Assembly: GCA_018816815.1 (NCBI GenBank)
Contig: JAHIVD010000019.1
Location: 1 to 40,028 of the forward strand
Origin: Patescibacteria group bacterium
GTDB taxonomy: Bacteria; Patescibacteriota; Microgenomatia; Daviesbacterales; UBA10151
Length of the DNA stretch: 40,028 nt
Direction of reading: 5' to 3'
In this document: in pieces, positions 1 through 40,028 of the stretch
Layout: the number at the start of each line of letters is the position of its first letter
How positions within the stretch are numbered: position 1 is the stretch's first letter
Notes under the pieces: generated by a model
The model's input: the letters and a program-made list of their open reading frames with translations, nothing else
Database searches by the model: none
What the model was told of the DNA's origin: nothing
Program-made: the position numbers and the translations under genes

Positions 1-127
1 CCGGATGTTTGAGAAGATATTCTTGATTCAAAGGCAGATTCCCTCCTAAAAGGTTCTGCCTTTAATCATATCAGCCTCGATTTATTTAAATCAAATTTGA
101 GGTATAATTATTTCGCTACAAGTTTAA

Positions 128-147
128 TGTATACATCTGCTGTATAC
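128..147 (+). promoter_or_regulatory. Candidate operator: two TGTATAC copies (128-134, 141-147) between a TATAAT hexamer (103-108) and the antitoxin start codon
   Basis: Direct reading of the sequence. Each heptamer contains the palindrome GTATAC, spacing is 13 bp, and the position fits autoregulation by an RHH antitoxin. Confidence 0.3.
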
Positions 148-154
148 TATTAAC

Positions 155-385
155 ATGTTCAGAACTCAAATTTATATCCCTGAAACTACCCATCAACAGG
201 CTAAAAGATTAGCCGGCCAACTGAATCAAACTCTGACCGAGTTGCTTCGCCGGCTAATTATAACCGGTCTTGAGGAAGAAAAGAAAAAGGTTAAACCTAA
301 AAAACTCTCCTCTTTAGCAAAACTCAACATTAAAAGCGGACCTAAGGATCTTTCTAGCAAATTAGATTTTTATCTCTATCGCTAA
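155..385 (+). CDS. Ribbon-helix-helix (CopG/VapB-like) antitoxin
   Basis: 76 aa. The N-terminal strand-helix-helix pattern (RTQIYIPETTHQQAKRLAGQLNQTLTELLRRLI) is RHH-like. Its stop overlaps the start of the downstream PIN gene (TAATG). Confidence 0.65.
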   Translation: MFRTQIYIPETTHQQAKRLAGQLNQTLTELLRRLIITGLEEEKKKVKPKKLSSLAKLNIKSGPKDLSSKLDFYLYR

Positions 386-879
386 TGGCTAATCTGAGTA
401 AATATTTATCTGGTAAATTCTTGCTCGACCCGATTACTTCAAATCAAAAAACTCCAATGGTTTTAGATATTTTATTAGATGCCGATGCCTTAGTAGCCTT
501 GTCTAAAACAGATGACACTAATCATTCCAAAGCTATTCAAATCAGTAATTACTTACAAGAAAAAGGTGCGATTTTTTATATCTCCCCTTTTACTATTTCA
601 GAGGTTGTCACTGTCTTAAGTTACAAAGTTTCACATCAAGCTGCCAAAAAATTTTTAAAAGAAGTTCGTAAATTAGCCTTACCCCTACTCCAGCTCCCCA
701 AAGAATCCATTACTTTAGCTGATGATTGGTTTATAAAACAAAGTTCAAAAAAGAGAATTTCATATCATGATTGCTACAATATGGCCCTGCTGGATAAATA
801 TCAAAATCAGCTGCAAGTCATCTTCAGCTTTGATCAAATTTACAAAAAAAATGGGTTTACCCTGGCTCAACTACCATAA
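385..879 (+). CDS. PIN-domain toxin (VapC-like)
   Basis: Acidic residues sit in PIN-like contexts (LLDADALVAL, ISEVV, HDCYNMALL) and the gene is paired with an upstream RHH gene. The true start may be Met25 at nt 457 (MVLDILLDAD). Confidence 0.7.
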   Translation: MANLSKYLSGKFLLDPITSNQKTPMVLDILLDADALVALSKTDDTNHSKAIQISNYLQEKGAIFYISPFTISEVVTVLSYKVSHQAAKKFLKEVRKLALPLLQLPKESITLADDWFIKQSSKKRISYHDCYNMALLDKYQNQLQVIFSFDQIYKKNGFTLAQLP

Positions 880-905
880 GAAAGATTAAAAAGGATTAAA
901 CGCTA

Positions 906-3134
906 TTATATTATATTGAGTTCATCCATTTCTCCCCAATTTTTCCCTATTTTAAGATCAACTACTACTGGCACAGACAGTTTAAGAGCATTTTCCATCT
1001 TAGCTTTCACCATTCTTGCTACTTCATTAACATACTTAGTGTCGCATTCAAAAAGCAGCTCATCGTGAACTTGAAGGATCATAGAGCATGACCCCTTTAT
1101 CGCAGATCGTTCGTTGTTCGTTGGTTTTTTTCCTTTACTCTGAACTAATCCCTTATTAATTTCCACCATCGCCTTTTTAATCATATCAGCTGCTGAGCCC
1201 TGAACAGGCATATTAACAGCAGCCCGTTCTCCTGCTGAGGAAATCATTCTATTGCTGGCTTTTAATTCCGGAATATACCTTCTCCTGCCCCAAAGTGTTT
1301 CAACATAACCTTTCTCATGGCCAAAAGCTAGTATTTTTTGCATCCAATTTTTCACTTCAGGAAACTGCTCAAAATACTCAGCTATATATTGCCGGGCTAC
1401 GCTGTATTCTACTCCCAGCTGACGGGACAGTGCATGCGGACCCTGACCATAAAGCATAGCAAAATTCATAGTCTTACCTACCATTCGCTGTTTTTTTGTG
1501 ATTTGCCCAACAGGAACTTTAAATATCTTAGCTGCAGTAGCCGCATGAATGTCTAATCCTTCATTAAAAGCTTTTTTTAAACCCGGGTCATCTGCCAAAT
1601 GTGCCATTATCCTAAGCTCAATTTGGGAATAATCAGCTCCCAGTAGAATTTTCCCTTTCGGAGCAACAAACGCACGTCTTATCTCTCCTCCCAACGAACC
1701 TTTAACCGGAATATTTTGCAAATTAGGATCTTTTGAAGAAAGTCTTCCTGTAGCAGCTCCCTCTACATTAAAAGTAGAATGGATCCTGCCATTATTTTCA
1801 ACAAACTTTGGCAGACTATCTATATAAGTTGAAACTAGTTTAAATAGTTGTCTGTATTGGAGCAGAAGCGGCACAACAGGATGAGCGGGAGATAGTTCTT
1901 GCAAAGTCTTTTCATCTGTTGAACGCCCGGTTTTAGTTTTTCTAATAACAGGCAGTTTTAGTTCATCAAAAAGCACTTGTGATAACTGCTTTGGACTGTT
2001 CAGATTTAACTGATGTCCTACTTTTGAGTAAATATCTTCTTCTAGCTTGGCTAATTTGCCTTTTAGTTCCTTACCAAACTTATCTAAAAACTTAAGATCA
2101 ATAAGCATGCCTGTTTCTGTCATTTTCCTTAGAACTAGTACAACTTTCGCATCCAATCTGGCAGCTAAATTTGAAGTTCTCTGGTGTGGTAAGTTAACAG
2201 AATCTTTTAATAGGTTAGATTTACTAATCGAGCGTTTTTTTGTGTTCTGACGAACTGTTCCCTGAATGACGCCTGGTAATCTGACAATTAAACTTTTAAA
2301 CTCCAACTCCTCGAACAACTTCACTACTTCTTCTTTATCAAAATCCTGCATCACACAGGCCGGAAGATTTAATTTAATAGGTGCTTTCAGATCTAACGTA
2401 GCTAATTTCTTACTCATCACAGCAGATTCTGCGCCTTCTGACAACAGTTTTTGTATTCTTTTTGGAAGGGTTTTTAAATTCTCAGGTTTATAAATTTCTT
2501 CAATACAGCCAAATTGGTGAATCAATTTAGTAGCTGTTACATCTCCAACTCCAGCAACGCCCGGAATATTATCTGATGAATCTCCTGCCAAACCTTTGTA
2601 ATCAGTAAGCTGTTTAGGGAAAAACCCGTATTTAACTACAAACTCCTCTACTCCGTAGAGTCCCACATCAGAAAGAGTCTTTTTAGGCATAAATACTTTA
2701 ATGTTTTTATCAATAAGCTGCGTAATATCTTTATCTCCGGTTACAATAATAATTTCCAAATCTTTTTCTTTTTGTGCCTGCAAAGCTAAAGTTCCAATCA
2801 AATCATCTGCTTCGTAACCTGAAACTTTAAATTCCGGAATATTAAAAGCCAAGGACACCTCATGAACTCTTTTATATTGACCGGATAAACCCTCATCAGT
2901 TGGCCCACGCGTTGCTTTGTATTGAGTATATGCTTGGTGCCTGAATGTTGGTCCTTTTTCATCCCAAGCGATAGCTAAGTATTCAGGATGCAGTTTATCA
3001 AGCACTTTTAAAACCATCGAGGAAAAGCCGTAAACAGCATTTACCAATTCCCCTTTTGAAGTAGTAAAAGGCGGAGTAGCATGATAAGCTCGGTGAAGCA
3101 AAGCATTACCATCAACTAAAACCAAGCGTTTCAT
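906..3134 (-). CDS. polA: DNA polymerase I: 5' nuclease domain plus family A polymerase domain, with no 3'-5' exonuclease domain
   Basis: The N-terminus (MKRLVLVDGNALLHRAYHA, GYEADDLIG) is a FEN-like 5' nuclease. Pol A motifs are present: DYSQIELR, KTMNFAMLYG, QVHDELLFE. Only about 50 aa link the two domains. Confidence 0.95.
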   Translation of the reverse strand: MKRLVLVDGNALLHRAYHATPPFTTSKGELVNAVYGFSSMVLKVLDKLHPEYLAIAWDEKGPTFRHQAYTQYKATRGPTDEGLSGQYKRVHEVSLAFNIPEFKVSGYEADDLIGTLALQAQKEKDLEIIIVTGDKDITQLIDKNIKVFMPKKTLSDVGLYGVEEFVVKYGFFPKQLTDYKGLAGDSSDNIPGVAGVGDVTATKLIHQFGCIEEIYKPENLKTLPKRIQKLLSEGAESAVMSKKLATLDLKAPIKLNLPACVMQDFDKEEVVKLFEELEFKSLIVRLPGVIQGTVRQNTKKRSISKSNLLKDSVNLPHQRTSNLAARLDAKVVLVLRKMTETGMLIDLKFLDKFGKELKGKLAKLEEDIYSKVGHQLNLNSPKQLSQVLFDELKLPVIRKTKTGRSTDEKTLQELSPAHPVVPLLLQYRQLFKLVSTYIDSLPKFVENNGRIHSTFNVEGAATGRLSSKDPNLQNIPVKGSLGGEIRRAFVAPKGKILLGADYSQIELRIMAHLADDPGLKKAFNEGLDIHAATAAKIFKVPVGQITKKQRMVGKTMNFAMLYGQGPHALSRQLGVEYSVARQYIAEYFEQFPEVKNWMQKILAFGHEKGYVETLWGRRRYIPELKASNRMISSAGERAAVNMPVQGSAADMIKKAMVEINKGLVQSKGKKPTNNERSAIKGSCSMILQVHDELLFECDTKYVNEVARMVKAKMENALKLSVPVVVDLKIGKNWGEMDELNII

Positions 3135-3152
3135 GACTAAATTCTAACATAA

Positions 3153-4163
3153 TCACCTAAAAAGAGTCTCTGCGTACTGCAAATATTCGGGATAGCCACT
3201 GTAGGCCATGAAATACCACCACTCCACGCCCCACAAGTATATCTCATCAAAACCCGTCTTCCTTGCATAATCCAGATAGGATTTCATTTTATCCGACGGG
3301 AATTGTTTTAATTGTTTGTTTAAATTTCGGGTCAAATCCCCGCCTGACAACCACGGTTCTGCCTGCAACTCTACAATGATTGTTTTCTGATTATTAGGGG
3401 CGAAAATTCTCACTATTTGGGATTTTATATTATAGAGATAAGGCAGGAATGGGAAGCTAAAATAACCAATCACCGGATTATAAACAGTCCGGTAAAGGGT
3501 GGTCCCGAAAACATCAGAAGTTTGCATTGGTACAATCCAAGCCCCCGGTTCTCCCGCATCAGAAACAATAATCGTCTTATTGCTTAAACTTTTGACTAGA
3601 TTAATTTCTGTTTTCAAGAATTTTTCATCTCCCGGATCACAATTTTCACCAAAAAATGGTAAAAATGGCTCATTTTCTACTTGCCAGGCCCAAACCGCAG
3701 GATGATCCTTATATTTTTCGACGGTTCTTTGAATAAATTCCAAAAGCCTTTGCTGTCTATCTTGTAGCTTTAAACTTTTTGCCCAAGTAGGAATTTGGCA
3801 TTCGGGCCAACGGGGCTGCTTTTCACCTAAAACCAAGATTACTTTTGCTCCACTCCTACCTGCTTCATCCAGCATAAAATCTACCTCCGAGAAATCATAT
3901 TTACCCTGATCTTTCTCTACAACATCCCAATAACCAGGCACTCTCAAATTCCGAACCTCAAGTTCATCCAGTATCCTAACATAGGTCTTTTTCCAATCTA
4001 GCTTCAAGGAACTGGCGTATCCCGGAGAAAAAGTTACCCCATATTCAATTTTTGAGGGGAATTGATAAGTTGAATTAAAAACAAATTCTCCCAAAAAAAT
4101 CAAAATAATGAAAGAAAAAATTAAGACAATCAGAGTCTTTAAGGCAGATCTAAATTTAGTCAT
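3153..4163 (-). CDS. Membrane-anchored glycoside hydrolase, clan GH-A TIM-barrel type (family uncertain)
   Basis: N-terminal TM helix. WQVENEPF resembles the NEP acid/base motif and VELQAEPW is a candidate nucleophile strand. Confidence 0.5.
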   Translation of the reverse strand: MTKFRSALKTLIVLIFSFIILIFLGEFVFNSTYQFPSKIEYGVTFSPGYASSLKLDWKKTYVRILDELEVRNLRVPGYWDVVEKDQGKYDFSEVDFMLDEAGRSGAKVILVLGEKQPRWPECQIPTWAKSLKLQDRQQRLLEFIQRTVEKYKDHPAVWAWQVENEPFLPFFGENCDPGDEKFLKTEINLVKSLSNKTIIVSDAGEPGAWIVPMQTSDVFGTTLYRTVYNPVIGYFSFPFLPYLYNIKSQIVRIFAPNNQKTIIVELQAEPWLSGGDLTRNLNKQLKQFPSDKMKSYLDYARKTGFDEIYLWGVEWWYFMAYSGYPEYLQYAETLFR

Positions 4164-4193
4164 ATAACTACTATAGCTTTTTTACCCTGAAGA

Positions 4194-5306
4194 TTAAATA
4201 CTTTTTGGTCTTTTTAACCGGTCAAAAATTCCAGAAATTATGTGCGCTACAGCTTTATGCCTATAATCAACAATACCTCCATGATCCGCATGTCTGGTGC
4301 CAACTAAAAATACCACATTCTCAGCTTTAGACAACAAAGTTTGTTTTAGGTATTGCTGCCTGGCTCTGGTTAAACTTGCCATCTCTTTTCTGCTTTGATA
4401 GGCCTTCTTATGCCTCTCAATATAATTTTCCCTAGTACCATACTTAGTCTTCCGCTTTTCATCCATCCCATCCCATTTTCTACCTATCTCATCAATTAAT
4501 TCTTCTTCTGTCTGAGGAGGCTGCATACTTTCAACTTCAGACTGAGGAAGATATTTTCTTAGATCAGAAACTAAATCCCTATCTGTTACCATTATCACTA
4601 CCGGAGCTTTAATCTCCGCCAGATAAGGATTAATATTTACTAAATTTTTCATTTGATTTAGCAACATCTTTGGATATCTAACCCCGGCAAAAGCAATATC
4701 TCTTAAAAGACTCTGCACGAATTGCGTCTTTAAGCCTTTTGGGTTATCAACTCCTGCTTTCTCACGTTCTTGACCACTGACCCCAAATACATCAAAAAGA
4801 AAATCTTTTACTAACTGCACCCTGCTTCTTTTATCCATACCCATGGGATTTAATAAAACAACACCATTAACTCCTATACCAGGACATTGTTCCTGGAGAA
4901 TAACAGCCAAATCAACAGCTCTGATTGCACCTTCCGAGTGACCAACTATTGTAACTCCGTTAAGGCCTTGTTCTCCTAGAAATTCGGCTATTCCTGCTGA
5001 TTCCAAACGCAAAGAATCTGGTCCAAACTCTCTGACTCTGGTATAAATACTAAATGTTTTTGCCCCAGTCCCCTCAGCAAGGCTTTGTGGTAAAGGGTAT
5101 GTAATTGGTTTATCAGCTTTCCATGGCCAACCGGGTAAAAATATCACTGCTTTAGCAGGATCAAATTTCTCTCTTTCTTCATCAGTAAAACGAGGAGGTG
5201 TAAATTCCGTACAAAATACGCTCACTGTGTGCCCGTCAACAAGTATATCCTGCGTTAAAGGCGAAGGCTTAATTTCTACAGGTGACCCCCCTTCAACACT
5301 TTCCAT
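4194..5306 (-). CDS. Alpha/beta hydrolase fold protein
   Basis: GHSEGA matches the GxSxG nucleophile elbow in an alpha/beta-like context. The basic C-terminal region of about 100 aa is unassigned. Confidence 0.55.
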   Translation of the reverse strand: MESVEGGSPVEIKPSPLTQDILVDGHTVSVFCTEFTPPRFTDEEREKFDPAKAVIFLPGWPWKADKPITYPLPQSLAEGTGAKTFSIYTRVREFGPDSLRLESAGIAEFLGEQGLNGVTIVGHSEGAIRAVDLAVILQEQCPGIGVNGVVLLNPMGMDKRSRVQLVKDFLFDVFGVSGQEREKAGVDNPKGLKTQFVQSLLRDIAFAGVRYPKMLLNQMKNLVNINPYLAEIKAPVVIMVTDRDLVSDLRKYLPQSEVESMQPPQTEEELIDEIGRKWDGMDEKRKTKYGTRENYIERHKKAYQSRKEMASLTRARQQYLKQTLLSKAENVVFLVGTRHADHGGIVDYRHKAVAHIISGIFDRLKRPKSI

Positions 5307-5400
5307 ACTTATATCTTACCAAATTAAGCCTTATCTGGGATTACCAAGGTATACACTCCTCTTCTTTAAGACAAAAGCCTCAATGAAAGCAAGGTCAACT

Positions 5401-5841
5401 TTATTGCTTGCCATCTTTTTTACTAATCCACAAAAAAACCACCATGCTATAAGCAATCAAAAACACAGCTTCCAGCAAAAGGTATTGATTGTAAAAAGGA
5501 AACCAAACATAAAGTGAAGATAAACTATTAAAAGCTTGCGAAAAATCTTTGGATAGACTTATAAATATTAACAAAAAACCATAAAACAGTGCCCATAATC
5601 CGCTTGTCTTAATTACGGGCTGATATTTTTCAATATTTTTTTGTACCTCAAATGCTAGTATGACCATAAACAGAAAACACGAGCCCAGAAACTGATTGAT
5701 TAATCTAGCATAACTTACAGCAGAATCCGGCCAGACAGTTTCTACCGAATATAATCTAATGTTAAAAAGATATAGTACAGCTTCCAAAAATAGATAGATT
5801 CCCCCACCAATAAGAAATCCTCTTAGGATATTTTTGTACAT
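5401..5841 (-). CDS. Small integral membrane protein (about 4 TM helices), function unknown
   Basis: Hydrophobic segments run through the whole 146-aa ORF. Confidence 0.45.
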   Translation of the reverse strand: MYKNILRGFLIGGGIYLFLEAVLYLFNIRLYSVETVWPDSAVSYARLINQFLGSCFLFMVILAFEVQKNIEKYQPVIKTSGLWALFYGFLLIFISLSKDFSQAFNSLSSLYVWFPFYNQYLLLEAVFLIAYSMVVFLWISKKDGKQ

Positions 5842-5902
5842 TTTATTGATTTTAGCAGATATTTGCTTCTATCTCAAAGCTTTAGATATAATCAGTATAT
5901 TT

Positions 5903-6459
5903 CCTCGCAGCTTGCTGCGGGGGGGGTAATGGACGGATAGGGTAAAATGATTCTGTGACAAAAAGTTTTCATATACTCAAGCATCACAACAAAAATCTAA
6001 TGCTCTAGCATTTGGTTTGTCCGGCTAAATACCGAAGGAAAGTATTTTCAGAACAAGTTAAGAATACCCTGAAACAGATTTGTCTTGAGATTTCAGGAAG
6101 ATATGAAGTTAAGTATGTTGAAATTGGAACAGACTAAGATCATGTACATTTTCTGATTCAGTCTATACCAACGATGAGGCCAAAAACTATTATTCAGATA
6201 ACAAAAAACATTACAGCCAGGGAGATATTTAAGATCCATCCTGAGGTAAAACAAATGCTTTGGGGTGGACAATTCTGGACTAATGGATATTACATCAATA
6301 CGGTTGGACAATCAGACAATGAAGAAGCAATACGGAACTATGTTGAAAACCAGGGAAAGGAATACAAACAAATCTACCGCGGTCAACTTGAAATGTTTGA
6401 GGGTTTACCTTAAACTTAAGGTTAATGTGTTAACTACCTCGCAGCAAGCTGCGAGGTAG
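5903..6459 (+). mobile_element. IS200/IS605-type (RAYT-like) element remnant bounded by inverted palindromic hairpins
   Basis: Left hairpin at 5903-5922 (CCTCGCAGC TT GCTGCGGGG). Right hairpin at 6434-6459 (CTACCTCGCAGC AA GCTGCGAGGTAG, a perfect 12-bp stem). The two are reverse complements of each other and flank a Y1-transposase-like frame. Confidence 0.7.
6000..6413 (+). pseudogene. tnpA: IS200-family Y1 (HUH) transposase tnpA, full length (137 codons) but with two in-frame stops
   Basis: One frame reads ML*HLVCPAKYRRKVF...EIGTD*DHVHFLIQSIP...LWGGQFWTNGYYINTVG, which contains the IS200 hallmarks (KYRR, HUH-type DHVHFL, FW..GYY..TVG). TAG at 6006-6008 replaces the conserved Tyr. TAA is at 6135-6137. 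Confidence 0.8.
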
Positions 6460-6494
6460 TTCATTAAGGTTTATTCTGGAAACTTTGACAAATT

Positions 6495-7664
6495 ATGAAA
6501 ATCGCATACTTTACGGATAATTATTACCCCCAGCTAAGCGGAATCGCTACCTCTGTTTATCAGTTTGCCCGAAGTTTGAGAAAAAAAGGGCATACGGTTT
6601 ATATCTTTGCTCCTAAAATAGAAGGTTATACGGATCGCGAAAAAAATGTTTATCGCCTGCCCTCAATTAGAATCTTTCCACATCTGCCCGAGGGAGCAAG
6701 ATTCCCCCTGCCTATCCCAAACAAGAATTTTCGCAGTATGTTGAAGTTTAATTTCGACATAGTACACGCTCATGGTAACGGTGCGTTTTCTCTTTTGGGA
6801 TTGGCTGTAGCTCGAGCCAAAAAGATACCCTATGTATTAACTTTCCATACTCAAATGGAAAGATTTGCTCATTATTTTTTAAAAGGCAAAGTTGTCAAAC
6901 CAAAGTTCATAAATGACGTCTTCCTAAAAAGACTAGGTAACATATCCGATTCAGTAATTGCTCCTTCGCAAAAAATGAAAGATCAACTAATTACTAATAA
7001 TGTCAAAAAAGACATCAAAGTCGTCCCCAATTTTGTAGATATTGATAAATTTAGTCAGCTTGAGCCTAAGAAAGGTTTTTTGCATAAACGCTGTCATATT
7101 CCAACCTCATACCCTCTGCTTCTTGCTGTGGGCAGGGTAGGTAAGGAAAAAAACTTTGCATTCTTAATAGAAACTTTTGCCAAGGTTACTCAAGTTAACA
7201 AAAACGCTCACCTTGTAATAGTTGGTCCTGACTGGGGTGAGATGAAAAGATTAAAAAATCAAGCTGCCGAACTAGACGTTAAAAGTAGGGTTCATTTGAC
7301 AGGAGGAATTGATATTGATCAAATGCCAAATGTTTATGCTGATGCAAGTATCTTTGTCTTTCCCTCAACTTCAGAAGTCCATCCATTAGTGACAATTGAA
7401 GCAGCTGTCTCCGGATTACCACTCATTGTGGCCAAAGATCCGGCGTACAAAGGGATAGTCATAAATAATAAGAATGGTTTCGTTGTTCCACTAGACCAGG
7501 ATATTTTTGCCAGAAAAATTATCTACCTTCTCGATCATCCCAAGCTATGTCAAACAATGAGCAAAAATTCAACAAGATTAATTAGAAAGAATTTGAATCC
7601 AGAATTCTTGACCAATAAACTAGTAAATTTTTACCAAGATACACTCAAAAATTATAAATCCTAA
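6495..7664 (+). CDS. Glycosyltransferase family 4 (GT-B fold, group 1)
   Basis: The N-terminus (MKIAYFTDNYYPQLSGIATSV) and C-terminal region (VFPSTSEVHPLVTIEAAVSGLPLI) are typical of GT4 enzymes. Confidence 0.85.
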   Translation: MKIAYFTDNYYPQLSGIATSVYQFARSLRKKGHTVYIFAPKIEGYTDREKNVYRLPSIRIFPHLPEGARFPLPIPNKNFRSMLKFNFDIVHAHGNGAFSLLGLAVARAKKIPYVLTFHTQMERFAHYFLKGKVVKPKFINDVFLKRLGNISDSVIAPSQKMKDQLITNNVKKDIKVVPNFVDIDKFSQLEPKKGFLHKRCHIPTSYPLLLAVGRVGKEKNFAFLIETFAKVTQVNKNAHLVIVGPDWGEMKRLKNQAAELDVKSRVHLTGGIDIDQMPNVYADASIFVFPSTSEVHPLVTIEAAVSGLPLIVAKDPAYKGIVINNKNGFVVPLDQDIFARKIIYLLDHPKLCQTMSKNSTRLIRKNLNPEFLTNKLVNFYQDTLKNYKS

Positions 7665-7751
7665 ACGGAGTTATCAGCTACTCTTTGCTCACCCAATCCT
7701 CCCGAGACCACGAAGCGAAACGAGTCAAGCTCTTCCTTCAAGATTCTAATG

Positions 7752-8519
7752 TTATGTAAACATAAGCGTTTTTATAAATGTTTTTACCGGTCTGATAAAA
7801 TACACTCCAAATACAATCGTTACATAACAAGTAGTAACTGCAAGATATAATATTTTTGACGTTTGAGTATCTATAATCGGCAATAATAAAACAACCGCAA
7901 GAGCTGATAATTGCAGTAAAATCAATTTATTCCCTGAATAAAAGCGCAAAATCGGTCTTGCACTCCACCCTCCATCTTCCATCTCAAATCTTCTTTTTGT
8001 GCAGGCAATCCCAAAAGCAAGAAGGAAAATTGCAAATAATAATAGATAAGGCGCACTGCCTTCAACCAATAAAGCTCCCATAAAAAATCTTAAGGGATGA
8101 GTGGCGGCATTAGTAATAAGTTCCAAATATGGAATTTTTTTAGCAACGAGAGTATAAAACAAATTTAAGACTAAAAAAATAGAATACATCTGCACAATCG
8201 GGGCGCTAAAAAATAACATCCCACTCAGCAACCCAAATGATATTAAAATTGCGGCAAAAATCAACGCAGAGCTTATTCTTATTTTTCCCGCCGGCAACGG
8301 TCTTGTTTTCTTCAGGGGACTTTTTTTATCTGATTCAACGTCAATAATATCATTTAAAGTATAAATCCCTCCGTATAATAAAACATTAAATGATAAATAA
8401 AGAAACAATAATGTTAAAAAAAGCGACGGAGGTATTGCCGGTGCAAAAAGCAAGGCGCCGAGAATCACCATTATAAAAGTAATATGAAACCTGGGCTTGA
8501 TAAGTTTTAGATAATCCAT
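7752..8519 (-). CDS. UbiA-superfamily prenyltransferase, similar to decaprenyl-phosphate phosphoribosyltransferase (DPPR synthase)
   Basis: NDIIDVESDKKSPLKKTRPLPAG fits NDxxDxxxD followed by RP..G. The protein is polytopic. Confidence 0.75.
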   Translation of the reverse strand: MDYLKLIKPRFHITFIMVILGALLFAPAIPPSLFLTLLFLYLSFNVLLYGGIYTLNDIIDVESDKKSPLKKTRPLPAGKIRISSALIFAAILISFGLLSGMLFFSAPIVQMYSIFLVLNLFYTLVAKKIPYLELITNAATHPLRFFMGALLVEGSAPYLLLFAIFLLAFGIACTKRRFEMEDGGWSARPILRFYSGNKLILLQLSALAVVLLLPIIDTQTSKILYLAVTTCYVTIVFGVYFIRPVKTFIKTLMFT

Positions 8520-8523
8520 TTAA

Positions 8524-8985
8524 TTATTTTAAAACCGCCTGAATGATAACGGTTATTATCGCGCCGAATAAAAACCCGCTAACTACATCAATAACGTCGT
8601 GTTTTTTTAAATAAATTCTTGAGTAACCAACGCCAAGGACAAATAACGCGCTAATGAAAATAAATAAAGGGGTAAAATACAATGAACTGACCACGATTGT
8701 AATGGCCATAATTCTTGCGCTGTGAATACTCGGAAAGCTGGCCGCAAGATATTTTTCGTACAAATTTTTATGACCCGTGGCAACGGGTCTGCTTTTATAA
8801 TACGCCAGTTTAATCCCTGCCCCAATAATCTCAACAACTATAAAGATGCTGACCAGTTTTATTAAAAGAGAGTTATGAATTTGAACAAAATAAAACGCAA
8901 CCGGGATATAAAAAACCGGTGTTCCTAATACCGTAAAACAAGAAAAAAATGTCTTTAACCAATCTTTAGAATTAAAATTTCCCAT
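8524..8985 (-). CDS. PAP2-family lipid phosphate phosphatase
   Basis: All three PAP2 motifs are present: KLAYYKSRP, PSIHS, SRIYLKKHDVID. Its start overlaps the upstream stop (TGATG). Confidence 0.8.
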   Translation of the reverse strand: MGNFNSKDWLKTFFSCFTVLGTPVFYIPVAFYFVQIHNSLLIKLVSIFIVVEIIGAGIKLAYYKSRPVATGHKNLYEKYLAASFPSIHSARIMAITIVVSSLYFTPLFIFISALFVLGVGYSRIYLKKHDVIDVVSGFLFGAIITVIIQAVLK

Positions 8986-9680
8986 CAGATTCGTCTCATG
9001 CCAGCAGGTATACTACTCTCTCGACATCTCTCCGCTCTTTCCAGATATACCCCTCTTTCAACCTCATTTAACGCGGAGGACGATGCTTCTTTAGCTAAAA
9101 AATTGCAGCCAGATAATTTGGAGACCGACACTTGTTTGGCCGCCGATTCTTCTTTGGCTAAATTAAGCCTATCTATAAGCTCTTGATCCCACTTAGATAA
9201 ACTATTTATTGTTGCCCTGATTGACATCTGTGCTCTTTTGTCAGAAACATTGCTATAAACTGATTGCAAAACACTCATCTGCCCGGTTATATTTTTGCTA
9301 ACCTCTATTGCAAAATCCGGATCTTTTAAATTAGCTCTACCAATAAATTCCTGCAGGTGAAACAGGTACTGATGCAAAGTTGACTCAATCAAATCCTGAC
9401 GGGTATTAACCAAACCTTTAACTTCCCTAATCCGTCTTGTTGAAAATTCAAGCTCACGGACTGCTGCTACTTGAGTAGTGCCTGCAAATTTTAGTTCCAA
9501 GATTTCACGGACTGATTTTAGAAAATAAAAAGGGGAAGCAGGGGTAATTTGAGATTGACCAAGCCCATCTTCTTGAGCAAAAACAGGAGAAATACAGAAA
9601 GGTGTAGAAATATAGAAAATGGAAGGTAAAAGACAAAATATAGCAAGCAAAAGAAAAACCTTAGTAGTAAATTTTCTCAC
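8985..9680 (-). CDS. Secreted helical protein, DUF5667-like
   Basis: Signal peptide ending AQ. SPFYFLKSVREILELKF resembles the N-terminal signature of DUF5667-type proteins as I recall it from memory. Confidence 0.5.
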   Translation of the reverse strand: MRKFTTKVFLLLAIFCLLPSIFYISTPFCISPVFAQEDGLGQSQITPASPFYFLKSVREILELKFAGTTQVAAVRELEFSTRRIREVKGLVNTRQDLIESTLHQYLFHLQEFIGRANLKDPDFAIEVSKNITGQMSVLQSVYSNVSDKRAQMSIRATINSLSKWDQELIDRLNLAKEESAAKQVSVSKLSGCNFLAKEASSSALNEVERGVYLERAERCRESSIPAGMRRI

Positions 9681-9684
9681 TACC

Positions 9685-9798
9685 CTATTCTACCACTTCA
9701 GGCTTTCTTCTTCCCACGATCTTCTCAAATTCCTCTGACTCTAGCGGTTTAGGATCAAAACTGGGATTAAAAACTAGTTCAGATTGATCGCAAGCCAT
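9685..9798 (-). pseudogene. 37-codon ORF whose C-terminus copies the FtsH C-terminus (displaced ftsH 3' fragment)
   Basis: It translates to MACDQSELVFNPSFDPKPLESEEFEKIVGRRKPEVVE, compared with FtsH ...[17 protein letters not shown]. The nucleotide core 9708-9729 is nearly identical to 10350-10372. Confidence 0.5.
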
Positions 9799-9963
9799 CC
9801 TCCATAGAATCAAATAGGGCTTTCCCTCTACTACTCAAAAATTGGTATAATAGTTTTATGGAAACTCAGGATCTATTTAGGGAATGTGAAAAAGAAACTT
9901 CTCCTCCTGATCGTTATTGGCTTGCAGATTATATTGACTCGCAAAACATAAGACTTAGGACAG

Positions 9964-10293
9964 ATGATCCTTATTACGCTTATCTTAGCGTCCCCGGATG
10001 CATCTATGAAGCTCTTCATGATGCAGCAATCGGAGCAGCCAGCAACCGATGCTGAAAAAGCCACTAGACTTTCTGATCTAGCCCGTATTCTTGCATACTT
10101 AACCTCTCATCTTATGACCGACCCGGAGCAACGCCACTTAAAACAGCGGGCAGAAAATAATATTGCTCCCTACGCTAAACAAGAAATTGAAATTACAGAT
10201 GAAACACGAAAAGACCTGCATTGGATTTTTGATACATTTGAGTTAGACCTAAAGCTCTTGCTTCCGGAAACTAAAAAAATATCAACGCCATGA
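9964..10293 (+). CDS. Hypothetical protein; possibly frameshifted together with overlapping ORF 9858-10055
   Basis: Only an ORF, with no recognisable motif. A TGGTATAAT extended -10 (9842-9850) lies 7 nt upstream of the ATG at 9858. The region looks more GC-rich than its flanks by eye. Confidence 0.3.
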   Translation: MILITLILASPDASMKLFMMQQSEQPATDAEKATRLSDLARILAYLTSHLMTDPEQRHLKQRAENNIAPYAKQEIEITDETRKDLHWIFDTFELDLKLLLPETKKISTP

Positions 10294-10336
10294 CAGAAAA
10301 ACCTTATAGATTAAACTCCTAAGTTGCACTTTTACG

Positions 10337-13300
10337 CTAAACGCTCTTTTTCTTCCCGACGATCTTCTCAAACTCATCCCCTTCCAGGGTTTCTTTTTCT
10401 AAAAGTGCTTTAGCAACAGCGTCCAGCTTGACTCTGTGTTTTCTTAAGATATCCTGAGCCGCCTTAAAACAACTATCTGTGATTTTTCTGACTTCGCAGT
10501 CAACTGCATTGTGCAGTTTTGGCGAAAGATCTACCCCTTCTTTCATTCCCCTCCAGATCCCAAACACTGGTCTGGGATTAACATTAATTGGACCTAAACT
10601 GGACATACCATACTCTGTCACCATGTGTCTGGCTATGTTTGTTGCTATTTCAATATCAGATGCTGCACCTGTTGAAATGTCTTTGAATGTCAGCTCCTCT
10701 GCTGCTTGTCCGCCCAAAGCAGCTGTAATCTGTTCTAATAGCCTGGACTTGCTTTCATTAGACCGGTCCTGTGTTGGAGGAAAAAGGGTGTGTCCGCCGG
10801 ATAAACCCCTGGAAATAATCGAAATCCGGTGAAGCGGATCAACTTTTTTAAGAAAATGTCCGACAATTGCATGACCTGCCTCATGATAGGCTGCCAGGTT
10901 TCTATCTTGCTCTGACTGCATCCTTTTCCGCTGTGGTCCTAATTTTTCCTTTGTAGCAGCCTCTTCCAAATCGTGATTATCAATAGCAGTTTTATCCTCT
11001 CTTGCTGCCAAAATTGCTGCTTCATTTAGCATGTTTGCCAAATCAGCACCGGAAAACCCAACAGTTCGTCTGGCTAACTTTCCCGGATCAACATTTTTGG
11101 TAAAAGGCTTACCCTTCATATGCAGTTCAATAATAGCTTTCCGCTCCTGCAGGTCAGGCATACTTACAACAACACGTCTATCAAACCTGCCTGGCCTTAT
11201 AAGTGCTGCATCCAAGAGATCAGGGCGGTTGGTAGCTGCGAGAATTATGACCCGTTCATTAGGAGTAAACCCATCCATTTCTACCAATATCTGGTTTAAA
11301 GTTTGCTCTCTTTCGTCGTGGCCTCCGGAAAATCCCATACCGCGCTGGCGGCCGATTGATTCAATTTCGTCAATAAAAATAATAGACGGAGAATTTTTCT
11401 TAGCTTGTGCAAACATATCACGAACCCTACTATTATGAAGCAGGACTGGTTTTTCTCCTCCAAAAAAAGCCTCATTTTCTACTCCACATAAATCATAAAC
11501 AAAACCATGATACTTTTTCTTAGTAACCTTTTTAACAATTGCTCTTTTAAATTGATTAGGATATTTTGCCTGAGGCAAAAATGGATTAGAAGTTTTACCG
11601 ATAATCAGTGTCCAAAATTCACCATCCGGCAATGGTCTATCCAAAATAATCCTTCCGCCTTTGATCCTTTCATGTTTAATACCTACTTTAATACCATGCA
11701 TTGAACAAAGCCATGCCAATTCTTTGATAAGTTGATGGCTGACTGAAGACATACAGAGTTTACCTGATTTGGTAATATAACCATCACCCCTGGAATAACC
11801 TTCCAGGAAAGCCAGAAAGTACTTTTTGGGTAACAGCCATAAAATCTCCGGTATATGCTTATTATGAGAACCATTACCGCAGAATCTAGCAAAAAACCTG
11901 CCTAAATGGTGAGAATAATAGTTAATTTTTACGCTGTGATCTTTTCTTTCTAAAACTACAGGTTTCACACCAAAAACATCCTCCATTAAATCAATACAAT
12001 CCCCGTAAACTGCTGGTTCGTGTGAACCAAAGGTGAATTCTAAACTACCAGTACCCCTACCTTCAGCAGTGTAAAACCCGAACAATTTCATCAGTTTGCA
12101 GGTTACTGATACTTGATCCGGCAGATTAAGTTTAACTAGCTTCTTTGAAAGGACTTGTGGAAAATGCACGCCTTTTTGCCAATTTAGGACTGTAGTTTGA
12201 CAAACCCCTGTTTCTGAAGCTAACCGGTAAGAGGACGATTTATCTGGATTTTGTAATACAAACTGATGCAAATACTGAATGCTTTCATCGTCTTCCCAGA
12301 AATCTAGAGTAATTTTAGAAGTTTCTTCAAATAAATGAGTTTTTATTCTATGAATGGTTTTTTTAACTACATCATCCCAGTGTTTTACATTTAACGGTAA
12401 CTCTACTAATAAATCTCCTTTTTTAAGTTCGCTTGCTTTTTTAGGCATAATCCCACCATGAGTTCTGACAAAAACAGAATGATCACCTGTTGTTTGTAGT
12501 TTACCCCCTAAATATTCAATATGATAAATTTCCGGAACTTTATGTCTGTAAACTGCTTCTACATCTTTCCAGGCGCTTGATTTAAACACTAATTGCTTAC
12601 CTTTGGTGCCCCGGAAACCATTTTGTTCTTTATCAAAACCTAAAGTTTGAATTCCCTCTGTTTTTTTAACTACACTGTGTTCATTTCCTGTGTAGAACCG
12701 ATCCACAAAATCTTTTATAGGAATTAATCCTATACCATCTTTGTCTTTAATTAAAATAGGTGTATCTCCTGTTACAGAAGCACCTACGCCTACTAACATT
12801 TCCATAAATTCAGATCCTGCTATAGAGTAAAAGGGTACGCCAGCCTCCCCTGCCACGGCTCGTGAAATTAAAGTTTTTCCGGTTCCAGCAGGGCCTACCA
12901 ATAACACCCCTTTGGGAATTCTGGCACCTAAGGCTTTAAATTTTTCCGGAGTTTTTAGAAATTCCACTATCTCAGACAGTTCTTTTTTGGCCTCCTCAGC
13001 TCCTGCCACATCTGTAAATTTGATCTGAGGAGCATCTTTGGAAAAAAGTTTGGCTTTACTTTGGGCAAAAGAAAAAACACCCTGTCCTGCATCACGGGCA
13101 TTCTTAAATAAAAAAACCATTAAACCTACCAGAATCAATATTGGCAAAACCGCAGATAAAATCCCGATCCAGGCTTGCTGAACAGATAAGTCCTTTATTT
13201 CAATAGTAACGGATTTTGGATCAACACCACTTGACTCGAAAATCTTATATATTGACTCACCCTCCTCCTTATGAGAAGTAAGCTTCTTGTCTGAATCTTT

Positions 13301-13552
13301 TACTTCTGCTGTTACCTTATCCCCTTCTATAGAGATTTTTGTCAATTTGTTGTCTTTAACATCAGAAACAATCTGAGAAATTGGCACTTCACTGCTATCA
13401 TCAGTTTTAGGCCCGCCGGAAACCTGATAAAAGAAAATAAGTGCAGCCAAAGCAATTAAGGTATAAACAGCTAAGCCTTTAAAAACTGCTAAAAGCTTTT
13501 TCTTATTTAAGAATTTTTTATTAAAACCGACTCTCTTTCTGCTGTTTGCCAT
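10337..13552 (-). CDS. ftsH: ATP-dependent zinc metalloprotease FtsH, interrupted by an intein
   Basis: TM helices, Walker A (GPAGTGKT), Walker B (IIFIDEIE), second region of homology (PGRFDR) and the HEAGH zinc site are all present. The ORF is 1071 aa; 622 aa remain after removing the insert. Confidence 0.95.
11432..12778 (-). mobile_element. Intein (449 codons) with a LAGLIDADG homing-endonuclease domain
   Basis: It starts with Ser259 (SVTGDTPIL) and has TGDH as a block B candidate. LAGLIDADG-like motifs are [11 protein letters not shown] and [12 protein letters not shown]. It ends VLLHN (Asn707) before Ser708. Joining the exteins restores GVGA|SRVRD. Confidence 0.88.
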
Positions 13553-13565
13553 AAGTAAGAGGGAA

Positions 13566-13574
13566 ATTATATCA
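13566..13574 (-). promoter_or_regulatory. Extended -10 element (TGATATAAT) 13 nt upstream of the ftsH ATG
   Basis: Sequence match only. It implies a very short or absent 5' leader. Confidence 0.3.
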
Positions 13575-13740
13575 TTGCTAGCTTCAAATTGCTACTTGCT
13601 AAGATTACCATATTAATTAACTTAAATGAACTTAAATCCTTAAAAAAATCTTAAAAACAGGAATTTTGTAAGTAAAAAATTGATAATTAAATAGTGTTAG
13701 TGTCGGGCGTTTAGTAAAACCTTTCTTTACTTAAAATAAT

Positions 13741-14781
13741 CTAAAAATAGTCTATTTTCATTGCCTTTTTAACTTCTGCTAAAGTTTTCTGAGCCTCAAT
13801 GCGGGCTTTCTCAGTTCCCTTTTTTAAAATCTTCTCTACCAGCTCTGGTTTTTTTTCATACTCTGCTCTTTTTTCCCTGATAGGATCCAGGAAATTATTC
13901 AAAACCCGGGCCAAATACTTTTTTACCTCAATATCACCTACCTGGCCCTTTGTATATTGATCTTTATATCTTGCTATTTGACTGCTATCAGCTTCAGCAC
14001 CAAAAGCATCCAAATATGTAAACACCGGATTTCCTTCCACTGTTCCAGGATCAGTTGAGTGAATTCTTTTAGGATCTGTATACATACTCATAACTTTTTT
14101 TTCTACATCCTTAGCAGAATCTGATAGATTTATAACATTACCGGCAGATTTACTCATCTTGACTGCCCCGTCCGTACCAGGCAAAGTAGGAATTTCTCCA
14201 ATTAAAGGTTTTGGTTCGGGAAAAACAACCTCATATGTTCTATTAAAATCCCTGGCTATTTCTCTTGTAACTTCTATATGAGACTCTTGATCCTTGCCCA
14301 CAGGCACCAGATCTCCTTTTACCATCAAAATATCTGCTGCCTGGAGTACTGGATAACCAAGCAAGCCATATGAAGGAATTTGAATATCAGCATCCCTCAT
14401 GACATCTTTTAGAGTTGGCATACGCTGAAGTCTGGGAATTGTTGTCAAGTTCCCAAAAATAACAGCCAACTGTGTAACTTCAGGTATTTGGGATTGTATA
14501 TAAATTGTGGATTTTTGAGGATCAATCCCTACTGATAAATAATCTAGTGTCATTTGGTGAATATTGTTTTTTAAATCAGCTGTTTTCTCTGGCTTAGTAG
14601 TTAAAGTATGTAAATCTGCAATTATAAAATAACATTCATATTCATCCTGTAGCTTTACTCTATTAGCATGTGAGCCTACATAATGACCCAAATGCAACTT
14701 ACCTGTTGGCCTATCTCCTGTGAGGATACGCTTCTTAGTATTCTTACTCTGAGTTTGTTGAAGAATTGGTTTCTGCTTCAT
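13741..14781 (-). CDS. trpS: Tryptophanyl-tRNA synthetase
   Basis: Class I HIGH-like motif (GKLHLGHYVG), KMSKS motif, and the size and layout typical of TrpRS. Confidence 0.93.
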   Translation of the reverse strand: MKQKPILQQTQSKNTKKRILTGDRPTGKLHLGHYVGSHANRVKLQDEYECYFIIADLHTLTTKPEKTADLKNNIHQMTLDYLSVGIDPQKSTIYIQSQIPEVTQLAVIFGNLTTIPRLQRMPTLKDVMRDADIQIPSYGLLGYPVLQAADILMVKGDLVPVGKDQESHIEVTREIARDFNRTYEVVFPEPKPLIGEIPTLPGTDGAVKMSKSAGNVINLSDSAKDVEKKVMSMYTDPKRIHSTDPGTVEGNPVFTYLDAFGAEADSSQIARYKDQYTKGQVGDIEVKKYLARVLNNFLDPIREKRAEYEKKPELVEKILKKGTEKARIEAQKTLAEVKKAMKIDYF

Positions 14782-15403
14782 GCTTTCTAGTTTATCATAA
14801 AATTCCCATCAAAGAAATTTTTTATTGTCTCGAAAACGCCCAAGTTTTAGTGCCAGATGTTAAAGAAGGTCTGAACTTTTAAATATAAACAAAATCTCAA
14901 TTTTTAAATTAGACTCACCTCTAAAAAAGATGTGCGAAAATTGATTAAACAAAAGTTTAGATACCTGGCAAGGTATTTTTAAAGAAAGTATTGAATTGAA
15001 AGGAAGGATTGCTAAAAACTGAAGCTTCTAGATTACTGGGATGTAAAGAGTTAGGTAAGAAATTTTGCCTAGCAGATTAAATTCAATGGGGAATTTAAAC
15101 ATTCTGTAATTGGAGCGGAAGGAAAAACTTATACCTAGACATATCAGCCATCTAAGACAAAAGGTGACCCTCAAACAGAAGCTACAACAACTTTTAACCA
15201 TTACCCTAGAAGATATGTTACACAGATTCCTACCATATCCTTGTTTGGCATTAGGTATAAAATACCAACAAACTACATAGATTGCAGGATTCGGGTTTAC
15301 ATAAGAGGTAATAAGGTCTTGCTTAAAAACATGAATAAAAATTTTACAAATTCGTACTGAAGGTTTAACTACTACTTCAGTTTAAAGACAGCCAAATTAG
15401 AGA

Positions 15404-16390
15404 TTATTTGCTGTCTGTTTTATAATAAACCCTAGTTCCTGCTGCGTCTGGATTAAAAGTATTTTTTACCCATAAATCGATTCCAGTCCCCATTAAAGGC
15501 TCTATTGTTTTTGGATACAAAACCCGCGCTCCTGCCATAGCCATCTGATGAGCTCTAACCTGACTTAACTCAGGTATAAACTGGGCATTTGGTTCTTTTC
15601 TTGGATCAGCACTGTAAACTCCATCTACATCAGTCCAAATCCACACTTCATCGGCGTCCAAAACTTTTCCTAAAATTGATGCTGTATAATCAGATCCACC
15701 TCTTCCTAAAGTCGTAGTCTTCCTATATCTAGTAGAACCTATAAACCCAGTGACTATAGGTATTACTCCGTCTGTCACCATAGGCAAAAGTAAATCCCTT
15801 GCATATCTTGCGGTTTTTTCTATATCCGGAGAAGCTTGACCAAAATTATCATCTGTCTCTATGATCTCTGTTGCATCAACGGTCTCAGCAACCAAACCCC
15901 GAGATAATAATTTTGCTTGAACAATCCTAATACTTAATCTTTCTCCATAAGACAAAATCCTGTCTGATTTTTCACTAGTCAATCCTCTTAATTCTGAAGC
16001 ATACTGATAGAGTTCAAAGAAAAGCTCCTCTATTCTAGTATTTAAAGATGTTTTTAAAGGATGCGAAAGATTCAAATTATTCGCTACATCTAAATGACGG
16101 TAAAAAATATCCTCTAGACCCAACTCCAACTCTAATCTTTTCCCGTCTTGGATACACTTTCCAATACCAACTAAACTATCGGTCACTCCTTTGATCGCTG
16201 AAGCTACTACTACCAAGGAGTTTCCTTCTCTTGTGTATCGCTCTATTATTGAGGTTGTCCGTGCAATAGGTATAGGACCCCCTACAGAAGTACCTCCAAA
16301 TTTCATCACCAAAAGCGGTTTTGTTGCTGTTTCCGTATCGCAATCATTCATGAATCCATTTTGCTTTGTTACTAATAATTCTTTTGTCAT
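15404..16390 (-). CDS. Aspartate kinase catalytic (amino-acid kinase) domain only; no ACT regulatory domains
   Basis: KFGGTSVG, LSYGERLS and TTLGRGGSDYTA...WTDVDGVYSADPR are aspartokinase signatures. The ORF stops at 328 aa, right where the ACT domains normally begin. Confidence 0.8.
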   Translation of the reverse strand: MTKELLVTKQNGFMNDCDTETATKPLLVMKFGGTSVGGPIPIARTTSIIERYTREGNSLVVVASAIKGVTDSLVGIGKCIQDGKRLELELGLEDIFYRHLDVANNLNLSHPLKTSLNTRIEELFFELYQYASELRGLTSEKSDRILSYGERLSIRIVQAKLLSRGLVAETVDATEIIETDDNFGQASPDIEKTARYARDLLLPMVTDGVIPIVTGFIGSTRYRKTTTLGRGGSDYTASILGKVLDADEVWIWTDVDGVYSADPRKEPNAQFIPELSQVRAHQMAMAGARVLYPKTIEPLMGTGIDLWVKNTFNPDAAGTRVYYKTDSK

Positions 16391-16404
16391 ATATTTTCTC
16401 CAAT

Positions 16405-16430
16405 AAAAAACCCCTCATCTTGAGAGGTAG
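16405..16430 (-). terminator. Intrinsic-terminator-like hairpin (CCUCUC AAGAU GAGGGG plus U6) 15 nt upstream of the aspartokinase ATG
   Basis: Hand fold of the minus-strand RNA: a 6-bp stem including one G-U pair, then UUUUUUAUU, then the GGAG Shine-Dalgarno and ATG. Confidence 0.45.
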
Positions 16431-16466
16431 TTACCGAAAACGCTTTTATCAAGCGACAACTACCCC

Positions 16467-17510
16467 CTAAATAGGAGTTTTTTTAGTTTTTTTACTTGTT
16501 TTTTGGTTAGCTTTATAAAATTCAGAATCATTATCTTTTGATCGTAACTGTGTTTTTAGTATTCTATCAATTCCTTTTAGGAAACTTAAAGCAATTTTTC
16601 CTAAGTCCTCTATATTGTAACCGCCTTCCTGTACAATCAATGCAGGTAATTTTAATTTAAATATCTCCTGACTTATTTTTTCGTAAAATGGAATAGTAAG
16701 CTTAAATCCGCCAATTGGATCTTTTTCATATGTATCAAATCCAGCAGAAATAACTAAAAAACTTGGATTAAAAACTTGAATACGCTTTAATGTTTGTTTT
16801 AACACACACATATACTGTGCATTTGTTGTTTCAAGAGGAAGCGGAAAATTCTTATTAAATCCCAATCCTTCATCTGATCCTTGTTCGTTTGCAAATCCAC
16901 TACTGTAAGGGAATTTAATATGCGGGTCAGCATGAATAGATATATAGAAAACATCAGACCGATCATAGAAAATGCTTTGTGTTCCGTTTCCATGATGGAA
17001 ATCTATATCAAGAATTGCAACTTTACCGTGTTCCGAAAGATAATTAGCAGCTATTGCAGCATTGTTAAAATAGCAGTATCCTCCCATTGTTTTATGTCCG
17101 GCATGATGACCTGGCGGTCGGCAAAGCGCATAAACCGTTTGTTCGCCTTGGAGAAGATACTTTGCGCCGGTAAGCACTACATCTACTGCAGTTTTTGCTG
17201 CCGTATAAGTCTTATTGGTAATTGGAGTGTATGTGTCCATAATAAAATACGAGGGATAAAGCACCTGGGATTGTTTGAGCTGTGCCGATCTTTTTCTCAA
17301 GAAAGAAACGTATTCTTTTTGGTGTATATCGTGTATATGTTTTATTGAAAAGTGCTTCGGTGGAAAAAATACTGTTAATCCGCTCTCCTTCAAAGCCCTT
17401 AATATAGATGTTATCCGTTCAGCTTTTTCAGCATACGGTTCGCGCCTCCCATCATAAATTTCATAAGGAGGATCATGTTGACTATGTTTATTCGAATAAA
17501 TTATTTTCAT
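16467..17510 (-). CDS. Histone-deacetylase-family zinc deacetylase (acetylpolyamine amidohydrolase-like)
   Basis: RPPGHHA, DIDFHHGNGTQ, SAGFDTYEKDP and QEGGY are canonical arginase/deacetylase-fold HDAC motifs. Confidence 0.9.
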   Translation of the reverse strand: MKIIYSNKHSQHDPPYEIYDGRREPYAEKAERITSILRALKESGLTVFFPPKHFSIKHIHDIHQKEYVSFLRKRSAQLKQSQVLYPSYFIMDTYTPITNKTYTAAKTAVDVVLTGAKYLLQGEQTVYALCRPPGHHAGHKTMGGYCYFNNAAIAANYLSEHGKVAILDIDFHHGNGTQSIFYDRSDVFYISIHADPHIKFPYSSGFANEQGSDEGLGFNKNFPLPLETTNAQYMCVLKQTLKRIQVFNPSFLVISAGFDTYEKDPIGGFKLTIPFYEKISQEIFKLKLPALIVQEGGYNIEDLGKIALSFLKGIDRILKTQLRSKDNDSEFYKANQKTSKKTKKTPI

Positions 17511-17528
17511 ACCATATGGTCCAGATAG

Positions 17529-18566
17529 TTATATTGCCAGTTGTTTTATTGCTTCCGTTTGCATAAAGTCATAATGTTCATGCATTGCTTCTATCGACAA
17601 GTACATAAAGGTAAAGTCTCTGAGCTTGCCTTCTTCTACTAGTTGACCATCCCGTACAAGCGCATTCTGTACCAGAATTTGAGGCGCATTAGTACGCTCA
17701 GGGATACAAAATCCTGCACCATGACCTACCCTATCTGAACGAGACTGAAAATTACATTCTGCATAAATTAAGGGTGAAATATTATTGCGGCGTCTTTGAA
17801 GGTCGGATAATATTTGAGCGTTAAGTACGGCAACCGTTGCTGTCATGAATCCATTTCCTGTGTAACCATCTCTTGTTCTCCACTCTGTACTTTCGACTAA
17901 ATCAAGCTGACCATATGCAGCTGGTATGGACAATAACTCTGCCATTGCAGCACCAATAATTGTCCTGTCGTATTTAATTGCAGCAAACCAAACGTCTCTT
18001 CGGGAACGGGAATCGTATTGATTAGCATCCAATCTTCTTCTCAAATTATCCACTTGATACCGCTTCCAACCAAAAGTTTCACCCCACAAAGAATATACTT
18101 GATTTACTTGATCTTCATGGATTCGGTCAATAAAAGTGTAACCTTGCTGAAGAACTGATCGGATTCTTTCTATCGGCGAAATAATTTCTTCTCTTTGTTT
18201 ACTGACTGCTTTCATCATTACTTCACGAGGAACAATTAACTCTCTTCCTGGGCTGTTATCCGCCAAATACACAAACCAGGAATTATCATCAATAAATTCA
18301 TTTACTGGAAGCGCAACTTCCAGGTATGAATTCAAACCGTTGGTTGAAATATGCTGCATAACAGTTTCGCTAACTAACCCTCTAAAGAGGTTTCTACTGC
18401 TTTTACGCTGATGTCTCCTTCCAATCGCAATAAGCCTTTGGAAATTCTCTTCAAACTCGTTCGGATCAGAAGAATAGATACCATTAACGTAAATCCTGTC
18501 GTATGGTCTTCTTGAAACACCCAATCTGCCTGTGCTTGAAAATATAGCTTCAGTTTCTTTTGTCAT
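17529..18566 (-). CDS. Two-domain protein with a GNAT-like acetyltransferase C-terminal half; N-terminal 150 aa unknown
   Basis: IIGAAMAE...VESTEWRTRDGYTGNGFMTATVAVL looks like GNAT motif A and AECNFQSRSDRVGHGAGF like motif B. By hand count the protein has about 34 Arg and 8 Lys. Confidence 0.45.
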   Translation of the reverse strand: MTKETEAIFSSTGRLGVSRRPYDRIYVNGIYSSDPNEFEENFQRLIAIGRRHQRKSSRNLFRGLVSETVMQHISTNGLNSYLEVALPVNEFIDDNSWFVYLADNSPGRELIVPREVMMKAVSKQREEIISPIERIRSVLQQGYTFIDRIHEDQVNQVYSLWGETFGWKRYQVDNLRRRLDANQYDSRSRRDVWFAAIKYDRTIIGAAMAELLSIPAAYGQLDLVESTEWRTRDGYTGNGFMTATVAVLNAQILSDLQRRRNNISPLIYAECNFQSRSDRVGHGAGFCIPERTNAPQILVQNALVRDGQLVEEGKLRDFTFMYLSIEAMHEHYDFMQTEAIKQLAI

Positions 18567-18598
18567 ATATTTTACTTTCTCTCTATGTTTTATGCCAT

Positions 18599-18620
18599 AA
18601 AAAAACCCTCTTTCGAGGGG
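18599..18620 (-). terminator. Intrinsic terminator hairpin (CCCUC GAAA GAGGG plus U7) 33 nt upstream of the GNAT-like gene ATG
   Basis: Hand fold. It also reads as a hairpin plus T-run on the plus strand, so it could act in both directions. Confidence 0.55.
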
Positions 18621-18733
18621 TTTTTGTGCGAAATTTATGGTTTAAATTACGCTACCAATACCCCTCTTTGAACGGTTTTTTGTTTTTTATTAACAGTTGC
18701 TAAACAAAAGACATTATTCATAATAACCATCAA

Positions 18734-18762
18734 ATTATCATAAAAATTTACTCTTTTGTCAA
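18734..18762 (-). promoter_or_regulatory. Sigma70-like promoter: TTGACA, 17-nt spacer, GATAAT
   Basis: -35 at 18757-18762 and -10 at 18734-18739 on the minus strand. This predicts a leader of about 160 nt ahead of the GNAT-like gene. Confidence 0.45.
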
Positions 18763-18833
18763 CAACCGCTTGTGCTGTTAAGCAAACTCTAAACTGTTGC
18801 ACACAAACGAACTCTGAAATTTTACAATATCCT

Positions 18834-18872
18834 CACTTTCTAATGAAAGGAGGTAATGATATAAATTTAAAG
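18834..18872 (+). repeat. Copy A of a roughly 40-nt segment shared with 21266-21305
   Basis: CACTTTCTAATGAAAGGAGGTAATGATATAAATTTAAAG versus CACTTTCCAATCAAGGAGGTAATGTAGATAAAAAGGAAAG: about 31 of 40 positions match by hand alignment. Part of the match is a generic RBS plus ATG. Confidence 0.35.
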
Positions 18873-19059
18873 ACAAAATATAAAACCATTAGAGTAACTG
18901 TTAAAACGGGATTGCTGAGCTAGTCTGGTAAGGAAACTCTAACCTTAAAAGTTTAGCCAGATCTTTAAATAAATAATTGAATGAATATAGTTTGGTTAGA
19001 ATTTCTCATGATTTAATACACGATTGACCGTACTTCTCTTTTCAACTCAAATCTAAAAT

Positions 19060-20532
19060 TTATCTTCTATCTGGCAATCTTGAAGATCGTAAGGTCGGAA
19101 AATAAATCACTTGTCTAATATGGGAAGCGTTGGTTAAAAGCATAGTCCACCTGTCAATCGATATGCCAATACCCGCTTGCGGAGGCATGCCATATTCCAA
19201 AGCCCTGATAAAATCTTCATCATATGGCATAGCTTCCATGTCCCCAGCTTGATTCTTCTGTCTTTCCAGTTCAAACCTAGCTTGTTGATCTCTGGGATCA
19301 TTAAGTTCGGTATAGCAATTTGCTGTTTCCATACCGCCAACAAAAAGCTCGAATCTTTCGACTAATTCCGGATTATCTCTATGACGTTTTGCTAAAACAC
19401 TTGTGTCTGCTGGAAAATCCATTACAAAAGTAGGCTGTATTAACTCTTTTTCCCAAAGTTGTTCGAACAATTCCAAACATACAGCCCCCTTCGTAACTCC
19501 TTCAATCTGTAATCCCAATCGTCGACCTGCTCTTTGCAATTCTTCTATAGACGCAGTCTCAGGATGAACACTAAGTTTCTGTCGAATTCCATCATATACG
19601 GTCAACCTTCTCCATGGTTTTGAATAGTCAATTATATGCTCGTTAAAAGGCGCTTCTATACCATGATGGACATATTCTACTATTCCACCCATTAATTCTT
19701 CTGTCATATCCATCATTTTGCGATAATCCCACCAAGGTTTGTACAGTTCTACTTGAGTAAATTCCGGATTGTGAGTTCTATCCATTCCTTCATTCCGGAA
19801 ATCCCTCGAGAATTCAAAAACACCTTCGTAATAACCACCTACGGTCATGCGCTTTAAGGCTAACTCATTGGCAATTCTTAAATAGAAGGCTTGGTTTAAA
19901 GCATTATGATGGGTAATAAACGGTTTCGCATTAGCACCTCCATAAGTTGAATCTAAAATGGGGGTTTCCATTTCTAAACAACCCATATTAAGAAAGTGCT
20001 GTCTCATCTCTTGCACCATTTGTGAACGTATTTTGAATCTATTCCTTGCCTCGGCATCTACTAAAGTATGTAGATATCGTTGTCTCTGTTGAGTCTCAGG
20101 ATCTGCTATGGTATGTGGTGCGACTCTTAAAGCTTTTGCTAGCATTGAAACCTCCTCTGCCCAAACAGATATCTCTCCTGCTTTAGTAGCTTCTAAGATC
20201 CCTGTAGCGCCAATGAAATCGCCTACTCCAAAGTAGTTTCTCACAAACGGGTAAAAATCTTTTAAAACATCTCTTTGTAGTACTACTTGAATAAGTGCAG
20301 ACCCGTCGTCAATATGCGCAAAGGTTAAACCACCGTGCACCCGTTTGGAAAGCATTCTACCTACCGCGCTTACAGTAGATCCGGATAAATCTTCAAAACC
20401 TTCTATGAGTGCAATATTCCTATGCGTCCTTTTTGGCGGTTCTGCAGGAAATGAATTAATACCTGCCTGTTCTAAAAGCTCTACGTGAACTAGTCTTTGC
20501 GAGTACTCTGAAGAATCAGTCTCTGGCGACAT
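19060..20532 (-). CDS. lysS: Lysyl-tRNA synthetase, class II
   Basis: The class IIb core is present: FYLRIANELALKRMTVGGYYEGVFEFSRDFRNEGMDRTHNPEFTQVELY. The N-terminal OB fold and motif 3 region (GIGISIDRW) are also recognisable. Confidence 0.95.
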   Translation of the reverse strand: MSPETDSSEYSQRLVHVELLEQAGINSFPAEPPKRTHRNIALIEGFEDLSGSTVSAVGRMLSKRVHGGLTFAHIDDGSALIQVVLQRDVLKDFYPFVRNYFGVGDFIGATGILEATKAGEISVWAEEVSMLAKALRVAPHTIADPETQQRQRYLHTLVDAEARNRFKIRSQMVQEMRQHFLNMGCLEMETPILDSTYGGANAKPFITHHNALNQAFYLRIANELALKRMTVGGYYEGVFEFSRDFRNEGMDRTHNPEFTQVELYKPWWDYRKMMDMTEELMGGIVEYVHHGIEAPFNEHIIDYSKPWRRLTVYDGIRQKLSVHPETASIEELQRAGRRLGLQIEGVTKGAVCLELFEQLWEKELIQPTFVMDFPADTSVLAKRHRDNPELVERFELFVGGMETANCYTELNDPRDQQARFELERQKNQAGDMEAMPYDEDFIRALEYGMPPQAGIGISIDRWTMLLTNASHIRQVIYFPTLRSSRLPDRR

Positions 20533-21166
20533 ATTGTTTGAAGACAGCTAACATTCCCACCAAATAATCCATTTCCGCAAATCTTACACGACTGATCCGA
20601 GGCTTACCTAAGTAATTATCTAAACAAAGGGTATCAAGTCTGGTTGATCCACCGCTGAGTGTTCCTGGCACCTCATAGTCTCCGCCAGGAAGACTGACAA
20701 AACCCCTAGCAAGAATGGCTGCAGTATCTGTGCTTATACCTTCAAATGGGGTTGCCGGCCTCATGCAGGCAGATAAACTGGTAACTGCTTCTTGATAATT
20801 ATCACTATTCAAAAACGGACCTTCGTTAGGGCTAAAGACTTTTAGCCAAACAGCATGCGGTTGTTCACCCGAGCGATGTTTAATCTTATAAAAAATTCCT
20901 GGATCTAGAGTAATTCCTAGAAGCTCAAGCTGTCTAGCGAATGGAATTCTTTCGTCTACCAATCCCAGCAATGCTCCTTCGGGGGCACTTCCGCAACTTA
21001 CAATATCTTCAATCGCATTTCCGAAAGAGCTTCTGTACTCCGCTGCTTCCATTCCAAGTTCTTGAGGAAAACCTCTTGCTATTCTTGTGCTTATTAAAAA
21101 TTGACAACAATTTCTTGTCTGAGCTTCCGAAGTATAACTAGTTATGTTTAACAATTCTCGAGTCAT
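20516..21166 (-). CDS. Hypothetical 216-aa protein translationally coupled to lysS (17-nt overlap)
   Basis: Long ORF with no motif I recognise, Arg-rich like lysS, and preceded by its own near-consensus promoter. Confidence 0.55.
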   Translation of the reverse strand: MTRELLNITSYTSEAQTRNCCQFLISTRIARGFPQELGMEAAEYRSSFGNAIEDIVSCGSAPEGALLGLVDERIPFARQLELLGITLDPGIFYKIKHRSGEQPHAVWLKVFSPNEGPFLNSDNYQEAVTSLSACMRPATPFEGISTDTAAILARGFVSLPGGDYEVPGTLSGGSTRLDTLCLDNYLGKPRISRVRFAEMDYLVGMLAVFKQYVARD

Positions 21167-21190
21167 TTATAAAATGAGACAGTTTCATAA

Positions 21191-21218
21191 ACTATATCAT
21201 AAAAATGATAATTGTCAA
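21191..21218 (-). promoter_or_regulatory. Sigma70-like promoter: TTGACA, 16-nt spacer, TATAGT, for the unknown-ORF/lysS pair
   Basis: -35 at 21213-21218 and -10 at 21191-21196 on the minus strand, 24 nt upstream of the ATG at 21166. Confidence 0.45.
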
Positions 21219-21265
21219 ATTATGTAATACTGTAATACGAAATCTAAAATGTCCTAATCCACAAT

Positions 21266-21305
21266 CACTTTCCAATCAAGGAGGTAATGTAGATAAAAAG
21301 GAAAG
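21266..21305 (+). repeat. Copy B of the roughly 40-nt segment shared with 18834-18872
   Basis: See copy A. Here it forms the 5' end of the transposase remnant. Confidence 0.35.
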
Positions 21306-21720
21306 AGTTAGTTTTTAAACAAAAGGTAATTGGTAAACTGATCAAAGATAGAATTAACAGAAAAGAAGCTGGTGAGCTGCTTGAATGTTCAGATAAAACA
21401 ATGTCCAGATATCTGATTAAAGCTACCAAAGGTGGTTTAGTGGAGTTGAAGGATAAAAGACACACGGTAACCAATCACAAACTAACTTTTAAACAACTCC
21501 TAGAGGTCTTAAGGACTAAAAGAGAATGGCCCCTGAAGATCAGGAAGAAAAACATTGGAGATAGTAAATATTCCAAATATCTCCACCAGAAGAGTCCAAC
21601 AGATTTGGGTGGAACATGGTTTGAATTAACTAAATGTTGAAAGATTAAAACCAATTACCAGGTTTGTTTCAAAAAAGCCTAATGATTTATAGCAAAATTA
21701 CTTCTATCACTGTTTTTAAT
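21287..21720 (+). pseudogene. Remnant of a DDE/integrase-type transposase: N-terminal HTH region only, with stops and a frameshift
   Basis: The frame starts ATG TAG, then KRKELVFKQKVIGKLIKDRINRKEAGELLECSDKTMSRYLIKATKGGLVELKDKRH, an HTH like the IS481/ISNCY N-termini as I remember them. A shifted frame reads KKPNDL*Q, resembling the PN.LWQ.D start of the catalytic core. The rest of the gene is absent. Confidence 0.55.
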
Positions 21721-21782
21721 CTAACCAAGAAGTTTACACTAATATTCTACTATAGGCTTACAAAAGATCAAGTGTTTGGAGA

Positions 21783-23096
21783 TTATTCAAGCTTATCTCT
21801 AAACTGATCATAGCTTGTAGGAATAACTTCATAGTTTCTGGTTTCATATGAATTTTCCTTTATAGTTATCTTTTGGTTTTCTTTTAGATCTTTTTTTAGA
21901 ACAACTCCTGGACCAACTAAAGAATTTTCTCCAATCCGTACTCCTGGCATGGTTGAAGCATTCACTCCAATTCTTACTCCAAATCCGCAAATCAAGCCTA
22001 ATTTATGCCGACTGGAATCAATTTTTTCTTTGCCTATTCTGATTGTGCGATTATCCAACCTTAAATTTGCTAAAACTGCGCCTGATCCCATACCAAAGTC
22101 CCCTTCTAAAACAGAATCTCCTACATAATTTGTATGAAACCAGGAATCTGCACCAATATAACTTCTGGTGATATCAGAATTAAAACCAGTCACACAGTCT
22201 TTTTCCAAAATAGATTCCCGTACAAAAGAATTATTACCAATAATGCAATTTTTCCCTATGAAGGCCGGACCTTTAACTATTGCTCCTTCAAATATCTTAA
22301 CTCCGTCCTCAACAACAATATTACCTTCTATTATTGCTTTATCTGATATTTTTGCAGTTTTAGAGATTCTACGTTTCAGTTTTGACAAAAGATAAGCTGC
22401 AGTATCCAAAATATGCCAAGGATATTTTAAAGGAACCCAAGCCCCATCATAATTTACAAACCTTAAATCTATTTTGTCTTTAATCATTTGATCCAAAGCC
22501 ACTTCATACCGGTCATCTTTTTCTGAAGATACTTTTTCCAGATACGAAACAAGGAGTTTGCCGTCTTTAAAGCAATCAACTACCAGTTTAACCAAATCAG
22601 AAGGTTCTTTGCCTTTTCCTGGCTTTTCCACTATCCCCTTTACTTTGCCGTTCCTTAGTGAAGTCGAAGAACTATTCCCATCCAGTCTTAAATAACCTCC
22701 GGGAAAGTATTTTTTGACCTTTAACCCTGTAACCACCACATCTGCTGATACTTTTAAAATACCCTGATAAACCGATTGGTCCAATACATCTTCGGCATTA
22801 ACCACCAAAATCTCCCCATCTAGCTCCTCTTTGGCAGAAAGTAAAGCATCAGCCATACCTGTAGGGTTTTTTTGAATAACAATTTTATAGGAAAGACCCA
22901 GATTTCTGGCAACACTTTCTACCCCGTCCTGGTTCCTGGAAGAAGCAATAATCACAAATTCCCCGTCTAAATTTTCTTTGATCTTTTTTAAATTATGGTA
23001 TAGCAGGGGTTGACCTAAAAAAGGGATCAAACACTTGTCAGTCTGAATCGGCCACATTCTCTTGCCTTCTCCTGCTGCTAAAACAATTATTTTCAT
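21783..23096 (-). CDS. Sugar-phosphate nucleotidyltransferase fused to a left-handed beta-helix (hexapeptide) domain, GlmU/GCD1-like
   Basis: MKIIVLAAGEGKRMWP matches the nucleotidyltransferase G-loop. The C-terminal half has imperfect hexapeptide repeats (IGKNCIIGNNSFV, IGENSLVGPGVVL). Confidence 0.85.
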   Translation of the reverse strand: MKIIVLAAGEGKRMWPIQTDKCLIPFLGQPLLYHNLKKIKENLDGEFVIIASSRNQDGVESVARNLGLSYKIVIQKNPTGMADALLSAKEELDGEILVVNAEDVLDQSVYQGILKVSADVVVTGLKVKKYFPGGYLRLDGNSSSTSLRNGKVKGIVEKPGKGKEPSDLVKLVVDCFKDGKLLVSYLEKVSSEKDDRYEVALDQMIKDKIDLRFVNYDGAWVPLKYPWHILDTAAYLLSKLKRRISKTAKISDKAIIEGNIVVEDGVKIFEGAIVKGPAFIGKNCIIGNNSFVRESILEKDCVTGFNSDITRSYIGADSWFHTNYVGDSVLEGDFGMGSGAVLANLRLDNRTIRIGKEKIDSSRHKLGLICGFGVRIGVNASTMPGVRIGENSLVGPGVVLKKDLKENQKITIKENSYETRNYEVIPTSYDQFRDKLE

Positions 23097-23214
23097 ATTT
23101 ATGTTTCTGTCCTTCGATCTTTCCTATTCCGCACACTAGCACAAGACAAACTATAGTGAGGACCCATTTACAGTACTATTTTATGAATCCCGCATCAAGT
23201 GCAGATAGCGCTTG

Positions 23215-23288
23215 TAGCAGGGGTGGGGATCGAACCCACGACCTCTTCGTTATGATTGAAGCGCTCTAACCAACTGAGCTACCCTGCC
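23215..23288 (-). tRNA. tRNA with anticodon CAU (elongator Met or Ile2; not distinguishable here), no encoded CCA
   Basis: Hand-folded cloverleaf: GGCAGGG/CCCUGCU acceptor (G1-U72), GCUC/GAGC D stem, loop AUCAUAA, GUGGG/CCCAC T stem with UUCGAUC loop. Positions 31-39 form an A-C mismatch. Confidence 0.85.
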
Positions 23289-23307
23289 TTACAGATCAAA
23301 TTGTACC

Positions 23308-23332
23308 AAAAAAGCCTCCTGATCTCCAGGAG
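23308..23332 (-). terminator. Rho-independent terminator downstream of the toxin gene (CUCCUG GAGAU CAGGAG GC U6)
   Basis: Hand fold of the minus-strand RNA. Confidence 0.55.
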
Positions 23333-23369
23333 ACTTTACTGTGTTACGGAGGTAAAATGCTGATAAAAC

Positions 23370-23645
23370 TTACTTTTTCCTATAAACTTCATTGTGAGTA
23401 CCCATCTTATAAAAATAGAGTTCGTCATCAGTTTCTGTATAGAGCATTCTAAAGTTTCTATTGATAGATATACTCCAGGTATTTTCAACTTTCCCAGTTA
23501 TTCTATGAAGTCTCAAGGATTTGATTTCAGGATTTTGTTGCAATAGATTTAATTGTTTAAGGATTTGTTTGTAGAACTTACTATCTCTTTTCTTAATCTC
23601 ATTTAACTGTTTAAGAATATCCGGGCTAAATTTTAAAGGCTTCAC
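23370..23645 (-). CDS. RelE/ParE-superfamily toxin
   Basis: 91 aa. The pattern LRLHRITGKVENTWSISINRNFRMLYTE...LYFYKMGTH matches RelE/ParE-like toxins. It overlaps the upstream antitoxin gene by 4 nt. Confidence 0.65.
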   Translation of the reverse strand: MKPLKFSPDILKQLNEIKKRDSKFYKQILKQLNLLQQNPEIKSLRLHRITGKVENTWSISINRNFRMLYTETDDELYFYKMGTHNEVYRKK

Positions 23646-23905
23646 AAATTATTAAGATACTTATCCAACTCAGCGGTACTATTGAATGTAACTGCTTGAT
23701 CTTTATTCTTTAAAGCTTTTTTATATGCTTTTATTGTTCTAACAGATGCTTCAAAAGTAGGATATTCCATATCTGCCACGTCTTTGAGTATTAAGTGTTT
23801 GATATATCCTGCCAAAGGCATACCAAATTTGCTGGCTTTACTTTCCAGAAAATCTTTTAGAACCAAGGGTAAATTTAGTTTGATTTGGGCTTGTTGAGTA
23901 ATCAT
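23642..23905 (-). CDS. Cognate antitoxin (RHH/Phd-like, type uncertain)
   Basis: 87 aa, directly upstream of and overlapping the toxin gene. The segment LPLVLKDFLESKASKFGMPLAGYIKHLILKD looks like a DNA-binding N-terminus. Confidence 0.55.
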   Translation of the reverse strand: MITQQAQIKLNLPLVLKDFLESKASKFGMPLAGYIKHLILKDVADMEYPTFEASVRTIKAYKKALKNKDQAVTFNSTAELDKYLNNL

Positions 23906-24216
23906 GAACCTAGCATATCACCAATTTCAGGACTTTTCAAGGACTAAAGTAAGTAACCCTCTCTTGCGTAATGATTGAGCAAAAAACTTGGATGAAAGTT
24001 GAGGATAGTTGTATTGCGGGATTTGTACGATGATGGTTATAACATTACAGTTCTTATGGTTAAATTTAAACCAAATATACTTAGGGGGACATTTAACAAG
24101 CAAAATACAACTTCTTTACAAACAAACCTGCACGACACAGCTTTATGTATGTATAGTTTTTTCCAATGTCTAGAAAAAAGAAAAATCCCGCATAAAGCAG
24201 GATAATTTTCTTTTTG

Positions 24217-24476
24217 TTGCGGGGGTGGGAATTGAACCCACTACCTCAAGATTATGCACCTTTCCACATTACTGTAGGGGTAGGACTATATCATCATCCT
24301 TTGACAAACAAAGGGTGCCCAGCGTGTAGTCTCTACGGGGTCCTGATTTAATTAAGACTTCCCTCGGTATTGTCCTTAAAAGAAGGATTTCACCGATATA
24401 GCTAGGTTCTCTTCTAATAATTACTCATTAGAGGGCCCAATTTGAGCCTCGTGTGCAACCGTTACACTTCCCCGCA
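24217..24476 (-). tRNA. tRNA(CAU) gene interrupted by a group I intron; exon 1 is 24445-24476 and exon 2 is 24217-24256
   Basis: The joined exons give a 72-nt cloverleaf: UGCGGGG/CCCCGCA acceptor, GUGU/GCAC D stem, CGAGG/UCUUG anticodon stem, loop CUCAUAA, GUGGG/CCCAC T stem with UUCAAUU loop, discriminator A. Confidence 0.8.
24257..24444 (-). ncRNA. Group I intron (188 nt) inserted between U33 and C34 of the anticodon loop
   Basis: The 5' exon ends in U, which can pair with an internal guide (GAGGCU with GG(C)CCUC, including a U-G wobble). The intron ends in G. The core GUAGAGACUACACGCUGGGCACCC closely resembles the P7/P3/P8 core of bacterial tRNA group I introns as I recall it. Helices UCGGU/ACCGA, UCCUU/AAGGA, GUCUU/AGGAC and CCUUUG/CAAAGG can form. 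Confidence 0.75.
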
Positions 24477-24482
24477 AGAAGC

Positions 24483-24511
24483 ATTGTAGCTTTCTTTCTG
24501 ATATCTGTCAA
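24483..24511 (-). promoter_or_regulatory. Sigma70-like promoter: TTGACA, 17-nt spacer, TACAAT, ending 6 nt before the tRNA 5' end
   Basis: -35 at 24506-24511 and -10 at 24483-24488 on the minus strand. Confidence 0.5.
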
Positions 24512-24523
24512 TCAAAAATTATT

Positions 24524-24610
24524 TAATAATGAATAATGAATAAAAATAATGAATTAATAGATTTAAGGATGAATTTAAAAATTAGAGTTCATGAAAACAA
24601 TGAACTACTT
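24524..24610. repeat. AT-rich low-complexity tract with reiterated AATGAA(T) units
   Basis: TAATAATGAATAATGAATAAAAATAATGAAT, followed by further GATGAAT, CATGAAA and AATGAAC copies. It lies between the ftsB-like gene and the tRNA promoter. Confidence 0.3.
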
Positions 24611-24653
24611 AATAAAATTAAAAGATTCACTTAGGTAAAAATGAGCAGTAGCG

Positions 24654-25004
24654 TTACTTGAAAAATACCTTTAACCAGCCTAACCAATTGGGTAATCTGA
24701 CTTCAGTTACTTGACTGGTACCAAGAACTGCTTTTATTTTTTCTGCAGGGATAACTACCACAGTCTCCCCTTTTTTAGAAAGCCCAAGCTTATTCCTGAT
24801 CTCCTCTTCTATAAATTCCTGTGACTTAACCTGAACAAGTTTATTTTTCAGCTGCTTGTTTTTAATTTCCAGCCTATAAACAGCATCTGCGGCCTCTGAC
24901 AATCTTTCCCCGGATCTGGTAGCCTCTATTATCTGGTTAATAAGATTAAAAACCATGAATAAAACTATTAAAATAACCAAACCAAATGTGATTTTTTTCA
25001 ACAT
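24654..25004 (-). CDS. Septum formation initiator (FtsB/DivIC-like)
   Basis: N-terminal TM helix, coiled coil (LEIKNKQLKNKLVQV) and an EEEIRNKLGLSKKGE tail typical of FtsB/DivIC. Confidence 0.6.
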   Translation of the reverse strand: MLKKITFGLVILIVLFMVFNLINQIIEATRSGERLSEAADAVYRLEIKNKQLKNKLVQVKSQEFIEEEIRNKLGLSKKGETVVVIPAEKIKAVLGTSQVTEVRLPNWLGWLKVFFK

Positions 25005-25089
25005 ATTTTCAATATATTTAATTAGATTTAATCATTTTTTATATCCTTATCCTTGACAAATATAACCTATAACATTAAAATGTGTTCTT

Positions 25090-25953
25090 ATGGTTTCTTT
25101 GCGCGATACATATCAACAATTCTTAAATCACCTTAAAGAACGCTCCAGAGCTTCAGCTACTATCTTAGCTTATGGCAAAGATATTGATCAACTGGTCAGT
25201 TTTTTGCAGGATTGCGGCAAAACTGAACCCAGTCAAGTTGAAACTGCTGATTTGCAAAACTTTATGGATAAACTTGCCAAAGAAAACTATACTGCAAAAT
25301 CTGTTTCCCGGAAAACAAATTCCACTAAAACCTTTTTCAAATTCCTGAAAACTTCTAATTTAATAAACTCCAATCCTGCAGTTGGTTTGGAGCATCCAAA
25401 ATTTGAGAATAAACCACCTAGAATTTTAACAAAACTAGAGTACCGGAGTCTGCGGGATGCAGCCAGATCTGATACCAGAATATCTGCAGTCATAGAATTG
25501 CTCCTTCAAACCGGCATCAGGATTGGCGAACTAGCAAAGCTGCGGGTTGAAGATATTGATTTGAATAATTTAACTCTTCATGTCCCTTTATTTGAAGATA
25601 CCCGCGAAAGAGTAATACCACTCAACAAATCAGCAGCAGAATTAGTCAAAAATTATCTTCCGAAAAGGACAAAAACCCCAAACCATGCTTTATTTGTTAC
25701 TAAAACCGGAAGACCTCTGCTTATTAGAAATATCAGAACTGCAATTGACAGATACTTTAAAATAGCAGGGATAAAAGAAACCAAGGTTAATGATTTAAGA
25801 CATACTTGGGTAGCGTATCAGCTACAAGCAGGGGTTCCTATAACATTGGTATCAAAATTAGCAGGCCACAAAAGGCTTTCAACAACCGAAAAATATCTCC
25901 AATTCCTTCAAGGCAAAACCAGCGAAGGCAAAGTTAAGCTAGAAGAACTTTAA
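25090..25953 (+). CDS. Tyrosine recombinase, XerC/XerD-like
   Basis: SAM-like N-terminal domain. The catalytic region contains TGIRIGEL, DLRHTWVAYQL and LAGHKRLSTTEKYL, giving the R-H-R-Y set. Confidence 0.85.
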   Translation: MVSLRDTYQQFLNHLKERSRASATILAYGKDIDQLVSFLQDCGKTEPSQVETADLQNFMDKLAKENYTAKSVSRKTNSTKTFFKFLKTSNLINSNPAVGLEHPKFENKPPRILTKLEYRSLRDAARSDTRISAVIELLLQTGIRIGELAKLRVEDIDLNNLTLHVPLFEDTRERVIPLNKSAAELVKNYLPKRTKTPNHALFVTKTGRPLLIRNIRTAIDRYFKIAGIKETKVNDLRHTWVAYQLQAGVPITLVSKLAGHKRLSTTEKYLQFLQGKTSEGKVKLEEL

Positions 25954-25957
25954 AAAC

Positions 25958-26239
25958 TTAAACTGTATAAACTTCCATTCCTTCCTGTACTTCTTCATCA
26001 ACTTTTATACCAAAAGAGTCTCCTTTTTTTACCTCTTCCACTTCTTTATGGTCGATCTGTAAAGACTGAATACTTTGAGTAAACTCTTTTTCTCCTTTTT
26101 TAAATTTAATCTGCTGACCCACCTTTAGAGATCCTGAAGTTAAGTCCAAAACAGCCACGCTTATTTTATCGTAGTAATGTGTAACTTTACCTATTGGAGT
26201 TTTTATTTTTTCATCACCTCCAATCAAAAAACAAACCAA
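25958..26239 (-). CDS. Small EF-Tu domain-2-like beta-barrel protein
   Basis: LKVGQQIKF...IQSLQIDHKEVEEVKKGDSFGIKV matches the translation-factor domain II pattern. The start codon is uncertain (TTG possible). Confidence 0.45.
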   Translation of the reverse strand: MVCFLIGGDEKIKTPIGKVTHYYDKISVAVLDLTSGSLKVGQQIKFKKGEKEFTQSIQSLQIDHKEVEEVKKGDSFGIKVDEEVQEGMEVYTV

Positions 26240-26251
26240 AAATCAATTATG

Positions 26252-26324
26252 TAGGCTCGGCTGGACTTGAACCAGCAACCTATTCTGTATAAGAGAAGCG
26301 CTCTGCCAATTGAGCTACGAGCCT
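26252..26324 (-). tRNA. tRNA-Ile with anticodon UAU
   Basis: Hand-folded cloverleaf: AGGCUCG/CGAGCCU acceptor, U8 A9, GCUC/GAGC D stem, anticodon loop CUUAUAC, GCUGG/CCAGC T stem with UUCAAGU loop, 5-nt variable loop. Positions 27-43 form a C-U mismatch. Confidence 0.8.
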
Positions 26325-26332
26325 GTAAGGAT

Positions 26333-26361
26333 ATTATACAAGGATAAAGTCTAAAGTTCAA
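26333..26361 (-). promoter_or_regulatory. Sigma70-like promoter: TTGAAC, 17-nt spacer, TATAAT, ending 8 nt before the tRNA-Ile(UAU) 5' end
   Basis: -35 at 26356-26361 and -10 at 26333-26338 on the minus strand. Confidence 0.5.
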
Positions 26362-26392
26362 AATACAAAATGATAAATTGCAGTTTAAACTA

Positions 26393-28735
26393 TTACAACC
26401 TGGATCTTAATACTATATCTGCTTCCACCTGAAGGGCATCTCTACCATATTTTAAGCGGGATAATTCTCTGATCGTCTGACCGATTTGAGGATTTAACAT
26501 GGCTTTCCATTTTTTCATATCTTTAGTTGTATCCAAGGAAAAAGGCACAACCGGTTCACCGTTAACAATAGTTTTAATATAGGTATGAGGGGATTCAATA
26601 TTTACCAAATCTGCCTCTGAAAAAGTAGGTGCAAATTCATGCTGCAGGTAATTGGCATCAGTTATGCCCACCCTAAACCCGATAATTGTACCAACGTTTC
26701 CAAAAACAGCGTTTTTCAAATCCTCACCTATCTGACCGATAAATTGGTTAGCCACAATTAAGTTTAATCTATATTTCCTGGCCTCAGAAAGAATATCTGC
26801 AAATGTATCGGTAGCGAAATTTTGAAACTCGTCAACATAAAGGTAAAAATCCCGCCTTTGCTCCATTGGTGTATTGGAACGTGACATGGCAGCAGCCAGC
26901 AGTTTAGGAACTAAAATTAACCCCAGGAAATTAGAGTTTTCCTCCCCTATTCTGCCTTTTGACAAATTCATAATTAATATTTTTCCTTCGTCCATAACTT
27001 TGCGCAGATCAAATGAGGATTTTGATTGACCAATAATATTCCTCATCATTTTATTAGTAACAAATCGACCGAATTTAGACACTGTATAATCTAAAACTTC
27101 TGATTTATGGAAATCTGTGGTTTGAGCAATCTGATCTGTCCAGTAACGCTTCACAACCGGATCAGTAACTCTTGGCAGGAGTTCTTTGACAAAATTGGCA
27201 TCAGTCATAATTCTGACAACCTCCACAAAAGTAGCGCCTGGCGAGCTCATTGCTGTTAACATGGCATTCCTGACACCATGTTCAAATCGCGGCCCAATAA
27301 TTCCTGTTTTATTAGGATCAAAAAGTTTGTACATAAGTCCTATTATCGAAGCTACAACAAAGTGTTTTTGTTCTTCAGCATAGGCTTCCAACATATTTAA
27401 TCCAAAAGGCCGGGTCGTGTCCGAGGGATCAAAATAAATCACATCCTCAGCTCTTTGAGGTGGAATTAACTGCAGCAACTCTTCTGCAGCATCTCCGTGA
27501 GGATCAATAAAACATAAACCTTTACCTGCCATGATATCCTGCAACATCAAGGTCTTAAGTAGTTCTGACTTTCCTGTACCAGTTCTACCGATAATATACA
27601 TATGCTTTCGCCGATCATCTTCTGAAAGGTAAACCGGCCTGTCTACGCCGCGGAAAACAGATCTACCTAAAAATAAGCCACTGCTGGGAATCTTTTCCGG
27701 GGCCGGAGCCCGTTTTGATGAAAGCCAGCTAATGTAAGGTGTTTCAATAGACTTATTTGGAAAATGAAAAATAGAAGCCAGCTCATCAGGTGTTAGAACC
27801 GAAAGCTTAGTAAATCTGGGCATATAACGATAAATAAAATCAGTTAAAAACCCTTTTTTAGAATACACTTTAGCACTGGTGAATGAATTATACGGCCCGC
27901 TAAATTGCTCAAAGGCTGTTTTGATATTGGCCAGATGAGCTTTAGCAGCTGCTTCGGAAGTACTTGAAGTAACAATCCGTAAACTAATATCAAACCCTGG
28001 CTTAGCGATCTTACCCTCAACTGCTTCTAGTTCCTTGGCGTCAGGAGGCGGTTTGGGATTTTTTTCATCCCCTGGCTCTTTTTGTTTTTTCAGCCATTTT
28101 TTAGCTAAATCCTTCCAGGTATTATTTGAAGGCGAAAGCATAAGCTGCACTGCTACTCCCTCGTTTGTCTGCATCTTGGCAAAAGCCGAAGTTAAAGCTG
28201 AAAGAGGATCTGTGGGTAAATCGCGGAAGGTTTTTACTGGAAAATAATCCGCATTCTTTAGTTTCAACTGAACAAAAGCTACCTCCCCTGTCTCGGAAAA
28301 GATATTATATTCCGGAACCTCCTTAATTTCAGCATCAGGATACGCACCGTGAATCTGTTTTTCAATTAAATCCTGATGCTGTTTATAACAAGCCACAAAA
28401 AATCTGATCGATTCATGTAAAGCTACAATCTCAAAAGATAAATGTGGTTGCGGTTTCAAAACAGCCAGCATCCCTCCGGATTTCCGCAACGAAGCAAGAG
28501 TAGCAAAAAGCTGTTCAATTGCATCTATTTTAATTTCATTTCCTCTTGGAACTTTGATTTGCAAAAGCACTAACTGCAGCGACAACTTTTCTCTATCCCT
28601 GTACTTAATCCAATCCACTAAATATTTACGTAAAAAAAGGAAAATACCAACTAGTAACAACAGCAGCCCTAAAACTACAATTACGGCTACAGCCAAACCC
28701 ATAAAATCTATTCCGTTTGTTTGAGTAACTTCCAT
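26393..28735 (-). CDS. Membrane-anchored FtsK/HerA-TraD/VirD4-like P-loop ATPase (type IV coupling-protein-like)
   Basis: N-terminal TM helix, Walker A (GRTGTGKSELL) followed by CFIDPHGD, and Walker B (FYLYVDEFQNF). Confidence 0.7.
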   Translation of the reverse strand: MEVTQTNGIDFMGLAVAVIVVLGLLLLLVGIFLFLRKYLVDWIKYRDREKLSLQLVLLQIKVPRGNEIKIDAIEQLFATLASLRKSGGMLAVLKPQPHLSFEIVALHESIRFFVACYKQHQDLIEKQIHGAYPDAEIKEVPEYNIFSETGEVAFVQLKLKNADYFPVKTFRDLPTDPLSALTSAFAKMQTNEGVAVQLMLSPSNNTWKDLAKKWLKKQKEPGDEKNPKPPPDAKELEAVEGKIAKPGFDISLRIVTSSTSEAAAKAHLANIKTAFEQFSGPYNSFTSAKVYSKKGFLTDFIYRYMPRFTKLSVLTPDELASIFHFPNKSIETPYISWLSSKRAPAPEKIPSSGLFLGRSVFRGVDRPVYLSEDDRRKHMYIIGRTGTGKSELLKTLMLQDIMAGKGLCFIDPHGDAAEELLQLIPPQRAEDVIYFDPSDTTRPFGLNMLEAYAEEQKHFVVASIIGLMYKLFDPNKTGIIGPRFEHGVRNAMLTAMSSPGATFVEVVRIMTDANFVKELLPRVTDPVVKRYWTDQIAQTTDFHKSEVLDYTVSKFGRFVTNKMMRNIIGQSKSSFDLRKVMDEGKILIMNLSKGRIGEENSNFLGLILVPKLLAAAMSRSNTPMEQRRDFYLYVDEFQNFATDTFADILSEARKYRLNLIVANQFIGQIGEDLKNAVFGNVGTIIGFRVGITDANYLQHEFAPTFSEADLVNIESPHTYIKTIVNGEPVVPFSLDTTKDMKKWKAMLNPQIGQTIRELSRLKYGRDALQVEADIVLRSRL

Positions 28736-28742
28736 TATGCTG

Positions 28743-29066
28743 CTATACTGCTTTTTTCATTGATACCAATTTTTGTTTTAACCTTCTGGCAGCAGCAATT
28801 ATAATCGGAGCATTACCTTGTGCAGTCCGTATGCGGGCAGTTTCACCTGCGCCTCCAACTTGTTCATCAAATGTGCTTCCTACAACATGCACAGTATCCT
28901 CCATTGCCTCTTCAATCCCTTTTAGCGGAGAGTTATCGTCTGGGTCCACTTGCGCTGCAGTAACCGGATAACCAGCTTGAGTGGAATAATCAGCAACCTT
29001 ATTATGTAACCTTTTCTCTTGATGTTCTTTATGCTGTAAAACTTTTACAGGAGCAGGTGCTGTCAT
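28743..29066 (-). CDS. Hypothetical 107-aa protein, 7 nt upstream of the ATPase gene
   Basis: ORF only. Its placement suggests co-transcription with the ATPase. Confidence 0.4.
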   Translation of the reverse strand: MTAPAPVKVLQHKEHQEKRLHNKVADYSTQAGYPVTAAQVDPDDNSPLKGIEEAMEDTVHVVGSTFDEQVGGAGETARIRTAQGNAPIIIAAARRLKQKLVSMKKAV

Positions 29067-29150
29067 AAATACATTATCTCACAACCAGTGTCTTTATTGC
29101 CAACAATTTTCAACTCACCAATAGATTCGGAACTTCTAATATTTTAATAT

Positions 29151-30080
29151 TCATGCCTTCTGAAGATTTTCCAAGTATTCTCCAACATCAAAAGCAGCCC
29201 TGCAGCCAACCCCTGCTGCAGTAATAGCTTGTCTGTATTTATAGTCTGAAACATCACCTGCTGCAAAGACTCCGGAAATATTTGTTCGGGTTTCATCTTT
29301 AACCACAATATAGCCTTTTTTATCTAAATCTAATTGGCCTTTTAGAAAATCTGTATTTGGTTTGTGACCGATTGCAACAAACAATCCATCTGTCTTTAAC
29401 TGTCTAATCTTATCTGTTTGAGTATTTTTTAGCTTCAAACCAGTTACTTTATCACTTCCCAACACCTCTTCTACTACTGAATTCCATATAAAATTGATAT
29501 TCTGCTTAGCTTTTACTAATTCCTGCAAGGCTGCCTGAGCCCGCAACTCATCTCTTCTGTGTATAACTGTGACCTGTTTGCACAGCTTAGATAAATAATT
29601 TGCTTCCCTCAAAGCAGTATCTCCTCCTCCAACAACTGCCACAGTCTTACCTTTAAAGAAAAAGCCGTCGCAAACACTGCAAGCTGATACTCCTTTTCCT
29701 TTAAGACTTTCCTCTGATGATAGTCCCAGCCATATTGCTGATGCTCCTGTTGCAATAATTAAACTACTGGCTTTTAGGTTTTGACTTTCAGTATTAATCT
29801 CAAGTGGTCTGACTTTTAAATCAACAGAAACCACATCTTCACTGATAAAACGAACGTTGAACCGCTCGGCTTGCTTCCGCATTTTAGCCATTAATTCAGG
29901 ACCTTGAATGCCTGTTTCAAACCCCGGATAATCATCTACATCTGTTGTCTTAGTCAGCTGTCCTCCTGCTTCCCTACCAGCTACAACTAAAGGATCCAAA
30001 CTGCCCCGGGCCGCATAAATAGCAGCTGTTAACCCTGCTGGTCCGGAACCAATAATTACTAGTTTTTCAATCTTATCCAT
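29151..30080 (-). CDS. trxB: Thioredoxin-disulfide reductase
   Basis: FAD motif (GSGPAG), redox-active CSVCDG, NADPH motif (GGGDTALREA) and a C-terminal GD motif. Confidence 0.95.
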   Translation of the reverse strand: MDKIEKLVIIGSGPAGLTAAIYAARGSLDPLVVAGREAGGQLTKTTDVDDYPGFETGIQGPELMAKMRKQAERFNVRFISEDVVSVDLKVRPLEINTESQNLKASSLIIATGASAIWLGLSSEESLKGKGVSACSVCDGFFFKGKTVAVVGGGDTALREANYLSKLCKQVTVIHRRDELRAQAALQELVKAKQNINFIWNSVVEEVLGSDKVTGLKLKNTQTDKIRQLKTDGLFVAIGHKPNTDFLKGQLDLDKKGYIVVKDETRTNISGVFAAGDVSDYKYRQAITAAGVGCRAAFDVGEYLENLQKA

Positions 30081-30167
30081 ATCTTTACTTTAAAATTCTA
30101 CTACACTATAAATTCTGATTAAAGAACCATACAGGATTTTAATTTTTTAAACATCTGAAAATTTATC

Positions 30168-30183
30168 CATTGAAAATTCAATG
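30168..30183. promoter_or_regulatory. 16-bp palindrome CATTGAA AA TTCAATG about 90 bp upstream of trxB, with a related half-site CTTGAAAATTCGG at 30201-30213
   Basis: Direct reading. It is a candidate dimeric regulator site and matches no regulator consensus that I know. Confidence 0.25.
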
Positions 30184-30221
30184 AAAAATAAAAATTGGTA
30201 CTTGAAAATTCGGTCATCTAC

Positions 30222-30464
30222 CTACTTATCAGTCGAGCTGGAAGTAGCGGTTTTTGCCTTGGTTGACCCGGTAGCCTCTTCCTCTGCTGGTGTAGCAGAT
30301 GGACTAGCTATTGCAACAGGTGTAGGTGTAACTTGTACTTGCTGTTCTGTTTGAGGAGAAACAACCGATGTAACCTTGCTGCGAAGCCATACTAAATAAC
30401 CTGCAATAACCACCAATACCAGTATAACTATGACTATTGAAACATTTCTGTTCATTTTCTTCAC
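30222..30464 (-). CDS. Small single-pass membrane protein with a Pro/Thr/Ser-rich tail
   Basis: One TM helix (VSIVIVILVLVVIAGYLVWL) followed by a low-complexity region. Confidence 0.45.
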   Translation of the reverse strand: MKKMNRNVSIVIVILVLVVIAGYLVWLRSKVTSVVSPQTEQQVQVTPTPVAIASPSATPAEEEATGSTKAKTATSSSTDK

Positions 30465-30484
30465 CTCCCCCGGGCAACTGCTTC

Positions 30485-31171
30485 TTATATTAAACCTTTT
30501 GTTTTAGTAAAATCAATACCTTGATCTGTTTGATTCCGAAGAATCAATATCGAAGCGAAAAAACCTGTTGTCATGCCCAGGAAAGTCCCACCTATAACAT
30601 CTGATAACCAATGTTCACCCAAATATACTCTGGTTAATGCCATTAAAAATGCAAGTACAATAAGTGAACAAAAAATAGTAAATCTATAATAAAAATTTCT
30701 TGAGGAATAAATCATCATCAAAGCAAACACAGTAATAATAAAAATTGTTCTGGTCATATGCCCCGAAGGGTATGAAAAATTGGTATGCACATAAAAACTT
30801 GGCAAGCTGGTATGCAAAATGCTTCTGTGAAACAAAACAGGCGGTCCTGGGTGAAAAACTACTAATTTACCAAAGATTTCAACAGCTGAAGCAGGAATAA
30901 TCATTAACCAACCAATAATTTCCAGCCATCTTCTGCGCAGCAGAGCCCAAAAAATAAACATCAAACAAAAACCGATTGTCACCTCAGCAGAACCAAGTAA
31001 GCTAAAATAGGAAAAAGTGCCATCAAAACGACTTGAGATATGATCCTGTAACTTAACAGTTGTGTCAAAATCTGTTTTTTGCCAACGCTCTTTGGCTACA
31101 GTATAGGAAAAATAGGTAAAAAATAGTAGCAGTAGTAGCGAAAGAAGGAATAATTTGGTTTTCACGCACAA
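30485..31171 (-). CDS. PAP2-family membrane phosphatase (BcrC/undecaprenyl-diphosphatase-like)
   Basis: PSGH and TRVYLGEHWLSDV motifs. The protein is polytopic. Confidence 0.7.
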   Translation of the reverse strand: MCVKTKLFLLSLLLLLFFTYFSYTVAKERWQKTDFDTTVKLQDHISSRFDGTFSYFSLLGSAEVTIGFCLMFIFWALLRRRWLEIIGWLMIIPASAVEIFGKLVVFHPGPPVLFHRSILHTSLPSFYVHTNFSYPSGHMTRTIFIITVFALMMIYSSRNFYYRFTIFCSLIVLAFLMALTRVYLGEHWLSDVIGGTFLGMTTGFFASILILRNQTDQGIDFTKTKGLI

Positions 31172-31172
31172 A

Positions 31173-31655
31173 TTATTGTACAGTAATTGAACTAATTAAT
31201 GAAGACGTGGAATAGTTACCGATAGTTTTTGTCACAAATTTTAATTTTGCTCCAACCAATTGCGTTGCTCTTTGGAGAAAATAAGTATTCCGGTCTTTTT
31301 CAGTTGCTGCAATAATATCTGGTTTTATTTTTAATATAAGTCGGTCATATTCTAAGTCTTTTTTAAAATAAGGTAATTTTATAACATAGTCTACCGACTG
31401 CAATGCAGATAAAATCACAACTCGCTCAGCTTGATTGTAAACAGGACGATTAATACCTTTTATAGCTTTTACTTTTACATCGCTTTCCAAAAGCACTATC
31501 AAGATATCCCCTGCTTTTTTGGCTTTCTCCAAAAATATCACATGGCCGGGATGCAGCAGGTCAAAGCATCCCCCTGCCAAAACAACTACCTTGCCTTGTT
31601 TTTTAAACTTACTACAAACACTACCAATTTTATTTATAGATACAACTTCTGCCAT
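31173..31655 (-). CDS. Cytidylyltransferase-family nucleotidyltransferase (RfaE-II/TagD/FAD-synthetase-like)
   Basis: GGCFDLLHPGHVIFLEKAK matches the (H/T)xGH nucleotidyltransferase motif. Confidence 0.8.
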   Translation of the reverse strand: MAEVVSINKIGSVCSKFKKQGKVVVLAGGCFDLLHPGHVIFLEKAKKAGDILIVLLESDVKVKAIKGINRPVYNQAERVVILSALQSVDYVIKLPYFKKDLEYDRLILKIKPDIIAATEKDRNTYFLQRATQLVGAKLKFVTKTIGNYSTSSLISSITVQ

Positions 31656-32588
31656 ATTTTTACAGTTATGTTACACTTTTTAATCATAGAACACAAAAAT
31701 TATGAAATCTTCAGAAAAACCAATTATTCTTCATTCAGATTATTAAGAACTATTAAGAGATTGCGGGCAATTAGTTGCTCGTCTCAGGCAATCTAAAACT
31801 TTAACAACTTTATTGGATATTTTGGGAAGAAAAAGGATAAAACTTATCTGTACAAGAAAAAAGATTGTTACTCCTTTCTTTTCAGTAAGACAACCTTACA
31901 AAAACCGGTTTTAAAAAAGATTTGGCTACAAACAAACTAACCAGAATTTTATTGGATGAAAACACTACCTTTGGGGATATTTTAAAAAAAATTGCCCGAG
32001 AGTTATTTTCTGCCAGCAATGAAAGAAACGGAAACAACAGATACAGCCAGGTAGCAGCAGAGCATCTCCCTCATTTTTAGAAGGTCAAAATACTTTAGGC
32101 TATTACAGTGAACTTTGAACAGGCACCTTTTTAATCTTTTTAATTTTTAATCTTTTTCATTACTAATCCTGAGATGATGAAAACCATGGCTATCAAAAAT
32201 GGTCAAGGCATACCAGAATTGCTCCAGCTTTCCGATGAACAGCTTAAAAATTTCTATCGTTTTGAAAATCATGATTGGACAGCCAAGATATTAAAAAAGT
32301 AATTGCTAATACTGTCCTAAATGATTAAAAAAATTTGCATTTGGCTGATTTGAGTTCCGATGCTTTGGATTTAATGGAAAAATTTCTGGAGTAAGCCCCT
32401 AAAACAAAAACAACCCCGCAACTGTTCAATATTTGACAAAAAGAATAATGTAATACTTCTCCCTCGATTACGCTCGGGATCGTTCAGTGAATGTTCTGGA
32501 AACTCCTGAACGGGTTACACAACGCTTGAGCTATTGACTATTAAAAAGGTACATGTGTTATTATTAAAAATACTAAGGAAAATGCTTA

Positions 32589-33170
32589 ATGGTGAATAGG
32601 GATAAAAAAATTATCAAAGTTCTAAGTATTATTGGAGTGGTGTTAATATTCGGAGGACTGGGTCTATTGATATTTTTAGAAATCAAATTTTTAAATATGC
32701 CTAACAGCGAGCTTGTTGCTTTCTCGGAAACCATCCGTCTCCCCTCATCCCTGATAAGCTCCCTCTCTTCCTTAACCATGCCCTCTCAAAGTTTACCAAC
32801 TCCTGTTCCTGCTCCTACTGCAACTCCTCCGCCGACCAGCGGATCAACTGTTGTTGATCCTGTTGTTAATCCTGTTACCGCTGCTTCCGTTTCCCCTTAT
32901 CGTGGCAAATTTACCGGAGTTTTGGCAGATAATATCAAGCTGATCTTTGCCGATCCAAGTTATAAAGACATCATCAGCCTGATTGATGACAGCGTAAAAC
33001 AGACTGATCCAAACATCATCTATACAGATTATAAAAAGGCCTTTAATTTAATGAAAACCGCCTATCTGAGCAGTCAAGACACATATATGCTGATGGCTAT
33101 GATGGACATTAGGGTAACAGCTTCTACTCTGCCTCAGTTTTCAGTTGCGGATATGGAGATACCCGAATGA
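32589..33170 (+). CDS. Membrane-anchored protein with a Pro/Thr linker and a small C-terminal domain
   Basis: TM helix, then LPTPVPAPTATPPPTSG. Its stop overlaps the start of the next gene (ATGA). Confidence 0.5.
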   Translation: MVNRDKKIIKVLSIIGVVLIFGGLGLLIFLEIKFLNMPNSELVAFSETIRLPSSLISSLSSLTMPSQSLPTPVPAPTATPPPTSGSTVVDPVVNPVTAASVSPYRGKFTGVLADNIKLIFADPSYKDIISLIDDSVKQTDPNIIYTDYKKAFNLMKTAYLSSQDTYMLMAMMDIRVTASTLPQFSVADMEIPE

Positions 33171-34528
33171 AAAAAGTATGTTTTAAACTGGGAATAAGCT
33201 TATTTTGCCTAGGTTTAGTTTTGACAATTTTAGTCGGCAAATCTGCGGCTGACCAGTCTGCATTCTTAGGCTATTCGGTGGATTCCACAAAGGATAAACC
33301 AATTTCCGTATTTAACAATTTTCCAGCGGCTTATGGCCATATCCATGATAACATAGTTGAAGATAGACCAAACAGATGTGACGAAGTGTTGGTGTTAGCC
33401 AGTGACAAATGTTATGAATTTCATTATCTACTAAATGATTGCCGAACGTCGTTAGCTAACCCATCTGACAGAAATCAATGCAATCTTCAACCCCTGGTTG
33501 CTGCAACACAGACATATAACCAAAAACAATTAGAAGAATTCCTCGAGAGCCAATGTGTTGCTAATTTTAACACAGGCACTACAGCAGCTGCCAATATATT
33601 AAGTTGTGCTGGTTATGTCTATCAGCAATGTGTACAAAAATTATTTGAAAACAATACCACCATAAATCAAACTCAATATGATGACTTTCAAGAATGTCTC
33701 CGAAAATCTATAGAATCTATAGTAAAAAATGGATCAACGCTCCACGGTGCTAACCTTTCAGCAAAAAAGGTTACTAACCTGGAGCTTTATTGGGGGTCTA
33801 ACAGCTTATTTTCTGGTAATGCGAATATAGCGGAAATAAATTTGGATTTAAGTAAAATTGACACTGCTTTTAATCCTGAAGAAAGCAAAAATTATGACAT
33901 GACTCTATTTGTTTACTTTGATGGATATAACGGTCCATGTCAGGGTGATAAGTGTAAAAAAGTCAGCTTTACCATCCGCTATACCGCTCCTGCTTCAGTC
34001 CCGGCAGCAGGAACTGGCACTAAAGCTGTTCCGGCAGGAGATGCTGGTACCAATACTGCTGCTCGTTCTTGTGACTACAGGGAGTCTTGCGGTAGTGGAG
34101 GAACAAAACTTTGCCATGGTAAACTTAGTAAAGACGCTAATGGCAAGGAACAATGCATATTTATAACAGGCTCTTCGTATTGCGAAGGTTGCGAGGGCGA
34201 GTCCGGAACACCAAACAGTATTTGTCCTCCCGGAGCCTACGATATTCAGTGTACAGGAAATTGTGCTGGGTGTGATTTAAATTCAGGCGAAGCAACTGTT
34301 AAACACTGCAACTCTTCAGGAACCGCATGGGAGGATAGAAATCCTGAATGTAACGTCAAATGCGCCAAGTGTGGCGACCGTAAAGTTAGCGGACCGTCCG
34401 AAGGAAGTCGTTGCGAGTATCCGGAACAGTGCTCTACGGGCGGGGTTCATAGATGTACCGGGACTATCCAAGGAGGAGTATGTAAATATAATCCGGCAAT
34501 AGATCCTTATTGTACTGCTTGCTACTAA
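33167..34528 (+). CDS. Secreted cysteine-rich protein (30 Cys in the mature part, 20 of them in the last 152 aa)
   Basis: Signal peptide (...GKSAADQ). Repeated modules C-x5-C-x7-C-x13-C-x8-C-x2-C (aa 302-342) and C-x5-C-x7-C-x8-C-x9-C-x2-C (aa 416-452) share CxYxExCxxGG. Two C-x3-C-x2-C units lie between them. Confidence 0.7.
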   Translation: MKKVCFKLGISLFCLGLVLTILVGKSAADQSAFLGYSVDSTKDKPISVFNNFPAAYGHIHDNIVEDRPNRCDEVLVLASDKCYEFHYLLNDCRTSLANPSDRNQCNLQPLVAATQTYNQKQLEEFLESQCVANFNTGTTAAANILSCAGYVYQQCVQKLFENNTTINQTQYDDFQECLRKSIESIVKNGSTLHGANLSAKKVTNLELYWGSNSLFSGNANIAEINLDLSKIDTAFNPEESKNYDMTLFVYFDGYNGPCQGDKCKKVSFTIRYTAPASVPAAGTGTKAVPAGDAGTNTAARSCDYRESCGSGGTKLCHGKLSKDANGKEQCIFITGSSYCEGCEGESGTPNSICPPGAYDIQCTGNCAGCDLNSGEATVKHCNSSGTAWEDRNPECNVKCAKCGDRKVSGPSEGSRCEYPEQCSTGGVHRCTGTIQGGVCKYNPAIDPYCTACY

Positions 34529-34542
34529 TATAATTAAAATAT

Positions 34543-34815
34543 ATGAAAATTTTAGAACAAATTAAAAATCAAATTCAAAGCAATGAAACTGTCAGTTTGC
34601 TGGTTCGTAAAAAAAAGGCTATTTTAATTATCCTGATTTTAGTTTTAGGGATAATGGCCGGAGTTTACCTGGTCAGGCAGCAGCAAATCCTAAAAAGCAG
34701 AGCAGCAACTGGTCGTACAGTAATTCGTATAACTCCTGCTATCAACGACACAATAGTCGAAACTAACACTTCTGAGGTTCAAATCCAAATTGATAAGGGT
34801 AGTTTTGGGAACTGA
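34543..34815 (+). CDS. Small membrane-anchored protein
   Basis: TM helix followed by VRQQQILKSRAA and a roughly 45-aa extracytoplasmic tail. It lies 14 nt after the Cys-rich gene. Confidence 0.45.
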   Translation: MKILEQIKNQIQSNETVSLLVRKKKAILIILILVLGIMAGVYLVRQQQILKSRAATGRTVIRITPAINDTIVETNTSEVQIQIDKGSFGN

Positions 34816-34872
34816 GCTTAACTAAAAATCACCCGGTCTCTTAAATCTTTATACAACTGGTAATGAAGAATA

Positions 34873-35100
34873 TTAACTTGCTGCAAGTAATTTTGCCCTT
34901 GCCTGCTTAGCTTCTGCTTTCGCCTTAAGCATGGCCTCTGTTTTAGCTTTTCTTTCAGCAATACCTTTATCAACAATCTTTTGGCATTCTGAATCAGGGC
35001 AAACTGTTTTAGTATAAGTTATACTGGAAACACCCATCTTACCAACCCAGGTTTTACCATCTATCCGTTGCTTGCCACATTTAACACAAGGGTTGCTCAT
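34873..35100 (-). CDS. Small zinc-ribbon protein with a Lys/Ala-rich helical tail
   Basis: CVKC...CPDSEC gives four Cys in a CxxC...CxxxC arrangement. Confidence 0.5.
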   Translation of the reverse strand: MSNPCVKCGKQRIDGKTWVGKMGVSSITYTKTVCPDSECQKIVDKGIAERKAKTEAMLKAKAEAKQARAKLLAAS

Positions 35101-35153
35101 TTAGGATGCAGTATAACAGAATACAGTCTATAAATCAAACCGGATTTGTCAGG

Positions 35154-36440
35154 TTATTTTTTAAAAATATGTTTTTCCTTTGATTCCTGCTTTTGCCATT
35201 TAGGGTTTTGTCTGGTAGCAACTTCTATTTTATGAGCGGCAATTTCTGCTTTTTCTTTGGCTCTTTGAACATCCGCATCTGTTGCCAAAACAACTCCCAG
35301 GCGTCTATTGATATGTGCTCCATTTTTACCAAACAGCAAAACTGTTACCCCCTCTTCTTTGAGCGCCTTTGACAGATTATTGTAACCAGGATCAAATCCT
35401 TCTACCGGAGCAAGAATGACATGGGATGCAGCAGGAGTAATAATGGGCACAACATCAAAACCGAAACGCTTCACTGTCGGAATCGGCAAACCAGTAACAG
35501 CACGGACATGCAGAGCGGCCTGCGAAAAACCAAATTGGTGAGAAACAAAAGTAACCATACCAGTATCATGCGGCCGAGCGCTACACTCGTTGGCCCAAAC
35601 ATAATCACCTTTGACAAACAATTCACAACCAAAAACTCCTACTCCACCCAACGAATCAGTGATTTTTTTGGCAACCTCATATACCTTCTTTTCTGCTTTT
35701 TCACTTATTTCTGCCGTCTGCCAGCTTGAATGATAATCCCCTCCTCCTGTTTGATATTGCCCCACAGGTAAACAAAATGAAGTTTTAATCTTCCCGTTCT
35801 CCCAGTGTCTGATTACCAATTCTGTCACCTCTAAATCAAAATCAATATTTTTCTCAACTATTAATTTATCAGCTGATCCCCGGGCTTCCAGATGGGCTTT
35901 CTCATATGCTTTCTCGATATCCTTTTCACTTTTTACTTTACTTGAACCACTGCCGGAAGAATCCTGAATAGCCTTAACCCAACAAGGAAATCCAACTTTT
36001 TTGCAGGCTTTCTTTAACTCCTTCAAAGAAGTGGCGTAAACATATTCTGAAACCGGTGCACCAGTTCTTACAATCATCTCGCGGATCCGCTCACGCTGCA
36101 TTGCTGTATAAGTAGCTTTAGCGTTAGGAATAATATTAAATCCTTCTTTCTCCAAATCGAATAAGAGATCCAGGTTAATAGCCTCAATTTCCGGCACAAT
36201 ATAATCTGGCCGCTCCTTTTCAATCACGCTTCGCAAGAAATCTGCATCTTTTAAGTTTCCAGTATAAGCACAATGTGCTACCTGCTGACCAGGAGCTCCT
36301 TCGTAACGGTCAACAGCAATAGTGAAAAAACCAAGGCGCGTGGCTTCAATAATCACTTCTTTGCCAAGCTCCCCGGCACCCAGTAGCATTATTTTTGTGG
36401 CTTTTGCAGATAAAGGTGAAAAAAGAATATTCCGCTTCAT
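35154..36440 (-). CDS. purT: PurT-like ATP-grasp enzyme (formate-dependent GAR transformylase family)
   Basis: KIMLLGAGELGKEVIIEATRLGFFTIAVDRYEGAPGQQVAH closely parallels the PurT N-terminus. An ATP-grasp core is present, plus about 35 extra C-terminal residues. Confidence 0.8.
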   Translation of the reverse strand: MKRNILFSPLSAKATKIMLLGAGELGKEVIIEATRLGFFTIAVDRYEGAPGQQVAHCAYTGNLKDADFLRSVIEKERPDYIVPEIEAINLDLLFDLEKEGFNIIPNAKATYTAMQRERIREMIVRTGAPVSEYVYATSLKELKKACKKVGFPCWVKAIQDSSGSGSSKVKSEKDIEKAYEKAHLEARGSADKLIVEKNIDFDLEVTELVIRHWENGKIKTSFCLPVGQYQTGGGDYHSSWQTAEISEKAEKKVYEVAKKITDSLGGVGVFGCELFVKGDYVWANECSARPHDTGMVTFVSHQFGFSQAALHVRAVTGLPIPTVKRFGFDVVPIITPAASHVILAPVEGFDPGYNNLSKALKEEGVTVLLFGKNGAHINRRLGVVLATDADVQRAKEKAEIAAHKIEVATRQNPKWQKQESKEKHIFKK

Positions 36441-36538
36441 GAAATAGTTAGGACAGAATATAAAATATCATAAAGACTTAATTTAAAATTTGCAATACAC
36501 TAATTTAAACGCTATTCTTCGAACGAATGCGGAAAAAC

Positions 36539-36612
36539 CAAGCTTTTGCTTAATACGAGTTAACAAACATCAAGCTTTTACTTTAGATCGTTAGATCACA
36601 AGCTTTGCTTGC
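36539..36612. repeat. Three direct copies of CAAGCTTT(T)NCTT, spaced about 30 nt apart, between the purT-like start and the ATPase stop
   Basis: CAAGCTTTTGCTT at 36539, CAAGCTTTTACTT at 36571 and CAAGCTTTGCTTGC at 36599. Each contains the palindrome AAGCTT. Confidence 0.3.
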
Positions 36613-36685
36613 TTTGTCAATTTATTTTTATCAATTTATCATGAATCAAAAATAGAACAAATTCTCACTTCAAGTAAGTAAAGAT

Positions 36686-39259
36686 TTAATATATCAACTC
36701 TTTTAGCCGTCCCAATACAGCTGTATTCCTAAATAATTTTAATATCTCAAACCAAGCCAGGCTGATAATCACAACCAAGGCAATAAGGAAAAAGTCATTT
36801 AAGCGAAGGGGTGTTAAATGGAATAAACTTGAGAAGAATGGAATATTCAAAACAACAAAAAGGCAAAACAAAGCACCGGCAAAAACCATAAACAATGTTT
36901 TGTTGGCCGACAGGAGTATCTGATGGATATTTTTATTCCATGAAAGGTTAACAATAATAAGCAGCAAGTTAGCTAAAACCAGTGCTGCAAACGCAAAGGA
37001 ACGAGCTTCAAGTTCACCTTTGCCGGATTTAATTGTAAAGATAAACAAGACAAAAATGGCTAACAAAATACCCAGTCCCTGCAACATGCTGATTACTACT
37101 GTCTTCCGGTTAAACATAGGCTGGTGGAGATTTCTTGGCAACCTTTTCATTATTTTTGGATCTTCTTTTTCTGATTCAAAAACAATTGAGCAGGCCGGAT
37201 CAATAATTAACTCCAAAAAAGCTATGTGAGCGGGAAGAAGGACCACCGGAAAATCGAAAAAAAGAGGAAGCAACGACATTCCGGCAATAGGAACATGGAC
37301 AGCCAGAATATATCCCATGGCTCTTTTTAAGTTATCAAAAATTCTTCTGCCTAAGCGCACAGCTGCTACGATTGAGGAAAAATCATCGTTCAGCAACACA
37401 AGAGACGCTGCCTCCCGGGCCACATCCGTACCTCTTTCGCCCATGGCAATTCCAATATGGGCGGATTTTAAAGCCGGCGCATCATTTACGCCGTCACCTG
37501 TCATGGCTACGATTTCACCATTTGCTTTCAAAGCATTAACTATTGCCAATTTTTGTTCCGGCATGACCCTGGCGAAGATATTGATGGTTTTAATCTTCTC
37601 CCTGAGTTCAGGAAGGTCCATCTTTTTCAGCTTTTCACCTGTTATATAATGTTCCGGATTTTTAATACCGATTTTTCTAGCAATATATTGGGCTGTTCCG
37701 GGATAATCACCGGTTATCATTATTACTCTTATGCCGGCATCGTATGCTTCTTTTACGGCACCAGGCGCTGTTGAACGGGCGGGATCGATAAATCCAAAAA
37801 GTCCGACAAATTTAAAGGCAAAATCATGTTGGTTTTTTGGCAGTTTATTTTTAGAAAATACTGCCCTGGCTCCTCCCAACACCCGTAAACCTTTTTCAGA
37901 CATATCCTTAACTCTGCTTAGAATTTCCGTCCTTTCGTTAGCGCCCAGATGACATAAGTTTAAAATTGCCTCAGGAGCGCCTTTGGAAGCGATGATAAAA
38001 TCCTTTTTATCCGGCGATTGCCAAACATGGGAAAGCGCCAACAGTTCTTTAGATAAAGGATACTCTTTCGTTAAACTCCAGTCACTGTGCAGATGTTGGG
38101 TGTTTTTAAGATACAAATCTCCCGTTTCGTTAAGCTCTTTTTCAATGGGGTCAAAGGGATTTTTTTGGCTTGCCAAAATTCCAAACTCTAATAAATTATG
38201 AAATTTTTCCGGTAAATTGGTCGAGGCAAAATCGCTTAATTCGTAAAACGATCCTTGCGTATATAAACTGGATAACTCCATCTTGTTTAGCGTTAATGTT
38301 CCGGTTTTGTCGGTACACAAAACAGTAGCTGCTCCAAGCGTTTCTATAGCCGCAGAACGTCTGGTCAGCACTTTCCTTTTGGAAATCCGCCAAGCTCCCA
38401 AGGTCAAAAATATTAAAAGCACTACCGGAAATTCCTCAGGCAACATAGCCATACTTAATGTCAATCCCGCTAAAAATCCCTGGACAATATTTCCTTTAAT
38501 AAAAGCGTAGGCCAAAACTACCAATCCACAAAGCAAAATACCAATTATTGCCACGAAACGGACTATTTTTGCAATTTCTTTATGCAAAAGCGTATCTTCA
38601 TCTTTAATTGTTTCCAAGCTTTTACCGATTTTCCCTATCTCCGTTTGAAAACCAGTTAAAAAAACTTTAGCAATACCCCGGCCGCTTACTACCATCGAAC
38701 CTGAATAAACAAACGGCAAATCATCTCCGCCCGGCCTTTGCTGTTCAGATTTCCCATCCCATTCCAATTTTCTAACAGGCATTGACTCGCCGGTAAGAAG
38801 GGATTCATCAACTGAAAGATTTTCGCAGGACAAAACTACCGCATCAGCCGGAATCCTGTCCCCTTCGCGGATAATAATAATGTCGCCCTTTACCACTTCA
38901 CGGCCGGGAATTCTGATTTGTTTACCGCTCCTTATAACCAATACCCTAGGGCTGGATAAATTTCTTAGAGCTTCAAGTGTTTTTTCGGTTTTTCTCTCCT
39001 GATAAAAAGTAATACTAATGACTGCAAATACAAAAGACGAAAGCATTAAGGCATCTTTAGCTTCGCCCATAAAAAAATACAATGCACCGCATCCAATTAG
39101 AAGAAGGAGCATTGGTTCGGAAAGAACTCGAAGTAAAATAGAAAAGCTGCTTTGTTTTTTTTGAGCAGGTAACTCATTGTAACCGTCAGTTTTCAGTTTT
39201 TTTAGTACTTCACTTTCTGAAAGACCGGAGATAGAGTTCATATTCAATAGCGTATCCAT
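36686..39259 (-). CDS. Cation-transporting P-type ATPase (P2-like; substrate uncertain)
   Basis: CTDKTGTLT phosphorylation site, TGES-like actuator motif (TGESMP), MITGDYPGTA, GDGVNDAPALK and 10 predicted TM helices. Confidence 0.93.
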   Translation of the reverse strand: MDTLLNMNSISGLSESEVLKKLKTDGYNELPAQKKQSSFSILLRVLSEPMLLLLIGCGALYFFMGEAKDALMLSSFVFAVISITFYQERKTEKTLEALRNLSSPRVLVIRSGKQIRIPGREVVKGDIIIIREGDRIPADAVVLSCENLSVDESLLTGESMPVRKLEWDGKSEQQRPGGDDLPFVYSGSMVVSGRGIAKVFLTGFQTEIGKIGKSLETIKDEDTLLHKEIAKIVRFVAIIGILLCGLVVLAYAFIKGNIVQGFLAGLTLSMAMLPEEFPVVLLIFLTLGAWRISKRKVLTRRSAAIETLGAATVLCTDKTGTLTLNKMELSSLYTQGSFYELSDFASTNLPEKFHNLLEFGILASQKNPFDPIEKELNETGDLYLKNTQHLHSDWSLTKEYPLSKELLALSHVWQSPDKKDFIIASKGAPEAILNLCHLGANERTEILSRVKDMSEKGLRVLGGARAVFSKNKLPKNQHDFAFKFVGLFGFIDPARSTAPGAVKEAYDAGIRVIMITGDYPGTAQYIARKIGIKNPEHYITGEKLKKMDLPELREKIKTINIFARVMPEQKLAIVNALKANGEIVAMTGDGVNDAPALKSAHIGIAMGERGTDVAREAASLVLLNDDFSSIVAAVRLGRRIFDNLKRAMGYILAVHVPIAGMSLLPLFFDFPVVLLPAHIAFLELIIDPACSIVFESEKEDPKIMKRLPRNLHQPMFNRKTVVISMLQGLGILLAIFVLFIFTIKSGKGELEARSFAFAALVLANLLLIIVNLSWNKNIHQILLSANKTLFMVFAGALFCLFVVLNIPFFSSLFHLTPLRLNDFFLIALVVIISLAWFEILKLFRNTAVLGRLKELIY

Positions 39260-39419
39260 CTATATATAATACATCAAAAATTTAGCCAGATCAGGTATAA
39301 TACAACAGTAGAAAACTCCATCCTCCAGGCTATAGCTGTAAGTCATATCGAACAGCGAATTAGCTTCCCCGGAAACAATAAGAGGTGCATATCCGTAATC
39401 TTTAGATACTAGATACGCT

Positions 39420-40028
39420 TTACCTGTAAAACAGTCTAACAAGCCAGCCAAAAAGACTGCCCGCTTGCTCTTCTGCTTGAATCTGGTCTGCTAAAACCGT
39501 GTTTTGCTCTATCAGAACCTGCACAGCCTCTTCTATTTGAATTTGGTCAGCTTGATTAACTATTTGAGTCTGTAACTGCTCAAGCTGTTGAATTCTTAAC
39601 TGATTCTGTTCCCTTTGTTGTTTTAGGTTTTTAATTACCTGATAGTCGGAACCAAAAAGCTTTTTCATTAAGCCTGATTTTGATTCAAGTTTGTTTAACT
39701 GAGTTTGGATCTGGGTTTGAGTTTGGGCTTGTTCTTGCGCAATGGTTTTCACCTTGTTACCAACCTCTTCACTCAAACCTTCCATATCCATCAACTGCTC
39801 CATATGTTGTGTAGCCACTTGCAGTTGAGTTTCTTCTCCCTGGTTTTGAGTTTTAACCTGGTTCTGATTCTGAACCTGATTACCTTGAGGAGCAATAACT
39901 GTTTCTTCGTCTTCAATTAAGACTTCCTGTGTGTTATCCCGGCTTGCACCCTGACCTTGTTGTTTTCCCTGAGCCAAAACAATAGTTGGCAAAACGAACA
40001 AAGAAATAACAATTAATGAGAACGATAA
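39420..40028 (-). CDS. Gln-rich coiled-coil secreted protein, 5' end truncated by the window edge
   Basis: The frame stays open to nt 40028 (LSFSLIVISLFVLPTIVLAQG looks like a signal peptide). The mature part is Q/E-rich low complexity (QTQTQIQTQ). Confidence 0.55.
   Translation of the reverse strand, partial: LSFSLIVISLFVLPTIVLAQGKQQGQGASRDNTQEVLIEDEETVIAPQGNQVQNQNQVKTQNQGEETQLQVATQHMEQLMDMEGLSEEVGNKVKTIAQEQAQTQTQIQTQLNKLESKSGLMKKLFGSDYQVIKNLKQQREQNQLRIQQLEQLQTQIVNQADQIQIEEAVQVLIEQNTVLADQIQAEEQAGSLFGWLVRLFYR

Follow-up and report, generated by a model that had tools for sequence, protein, structure and literature searches.

The ftsH gene of an uncultured, Daviesbacteria-like Patescibacteria group bacterium very probably encodes, in frame within the AAA+ module of this protease, a class 1 intein, which carries a LAGLIDADG homing endonuclease (HEN) of the monomeric, two-motif type and which we expect both to splice and to home. 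A sequence-only reading of the window, meaning the whole 40,028-nucleotide stretch of DNA analysed, had placed an intein at 11432–12778 within a 1071-aa FtsH ORF; its coordinates and junctions (aa 258/708) proved exact, and the strand, left unstated there, is minus. The host protein shows all the hallmarks of FtsH, including an N-terminal membrane anchor, a classic AAA module and an M41 peptidase with HEXXH, as judged from sequence motifs, from Pfam domains in the precursor (FtsH_ext, AAA, AAA_lid_3 and Peptidase_M41) and from the NCBIfam model TIGR01241 (FtsH_fam), against which the precursor scores 702.9 bits at a cut-off of 600. Pore-loop 1, EMLVGVGA, also lies in the N-extein. Joining the exteins gives the normal 622-aa FtsH that had been proposed, which aligns colinearly with FtsH of T. 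maritima (7tdo, 531 bits) and E. coli (7vhp, 508 bits) and is gapless in both across the junction, A258/S259. In E. coli FtsH, whose chain has 644 residues, this insertion point corresponds to A230/S231; it lies five residues past pore-loop 1. The same FtsH is uninterrupted at its sensor-1 site (ILAATNRPD), and none of the other ORFs in the window, of which the ten largest were scanned with Pfam, revealed a further intein.

Table 1. Parts of the intein-containing ftsH gene and their positions in the window.
Feature	Position	Strand	Basis
ftsH precursor ORF, 1071 aa + stop	10337..13552	minus	ORF list; N-extein + intein + C-extein
N-extein, precursor aa 1–258	12779..13552	minus	translation; two hydrophobic segments
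Walker A GPAGTGKT, N-extein	12872..12895	minus	translation
Intein, 449 aa, precursor aa 259–707	11432..12778	minus	Pfam, PDB sequence match, AF2, Foldseek
Hint N-terminal lobe, intein aa 1–160	12299..12778	minus	matches Mja/Mvu TFIIB mini-inteins
Starting block with Ser1, Hint N-terminal lobe	12743..12778	minus	translation
Block with T97 and H100, Hint N-terminal lobe	12467..12505	minus	translation
Helical linker, possible helix-turn-helix, intein aa 161–222	12113..12298	minus	AF2 model helices
LAGLIDADG homing endonuclease domain, intein aa 223–395	11594..12112	minus	Pfam LAGLIDADG_3, PI-PkoII alignment, Foldseek
LAGLIDADG motif 1, intein aa 229–241, E239	12056..12094	minus	alignment to PI-PkoII
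Conserved Lys K307 of the endonuclease	within 11843..11881	minus	invariance across site inteins
LAGLIDADG motif 2, intein aa 321–334, D332	11777..11818	minus	alignment to PI-PkoII
Hint C-terminal lobe, intein aa 396–449	11432..11593	minus	D429, H448, N449 invariance
Blocks with D429, H448 and N449, Hint C-terminal lobe	11432..11512	minus	translation
C-extein, aa 708–1071 + stop; first residue is the +1 nucleophile Ser708	10337..11431	minus	translation
Walker B IIFIDEIE, C-extein	11360..11383	minus	motif position
Sensor-1/SRH stretch, C-extein	11177..11236	minus	motif position
Zinc site HEAGH, C-extein	10871..10885	minus	motif position

All class 1 splicing residues are present in the insert and its flank, namely Ser1, T97-x-x-H100, Asp429, His448-Asn449 and Ser+1. 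The features that the sequence-only reading had listed for the 449-aa insert, from its SVTGDTPIL start through TGDH (intein aa 97–100) and two LAGLIDADG motifs to its VLLHN end and the +1 Ser, can all be read in the translation, and its assignment to the class 1 inteins using Ser1/Ser+1 is borne out by profile searches, key residues and the predicted fold. Both the splicing and the endonuclease profiles of Pfam score above their curated cut-offs, with Intein_splicing (PF14890) at E 2.8e-11 and 43.9 bits (cut-off 35.8) and LAGLIDADG_3 (PF14528) at E 4.8e-7 and 30.4 bits (cut-off 22.5); the NCBIfam model intein_Nterm reaches 25.8 bits (cut-off 24.5), and homologues reach E 1e-216 in a protein search, so that coincidence can be discounted. 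The AF2 model of the intein (pLDDT 90.1, pTM 0.87) has a Hint fold, for which Foldseek also finds mini-inteins (Mvu TFIIB, TMt 0.60; Pho RadA, 0.56). Block F reads NEAFF rather than HNF and thus departs from the frequent His at F:13, which counts only weakly against an intein because PI-PkoII shares an NENF variant in the alignment. A bacterial intein-like (BIL) or Hedgehog-type Hint domain is ruled out by the HN end, Ser+1 and the position in an invariant AAA motif; the BIL structure 2lwy is a marginal fold match (E 1e-3, Foldseek). A split intein or fractured gene is likewise ruled out by the single unbroken 1071-codon frame, and 79 related loci also have one continuous frame. Among relatives, the protein search gave only proteins of up to 784 aa, many of which looked like 'half genes' beginning within the intein; tblastn on the loci showed single-frame colinear precursors instead of split genes, with the frameshifted locus L028 as the sole exception.

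The leading Foldseek matches of the AF2 model are all HEN-containing inteins: TliVMA, PI-PkoII, PhoVMA, PI-PfuI and PI-SceI. The best structural matches, TliVMA and PhoVMA (7qsu, 7qss, 7qst), PI-PfuI (1dq3) and PI-SceI (1vde), range from E 1e-22 for TliVMA to 1e-10 with TMt up to 0.79, and like the FtsH intein they are HEN-associated and sit in a P-loop ATPase or nucleotide enzyme, but their hosts are V-ATPase A subunits or ribonucleotide reductase, their sites are different, they start with Cys1 instead of Ser1, and identity is 12–17%. The top solved relative by sequence is PI-PkoII, the Thermococcus kodakarensis Pol-2 intein (PDB 2cw7; E 1.1e-14), which ranks third by fold (E 1e-21). It shares the Hint plus two-motif LAGLIDADG layout, the NENF-type block F and the terminal HN, and the alignment covers both LAGLIDADG motifs (LLGYYVSEG and FLEGYFIGDG in PI-PkoII) as well as the C-terminal HN; it differs in being archaeal, in residing in a family-B DNA polymerase, and in its 537-aa length with extra domains, at ~18% identity in the structural alignment. 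Cleavage by PI-PkoII has been shown experimentally.

Each LAGLIDADG motif of the FtsH intein provides a catalytic acidic residue, E239 in motif 1 (FGFYTAEG) and D332 in motif 2, and in the AF2 model an alpha-beta-beta-alpha-beta-beta-alpha pseudo-dimer is formed by a pattern repeated twice across aa 227–393. Foldseek matches of the model include I-DmoI (TMt 0.61–0.64) and I-Tsp061I (0.56). An HTH-like segment had also been suggested at aa ~161–222; the AF2 model does place three helices there (165–176, 183–190 and 194–202), but aa 159–225 scanned alone match Pfam HTH_Tnp_1_2 below threshold (E 0.047), so that the helices stand and a helix-turn-helix is doubtful. This linker is the least conserved part of the intein.

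Taken together, the residues and domains suggest the following mechanism. The 1071-aa precursor would be translated and inserted in the membrane, with the intein folding in the cytosol. An N-O acyl shift at Ser1, aided by T97 and H100, would yield an ester that Ser+1 attacks by trans-esterification; cyclisation of Asn449, helped by H448 and D429, would then release the intein, and an O-N shift would form the peptide bond of ...GVGA-SRVRD... in the 622-aa FtsH. From these residues we infer autocatalytic excision of the intein with ligation of the exteins. Likewise, the sequence points to site-specific cleavage of intein-less ftsH and to homing: once released, the 449-aa protein would be expected to cleave such alleles where the DNA codes for GVGA/SRVRD, and the intein would copy itself into the cut allele by double-strand-break repair. 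Since the ATPase core is interrupted by the insert, with pore-loop 1 on one side and the next helix on the other, FtsH should be active only after splicing.

It is improbable that splicing here is conditional on redox state, temperature, salt or substrate, making a co-opted intein a post-translational switch for FtsH. Such behaviour is described for the ATPase-domain inteins of RadA and DnaB (PMC4513877, PMC6195587), the intein adjoins the substrate-translocating pore loop, and across phyla it is as conserved as its essential extein; yet no sequence feature demands a switch, 114 of 117 close relatives manage without the intein, and with Ser1 and Ser+1 as nucleophiles these splice junctions leave no room for the Cys-based redox traps known from other systems.

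To place the intein in a wider context, we scanned one genome per species, and 253 genomes contained a relative of it. Among the best 80 of these 253, 79 carry the intein at the identical FtsH site, spanning at least eight phyla and including the cultured Glycomyces arizonensis (DSM 44726, NZ_KI519474.1). Because even the nearest intein homologue shares just 72% of its protein sequence, synonymous sites are saturated, so in place of dN/dS we used residue invariance across 80 genomes, that is, the 79 others and the window. At this site 80/80 inteins have S1, H100, E239, K307, D332, D429, H448 and N449, and T97 is kept in 79/80, while the +1 residue is Ser or Thr in every bearer examined. GC3 is lower in the intein (0.254) than in the exteins (0.318 and 0.378); lower insert GC might be expected if an unrelated intein-bearing fragment had been joined to ftsH in assembly, but it is equally expected of a mobile element. 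Such a chimera can be excluded with near certainty because the same junctions recur in ~80 independent genome assemblies: both are found in the 79 other genomes and in dozens of metagenome proteins, the reading frame is preserved across the N- and C-junctions, and another assembly (ENA ERZ27247128) contains exactly the same protein.

Close FtsH relatives (74–85% identity) mostly lack the intein, being empty at the site in 114 of 117 cases and occupied in 3, and a few FtsH relatives have full-length or mini-inteins at the insertion site. One intein-less orthologue (P0097) is 85% identical across 100% of the query, and another (L002) combines an empty site with the same TrpRS-ftsH synteny as the window. 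This degree of identity and shared synteny with intein-less orthologues argues against a dead, non-splicing remnant in a pseudogene or inactive paralogue, as do the unbroken frame, the full set of splicing residues, and the intact Walker A, Walker B, SRH and HEAGH motifs of the exteins; although a second, intein-free ftsH may exist outside the 40-kb window and the related locus L028 is frameshifted, we regard a remnant of this kind as very improbable.

The empty site reconstructed for the ftsH of the window reads TTTATGGAAATGTTAGTAGGCGTAGGTGCT joined to AGTAGGGTTCGTGATATGTTTGCACAAGCT. In 99 of the 114 intein-less close relatives, the +1 residue is Ala instead of Ser, as in the L002 allele (GGTGCAGCCCGCGTTCGT). 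Because of this Ala, splicing from most of the empty alleles nearby would be possible only with co-conversion; these alleles may or may not be cleavable. Across 69 genomes, the identity of the intein to the window rises and falls with that of the C-extein (r = 0.88), a pattern for which long co-inheritance by vertical descent is no worse an explanation than frequent homing in recent times. When 50,697 phage records were searched at the protein level for a vector, no close relative came up, and there were only distant LAGLIDADG matches of up to 32% identity over a third of the query.

The co-variation, the Ala at +1 and the lack of a close phage relative would all suit an intein that splices while its HEN, retained for folding or stability or domesticated, no longer acts as a homing enzyme and is now inherited vertically only. 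We consider this unlikely, though the most credible of the alternatives to an active element. The intein is patchy in close relatives, conservation of the HEN domain equals that of the Hint lobes among the site inteins compared, and its residues E239, D332 and K307 do not vary in any of the 80 inteins from at least eight phyla; the earlier view that the endonuclease domain looks intact is upheld by this invariance and by the Pfam LAGLIDADG_3 match. Decayed HENs at this site, in contrast, are either deleted or mutated catalytically: mini-inteins of 183–212 aa occupy the same FtsH site, with HEN-deletion breakpoints within window-like sequence, and the HEN catalytic residues are mutated in the intein of Coemansia spiralis, a member of the fungal genus in which the nuclear YME1 (i-AAA protease) has an intein at exactly the FtsH site. 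Homing by an active endonuclease would explain both the patchy presence among close relatives and the spread across phyla.

FtsH inteins also occur at three further sites, Walker A, Walker B and sensor-1, and a single FtsH gene holds up to three inteins. Those at the sensor-1 site (AA/TNRPD) of FtsH and of archaeal Cdc48, an intein host that published work mentions (PMC10710043), are 40–45% identical to the window intein and share its SVTGDTP start and FFGGE.P.LLHN end; however, they are non-allelic, as their site follows ~65 residues further along the AAA fold, and have Thr+1 where the window has Ser+1. The Walker A inteins (GTGK/C...HN/T) of Daviesbacteria FtsH (P0104, P0160, P0177, P0190, P0206 and P0210) have the host gene and lineage of the window and are LAGLIDADG inteins of ~420 aa, but with Cys1, Thr+1 and the classical P-loop site they represent another intein lineage with no detectable similarity to the window intein in our searches. 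Archaeal LonB inteins also interrupt an AAA+ membrane protease within its ATPase module; they belong to another protease family and domain of life, and our searches found no sequence relation between them and the FtsH intein. With 10 inteins, LonB ranks in the top 15 of archaeal intein hosts in a survey (PMC4760082), which also has replication and repair proteins dominating the intein hosts.

FtsH is usually the sole membrane-anchored AAA+ protease and often essential. The sequence-only reading had seen in it an unusual intein host; FtsH is indeed absent from the classical host lists, but it is not rare as a host in present genome data, since dozens of species have this intein allele and three further FtsH sites are occupied. 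The literature searched yielded no description of an FtsH or Yme1 intein, and a low-count FtsH entry in the supplementary tables of a 2016 survey is possible. Papers that mention FtsH and inteins together do so coincidentally; phage MIJ3, for example, has an FtsH-like gene and a separate PolB intein. The splicing mechanism is textbook and this is a known kind of mobile element; the addition is a proteostasis enzyme as host.

We see about an even chance that window-type inteins at the FtsH site past pore-loop 1, at sensor-1 of FtsH and Cdc48 and in Coemansia YME1, together with inteins of other descent at Walker A and Walker B, make FtsH a four-site hot spot that the literature searched does not describe. 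Such genes are often labelled just 'AAA family ATPase' or split by gene callers, a caveat for annotation. The four AAA-module sites, with relatives across sites and domains and with full, mini and empty alleles, form a compact data set for homing cycles and site jumping, and protein engineers may value a mesophilic bacterial intein whose splice junctions, Ser1 and Ser+1, are free of cysteine. For the organism itself, FtsH maturation should hinge on splicing beside the substrate-translocating pore loop, and, if the hot-spot reading is true, Glycomyces arizonensis offers a cultured model in which to ask whether splicing gates an essential membrane protease.

The insert interrupts a single ftsH reading frame, and translation and peptide location placed the ORF length, the junctions, the insert span and the quoted motifs where the sequence-only reading had put them, its sole omission being that the gene lies on the minus strand. 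The precursor scores 702.9 bits against TIGR01241 (FtsH_fam; cut-off 600), with Pfam matches to FtsH_ext, AAA_lid_3, Peptidase_M41 and AAA, the last split into two segments. Joined, the exteins (the FtsH parts flanking the insert) form a 622-aa protein that is colinear with known FtsH structures, as had been supposed, aligning without a gap at the junction to T. maritima FtsH (7tdo; residues 113–618, 531 bits) and E. coli FtsH (7vhp; residues 25–618, 508 bits). The insertion point, A258/S259 of the joined exteins, corresponds in the alignment to A230/S231 of the 644-residue E. coli chain and lies five residues past the pore-loop-1 residue, where the helix SRVRDMF begins; we take that residue to be F225 of this chain, or F228 in older literature numbering. 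The ATPase core is interrupted in the unspliced precursor. The exteins have intact Walker A and Walker B motifs, an intact second region of homology and an intact HEAGH zinc site, so an ordinary FtsH is expected as the product of precise excision.

Positions of features in the window (slash, splice junction)
Feature	Window position	Precursor residues	Strand	Source
ftsH precursor ORF, 1071 codons	10337..13552		(-)	ORF list
N-extein		1-258	(-)	translation and peptide location
Insert (intein), 449 aa, SVTGDTPIL to VLLHN	11432..12778	259-707	(-)	translation
C-extein		708-1071	(-)	translation
Ser708 (+1) codon	11429..11431	708	(-)	translation
Leu253 codon, within EMLVGVGA	12794..12796	253	(-)	translation
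tRNA-Met, neighbour of tRNA-Ile (TAT)	23214..23288
tRNA-Ile, anticodon TAT (UAU)	26251..26324		(-)

The pore-loop-1 aromatic (Phe, in the MFVG of E. coli and T. maritima FtsH) is replaced by Leu (MLVG) in the window FtsH, and Leu occurs in all 116 readable motifs among the 119 close FtsH relatives listed, intein-bearing or not; this is a lineage-wide change of the substrate-gripping loop with no relation to the intein. The remaining window is ordinary chromosome, encoding PolA (with no match to a 3'-5' exonuclease domain in a Pfam scan), TrpRS-type and class II aminoacyl-tRNA synthetases, a P-type ATPase and PurT.

Domain searches identify the insert directly, with scores above the cut-offs for Pfam Intein_splicing (43.9 bits, cut-off 35.8) and LAGLIDADG_3 (30.4 bits, cut-off 22.5) and for NCBIfam intein_Nterm (25.8, cut-off 24.5); the archaeal NCBIfam models Tes, RpoA'', PolC, IF-2 and RNR are matched via the inteins that those models contain. 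The closest solved sequence relative is PI-PkoII (E 1.1e-14), whose alignment takes in the two LAGLIDADG motifs as well as the C-terminal VYDL...HN; the Mja and Mvu TFIIB mini-inteins match the N-lobe. An AlphaFold2 model from an input alignment of 38 sequences (mean pLDDT 90.1, pTM 0.87) has TliVMA as its top PDB match (E 1e-22, TMt 0.79). The best matches are exclusively endonuclease-containing inteins (TliVMA, PI-PkoII, PhoVMA, PI-PfuI and PI-SceI). Next come mini-inteins, which match the Hint (splicing-fold) lobes, and I-DmoI and I-Tsp061I, which match the endonuclease domain.

The assignment to class 1 with Ser1 and Ser+1 is borne out by Ser1, T97-G-D-H100 (block B), D429 (block F), H448-N449 (block G) and Ser+1, a set with oxygen nucleophiles at both junctions; likewise, the endonuclease domain retains E239 and D332, ending the two LAGLIDADG helices, and K307, in keeping with its intact appearance. 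The proposed HTH-like segment (aa 161–222), the least conserved stretch of the intein, forms three helices in the model, but its Pfam HTH match is sub-threshold. AT content is higher in the intein than in the exteins (GC3 of 0.254 versus 0.318 and 0.378). The intein is very likely to splice and to code, now or until recently, for an active homing endonuclease.

An assembly artefact is ruled out by an independent ENA assembly, which contains the identical protein (also in NCBI, as 'AAA family ATPase'), and by the recurrence of both junctions in dozens of metagenome proteins and in 79 of the 80 best loci from a scan in which each species was represented by a single genome; at these loci the whole precursor aligns in one frame. 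In a word-seeded protein search with the intein as query, the proteins among the matches listed did not exceed 784 aa, the 1071-aa self-match being absent; we rejected split genes as the reading of this fragment-only list, since full-length precursors appeared with the extein query and the genome scan, and only there. At one locus (L028, CAZRXL010000035.1) the precursor is split across three reading frames, representing either a decaying copy or assembly frameshifts.

The closest FtsH relatives (74–85% identity) belong to Candidatus Daviesbacteria. This site holds no intein in 114 of 117 close relatives and is occupied in the window, in P0197 (full length, 72% identical to the window intein) and in P0172 (a mini-intein). 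The best orthologue lacking the intein, L002, shares the TrpRS-ftsH gene order of the window; judging by its accession, it apparently comes from the same ENA study as the independent assembly. Mini-inteins at this site (P0035, 195 aa; P0172, 183 aa; P0060, 212 aa) have window-like Hint sequences and lack exactly the helical linker and endonuclease. Coexisting empty, full and mini alleles are the pattern expected of a homing cycle. The +1 position is polymorphic in intein-less relatives (comparison locus L002 3001–4845), with GVGA-A-RVRD in 99 empty alleles and GVGA-S-RVRD in 15; in intein bearers it is always Ser within the window's clade and Thr in one distant genome. Since Ala is common in empty alleles and Ser in bearers, Ala+1 alleles could be immune to productive invasion, leaving it to Ser alleles, or Ser could be carried along with the intein by co-conversion.

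More widely, the sense of rarity conveyed by the sequence-only reading did not hold: the species-representative scan found intein relatives in 253 genomes, and FtsH has at least four insertion sites. The best 80 of the 253 are all full length and span Patescibacteria, Acidobacteriota, Actinomycetota, Gemmatimonadota, Eisenbacteria, Chloroflexota, Planctomycetota and Verrucomicrobiota, including a cultured strain, Glycomyces arizonensis DSM 44726 (L052). Across the 80 inteins compared at the window's site (79 from other genomes plus the window's own) eight of nine key residues are invariant and the ninth, T97, is replaced by S in a single intein; conservation of the endonuclease domain equals that of the Hint lobes, which argues for selection on both splicing and endonuclease activities, with the caveat that the loci were picked by similarity to a full-length query. 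The intein is roughly as conserved as FtsH itself, and identities to the window of intein and C-extein correlate (r = 0.88, n = 69), compatible with long co-inheritance and losses or with transfer mainly among relatives; this correlation alone is no proof of recent homing. A protein search of a phage collection found no close intein relative. Many MAGs labelled as 'uncultured Gammaproteobacteria bacterium' (assemblies of the TPA binchicken/SRP kind; L005–L010, L012, L013, L017, L018, L022 and others) have an FtsH with a Microgenomates-type MLVG pore loop and 55–62% extein identity to the window, and their taxonomic labels look wrong.

The lineage also occupies other sites and hosts. Inteins at the sensor-1 site of FtsH and archaeal Cdc48 are 40–45% identical to the window intein, and therefore one lineage has jumped between non-allelic sites. 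Members in non-FtsH nucleotide-binding proteins (28–45% identity, with shared SVTGDTP and FFGG..P.LLHN ends) occur in archaeal Cdc48-like proteins (P0016, P0049, P0053, P0071), GTPase-SIS proteins (P0042, P0074), adenylosuccinate synthetase (P0066) and a secretion ATPase (P0072), the last three hosts, together with RFC, holding the more distant relatives; this spread across unrelated hosts suggests repeated ectopic jumps. Five Coemansia AAA proteins (P0056, P0059, P0063, P0076, P0085), whose exteins have their best match in the i-AAA protease YME1, carry a homologous intein exactly at the window's FtsH site (SEFDEIYVGVGA/SVTGDT...LLHN/SKVR), and in C. spiralis its endonuclease catalytic residues are lost. 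These genes may stem from contamination of the fungal assemblies; taken as fungal, the insert looks like a nuclear intein of eukaryotes that has not been described before and may have come from bacteria.

Within FtsH, all insertion sites lie in conserved AAA motifs: Walker A (GTGK/C...HN/T), occupied by a Cys1 lineage unrelated to the window's and common in Daviesbacteria; the post-pore-loop-1 site of the window's intein; Walker B (HN/C-I-[IV]-F-[IV]-DEID); and sensor 1 (AA/S...HN/TNRPD). Two inteins occur in each of seven genes (L011, L013, L026, L038, L057, L074, P0010) and three in the 1963-aa ORF of a Blastocatellia MAG (L031, JAKEHD010000528.1); P0104 and P0160, which carry Walker A inteins, belong with this set of FtsH hosts.

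Inteins as a rule occupy conserved motifs of P-loop ATPases, and the AAA+ protease LonB is listed among archaeal hosts in a 2016 survey (PMC4760082). That FtsH is no classical host agrees with its absence from the survey's list of the top 15 bacterial hosts. In the searchable literature we found no description of FtsH or Yme1 as an intein host; FtsH-intein sequences are already public, with Pfam domains automatically assigned. The FtsH insert is a real, correctly interpreted and canonical intein, and mechanistically it follows the textbook scheme for class 1 inteins that carry a LAGLIDADG endonuclease. More interesting than the window intein alone is the family-level picture, in its distribution and in the hosting of inteins by FtsH at multiple sites.

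Follow-up and report, generated by a model that had tools for sequence, protein, structure and literature searches.

A conserved GNAT-fold and HDAC-family gene pair behind a lysine-codon attenuator in Patescibacteria: candidate pieces of a lysine-limitation regulon

Introduction

Three consecutive genes on a contig of a Patescibacteria group bacterium raise the question of whether they form one system, and of what that system would act on. A reading of the DNA alone (the sequence-only reading) had described them as an operon for a GNAT-like acetyltransferase, an HDAC-type deacetylase and an aspartokinase lacking ACT domains, and had proposed that the kinase was unlikely to serve aspartate-family biosynthesis. 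The window, meaning the whole 40,028-nucleotide stretch that was analysed, is best explained as containing pieces of a lysine-limitation regulon rather than a three-gene system.

Results

Layout of the locus

The three open reading frames are present on the minus strand exactly as first described, with gaps of 18 nt between genes 1 and 2 and 76 nt between genes 2 and 3. The genes and their upstream neighbours are:

17529..18566, minus strand: gene 1, 345 aa, two-domain protein with a GNAT fold at the C-terminus
16467..17510, minus strand: gene 2, 347 aa, ApaH-like (HDAC-family) zinc deacetylase
15404..16390, minus strand: gene 3, 328 aa, ACT-less aspartokinase with a lysC-type catalytic domain only
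19060..20532, minus strand: lysS, class II lysyl-tRNA synthetase (LysRS), immediately upstream of the gene 1–gene 2 cassette; lysine-poor (3.3% Lys)
20516..21166, minus strand: orf216, 216-aa protein of unassigned function, overlapping the lysS start; 2.3% Lys; kept upstream of lysS in loci L005 and L039

Gene 1 (2.3% Lys) is as poor in lysine as orf216 and, like lysS, falls well below the window median of 7.4%, while the core of gene 2 (7.9%) is not lysine-poor. As the sequence-only reading had noted, the 40-kb window contains no asd, dap or ectoine genes.

The proteins of the cassette

Gene 1 itself had no match in Pfam or NCBIfam; weak matches to Acetyltransf_9 were obtained for 18 of 26 members of its family, the best at 1.8e-7. 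The AF2 model of gene 1 (pLDDT 90.7, pTM 0.91) matched GNAT structures in Foldseek with an E-value of about 1e-6 and a probability of 1.0, confirming at the level of the model that residues ~140–345 make up a complete GNAT fold. Residues 1–135 were modelled as an arginine-rich alpha/beta domain, and a structure search with this domain alone gave no match at or below 1e-3, to GNAT proteins or others (best E = 9e-3). The model and its structural matches thus uphold the original description of a GNAT-like C-terminal half behind an unknown N-terminal domain. The top GNAT matches included phosphinothricin acetyltransferase, YncA and the tabtoxin-resistance protein, and SpeG recurred among them, although GNAT matches in Foldseek carry no substrate specificity. 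Over its whole length gene 1 gave weak matches to the two-domain GNAT-fold proteins FemX and the MprF C-terminal domain (E about 1e-5, TM 0.26–0.30). The acetyl-CoA motif Q/RxxGxG/A is kept in part, with G239 as the sole position of the motif that is invariant in the family, and acetyl-CoA is the presumed donor.

The HDAC/acetylpolyamine-amidohydrolase identity given to gene 2 was borne out by a match to Pfam Hist_deacetyl (E = 5e-80). Its best solved relatives are the acetylpolyamine amidohydrolases of ApaH cluster 4 (Graf et al. 2024, PMC11532494), which include PsApaH from Pseudomonas sp. (9gkz) and MrApaH from Mycoplana ramosa (3q9b), and with which it is colinear over its full length (E = 3.5e-74); it is nearer to these than to AcuC. 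The double histidine, the Asp-His-Asp zinc site and the tyrosine of the active site are all invariant, the RPPGHH and EGGY motifs are retained, and the isoleucine of the PIS/PEG position is kept (PIG in gene 2). The difference lies in the L2 loop, which in ApaH enzymes drives head-to-head dimerisation and polyamine selectivity (PMC11532494). Gene 2 is short of ~23 residues of this loop, which is absent in all 25 orthologues, and the aspartate that partners loop residue Arg95 in trans is replaced at the aligned site (HHAGHK in gene 2, HHASDV in PsApaH). The missing specificity loop weakens a polyamine reading; its loss would open the active site to proteins equally. A further difference from cluster 4 is that gene 2 orthologues are always paired with a member of the gene-1 family. 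The last ~29 residues of gene 2 (…KANQKTSKKTKKTPI) are read-through into the kinase leader region; the closest orthologue, in L005, ends at residue 318 and is followed by a separate promoter and leader.

Conservation and neighbourhood of the pair

Wherever a related Patescibacteria locus has room for both genes, gene 2 directly follows gene 1 on the same strand, L031 being the exception. Identities across these loci, which range from Microgenomates to Saccharibacteria, are 29–68% for gene 1 and 45–74% for gene 2. The gene-1 family comprises 419 cluster representatives, of which all the named ones are Patescibacteria. The conserved unit is therefore a two-gene cassette of a GNAT-fold protein and a loop-less ApaH-like deacetylase; no description of this pair was found in the literature, in keeping with the earlier view of it as uncharacterised. 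Only in the closest relative, L005, does the kinase come next after the pair, with a variant in L039, and this pair-only conservation across Patescibacteria does not support a three-gene GNAT–deacetylase–kinase system.

Of the two flanking synthetase genes to which the sequence-only reading had drawn attention, trpS never recurs beside the pair, and the interest in lysS proved justified. A LysRS of either class abuts the pair in ~11 of 24 distinct loci. In the window and L005 a class II enzyme precedes the pair, in L023 and L021 it comes after the pair, and a class I enzyme lies downstream in L002, L007, L009, L013, L020, L028 and L036. LysRS linkage is dispersed across the gene-1 tree, in which the class II locus L023 groups as sister of the class I loci L002/L009 (support 100/99). 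Many of the pair loci encode a LysRS fusion with a B3/4 domain (PheRS beta-subunit domain family).

Other neighbours vary. The L039 locus has the syntenic order orf204–decarboxylase–lysS–X–Y–AK (AK, aspartokinase), where the decarboxylase is of the Lys/Orn family, X is distantly homologous to gene 1 (HMM E = 7.5e-15) and Y is an ArgE/DapE-family M20 deacylase. The orthologue of Y in L042 (51% identical) overlaps a dapF-like gene by one base, and L003 carries a lysA-like gene 3 kb from the pair. Because L038 has an M20 gene directly 5' of gene 1 and its HDAC partner, the two hydrolases are not simply interchangeable. Just upstream of the pair in L028 are an AMP-binding protein, most likely the 584-aa ORF (Acs-like), and a PPAT-DPCK-type (CTP_transf_like+DUF359) fusion, which may link the pair to acetyl-CoA. 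An M23-like peptidase gene adjoins gene 1 in L031 and L027, accompanied in L031 by an LD-carboxypeptidase gene; L027 also has a saccharopine/homospermidine-synthase-family gene at a distance of 2.3 kb from the pair, and LPG_synthase_TM genes occur near it in L003 and L034. No dapA, dapB, asd or aminotransferase genes adjoin the pair in about 26 neighbourhoods, nor is any transporter or peptidase consistently linked to it among these loci, nor were polyamine genes. PADLOC gave no match.

Lysine-codon leaders and attenuators

The regions 5' of gene 1 and of the kinase contain the following elements:

18734..18762, minus strand: promoter-like site of the gene 1–gene 2 transcript, TTGACA, 17-nt spacer, GATAAT (11/12 matches)
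18647..18730, minus strand: leader ORF MVIMNNVFCLATVNKKQKTVQRGVLVA, with three Lys codons just 5' of the antiterminator arm
18599..18667, minus strand: attenuator RNA before gene 1, in which the GAGGGGU arm (about 18660–18666) pairs with CCCCUC; the alternative is a terminator hairpin (18606–18619) plus U7 (18599–18605)
16460..16531, minus strand: second Lys-rich leader ORF MILNFIKLTKKQVKKLKKLLFRG, overlapping the gene 2 3' end in a different frame
16403..16466, minus strand: attenuator before the kinase, in which antiterminator GGGGGUAGUUG pairs with CAACUACCUC; terminator 16410–16428 plus U6

As naked RNA, the attenuator before gene 1 adopts the antiterminator as its minimum-energy fold, at −20.6 kcal/mol (z = −3.5). 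The 3' end of the arm lies 19 nt from the last Lys codon, a value shared by most loci, and the spacing between codon and arm is constant across loci at 19–22 nt. The same arrangement of promoter, KKxKK mini-ORF, antiterminator and CCCCUC..GAGGGG-U6-7 terminator is found 5' of gene 1 in 23 of 28 informative loci, with comparable TTGACA/TATAAT boxes upstream of most leaders. Both AAA and AAG are used in related leaders, so the conserved feature is lysine itself and not a run of A. In four of the five pair loci that have no leader, a divergent gene instead encodes a ~215-aa protein whose ACT domain is of aspartokinase type, a candidate alternative sensor.

The second leader, MILNFIKLTKKQVKKLKKLLFRG, has as its homologue in L005 a free-standing leader of the kinase gene (MILNSIKLTKKTTKKALP), and the antiterminator before the kinase in the window has a minimum free energy of −17.5 kcal/mol. 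A like design precedes the AK gene in the window, L005, L039, L041 and L042, and LysRS in L028; across about 400 kb of scanned loci the Lys-leader signature was confined to sites before gene 1, AK or LysRS. The proposed operon therefore holds only in part: genes 1 and 2 form a cassette, and the kinase has its own Lys-rich leader with terminator and antiterminator.

These leaders resemble trpL, hisL, thrL, leuL and pheM (before pheST), which likewise combine a short ORF rich in the regulatory codon with mutually exclusive antiterminator and terminator hairpins, and which govern biosynthetic genes and the cognate aminoacyl-tRNA synthetase. They differ in being lysine-specific, in occurring in Patescibacteria, and in that one copy in the window overlaps the 3' end of gene 2. 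No lysine-specific leader-peptide attenuator was found in the literature searched. Scarcity of charged tRNA-Lys would stall the ribosome on the leader Lys codons and leave the GAGGGG arm free for CCCCUC; this pairing would block the terminator and allow transcription of the cassette and, in many genomes, of the LysRS gene behind it. With Lys-tRNA plentiful, a ribosome at the leader stop codon would cover the arm and the terminator would form. The cassette would thus apparently be turned on at lysine shortage.

The aspartokinase

Gene 3 matched AA_kinase (E = 4e-46) and TIGR00657 asp_kinases (282.5 bits, cut-off 208.7). The latter match covers model positions 3–287 of 442, so gene 3 stops where ACT domains would start, as had been claimed, and the 622-nt gap that follows contains no ACT ORF. 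It is a member of a conserved clade without ACT domains, with about 45 clusters (300–340 aa) in Daviesbacteria and Levybacteria. Archaeal ACT-less aspartokinase-like proteins also have a catalytic domain of ~330 aa and no ACT, but gene 3 falls below the cut-offs of both TIGR02078 AspKin_pair (138.7 vs 242.4) and NF006234 (179.6 vs 237). Its nearest ACT-bearing relatives are full-length Chloroflexi aspartokinases (47% identity), which indicates that the ACT domains were lost independently of the archaeal proteins.

The suggestion that this kinase stands apart from aspartate-family biosynthesis is not supported by comparison with relatives, in which aspartate-pathway genes that would explain it are found. 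Orthologous ACT-less kinases share the Lys-codon attenuator and adjoin homoserine dehydrogenase (hom), dapF-like and DapE-like M20 genes, or LysRS; in L042, hom and AK share a locus with the dapF-like gene. From these neighbours and the attenuator, gene 3 is most probably a separate, classical lysC with its own attenuator copy.

Discussion

The folds, the catalytic residues, the conserved pairing, the leader architecture, the LysRS linkage and the low lysine content are computational results; from them we infer the direction of regulation, the acetyl-CoA donor, the substrate and the pathway. The account that we prefer, though at somewhat less than even odds, is a lysine-limitation regulon made up of the conserved pair and a separate attenuated lysC, with the pair providing a small-molecule step in lysine supply by transient N-acetylation. 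The GNAT enzyme would use acetyl-CoA to acetylate an amino group on a precursor of lysine or on a compound resembling lysine, and the deacetylase would afterwards remove the acetyl group. The conserved pairing, the Lys leaders, the linkage to both LysRS classes and the low lysine content of gene 1, lysS and orf216 speak for this account. The X and Y genes of L039, the Y orthologue beside a dapF-like gene in L042 and the lysA-like gene of L003 point to the diaminopimelate (DAP) pathway. The most specific guess, clearly less likely than not, is that the pair carries out the acyl branch of that pathway with non-orthologous GNAT and HDAC enzymes. Gene 1 would turn tetrahydrodipicolinate into N-acetyl-2-amino-6-oxopimelate, this product would pass to an aminotransferase encoded at another site, and N-acetyl-LL-DAP would be deacetylated to LL-DAP. 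The known branch (DapD or DapH with DapE/YkuR M20 deacylase) likewise consists of an N-acyltransferase and a deacylase bracketing a transamination. Lysine-responsive control, shared with lysC and sometimes lysA, would be a further common feature, and in L039 the gene-1-like protein is partnered by a DapE-like M20 enzyme whose orthologue is coupled to the dapF-like gene. The folds differ, however: the cassette acyltransferase has a GNAT fold and an extra domain in place of a left-handed beta-helix, its deacylase is HDAC-fold and not M20, and its function is a prediction. Lysine control in other bacteria uses the L-box riboswitch, whereas here it would use a Lys-codon leader peptide. Several observations count against a lysine-supply step: no dapA, dapB, asd or aminotransferase gene adjoins the pair, gene 2 is not lysine-poor, the acetyl-CoA motif is only partly kept, and loop loss would also admit proteins. 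To our knowledge, no HDAC-fold enzyme deacylates an N-alpha-acyl amino acid. The pair also occurs in Saccharibacteria, which are as a rule described as lacking amino-acid biosynthesis.

Induction by Lys-tRNA limitation and linkage to both LysRS classes would also suit lysine salvage and fidelity, a less probable function with perhaps a minor share of the odds. Here the deacetylase would free lysine from N6-acetyl-lysine or other N6-acyl-lysines, derived from degraded proteins or peptidoglycan peptides, supplying lysine to LysRS and keeping acetyl-lysine off tRNA-Lys, while the GNAT enzyme would acetylate lysine mimics such as ornithine and thialysine, which LysRS mischarges under lysine shortage. 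The N6-acetyl-lysine side chain fits an HDAC-fold enzyme naturally, the polyamine loop is missing, LysRS–B3/4 fusions hint that mischarging of tRNA-Lys matters, amino-acid-analogue acetyltransferases are among the top GNAT matches, and peptidase genes adjoin gene 1 in L031 and L027. Charging of N6-acetyl-lysine by mammalian LysRS is reported in PMC11789599. Yet an operon that both adds and removes acetyl groups on similar amines risks running a futile cycle, the pair has no consistent transporter or peptidase neighbour, the GNAT matches are not substrate-specific, and the role given to gene 1 is ad hoc. A reversible protein-lysine acetylation switch is somewhat more doubtful again: the protein acetylated by the GNAT enzyme would be LysRS, a translation factor or acetyl-CoA synthetase, and the ApaH-like enzyme without its loop would undo the modification. 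The precedent is Bacillus subtilis acuABC, which controls acetyl-CoA synthetase and in which a GNAT writer (AcuA) and a zinc-dependent HDAC-type eraser (AcuC) are co-transcribed (PMC13121692). The open active site would help, some peptides are already substrates of PsApaH (PMC11532494), the additional N-terminal domain might be a docking site for a partner protein, and Acs-like and CoA-synthesis genes adjoin the pair in L028. But gene 2 is ApaH-like, no AcuB-like gene is present, and gene 1 has 135 additional residues and no detectable AcuA-specific similarity. The Acs neighbour occurs in few loci and the constant partners are LysRS and the Lys leader rather than acsA; in L039 the partner is replaced by a small-molecule M20 deacylase, and it is not obvious why Lys-tRNA limitation in particular should induce such a switch.

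Acetylation and deacetylation of cadaverine, putrescine or spermidine by a SpeG-like enzyme and ApaH, one of the functions first proposed, now looks improbable. It agrees with the closest solved relatives of gene 2 and their retained motifs, with SpeG among the structural matches, and with the decarboxylase gene of L039 and the homospermidine-synthase-family gene of L027. The defining L2 loop is nevertheless deleted in all orthologues and its aspartate partner changed, ties to polyamine genes are inconsistent, and lysine shortage would make no sense as the inducer of a route that begins by destroying lysine. Least probable, and very unlikely, is an aminoacyl-tRNA module in which gene 1 would be a FemX/MprF/LysX-like transferase with Lys-tRNA-Lys as donor, or a TacT/AtaT-like toxin acetylating Lys-tRNA with the deacetylase as antidote. 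LysRS linkage, the whole-length FemX and MprF matches, the LPG_synthase_TM neighbours and mycobacterial LysX, a LysRS fused to an MprF domain that gives a precedent for coupling, agree with it. The N-terminal domain alone, however, has no significant match, HDAC-fold enzymes have no known role on such products, and inducing a consumer or inactivator of Lys-tRNA when it is scarce would be illogical. Nothing speaks for the toxin–antitoxin form, the speculation of the sequence-only reading: the protein is 345 aa long, inheritance is vertical and CPR-wide, and there is neither an RHH antitoxin nor a PADLOC match.

For the preferred lysine-limitation regulon, the consequence would extend to the kinase, where transcriptional control by Lys-tRNA would stand in for the lost allosteric control by ACT domains.

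Genomic context of the gene pair

The organization of the three genes was examined against 43 locus records, fetched around homologues and mapped by tblastn. In the window the genes are arranged as follows:

17529-18566 (-), gene 1, 345 aa, predicted GNAT-fold protein
16467-17510 (-), gene 2, 347 aa, predicted ApaH-like HDAC-family deacetylase
15404-16390 (-), gene 3, 328 aa, predicted aspartokinase lacking ACT domains

The intergenic gaps are 18 nt (gene 1/gene 2) and 76 nt (gene 2/gene 3). A 216-aa ORF (orf216) and a class II lysyl-tRNA synthetase (LysRS) gene, lysS, lie on the 5′ side of the cassette formed by genes 1 and 2, and trpS lies on the 3′ side, past a gap of 622 nt. This gap (14782-15403, 3′ of the kinase) contains no ORF of at least 60 codons and no ACT ORF, and no similarity was found to the pseudouridine synthase gene at the same place in locus L005 or to any of the fetched loci. 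The window was assigned to Patescibacteria by its named homologues, and the nearest locus came from a Daviesbacteria MAG.

Wherever a locus had room for both, gene 1 was followed by gene 2 on its own strand, the sole exception being L031. Identities to the window proteins ranged from 68/74% (gene 1/gene 2, L005) down to 29/46% (L020 and L021). The pair was kept in all sampled lineages of its tree, and the family is CPR-wide, Saccharibacteria included. Among the related loci the kinase was found 3′ of the pair in L005 only, and tblastn mapping gave trpS matches in none of them. Because adjacency of genes 1 and 2 is general, while the kinase accompanies them once and trpS never, the conserved unit is the pair. 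The sequence-only reading had joined all three genes in one candidate system and drawn attention to the neighbouring trpS; comparison of gene neighbourhoods supports its coupling of gene 1 to gene 2, and neither the kinase nor trpS belongs to the recurring unit. Genes 1 and 2 are a real, conserved pair; their superfamilies are known, but the regulatory and functional setting is new. Literature searches returned no paper describing the pair, a leader-peptide attenuator for lysine, or how these lineages make lysine.

In L031 gene 1 is preceded by an LD-carboxypeptidase and followed by an M23-like ORF in place of the deacetylase. The M23-like ORF (226 aa, weak Pfam match) lies beside gene 1 in both L031 and L027, the two copies being 44% identical, and like the LD-carboxypeptidase it is a peptidoglycan-peptide enzyme. 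These genes are located at:

L031:350-1414 and L031:2819-3499, LD-carboxypeptidase (S66) and M23-like ORF
L027:395-1078, M23-like ORF

Three genes lie just 5′ of the leader and cassette in L028 (1668-4843): one is AMP-binding and Acs-like, one is a small ORF of the CoA-binding type, and one is a fusion of PPAT/DPCK type (CTP_transf_like+DUF359); the AMP-binding and CoA_binding_2 matches came from a pooled scan and were allotted to L028 by ORF size, and the fusion was scanned singly.

The remaining ORFs of the window include an intein-split FtsH gene, polA, glycosyltransferases and an integrase. No asd, dap, hom or ectoine gene is among them, as the sequence-only reading had stated. Other features of the window are:

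10337-13552 (-), FtsH gene, 1071-aa ORF interrupted by a large intein that bears a homing-endonuclease-like insert
24262-24454 (-), group I intron between tRNA genes (Rfam RF00028, 90 bits)
25090-28735, tRNA-Ile(UAU) with a tyrosine integrase on one side and a HerA/TrwB-like ATPase of 780 aa on the other, a region that may be an integrated element

Rfam searches of the window returned this intron and tRNAs only, with no known regulatory RNA element in the intergenic regions. In the related loci the matches were limited to one T-box and one FMN riboswitch, neither close to the pair; the T-box leader (L016:11883-12173, 100 bits) precedes a 351-aa ORF without a Pfam match, 3 kb 3′ of the pair.

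The orf216 family comprises lysine-poor proteins of ~200-216 aa that gave no family match. Its members lie directly 5′ of class II lysS, the start of which is overlapped by 17 nt in the window:

Window 20516-21166, orf216
L005:891-1526, orf216 homologue
L039:3101-3715, orf216 homologue

In L039 a 487-aa gene of the Orn/Lys/Arg decarboxylase family (OKR_DC_1, 3722-5185) has the orf216 homologue on one side and lysS on the other; it might replace lysA or make cadaverine.

Gene 1 encodes a two-domain GNAT-fold protein

Gene 1 of the window gave no match in Pfam or NCBIfam, and PDB sequence and profile searches were also empty. A first search returned 130 homologues, all of 315-420 aa, and a profile search run over 1.84 billion representatives brought the family to 419 members, 171 of them at E<1e-30; all named members of the 419 are from Patescibacteria. 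Acetyltransf_9 (Pfam) was matched weakly by 18 of 26 family members (best 1.8e-7), the window protein not among them.

An AF2 model built from a 26-sequence alignment (pLDDT 90.7, pTM 0.91) contains all of the GNAT elements, beta1-alpha1-alpha2-beta2-4-alpha3-beta5-alpha4-beta6-7, within residues ~140-345. Searching this model against the PDB with Foldseek gave 381 matches at E<=1e-3, the best of which were GNATs (probability 1.0, TMt 0.6-0.78), among them AAC(6′)-Im, Ard1, SpeG, phosphinothricin acetyltransferase and YncA (E = 1e-6 to 1e-5). The modelled fold of gene 1 is that of the GNAT superfamily. Motif A, which binds the pyrophosphate of acetyl-CoA (Q/R-x-x-G-x-G/A, after beta4), is partly kept, as TGNGFM in the window and xGxGLM in the consensus, with only G239 invariant.

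The invariant arginines are concentrated in residues 1-135 (R20, R24, R58 and R108, with R62 nearly invariant). A separate AF2 model of this N-terminal domain (pLDDT 84) gave no Foldseek match at E<=1e-3; the best was Arabidopsis NUDT7 (4zbp, E = 9e-3), and behind it came a scatter of weak matches to GNATs and methyltransferases. AF2 and Foldseek therefore agree with the sequence-only description of a GNAT-like C-terminal half behind an N-terminal domain of no known type, and gene 1 represents a new two-domain GNAT family without a Pfam model.

Gene 2 encodes a putative zinc-dependent deacetylase

Gene 2 was matched by PF00850 (Hist_deacetyl) at E = 5e-80, and among solved structures it is closest to acetylpolyamine amidohydrolases of bacteria (9gkz, 3.5e-74, then 6phr and 3q9b). 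The double histidine, the Asp/His/Asp zinc ligands and the catalytic tyrosine are all present, in a catalytic set (H135/H136, D168/D170/H172, D259 and Y298) that is invariant in 25 orthologues. By its domain match and these residues gene 2 qualifies as a classical Zn-dependent deacylase, predicted to be active.

Alignment with ApaH is colinear; the RPPGHH and EGGY motifs are kept and the gatekeeper isoleucine is present (DPIGG). These two motifs and an isoleucine at the PIS gatekeeper position typify the cluster 4 polyamine deacetylases, in which the L2 polyamine-specificity loop makes a head-to-head dimer and limits the active site to polyamines (PMC11532494). In gene 2 the L2 loop is ~23 residues shorter, residues 76-86 corresponding to 87-120 of the Pseudomonas sp. 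enzyme (PsApaH) and 73-87 to 73-110 of the Mycoplana ramosa enzyme (MrApaH). The region is short throughout the 25 orthologues, all of which lack the loop, and gene 2 was therefore not classed as a polyamine deacetylase.

The last ~29 residues of gene 2 (ending in KANQKTSKKTKKTPI) were found in the window only. In L005 gene 2 ends at residue 318 and is followed by a promoter and a separate leader ORF. The window protein has lost this stop codon, and its tail is read-through into the kinase leader region.

Gene 3 encodes an ACT-less aspartokinase

Gene 3 scored 282.5 bits against TIGR00657 (cut-off 208.7), and is predicted to be a genuine aspartokinase catalytic domain. The match covers model positions 3-287 of 442, the C-terminal ACT domains being absent. 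Gene 3 is no truncation artefact: about 45 related kinase clusters from Daviesbacteria and Levybacteria are equally short (300-340 aa). The nearest ACT-bearing enzymes are full-length Anaerolineae aspartokinases, at 47% identity.

Orthologous ACT-less kinases adjoin the class I LysRS in L041 and lie 3′ of lysS, a gene-1-like gene and an M20 gene in L039. In L042/L043 the kinase and homoserine dehydrogenase genes are divergently transcribed, and the locus further contains a Mur ligase and a dapF-like gene overlapping an M20 deacylase. With such neighbourhoods and a Lys attenuator of its own, gene 3 is best read as a classical lysC, contrary to the sequence-only view that the kinase was unlikely to serve aspartate-family biosynthesis. 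Feedback control of gene 3 would then have moved from the ACT domains to transcription.

A lysine-codon leader precedes the pair

The region 5′ of gene 1 has a common architecture in 23 of the 28 informative loci, with four elements in fixed order: promoter boxes TTGACA/TATAAT, an ORF of 15-28 codons that carries a tandem-Lys motif (SKKAKKT, NKKQKT, ANKKNLS*, LKAKKT or IKKIKKYLS*, for example), a G-rich arm at or near the end of the ORF, and a CCCCUC-loop-GAGGGG-U6-7 terminator just 5′ of the gene 1 ribosome-binding site. Both AAA and AAG codons occur, indicating that lysine itself and not an A-run is conserved. The last Lys codon is 19-22 nt from the 3′ end of the G-rich arm in most loci, a spacing at which a ribosome stalling at Lys would leave the arm just uncovered. 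The naked gene 1 leader RNA of the window folds as the antiterminator (-20.6 kcal/mol, z = -3.5, 0 of 200 shuffles as good). With the leader stop codon 12 nt past the arm, a ribosome terminating there would occlude the arm and so allow the terminator to form. The short Lys-rich ORF, intrinsic terminator and alternative antiterminator together constitute a predicted leader-peptide transcription attenuator.

The same device is found 5′ of the kinase in the window:

16460-16531, kinase leader ORF MILNFIKLTKKQVKKLKKLLFRG*, antiterminator -17.5 kcal/mol

Lys leaders also occur 5′ of the kinase in L005, L039, L041 and L042, and 5′ of the class I LysRS in L028. Over the ~400 kb of loci scanned the signature was limited to positions upstream of gene 1, the aspartokinase or LysRS; none was seen upstream of the lysA-like gene of L003. 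The leader before LysRS in L028 is the second of that locus and lies, with a ~100-aa ORF, between gene 2 and the synthetase.

Of the five leaderless loci, four have instead a ~215-aa protein divergent from the cassette, whose C-terminal part is an ACT domain of the aspartokinase type (ACT_7/ACT_9) and whose N-terminal part has no assignment. This protein may sense amino acids and act as a regulator, or serve the ACT-less kinase as a free-standing regulatory subunit. The ~215-aa ACT protein is encoded at:

L016:6260-6913 (-)
L020:5254-5892 (-)
L024:960-1601 (-)
L029:4245-4892 (-)
L039:2345-2998 (-)

Association with lysyl-tRNA synthetase and protein composition

The connection of the pair to lysine rests on three independent lines, namely adjacency to LysRS, the Lys-codon leader and protein composition. 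LysRS adjoins the pair in ~11 of 24 distinct loci:

Class II LysRS, upstream of the pair: window, L005
Class II LysRS, downstream of the pair: L023, L021 (L021 fused to B3/4 + DUF2000)
Class I LysRS, usually B3/4-fused, downstream of the pair: L002, L007, L009, L013, L020, L028, L036

The class I and class II enzymes have the same function and are unrelated. The LysRS-adjacent loci are scattered on the gene 1 tree, where L023, with a class II enzyme, groups as the sister of L002/L009, with class I enzymes (support 100/99).

The B3/4 domain, of the PheRS beta subunit domain family, is a C-terminal fusion on LysRS of both classes:

L002:10070-12331, LysRS-B3/4 fusion
L020:8162-10543, LysRS-B3/4 fusion
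L021:8153-10828, LysRS-B3/4 fusion, then DUF2000
L041:5072-7330, LysRS-B3/4 fusion

Its presence on two unrelated LysRS cores suggests a common need, which is perhaps the proofreading of tRNA-Lys.

Lysine content is 2.3% in gene 1, 3.3% in lysS and 2.3% in orf216, compared to a window median of 7.4%. Homologues of gene 1 contain 0.3 to 5.4% lysine, and gene 2 shows no depletion. The low values of gene 1, lysS and orf216 are as expected of proteins needed during lysine scarcity.

Possible functions of the pair

The direct evidence reaches as far as a GNAT-fold transferase and an active-looking deacetylase, with co-expression predicted under Lys-tRNA limitation. Attenuators that respond to an amino acid usually control biosynthetic, salvage or synthetase genes, and by this regulon logic the pair was taken as a lysine-supply step. 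In that general form the reading is tentative and falls just short of evenly balanced, its functional part being drawn from the regulon logic. The more specific proposal of a GNAT/HDAC version of the acyl branch of the DAP pathway is rather unlikely. Among known stages of the lysine pathway this branch is the only one with an N-acyltransferase and a deacylase. In the syntenic L039 cluster (orf204-decarboxylase-lysS-X-Y-AK) X is a distant gene 1 homologue of the same length (HMM E = 7.5e-15) and Y is an ArgE/DapE-family M20 enzyme (TIGR01910, 158.8 bits, under the cut-off of 217.6), whose 51% identical orthologue is coupled to the dapF-like gene in L042. Pathway fragments in the loci consist of hom, dapF-like and M20 genes near the aspartokinase (L042) and the lysA-like gene (L003). 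DapD/DapH and DapE are a left-handed beta-helix acyltransferase and an M20 deacylase, whereas genes 1 and 2 have GNAT and HDAC folds, and an M20 ArgE/DapE-like partner is found in the L039 variant only; the likeness to the acyl branch would thus be one of function and not of membership. Against the DAP proposal, dapA, dapB, asd or an aminotransferase gene lies beside the pair in none of the examined loci, no known HDAC-fold enzyme acts on an N-alpha-acyl amino acid, the M20, gene 1 and HDAC genes occur together in L038, and Saccharibacteria carry the pair.

A role of the pair in lysine salvage or fidelity is unlikely, and a protein switch like AcuA/AcuC is distinctly so. AcuABC-type switches have an AcuC-type (class I-like) deacetylase, AcuB and an adjoining acsA. 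In the pair loci ApaH and HDAC6, not AcuC, are closest to gene 2, no AcuB-like gene was found, and an Acs-like neighbour occurs in L028 only. Acetylation and deacetylation of polyamines is very improbable, as gene 2 shares the motifs of the bacterial polyamine deacetylases (ApaH, cluster 4) but in no orthologue their extended L2 loop. The tRNA-based and toxin readings are the most improbable of all. The sequence-only reading had pointed to GNAT toxins that acetylate tRNA. Toxins of the TacT, AtaT and ItaT type are small (~160-180 aa), paired with an RHH-type antitoxin, and mobile with a patchy distribution, whereas gene 1 has 345 aa in two domains, an enzyme partner and a CPR-wide family, and PADLOC gave no defence-system or toxin-antitoxin match. 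The FemX/MprF-type transferases have two tandem GNAT-like domains, and FemX and the MprF C-terminal domain matched gene 1 over its whole length but weakly in Foldseek (TM 0.26-0.30).

The lysine-supply reading may be extended to a hitherto unknown two-enzyme step, either a replacement of DapD/H and DapE or an altogether new salvage route, within a lineage-wide regulon under a lysine-specific attenuator mediated by the ribosome. This is possible, with the balance leaning against it; such a regulon would also drive LysRS of both classes and an aspartokinase that abandoned allosteric control.

Implications

The CPR/Patescibacteria are commonly portrayed as host-dependent and without amino-acid metabolism. 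A conserved cassette with a predicted response to lysine limitation and a tie to LysRS suggests an unrecognised route by which Patescibacteria get or protect lysine, and the Lys-codon leader is a regulon marker that can be used to assign roles to other genes in uncultured bacteria. If gene 2 acts on N-acetyl-DAP or acetyl-lysine, the known chemistry of the HDAC fold would be widened. The DAP/lysine pathway is an antibacterial target, and replacement of DapD/DapE by the pair, if borne out, would add a further case of non-orthologous displacement to it.

Follow-up and report, generated by a model that had tools for sequence, protein, structure and literature searches.

The interruption of a CAU tRNA between U33 and C34 by a group I intron is a classical arrangement: the site, of the fMet.2Ug type, has been known since 1994 and stands beside Ile2.2Ug and Ile2.5Ug in the nomenclature of Williams 2020 (bioRxiv 10.1101/2020.01.27.920355). 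The intron that we describe here lies in a stretch of 40,028 nucleotides (the window), the host organism being most likely an uncultured, Daviesbacteria-like member of the Microgenomates, in the candidate phyla radiation (CPR). The intron type, the host tRNA and the precise site of insertion are all on record already, and the arrangement is not new. A search of the literature for group I introns together with Patescibacteria returned nothing specific.

The cyanobacterial tRNA-fMet introns (fMet.2Ug; Synechocystis PCC 6803, seed Tpc1.fMet.2Ug) share with the window copy an initiator-type CAU host, the U33/C34 insertion, the U(-1).G wobble and the omega-G, and their P1 is likewise built from exon ...GCU and intron CA facing UGGGC. 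They are longer, however, with 244 nt for the seed and 655 nt for the Synechocystis copy, which carries the I-Ssp6803I homing endonuclease ORF (PMC1995217). In addition, their P1 loop is large and their P9 region extended, unlike in the window intron, their core is GGGACAGUCC where the window has GAUAUAGUCC, and they reside in canonical initiators. Among published introns, the seed Gba28.Ile2.2Ug of Williams 2020 alone is near-identical, and it matches the window in insertion site and P1 (GGCUCA/UGGGCC), in a short P9 with a GUAA loop, and in the strings UAUAUCGGUrAAAUCC, CAAUACCGAGGrAAG, CCGUAGAGACUAyACGC and AUGAUAUAGUCC. It measures 193 nt, and tRNAscan-SE assigns its host to Ile2 whereas the window points to the initiator lineage, the comparison of the two covering their introns.

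The intron in the tRNA-Ile(CAU) of Azoarcus sp. BH72 (Ile2.5Ug) is also minimal, devoid of peripheral domains and lodged in the anticodon loop of a CAU tRNA, and its J6/7-P7-P3' core (GUAGAGACUAnACG...) is similar. Its L2 and L9 are reportedly GNRA tetraloops, as they are in the window. It is nevertheless inserted after U36 (site 5) and not after U33, its host is a tRNA-Ile2, it is G+C-rich and 205 nt long, against 42% G+C and 188 nt here, and its self-splicing is proven whereas that of the window intron is predicted. Global identity to the window intron, which is about 63% for the cyanobacterial intron, just 66-68% for Gba28 and 54-60% for Azoarcus, separates subtypes poorly over this range (54-68%). 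The family reaches further, since it also occupies other tRNAs and the 23S rRNA in CPR genomes. These introns have their core in common with the window copy and score 30-116 bits with a model made from the window intron and its homologues, but they sit at other sites (Asn.4, Asp.4, Tyr.4, Arg.3, and in 23S rRNA between ...GAGAC and AGGUUGG...), with different P1/IGS sequences that match each host.

A tRNA(CAU) gene interrupted after U33

The locus reads on the minus strand, with the following elements:

24483 to 24511, minus strand: putative sigma-70-like promoter TTGACA-17 nt-TACAAT, 11/12 consensus matches
24445 to 24476, minus strand: 5' exon, 32 nt, tRNA positions 1-33
24257 to 24444, minus strand: group I intron, 188 nt, C1 to omega-G188
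24217 to 24256, minus strand: 3' exon, 40 nt, tRNA positions 34-73
24175 to 24203, minus strand: hairpin resembling an intrinsic terminator, AUCCUGC-UUUAU-GCGGGAU and then a U-run, at 13 nt from the tRNA 3' end

The 5' exon holds the acceptor 5' strand UGCGGGG, A8 and A9, a short D-arm, the anticodon stem 5' strand CGAGG, then C32 and U33. The 3' exon brings the anticodon CAU, A37 and A38, the stem strand UCUUG, the variable loop, the T-arm, CCCCGCA and the discriminator A73; CCA is not encoded. ARAGORN missed the unspliced gene, even with its intron option, so we used in its place an exhaustive enumeration of the U(-1)/G(omega) joins, which gave a single tRNA solution. Once joined in silico, the exons form a 72-nt RNA that ARAGORN calls as tRNA(CAU), with the anticodon loop CUCAUAA and the stem CGAGG/UCUUG, which contains two G.U pairs. 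The splice sites are fixed by the intronless orthologues, at least 105 of which are contiguous (...GGCU-CAUAAUCU...) across the predicted junction. The intron lies between U33 and C34, nucleotides 2 and 3 of the anticodon loop, preceded by the U at -1 and ending in the omega-G. On the two tRNA halves, the 188-nt insert and the canonical spliced loop, the initial annotation was right.

The -10 hexamer of the promoter candidate stops 6 nt short of tRNA position 1, and the consensus match of this promoter is one of the best in the 3.4 kb that were scanned. We consider it highly probable that positions 24476 to 24217 of the minus strand belong to one transcription unit for a precursor tRNA(CAU), interrupted at U33/C34 by a 188-nt group I ribozyme, the host being most likely the initiator. 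The adjoining ORFs encode a DivIC-like protein, an unknown protein of 87 aa and RelE. As default tRNA finders overlook this split gene (ARAGORN missed it), a genome of this kind would appear to be without its probable initiator tRNA, which is a consequence to bear in mind in annotation.

Fold, covariation and proposed splicing of the intron

The identification of the insert as a compact group I intron, proposed initially from hallmarks in the sequence, is confirmed by the Rfam score, the fold and the covariation. The suggested covariance-model search gave a match to RF00028 (Intron_gpI) at 24454-24262 of the minus strand that spans the full model (positions 1-253) with 90.1 bits and an E value of 6e-22; the gathering score is 50 bits, and the match is far beyond chance. 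Our own covariance model R1 gives the intron 187.5 bits and finds it as the sole match within the window. The elements of the fold are these:

24434 to 24448, minus strand: P1, exon G30 G31 C32 U33 and intron C1 A2 paired with U6 G7 G8 G9 C10 C11, loop AAU
24411 to 24433, minus strand: P2 hairpin, 9 bp, one bulged A, GNRA tetraloop GUAA (L2), many compensatory changes
24401 to 24406, minus strand: P3 5' strand (CCUAGC), with C-G to U-A and A-U to G-C covariation
24364 to 24396, minus strand: P4 (UCGGUG/UACCGA), J4/5 AAA, P5 hairpin (UCCUU/AAGGA) and J5/4 CAA, from covariation and fold
24337 to 24363, minus strand: P6 (GGG/CCC) and P6a hairpin, from covariation and MFE fold
24327 to 24333, minus strand: P7 5' strand, G112-(bulged A113)-GACUA, presumed guanosine-binding helix
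24318 to 24323, minus strand: P3 3' strand (GCUGGG), forming the P3/P7 pseudoknot
24298 to 24314, minus strand: P8 hairpin (CCUUUG/CAAAGG, loop UUUGU), from covariance alignment and MFE fold
24283 to 24288, minus strand: P7 3' strand (UAGUCC), inside the conserved GAUAUAGUCC
24264 to 24277, minus strand: P9 hairpin, 5 bp, GNRA tetraloop GUAA (L9)
24257, minus strand: omega-G, the last intron nucleotide

All the proposed pairs are standard in the window sequence (57/57), and the MFE fold (z = -4.0) independently recovers P1, P2, P3, P4, P5, P6/6a, P8 and P9, together with the acceptor stem and T-arm of the host. Covariation in relatives, which had been suggested as a further check, supports the fold in two samples. 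RNAalifold on the 14 same-site homologues finds compensatory changes in 23 of 46 pairs. Over 118 family members, 87.2% of cells are paired, against 38-52% in slid controls, with double changes in 48/48 modelled pairs and a covariation score of 0.57 against 0.05-0.09, although the test is weaker than these figures suggest, the alignment being fitted to the covariance model. In these same 118 sequences, P4 is 99% paired and P9 91% paired with many double changes, while P8 is the weakest helix (71% paired, variable register). P7 reaches 98.3%, a figure weaker than it appears since its sequence was fixed by the search pattern, and it is almost invariant, hence uninformative on covariation; its role in G binding is one that we take from established knowledge of group I introns. 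A small GUAG/CUAC hairpin that RNAalifold draws in J6/7-P7 was rejected as an artefact of the disallowed pseudoknot.

The three motifs quoted by the initial annotation have their place in this fold, AACCUAGC as the P3 5' strand, ACCGAGGGAAGUC as P4 3'/P6 and GUAGAGACUACACGCUGGG as J6/7-P7-J7/3-P3', and the terminal G that it noticed at 24257 is present in 14/14 homologues. Its P1 was half right: the wobble at the 5' splice site exists, as U33.G8, and U.G is conserved there in 14/14 same-site homologues and in 66 of the 93 scorable family members, but the pairing through GG(C)CCUC with a bulged C does not hold. The bulge-free GGCU+CA/UGGGCC is conserved in 14/14 homologues and is the one recovered by MFE folding, and the extension falls because its extra pairs would use P2 nucleotides. 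The GGU that precedes omega-G could pair with A164 C165 C166 as a P9.0.

The architecture is minimal and Azoarcus-like (P1-P2, P3-P8-P7-P9, P4-P5-P6/6a), with neither peripheral domains nor ORF; a homing endonuclease inside the intron is ruled out, 188 nt being too small for one. The lack of P5abc and P7.1/7.2 and the GNRA L2 and L9 are consistent with the IC3-type bacterial tRNA introns, as a resemblance. The intron was expected to be shorter than that of Azoarcus, and it is, but this is not exceptional, as relatives of 180, 185 and 187 nt were found in the family. The window copy is not the smallest of its family.

From this conservation, the intron is predicted to be self-splicing, through a catalysis and an order of steps that we infer. 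The internal guide UGGGCC would draw exon G30-U33 from the anticodon stem into P1, placing U33 in the U.G wobble, and exogenous guanosine bound at the P7 G-C pair beside the bulged A would attack after U33. The intron C1 and A2 may then give way, on G7 and U6, to C34 and A35, which are the same two nucleotides, in a P10 of 2 bp, while omega-G188 would enter the G site and U33 would attack after G188. Ligation of the exons would release the 72-nt tRNA with its CUCAUAA loop, to which CCA would be added afterwards. It is rather unlikely, though worth weighing, that the RNA has a group I fold and yet is not autocatalytic alone, either needing a protein cofactor or chaperone or splicing poorly from short A-U-rich helices. 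P5, P8 and P9 are indeed just 5-6 bp and A/U-rich in an intron of 42% G+C, and the helix that is least supported in the family, P8, is one of them; against this, the core elements, both GNRA tetraloops, the U.G and the omega-G are all intact and conserved, and bacterial tRNA introns of similar architecture are self-splicing (Azoarcus, PMC13168695). Efficient splicing is also likely to be under selection, because the host tRNA is probably essential and present in one copy in the 40-kb window.

Identity of the host tRNA

The host is most likely the initiator tRNA-Met of its lineage, in a derived, non-canonical version that we recognize from comparison. The suggestion that it may be an initiator, made at the outset from the acceptor stem, is favoured by the comparative data on orthologues, acceptor stem and CAU classes. 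As had been stated, the acceptor stem (UGCGGGG/CCCCGCA-A) equals that of E. coli tRNA-fMet save for U1 in place of C1: compared with metZ (CGCGGGG/CCCCGCA-A), positions 2-7 and A73 are identical, so that G2-C71, C3-G70 and the discriminator A73 of initiators are all there. A blastn search of E. coli genomes with the spliced tRNA gave one weak, uninformative match and was replaced by direct comparison with the annotated metZ, ileX and metT, in which the window tRNA is 72% identical to fMet (metZ), 56% to Ile2 (ileX) and 58% to Met. The intron family of the window is moreover found at the same site in unmistakable initiators, in contigs L015 (exons 88% identical to E. coli tRNA-fMet), L094 and L005. 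Finally, the contigs of the lineage (703 kb) contain just two CAU classes plus a tRNA-Ile(UAU), as does the window, where the two other genes are:

23214 to 23288, minus strand: elongator-type tRNA-Met(CAU) with no interruption, which represents the one other CAU class of the lineage, closest to E. coli metT (73%)
26251 to 26324, minus strand: tRNA-Ile(UAU), which would decode AUA and thereby remove the need for a lysidine tRNA-Ile2(CAU), a replacement that has a precedent (PMC3575796)

As this census covers contigs, a canonical initiator may lie elsewhere in the genome of the lineage.

Other features of the host depart from the canon. Position 1:72 is a weak Watson-Crick pair, U1-A72, a variant found in 1.5% of known initiators and judged compatible with formylation (PMC1635315). 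The C x A mismatch is present in 8/11 split orthologues, with U-A in most others, and in 39/112 intronless orthologues, where U-A accounts for 67/112. While G12:C23 is present, the window tRNA, like all 14 split copies, has U11:A24 in place of A11:U24, a formylation determinant conserved in about 100% of bacterial initiators (PMC1635315); by this criterion, the host is not a canonical member of the initiator family. In the anticodon stem, A29-U41, G30-C40 and G31.U39 obey the degenerate R29G30G31/Y39C40Y41 rule and keep one of the three canonical G-C pairs. The initial annotation was correct that the three pairs are not conserved, but this is no real obstacle to initiator identity, because the A-U/G-C/G.U stem ('au/GC/gu') is on record as a natural variant of initiators (PMC5389676, PMC1635315). 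All these traits (U1-A72, U11-A24, A29-U41/G30-C40/G31.U39 and A8) are typical of Microgenomates/Daviesbacteria-like CPR bacteria.

Two other identities have to be weighed. If the host were a tRNA-Ile2(CAU), like that of the Azoarcus intron, its C34 would be converted to lysidine by TilS after splicing and it would read AUA. Gba28, whose P1 and core strings are those of the window intron, is typed Ile2 by tRNAscan-SE, in Azoarcus a group I intron does reside in this tRNA, and U11:A24 and the absence of the three G-C pairs are elongator-like. We regard this as very improbable, given that C3-G70 discriminates against Ile2 and that G4-C69/G5-C68 is the opposite of the C4-G69/C5-G68 common in it (PMC1635315). 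The window tRNA thus has neither G3/A3 with C70/U70 nor these two pairs, nor the Ile2 profile, and its identity to ileX is well below that to metZ, while many orthologues show the C1xA72 mismatch. An Ile2 would also be redundant, because the tRNA-Ile(UAU) is at a distance of 1.8 kb and is found again in related contigs, and such an assignment would leave the lineage without a visible initiator.

The host might otherwise be an elongator, or a tRNA-Met serving in both initiation and elongation, whose paired U1-A72 end permits the binding of EF-Tu. This accords with the Watson-Crick pair of the window and of the majority of intronless orthologues, and with the elongator type of 11:24. A C1-to-U1 change reportedly enables the tRNA-fMet of E. 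coli to function in elongation in vitro (Seong and RajBhandary, PNAS 1987). Even so, a separate and conventional elongator-type tRNA-Met(CAU) adjoins the split gene in the window and in 78 related contigs, acceptor positions 2-7 with A73 and the R29G30G31/Y39C40Y41 stem are initiator signatures, and U1-A72 is itself a minor initiator variant. We hold this possibility to be unlikely, if less so than Ile2, and retain the derived initiator.

Distribution and significance

The intron is an optional element of sporadic distribution, since more than 100 metagenome contigs carry the orthologous tRNA without it. The site is empty in the syntenic contigs L155 and L125 and filled in L050 (Daviesbacteria) and in the window. 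Close relatives that differ in this way exemplify a recent gain or loss. A phage or plastid origin of the window, which its low G+C and tRNA cluster might evoke, was rejected, as it encodes PolA, LysRS, TrpRS, FtsH, TrxB and PurT and shares synteny with a contig of Daviesbacteria.

With this locus, the classical group I intron of the fMet site gains a further well-documented example, now from a CPR bacterium akin to Daviesbacteria. For RNA biochemistry, natural, minimal and A/U-rich introns of 180-190 nt with GNRA L2 and L9 could complement the Azoarcus model. The more interesting lead is, however, the host tRNA with its non-canonical initiator features rather than the intron. The literature on formylation in CPR yielded nothing specific, and E. 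coli Def and Fmt had no tblastn match in 1.63 Mb of fetched DNA, a sampling too thin to bear on formylation. We put forward, as a tentative and still rather doubtful proposal, that the initiator of Microgenomates-type CPR has lost two formylation determinants of the acceptor and D stems, A11:U24 in every case and the 1x72 mismatch in most, keeping in the anticodon stem the middle G-C pair only, in a lineage without tRNA-Ile2. If this is true, formylation and the discrimination between initiator and elongator would be relaxed, lost or rewired in these bacteria, tRNAscan-SE would systematically mistype their initiators as Ile2, and the 188-nt intron and its relatives of 180-187 nt would be natural self-splicing ribozymes below the size of the Azoarcus model.

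A tRNA(CAU) gene split by a group I intron

The window carries a tRNA(CAU) gene split by a group I insert, which is confirmed far beyond chance. The initial annotation was right in its overall interpretation, and the finding is real. The group I character of the insert, first proposed from its sequence hallmarks, is borne out by the Rfam group I model, which matches 24454-24262 (-) with 90.1 bits (E 6e-22, full model), against a gathering score of 50. Default ARAGORN does not call the split gene (24476-24217), its calls in the window being two other tRNAs only. Given the sequence spliced in silico, it recovers a tRNA(CAU) of 72/73 nt with the loop CUCAUAA, as had been predicted together with the 188-nt length and terminal G of the insert. 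All U(-1)/G(omega) combinations flanking the core were also enumerated and each join passed to ARAGORN; the sole join in the window that makes a tRNA gives CAU, loop site 2 and a 188-nt intron.

Features of the split gene and the neighbouring tRNA genes
24511-24483 (-), predicted promoter TTGACA-17-TACAAT, the -10 hexamer ending 6 nt upstream of tRNA position 1
24476-24445 (-), 5' exon UGCGGGGAAGUGUAACGGUUGCACACGAGGCU, read from the sequence
24444-24257 (-), insert of 188 nt, last nucleotide G, read from the sequence
24256-24217 (-), 3' exon CAUAAUCUUGAGGUAGUGGGUUCAAUUCCCACCCCCGCAA, read from the sequence
13 nt downstream of A73, predicted terminator (hairpin and U-run)
23214-23288, tRNA-Met(CAU), ARAGORN
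26251-26324 (-), tRNA-Ile(UAU), ARAGORN

The -10 hexamer lies so close to position 1 that transcription may begin at the mature 5' end or no more than one or two bases from it, with little or no RNase P leader. The two tRNA(CAU) genes are separated by a probable toxin-antitoxin pair, in which the gene for a toxin of the RelE/YafQ family (23370-23645, -) shares a short overlap with an 87-aa ORF that has no annotation (23642-23905, -). Elsewhere in the window, an FtsH ORF (10337-13552, -) encodes 1071 aa, while FtsH proteins usually have about 600-650 aa. Two stretches some 370-450 aa apart match the FtsH model, and the gap gives intein-like matches, to an intein-containing Tes model and, just below cutoff, to an intein N-terminal model; an intein within FtsH is probable.

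Metagenome contigs were searched with the predicted spliced junction and a D-stem anchor, GCACNNNAGGCTCATAATCT. At least 120 contigs matched, and 105-112 of the 120 listed hold uninterrupted tRNAs of exactly the window's lineage, as called by ARAGORN. Some are near-twins of the window exons (66/72 identical, with U1 and the unusual A8 in common). These intronless orthologues define where the exons end without the need for an experiment. A Daviesbacteria contig, L050, is syntenic with the window and also has the intron (780-aa protein 84%, XerC-like 75% and DivIC-like 67% identical), and two further contigs, L155 and L125, share the neighbourhood (XerC, 780-aa protein at 76-82% identity) but carry the intronless allele. 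This comparison shows that the presence of the predicted intron varies between closely related genomes. In L125 (~6350-6440, +) and L155 (~7800-7890, -), the orientation of the intronless tRNA with respect to the genes for the DivIC-like and 780-aa proteins is the reverse of that in the window and L050, a small local inversion adjoining a XerC-like recombinase gene.

Fold, covariation and predicted splicing of the intron

All canonical group I elements are present in the window sequence, with 57/57 pairs standard.

Helices of the intron
P1, exon G30 G31 C32 U33 and intron C1 A2 with U6-C11; wobble U33.G8
P2, 9 bp with a single bulged A; L2 is GUAA
P3, CCUAGC/GCUGGG
P4, UCGGUG/UACCGA, then J4/5 AAA
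P5, UCCUU/AAGGA
P6, GGG/CCC, then P6a
P7, G-(bulged A)-GACUA/UAGUCC; crosses P3, the usual pseudoknot
P8, CCUUUG/CAAAGG
P9, 5 bp; L9 is GUAA

The intron ends in AAAGGU-G188, and the GGU preceding omega-G could form P9.0 with A164-C166. The acceptor stem, T-arm, P1, P2, P3, P4, P5, P6/6a, P8 and P9 all reappear when the 260-nt precursor is folded by MFE without constraints, at z = -4.0 against dinucleotide shuffles. The bulged-C version of P1 drawn in the initial annotation is not the conserved one, since it takes C12-C14 from P2 for its additional pairs.

The pattern CCGTAGAGACTA-N20-50-GATATAGTCC, scanned across species-representative genomes, gave at least 120 loci. Among those listed, most are from CPR/Patescibacteria and a minority from Bacillales, Acidobacteriota, Bacteroidota and gammaproteobacterial bins; at least 13 have the same site in the same tRNA lineage (Levy-, Davies-, Gottesman-, Roizmanbacteria and other bins), with introns of 187-208 nt. 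RNAalifold on these 13 and the window (n=14) finds P1-P6a and P9, with compensatory changes in 23/46 pairs. With a covariance model built on the canonical nested helices, the window yields a single hit (187.5 bits), and the window and the first 99 of the at least 120 loci together yield 118. In the resulting alignment, which is itself fitted to that model, 87.2% of cells are paired; shifting the partners by 1-3 columns lowers this share to 38-52%. Both sides change in 48/48 pairs, and the covariation score is 0.57 against 0.05-0.09 in the shifted controls; 0/500 shuffles reached the observed values. The covariation expected among related genomes is thus found in both alignments. P7 is 98% paired yet almost invariant across the 118 copies, an invariance due in part to the search pattern, in which it was fixed.

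In CPR genomes, the family also occupies tRNA-Asn, -Asp, -Tyr, -Thr and -Arg genes and a 23S rRNA site, and several contigs hold two or three copies within 8 kb. The 23S insertion site is ...GCGTGAGAC|AGGTTGGTCTCCTATCT... (L020, L021, L032, L051, L055, L062, L095); some of these appear, with ends unmapped, to have a length of just 165-170 nt or so. Four contigs with a split initiator tRNA of the Microgenomates type (L002, L028, L041, L076) are labelled 'uncultured Gammaproteobacteria' in their TPA MAGs; by tRNA and intron sequence they fall with the Levy- and Gottesmanbacteria copies, which makes these labels questionable.

The tRNA gene has a predicted promoter and terminator of its own. On established group I chemistry, the guide UGGGCC in the precursor would vie with the anticodon stem for G30-U33 to form P1. 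A guanosine held at the P7 G-C pair by the bulged A would attack after U33. The intron 5' CA, paired to G7/U6, would then be swapped for the identical CA of the 3' exon (C34 A35), giving a 2-bp P10; this exchange can be read directly from the sequence, and the intron starts with CA in 13/14 homologues. Omega-G188 would take the G site and U33 attack after G188, while the GNRA tetraloops L2 and L9 presumably hold the domains together, in the manner of Azoarcus. The 3' CCA is not encoded in the gene, so it must be added later.

The intron is below the size of its Azoarcus counterpart (188 against 205 nt), as had been noted. It is compact but not a record, since the family includes introns of 187 nt in the same host in L002, 185 nt in the Tyr gene of L053 and 180 nt in the Asn gene of L068. 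The Synechocystis tRNA-fMet intron has 655 nt and encodes I-Ssp6803I, whereas that of the window has no ORF. A catalogue of 5292 group I-split bacterial tRNA genes of 21 types includes four classical ones, Leu.3Ug, Arg.5Ug, fMet.2Ug and Ile2.5Ug (Azoarcus), and gives a mean of 0.49 split tRNA genes per genome in unnamed metagenomic phyla (Williams, bioRxiv 2020). Site 2 in this nomenclature is after U33 (Williams, bioRxiv 2020), so the window arrangement is the classical fMet.2Ug type. One published seed, Gba28.Ile2.2Ug, has the same P1 and core strings as the window intron. The class of intron, the type of host, the site of insertion and the occurrence at phylum level are thus all on record.

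Identity of the host tRNA

We consider it quite probable that the host is an initiator tRNA. As initially annotated, its acceptor stem is that of E. coli tRNA-fMet but for U1: positions 2-7 and A73 are identical to metZ. U1-A72 is a known minor initiator variant (PMC1635315). It occurs in 67/112 of the intronless orthologues listed, while a CxA mismatch at 1:72 is found in 8/11 split and 39/112 intronless copies listed, with U-A in most others; position 2:71 covaries (G-C, A-U, C-G). In the anticodon stem, A29 G30 G31/U39 C40 U41 follows the R29G30G31/Y39C40Y41 rule (PMC1635315); G31.U39 is present in the 14 split copies, and exactly this A-U/G-C/G.U pattern occurs naturally in initiators of mycoplasmas and alpha-proteobacteria (PMC5389676). 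Same-family introns at U33|C34 also interrupt unmistakable initiators of other CPR groups; the exons of locus L015 share 88% identity with E. coli tRNA-fMet and have A1xA72 and A11:U24. The split tRNA of L094 is orthologous to the intronless one of L052.

An Ile2 identity, to which tRNAscan-SE assigned the nearest published seed, Gba28, seems very improbable. Indeed, the host has C3-G70, which excludes Ile2, and G4-C69 and G5-C68, which are not Ile2-like (criteria of PMC1635315), and the product of splicing shares 72% identity with E. coli fMet but only 56% with Ile2 and 58% with elongator Met. If the Gba28 exons resemble these, isotype models may systematically mistype Microgenomates initiators as Ile2. 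Within 703 kb of lineage contigs listed (the 120 metagenome contigs L121-L240), there are two CAU classes only, 112 initiator-like and 78 elongator-like genes (one class), often adjacent, and no third or Ile2-type tRNA(CAU) was seen; the same contigs hold 21 tRNA-Ile(UAU) genes. The window has this trio inside 3.1 kb, and tRNA-Ile(UAU) also lies beside initiator-like and elongator CAU genes in L028, L049, L050 and L109. This recurrence, with no Ile2 type in the 703 kb, suggests that AUA may be decoded without lysidine/TilS in this lineage, as in Mycoplasma mobile, one of the bacteria lacking tilS in which tRNA-Ile(UAU) takes the place of Ile2 (PMC3575796). Besides the Ile2 label of Gba28, two features count against an initiator: the very small D-loop, and U11:A24, present in 14/14 split copies (window, L002, L024, L028, L041, L049, L050, L059, L076, L079, L092, L101, L106, L109), where A11:U24 is reported as essentially invariant among bacterial initiators (PMC1635315). 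An elongator or dual-function Met tRNA is nonetheless unlikely; the other CAU tRNA of the window is itself nearest to elongator Met (73%).

With the host taken as an initiator, the remaining interest lies in the non-canonical features of its lineage. A8 replaces the near-universal U8 at window position 24469, hence there is no U8:A14 pair. It is common to a Daviesbacteria-like subclade (7/112 intronless alleles listed, e.g. L125, L155, L179 and L206, as well as L050), which marks it as a trait of the lineage rather than a lesion. With U11:A24 and U-A at 1:72, the host lineage thus lacks, or has in weakened form, two acceptor/D-stem determinants of formylation. Taken together, U11:A24, the frequent U1-A72, the au/GC/gu stem, A8 in the subclade and the lack of Ile2 suggest that formylation or initiator discrimination may be altered in Microgenomates, and they raise the question of whether formylation has been relaxed or lost in this lineage.

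Follow-up and report, generated by a model that had tools for sequence, protein, structure and literature searches.

A conserved three-gene locus of Microgenomatia encoding an exported, modular and probably disulfide-rich protein of a putative envelope unit

The described systems that come closest to the protein analysed here are found among several kinds of extracellular proteins. EGF-like, TSP1 and TNFR-type modules, as well as the cysteine-rich repeats of Myxococcus, are small (about 35-55 aa), contain an even number of cysteines, are rich in beta-hairpins and appear singly or in tandem next to other extracellular domains. Patescibacteria have VirB2-like pilins (PF18895) that bear heads, with a conserved anchor and a variable exposed part (PMC12102498), and a published survey of the type IV secretion (T4SS) genes of these bacteria found no adhesin (PMC12102498). 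Surface proteins of monoderm bacteria with SLH, CWB or dockerin domains carry a constant C-terminal unit behind unrelated N-terminal regions. Here we analyse a three-gene locus (genes A, B and C) whose central product, B, has features of each of these groups and also differs from all of them.

The locus belongs to an ultra-small, Daviesbacteria-like groundwater bacterium (Microgenomatia, Patescibacteria) and was located within a window of 40,028 nt, which is the whole stretch of DNA analysed. An initial sequence-only reading had described three tightly packed plus-strand genes that interrupt a long series of minus-strand genes. This was borne out by the ORF calls (Table 1), nearly all other long ORFs of the window being on the minus strand, and the two junctions, an ATGA overlap (A/B) and a gap of 14 nt (B/C), could be read in the sequence as described. 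The proposed operon is real, and the A-B-C unit was found again in at least 10 metagenomic loci. A chance ORF or non-coding artefact was rejected because synteny and conservation were seen in multiple loci. Upstream of A, a putative promoter comprises TTGACT (32534-32539), a 19-nt spacer and an extended -10 element, TGtTATTAT (32556-32564), and is followed by an AAGGA Shine-Dalgarno sequence (32575-32579), 9 nt before the ATG of A. The element is not listed in a consensus promoter scan because its spacer exceeds 18 nt. Nucleotide similarity to the syntenic locus L001 starts around position 32533 (78.7% over 164 nt). The 930-bp gap upstream of A contains no DUF1003 remnant, though L001 has a DUF1003 gene there, and gave only sub-threshold chance matches with Rfam. 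The trace of expression consists of one 354-nt metatranscriptome contig, which may contain DNA and covers only 32481-32814 (the 5' end of gene A); it begins upstream of the promoter-like element and shows a 1-nt deletion at 32599. For gene B, a look-up of RNA runs gave none.

Table 1. Coordinates of the A-B-C locus (positions in the window) and of the parts of protein B (residues).
Feature	Residues	Positions	Strand	Characteristics
Promoter-like element		32534-32564	+	putative; read from sequence
Gene A		32589-33170	+	193 aa, 0 Cys
Gene B		33167-34528	+	453 aa, 32 Cys
Signal peptide of B	1-28	33167-33250	+	MKK, hydrophobic core, SAA/DQ; read from sequence
N-region of B	29-117	33251-33517	+	4 Cys; lineage-specific, fast-diverging; jackhmmer
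W module of B	118-185	33518-33721	+	4 Cys: C130, C147, C155, C177
V domain of B	186-278	33722-34000	+	2 Cys: C258, C263; directly before cassette
Module Y1 of B	302-342	34070-34192	+	6 Cys; CxYxExCxxGG...CxxC
Module X of B	353-402	34223-34372	+	8 Cys; single unit
Module Y2 of B	416-452	34412-34522	+	6 Cys; core GTIQGGxCKY[ND]P
Gene C		34543-34815	+	90 aa, 0 Cys

Protein B had been read as secreted, and its Sec-type signal peptide, with a -3/-1 site at SAA/DQ, agrees with this. The layout is kept in the orthologs P0002 and P0003, with the sites AMA/D and VLA/D in orthologs, and an N-terminal hydrophobic segment is present in all 24 full-length members of the family. This signal peptide has no [LVI][ASTVI][GAS]C lipobox and constitutes the only hydrophobic segment of B, while the C-terminus (...DPYCTACY) shows neither LPXTG nor a transmembrane (TM) segment, which sets B apart from lipoproteins and from sortase-anchored proteins with their C-terminal LPXTG and TM segment. 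With no lipobox, TM segment or motif for wall anchoring, B could simply be released. The reported number of cysteines, 30 after the signal peptide and 20 of them within the last 152 aa, was confirmed by counting, the latter making up a C-terminal cassette Y1-X-Y2 (6+8+6 Cys). The two six-cysteine modules do read CDYRESCGSGG...CEGC (Y1) and CEYPEQCSTGG...CTAC (Y2) and are paralogous, as had been proposed: their Smith-Waterman score was 57, versus 24±5 for shuffled sequences, a value that no shuffle out of 2000 attained, or two out of 2000 with the positions of the cysteines fixed, and one family HMM matches both. Two C-x3-C-x2-C units had also been placed between them. Both exist (362/366/369 and 395/399/402), but they are not separate, being the halves of one X module (CPPGAYD..C-x3-C-x2-C-x11-C-x13-C-x3-C-x2-C) that was found as a single unit in other proteins; nor is C-x3-C-x2-C a fixed unit, because several X copies have lost precisely their third and eighth cysteines. 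Secondary-structure prediction gave helices for W, with low confidence, and beta strands for V, and the predicted model of the cassette (pLDDT 70) consists of three beta-hairpin modules, Y1 reaching pLDDT values of 68-86. Single-nucleotide polymorphisms in the population cause the changes A97V in the N-region and V131A in W.

The absence of any recognisable family in B was upheld by Pfam, NCBIfam, PDB-sequence and Foldseek searches, none of which matched any module. Searches of Pfam and NCBIfam at E<=10 with A, B, C and the isolated modules returned nothing usable, V had no Pfam match, and when Y, X, Z and tandem-Y sequences were scanned on their own, only very weak, non-significant Pfam matches were obtained at that threshold, all of them for Z, a module related to those of B (Fer4_19 and TNFR_c6, E 0.3-0.5, TNFR_c6 at E=0.28 over 11 residues). 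The PDB sequence search with B and the cassette profile gave chance matches only. PADLOC and toxin libraries matched nothing at all and are hence uninformative. Among species-representative genomes, the peptides of B itself revealed no related locus and the Y2 profile a single one. The B modules therefore differ from EGF, TSP1 and TNFR-type repeats, to which they show no convincing profile match even at E<=10 and no structural match, and also in their cysteine spacing (CxYxExC...GTIQGGxCKY[DN]P and CTPGxYD...GEAxVKQCNSxGTxW); in the case of hevein, CBM18 and other small Cys-rich modules that bind carbohydrates, there is no Pfam match either, and neither Y nor X has a CC doublet. Knottins, or inhibitor cystine knots, have six cysteines in about 30 aa with the connectivity I-IV, II-V, III-VI. 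Foldseek gave no knottin match, and the only Y copy with lost cysteines, a single case (P0008), lacks C3 and C5, which are not a knottin pair. Knots of the adhesin, toxin or lectin-like type, as proposed in the sequence-only reading, are putative here in both fold and function.

The cysteines of B probably form disulfides, up to 15 bonds, judging from several features that B shares with disulfide-bonded exported proteins, namely an export signal, even parity and the loss of conserved cysteines in pairs. Cysteine makes up 7.1% of B versus 0.77% for the 30 remaining genes of the window (P about 1e-20, binomial test), and 24 of the 30 mature cysteines (80%) are conserved in both orthologs, compared with 78 of 395 other residues (20%). 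Of 24 proteins, 19 have an even number of cysteines (P=0.003), among them all 14 closest relatives, and paired losses affect C3 and C8 of X in P0011, P0019 and P0026, besides the Y copy of P0008. Along with the extracellular domains that accompany the modules, these data support the view of the sequence-only reading that the modules are extracellular and of the disulfide type. Binding of a metal (Zn or Fe-S) by these residues, as in a redox or metal-binding protein outside the cell, could be suggested by the two C-x3-C-x2-C stretches of X, the CxxC end of the Y modules, the very weak and non-significant similarity of Z to Fer4_19 and TNFR_c6, and the lack of a Dsb or VKOR gene for oxidative folding within the 40-kb window. 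We regard it as most improbable: the signal of B is of the Sec and not of the Tat type, which also speaks against a cytoplasmic location, the cysteine spacing differs between copies of a module, no conserved His or Asp ligands are present, and no zinc-ribbon, Fe-S, metallothionein or other Pfam or NCBIfam family was matched at E<=0.1, all this in addition to the even parity and the extracellular partner domains. A literature search on disulfide formation and cysteine-rich proteins in Patescibacteria yielded nothing relevant.

The partner genes were analysed in the related loci. The sequence-only reading took both A and C as membrane-anchored proteins, and each has one TM helix. In A, the helix (around aa 11-32) follows a basic N-terminus and precedes a Pro/Thr/Ser-rich linker (around aa 50-105), in agreement with the Pro/Thr linker proposed, and a helical ectodomain of about 90 aa with the invariant residues I128, Y145, K149, A151, Y159, L181, D188 and P192. 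One groundwater population has an in-frame 12-nt insertion (VVNP) in the linker. In C, some 25 conserved cytoplasmic residues at the N-terminus precede the helix, and C further has the VRQQQILKSRA motif and an ectodomain of the beta type, about 35 aa long. Neither gene has a Pfam or NCBIfam match. L001 is a syntenic three-gene unit in which A is 63% and C 62% identical, and the cassette-bearing proteins of L002, L004, L005, L006, L008, L009 and L010 have A-like and/or C-like genes next to them. Homologs of A are located upstream of B-family genes in L001, L002 (56% identity), L004, L005, L006, L009 and L013, and unrelated genes take their place in L008 and L010, so that A is not an obligatory partner. 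A C-family gene lies directly 3' of the B-family gene in all eight loci with downstream DNA, and the same arrangement was observed in L013 and L015. These two came from a blind test seeded with new members of the C family: in L015 it retrieved a full cassette protein upstream (E=4e-56) and in L013 an A-family gene plus another Cys-rich protein. The leader of C was also detected at the N-termini of P0026, P0018 and P0021.

Sequence comparisons show that B is a mosaic, in which a conserved C-terminal cassette, with its partner genes, is combined with a front end that is swapped or fast-diverging, an arrangement that the sequence-only reading had missed. The cassette is 45-53% identical among proteins with unrelated N-terminal parts. 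B is only about 29% identical to its syntenic ortholog P0002, with 31% gaps, compared with 45-87% for 19 neighbouring genes; its front end therefore evolves quickly. The head may owe this low identity to relaxed constraint or to a shuffling of modules rather than to diversifying selection. Identity per module increases from 25-28% for the N-region and W to 55-73% for X and Y2. According to jackhmmer, the N-region exists in P0002 (28% identity, many gaps) and P0003 only, and W also in P0009, P0003 (two copies) and P0002, while V is common to P0002, P0003 and P0004. Y2 is the best-conserved part of B, with 73% identity to P0003 and 50-75% to the Y2 copies of nine other proteins.

This polarity bears on the idea that B could be a secreted effector, toxin or bacteriocin-like protein, with A and/or C as immunity, export or maturation factors. 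Such a role would fit a small operon that encodes small membrane proteins alongside a secreted, Cys-rich product, the reprolysin-like metalloprotease head of some family members, and the change of the upstream gene along with the head in L008 and L010, as might be expected of an immunity or inhibitor partner. We nevertheless consider it improbable. In B the N-terminus is variable and the C-terminus constant, opposite to polymorphic toxins; the downstream gene C is conserved whatever the head type and does not co-vary with it, unlike in toxin/immunity pairs; the head of B matches no toxin or enzyme family in Pfam or NCBIfam; and A and C, with one TM helix each, show no transporter features.

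Outside B, the modules were found in extracellular company. Domains above Pfam cut-offs in the same proteins were TSP_1, Big_7, Big_13 and Dockerin_1, and HExxH reprolysin-like metalloprotease regions were also observed. X forms three tandem copies in P0016, beside bona fide TSP_1 repeats, and Y forms tandem arrays of four to five copies in P0006, P0007 and P0013. These arrays look like stalk or spacer repeats and could indicate that B is a structural scaffold or spacer of the envelope (wall-associated, S-layer-like and stiffened by disulfides) that has no specific ligand, with A and C as assembly or anchoring factors. The conservation of the membrane partners would agree with such a function, and so would the C-terminal position of the cassette in many otherwise different proteins, similar to monoderm wall-binding domains; the latter, too, follow unrelated regions, which in the B family are protease, Ig-like or unassigned, and some relatives of B also carry dockerins. 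B itself, however, has no SLH, LPXTG, CWB or dockerin, its constant unit being a new disulfide-rich cassette. A pure scaffold seems unlikely to us, given that Y strongly conserves residues other than cysteine (Y, E, GTIQGG, KY[DN]P), which suggests a conserved binding surface and not a plain spacer, and that pilins carry Y at their exposed end. Fast head turnover would be unusual for a housekeeping scaffold, and the B family is very small, with 26 clusters among 1.84 billion representatives.

The pilins in question are P0020 and L003:5890-6444, where Y is fused as an extracellular head to T4SS_pilin (PF18895); both are within pilin arrays, and one adjoins a TrbL/VirB6-like gene. B might thus be an accessory extracellular part of the Patescibacteria T4SS, such as a tip or docking factor, and not an independent surface protein. 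A VirD4/TraG-like ATPase encoded 3.8 kb upstream, both in the window and in L001, and the fact that no adhesin has been reported for this T4SS (PMC12102498) point in the same direction. Still, this role appears very improbable. B has a cleavable signal peptide, neither matches PF18895 nor contains a pilin hairpin, and shares its operon with A and C and not with pilin paralogs or VirB6; and the cassette with its Y modules is the conserved part of B, not the variable one as in the pilins, from the same phylum and class. Genes for pilin, VirB4 or VirB6 are adjacent in none of 10 A-B-C loci, and trxB, PAP2 and cytidylyltransferase genes lie between the VirD4-like gene and A-B-C. VirD4-like genes are often dispersed across these genomes (PMC12102498), and a common module is no evidence of a common machine. 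The link to the VirD4-like gene was kept only as a low-probability alternative because no A-B-C locus adjoins T4SS structural genes.

We favour, at slightly better than even confidence, a reading of A-B-C as a conserved envelope unit built around an exported, disulfide-rich B with a constant stem and a variable head, for which surface binding is likely. B would be exported by Sec, its signal peptide being cleaved at about the predicted site, and outside the cell it would fold into a string of small modules, V and Y1-X-Y2 forming the stem. The N-terminal head diverges fast or, from one lineage to the next, gives way altogether to a reprolysin-like metalloprotease, to Ig-like regions or to other Cys-helical ones. 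C would be the universal partner, a single-pass membrane protein made together with B, and A the partner in one sub-clade, with a Pro/Thr-rich spacer presumably long enough to cross the wall. We infer that A and C most likely serve to keep B on the cell surface or to assemble it there, and that B has a binding or recognition function, its target probably being external, such as the surface of a host cell, a glycan or some particle. Beyond this conserved envelope unit, a bolder proposal, which we put forward as doubtful, is that A-B-C represents an undescribed modular device for host or target recognition, in which the stem docks on C and, in one sub-clade, also on A, the heads, metalloprotease included, are swappable, and Y is reused as the head of T4SS-type pilins. 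If true, Y and X would be the common ligand-binding or adaptor currency of the episymbiont surface and would provide the T4SS of Patescibacteria with the function of its 'missing adhesin'.

Four extracellular modules (Y, X, V and W) and two families of partners (A and C), all of them unnamed, are defined by this locus, and profiles built from the modules could give an annotation to a set of Microgenomatia surface proteins now listed as 'hypothetical'. The heavy use of disulfides poses the question of how reduced genomes, many of them from anoxic groundwater, oxidise exported cysteines. Host recognition and attachment by ultra-small, host-dependent Patescibacteria are largely uncharted, and the A-B-C locus offers a candidate unit for these processes that is compact and small enough to be expressed and tested.

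Genes A, B and C are real genes and form a conserved unit. The three plus-strand ORFs described in the sequence-only reading lie exactly where it had placed them, with the ATGA overlap between A and B and the 14-nt gap between B and C visible in the sequence, and the minus strand carries almost all remaining long ORFs of the window, as had also been described. The cysteine counts hold as well: 2 of the 32 Cys of B fall in the signal peptide and 30 follow it, 20 of these in the last 152 residues. Cysteine makes up 7.1% of B versus a mean of 0.77% in the other 30 genes of the window (binomial P about 1e-20). The stretch is found at 99% identity or more in five groundwater metagenome runs from three studies.

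Genes of the three-gene unit (window coordinates) and regions of protein B (residues)
Feature	Position	Strand	Size and Cys	Remarks
Gene A	32589-33170	+	193 aa, 0 Cys	
Gene B	33167-34528	+	453 aa, 32 Cys	
Gene C	34543-34815	+	90 aa, 0 Cys	
Signal peptide of B	aa 1-28			predicted from sequence; site SAA|DQ (AMA|D and VLA|D in the orthologs)
N-region	aa 29-117		4 Cys	elsewhere only in P0002 and P0003
W module	aa 118-185		4 Cys	helical; also in P0009, twice in P0003
V domain	aa 186-278		2 Cys	beta-rich; also in P0004
Linker	between V domain and cassette			Pro/Ala/Gly
Cassette, module Y1	aa 302-342		6 Cys	
Cassette, module X			8 Cys	
Cassette, module Y2	aa 416-452		6 Cys	

A word-indexed search of 5.8 billion proteins gave a single match to B, its ortholog P0002 (29% identity), whose locus L001 is syntenic with the window over at least 12 kb, including homologs of A and C. 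An exhaustive phmmer search of 1.84 billion representatives added 25 further relatives, nearly all of the matches being confined to aa 290-452 of B; the relatives all derive from a small number of groundwater and related metagenome studies, which limits their independence. A C-family gene of about 75-95 aa (HMM E from 1e-14 to 1e-38) lies directly downstream of the cassette-bearing gene in all eight loci with downstream DNA, and an A-family gene lies directly upstream in seven cassette loci, often with the same 4-nt overlap. At L008, where the head is a metalloprotease, and at L010, the upstream gene encodes an unrelated membrane-anchored or secreted protein, not A. In a blind test, a C-family profile search was followed by inspection of the DNA upstream of three new members. 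One of these, in L015, is preceded by a full Y1-X-Y2 protein (E=4e-56); L013 combines an A-family gene (E=1e-16) with another kind of Cys-rich protein, 835 aa long; and in L011/L012 only the leader motif is in common, within an array of dockerin/cohesin-type secreted proteins.

Y1 and Y2 had been proposed to be paralogous modules that begin CxYxExCxxGG and end CxxC, and this is borne out by their alignment, which scores 57 versus 24±5 in shuffled sequences, a value attained by none of 2000 shuffles and by 2 of 2000 when the Cys positions are fixed. The two C-x3-C-x2-C stretches noted between them are present, but as halves of the single module X and not as separate units. Cassette identity is 45-53% across eight proteins with unrelated N-terminal regions, and that of Y2 is 50-75% across ten, with invariant C, Y and GTIQ-G-C-Y positions. 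Tandem arrays of 4-5 Y copies occur in P0006, P0007 and P0013, three tandem X copies in P0016, and a further module, Z, is inserted ahead of the cassette in P0002, P0003, P0005 and P0008-P0010. The only named genome with a match to Y is Candidatus Daviesbacteria RIFCSPHIGHO2_02_FULL_43_12. That no known family is recognisable agrees with our searches: neither Pfam nor NCBIfam, even at E<=10, gave a usable match to A, B, C or any isolated module, and PDB sequence searches (single protein and profile) gave chance matches only. A cassette model built from an eight-row alignment (mean pLDDT 70) shows three beta-hairpin modules and had no Foldseek match in PDB or BFVD (best E 0.15-0.19, TM<0.25), a result that counts as negative evidence and no more, since fold searches cope poorly with strings of tiny disulfide domains.

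Four lines of evidence support the prediction that B is extracellular and disulfide-bonded rather than metal-binding. Every full-length relative (n=24) has an N-terminal signal or anchor, seen as a hydrophobic segment, and the modules are found alongside HExxH reprolysin-like regions and alongside TSP_1, Big_7, Big_13 and Dockerin_1 domains that exceed the Pfam cut-offs; Y is also joined to T4SS pilins (see below). The number of Cys past the hydrophobic segment is even in 19 of the 24 proteins (P=0.003) and in all 14 closest relatives; Dutton et al. (2008) reportedly used this even-cysteine signature to infer disulfide-forming capacity. When the three orthologs are compared, 24 of the 30 Cys of mature B are kept in both others, versus 78 of 395 other residues. 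Degenerate copies lose Cys in pairs, as expected of disulfide partners: Y1 of P0008 lacks exactly C3 and C5, and the X copies of P0011, P0019 and P0026 lack exactly C3 and C8, a loss that breaks the C-x3-C-x2-C stretch which might suggest a metal site. We consider it most improbable that B is a metal-binding protein. Neither Dsb nor VKOR is encoded in the 40-kb window, the one reductase there being cytoplasmic and TrxB-like (29151-30080). We are highly confident of an exported, disulfide-rich, modular and conserved three-gene unit. Convergent with C lies a 75-aa minus-strand protein (34873-35100; 62% identical in L001, no Pfam match) with a tail rich in Lys and Ala and two pairs of the CxxC type (CVKCGK...CPDSEC). 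In contrast to B, it resembles a small zinc-ribbon protein of the cytoplasm.

From its sequence, B appears to be built as a constant C-terminal stem with a variable head. Between the window and L001, 19 neighbouring gene pairs are 45-87% identical (mostly 59-87%), A 63% and C 62%, versus only 29-30% for B, with 31% gaps. By part, identity of B to P0002 is 25-28% in N and W, 39% in V and 55-57% in X and Y2, and Y2 reaches 73% against P0003. Whole-module insertions (Z, a second W, a Pro/Ser linker) also separate the orthologs, and in the wider family an entirely different head takes its place. Two population SNPs were seen in B; both (A97V and V131A) lie in the head, although two sites prove nothing.

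Protein A opens with a basic N-terminus and one TM helix, followed by a ~55-aa Pro/Thr/Ser linker and a conserved helical ectodomain of ~90 aa. In one groundwater population (run X3) the linker carries an in-frame 12-nt insertion at 32856/32857 (ATCCTGTTGTTA) duplicating VVNP, so this presumed wall-spanning spacer is length-polymorphic. Protein C starts with a conserved cytoplasmic segment (~25 aa), after which come one TM helix, the motif QxQILKSRA and a short ectodomain of beta type. Its TM-plus-motif region recurs as the N-terminal leader of the larger X/Y-bearing P0026, P0018 and P0021. This leader (34543-34710 in gene C) runs from a cytoplasmic stretch through a TM helix to the motif [LV][VR]QxQ[IQ]LKS[RQ]A. 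It is common to the small C proteins and many large secreted proteins of these bacteria (L011/L012 6267-; L011 2122-, 3568-) and resembles a Sec signal or anchor typical of the lineage, with a putative SxA cleavage site; no named model for it was found. L011 (2122-10208; GCA_039738255.1) and L012 (2074-10568; GCA_039738335.1) carry runs of large secreted proteins of 468-914 aa with about 3% Cys, all starting with a leader of the QQQxLKSxA type. Dockerin-like ends and Pro/Ser tails occur in some of them, and a weak cohesin-like protein adjoins. The runs may be a surface assembly system of the cohesin-dockerin type.

Transcription of A is weakly supported by the only metatranscriptome contig over the locus (354 nt, depth 4.4), which spans 32481-32814, from upstream of A into its 5' end; this contig says nothing on B. 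It starts ahead of a promoter-like TTGACT/TGtTATTAT at 32534-32564 and has a 1-nt deletion at 32599, in codon 4 of A as annotated. The deletion could reflect misassembly or strain variation, or could point to a start of A further downstream. The 930 bp upstream of A (31656-32588) hold no long ORF, only one of 42 codons (32174-32302); L001 has a DUF1003 gene there, of which no remnant was detectable in the window stretch, nor was a credible Rfam match.

Two proteins of the T4SS_pilin family (PF18895), each lying in a pilin array, carry a fused Y module: P0020 at its C-terminus and L003:5890-6444 at its N-terminus. The array in L003 (2983-9092; Ca. Daviesbacteria RIFCSPHIGHO2_02_FULL_43_12) comprises at least five pilin paralogs with differing N- or C-terminal extracellular extensions, including a Y-like head and a 400-aa secreted domain, followed by a 577-aa TrbL/VirB6-like polytopic protein. 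L007 has about eight consecutive pilin genes (5458-8227), P0020 being the one that ends in Y, and two more at 562-1883. In the window, a 780-aa minus-strand ATPase (26393-28735), a VirD4/TraG-like coupling protein judging from its matches to DUF87/HerA and TrwB_AAD_bind above cut-offs and also to TraG-D_C, is 87% identical in L001 and lies 3.8 kb from the operon, with trxB, PAP2 and cytidylyltransferase genes between. The pilin fusions could be taken to make B an accessory part of a T4SS, which we regard as very unlikely. B could also be a structural envelope protein, a rather unlikely reading; that Y serves as a pilin head, forms tandem arrays and has a conserved surface motif speaks for a binding module over a passive spacer. 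That B is a secreted effector, with A and C as its immunity or maturation partners, seems quite improbable.

The picture that we favour, by a little better than an even chance, is of an exported B held on its partners A and C and binding an external target. B would be exported and then oxidised, and its conserved stem would most plausibly touch the conserved partner C, while A may serve the helical-Cys type of head, since A is not found beside a protease head. Binding of the target would then fall either to the variable head, displayed by the complex, or to the conserved Y/X modules; a specific role in adhesion or recognition is put forward tentatively. Our literature search found no published description of the modules, the partner families or the unit. 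Extracellular proteins that are modular and rich in disulfides were known before; the new elements are modules Y, X, V and W, partner families A and C, and a conserved three-gene organisation with a constant stem and a swappable head.
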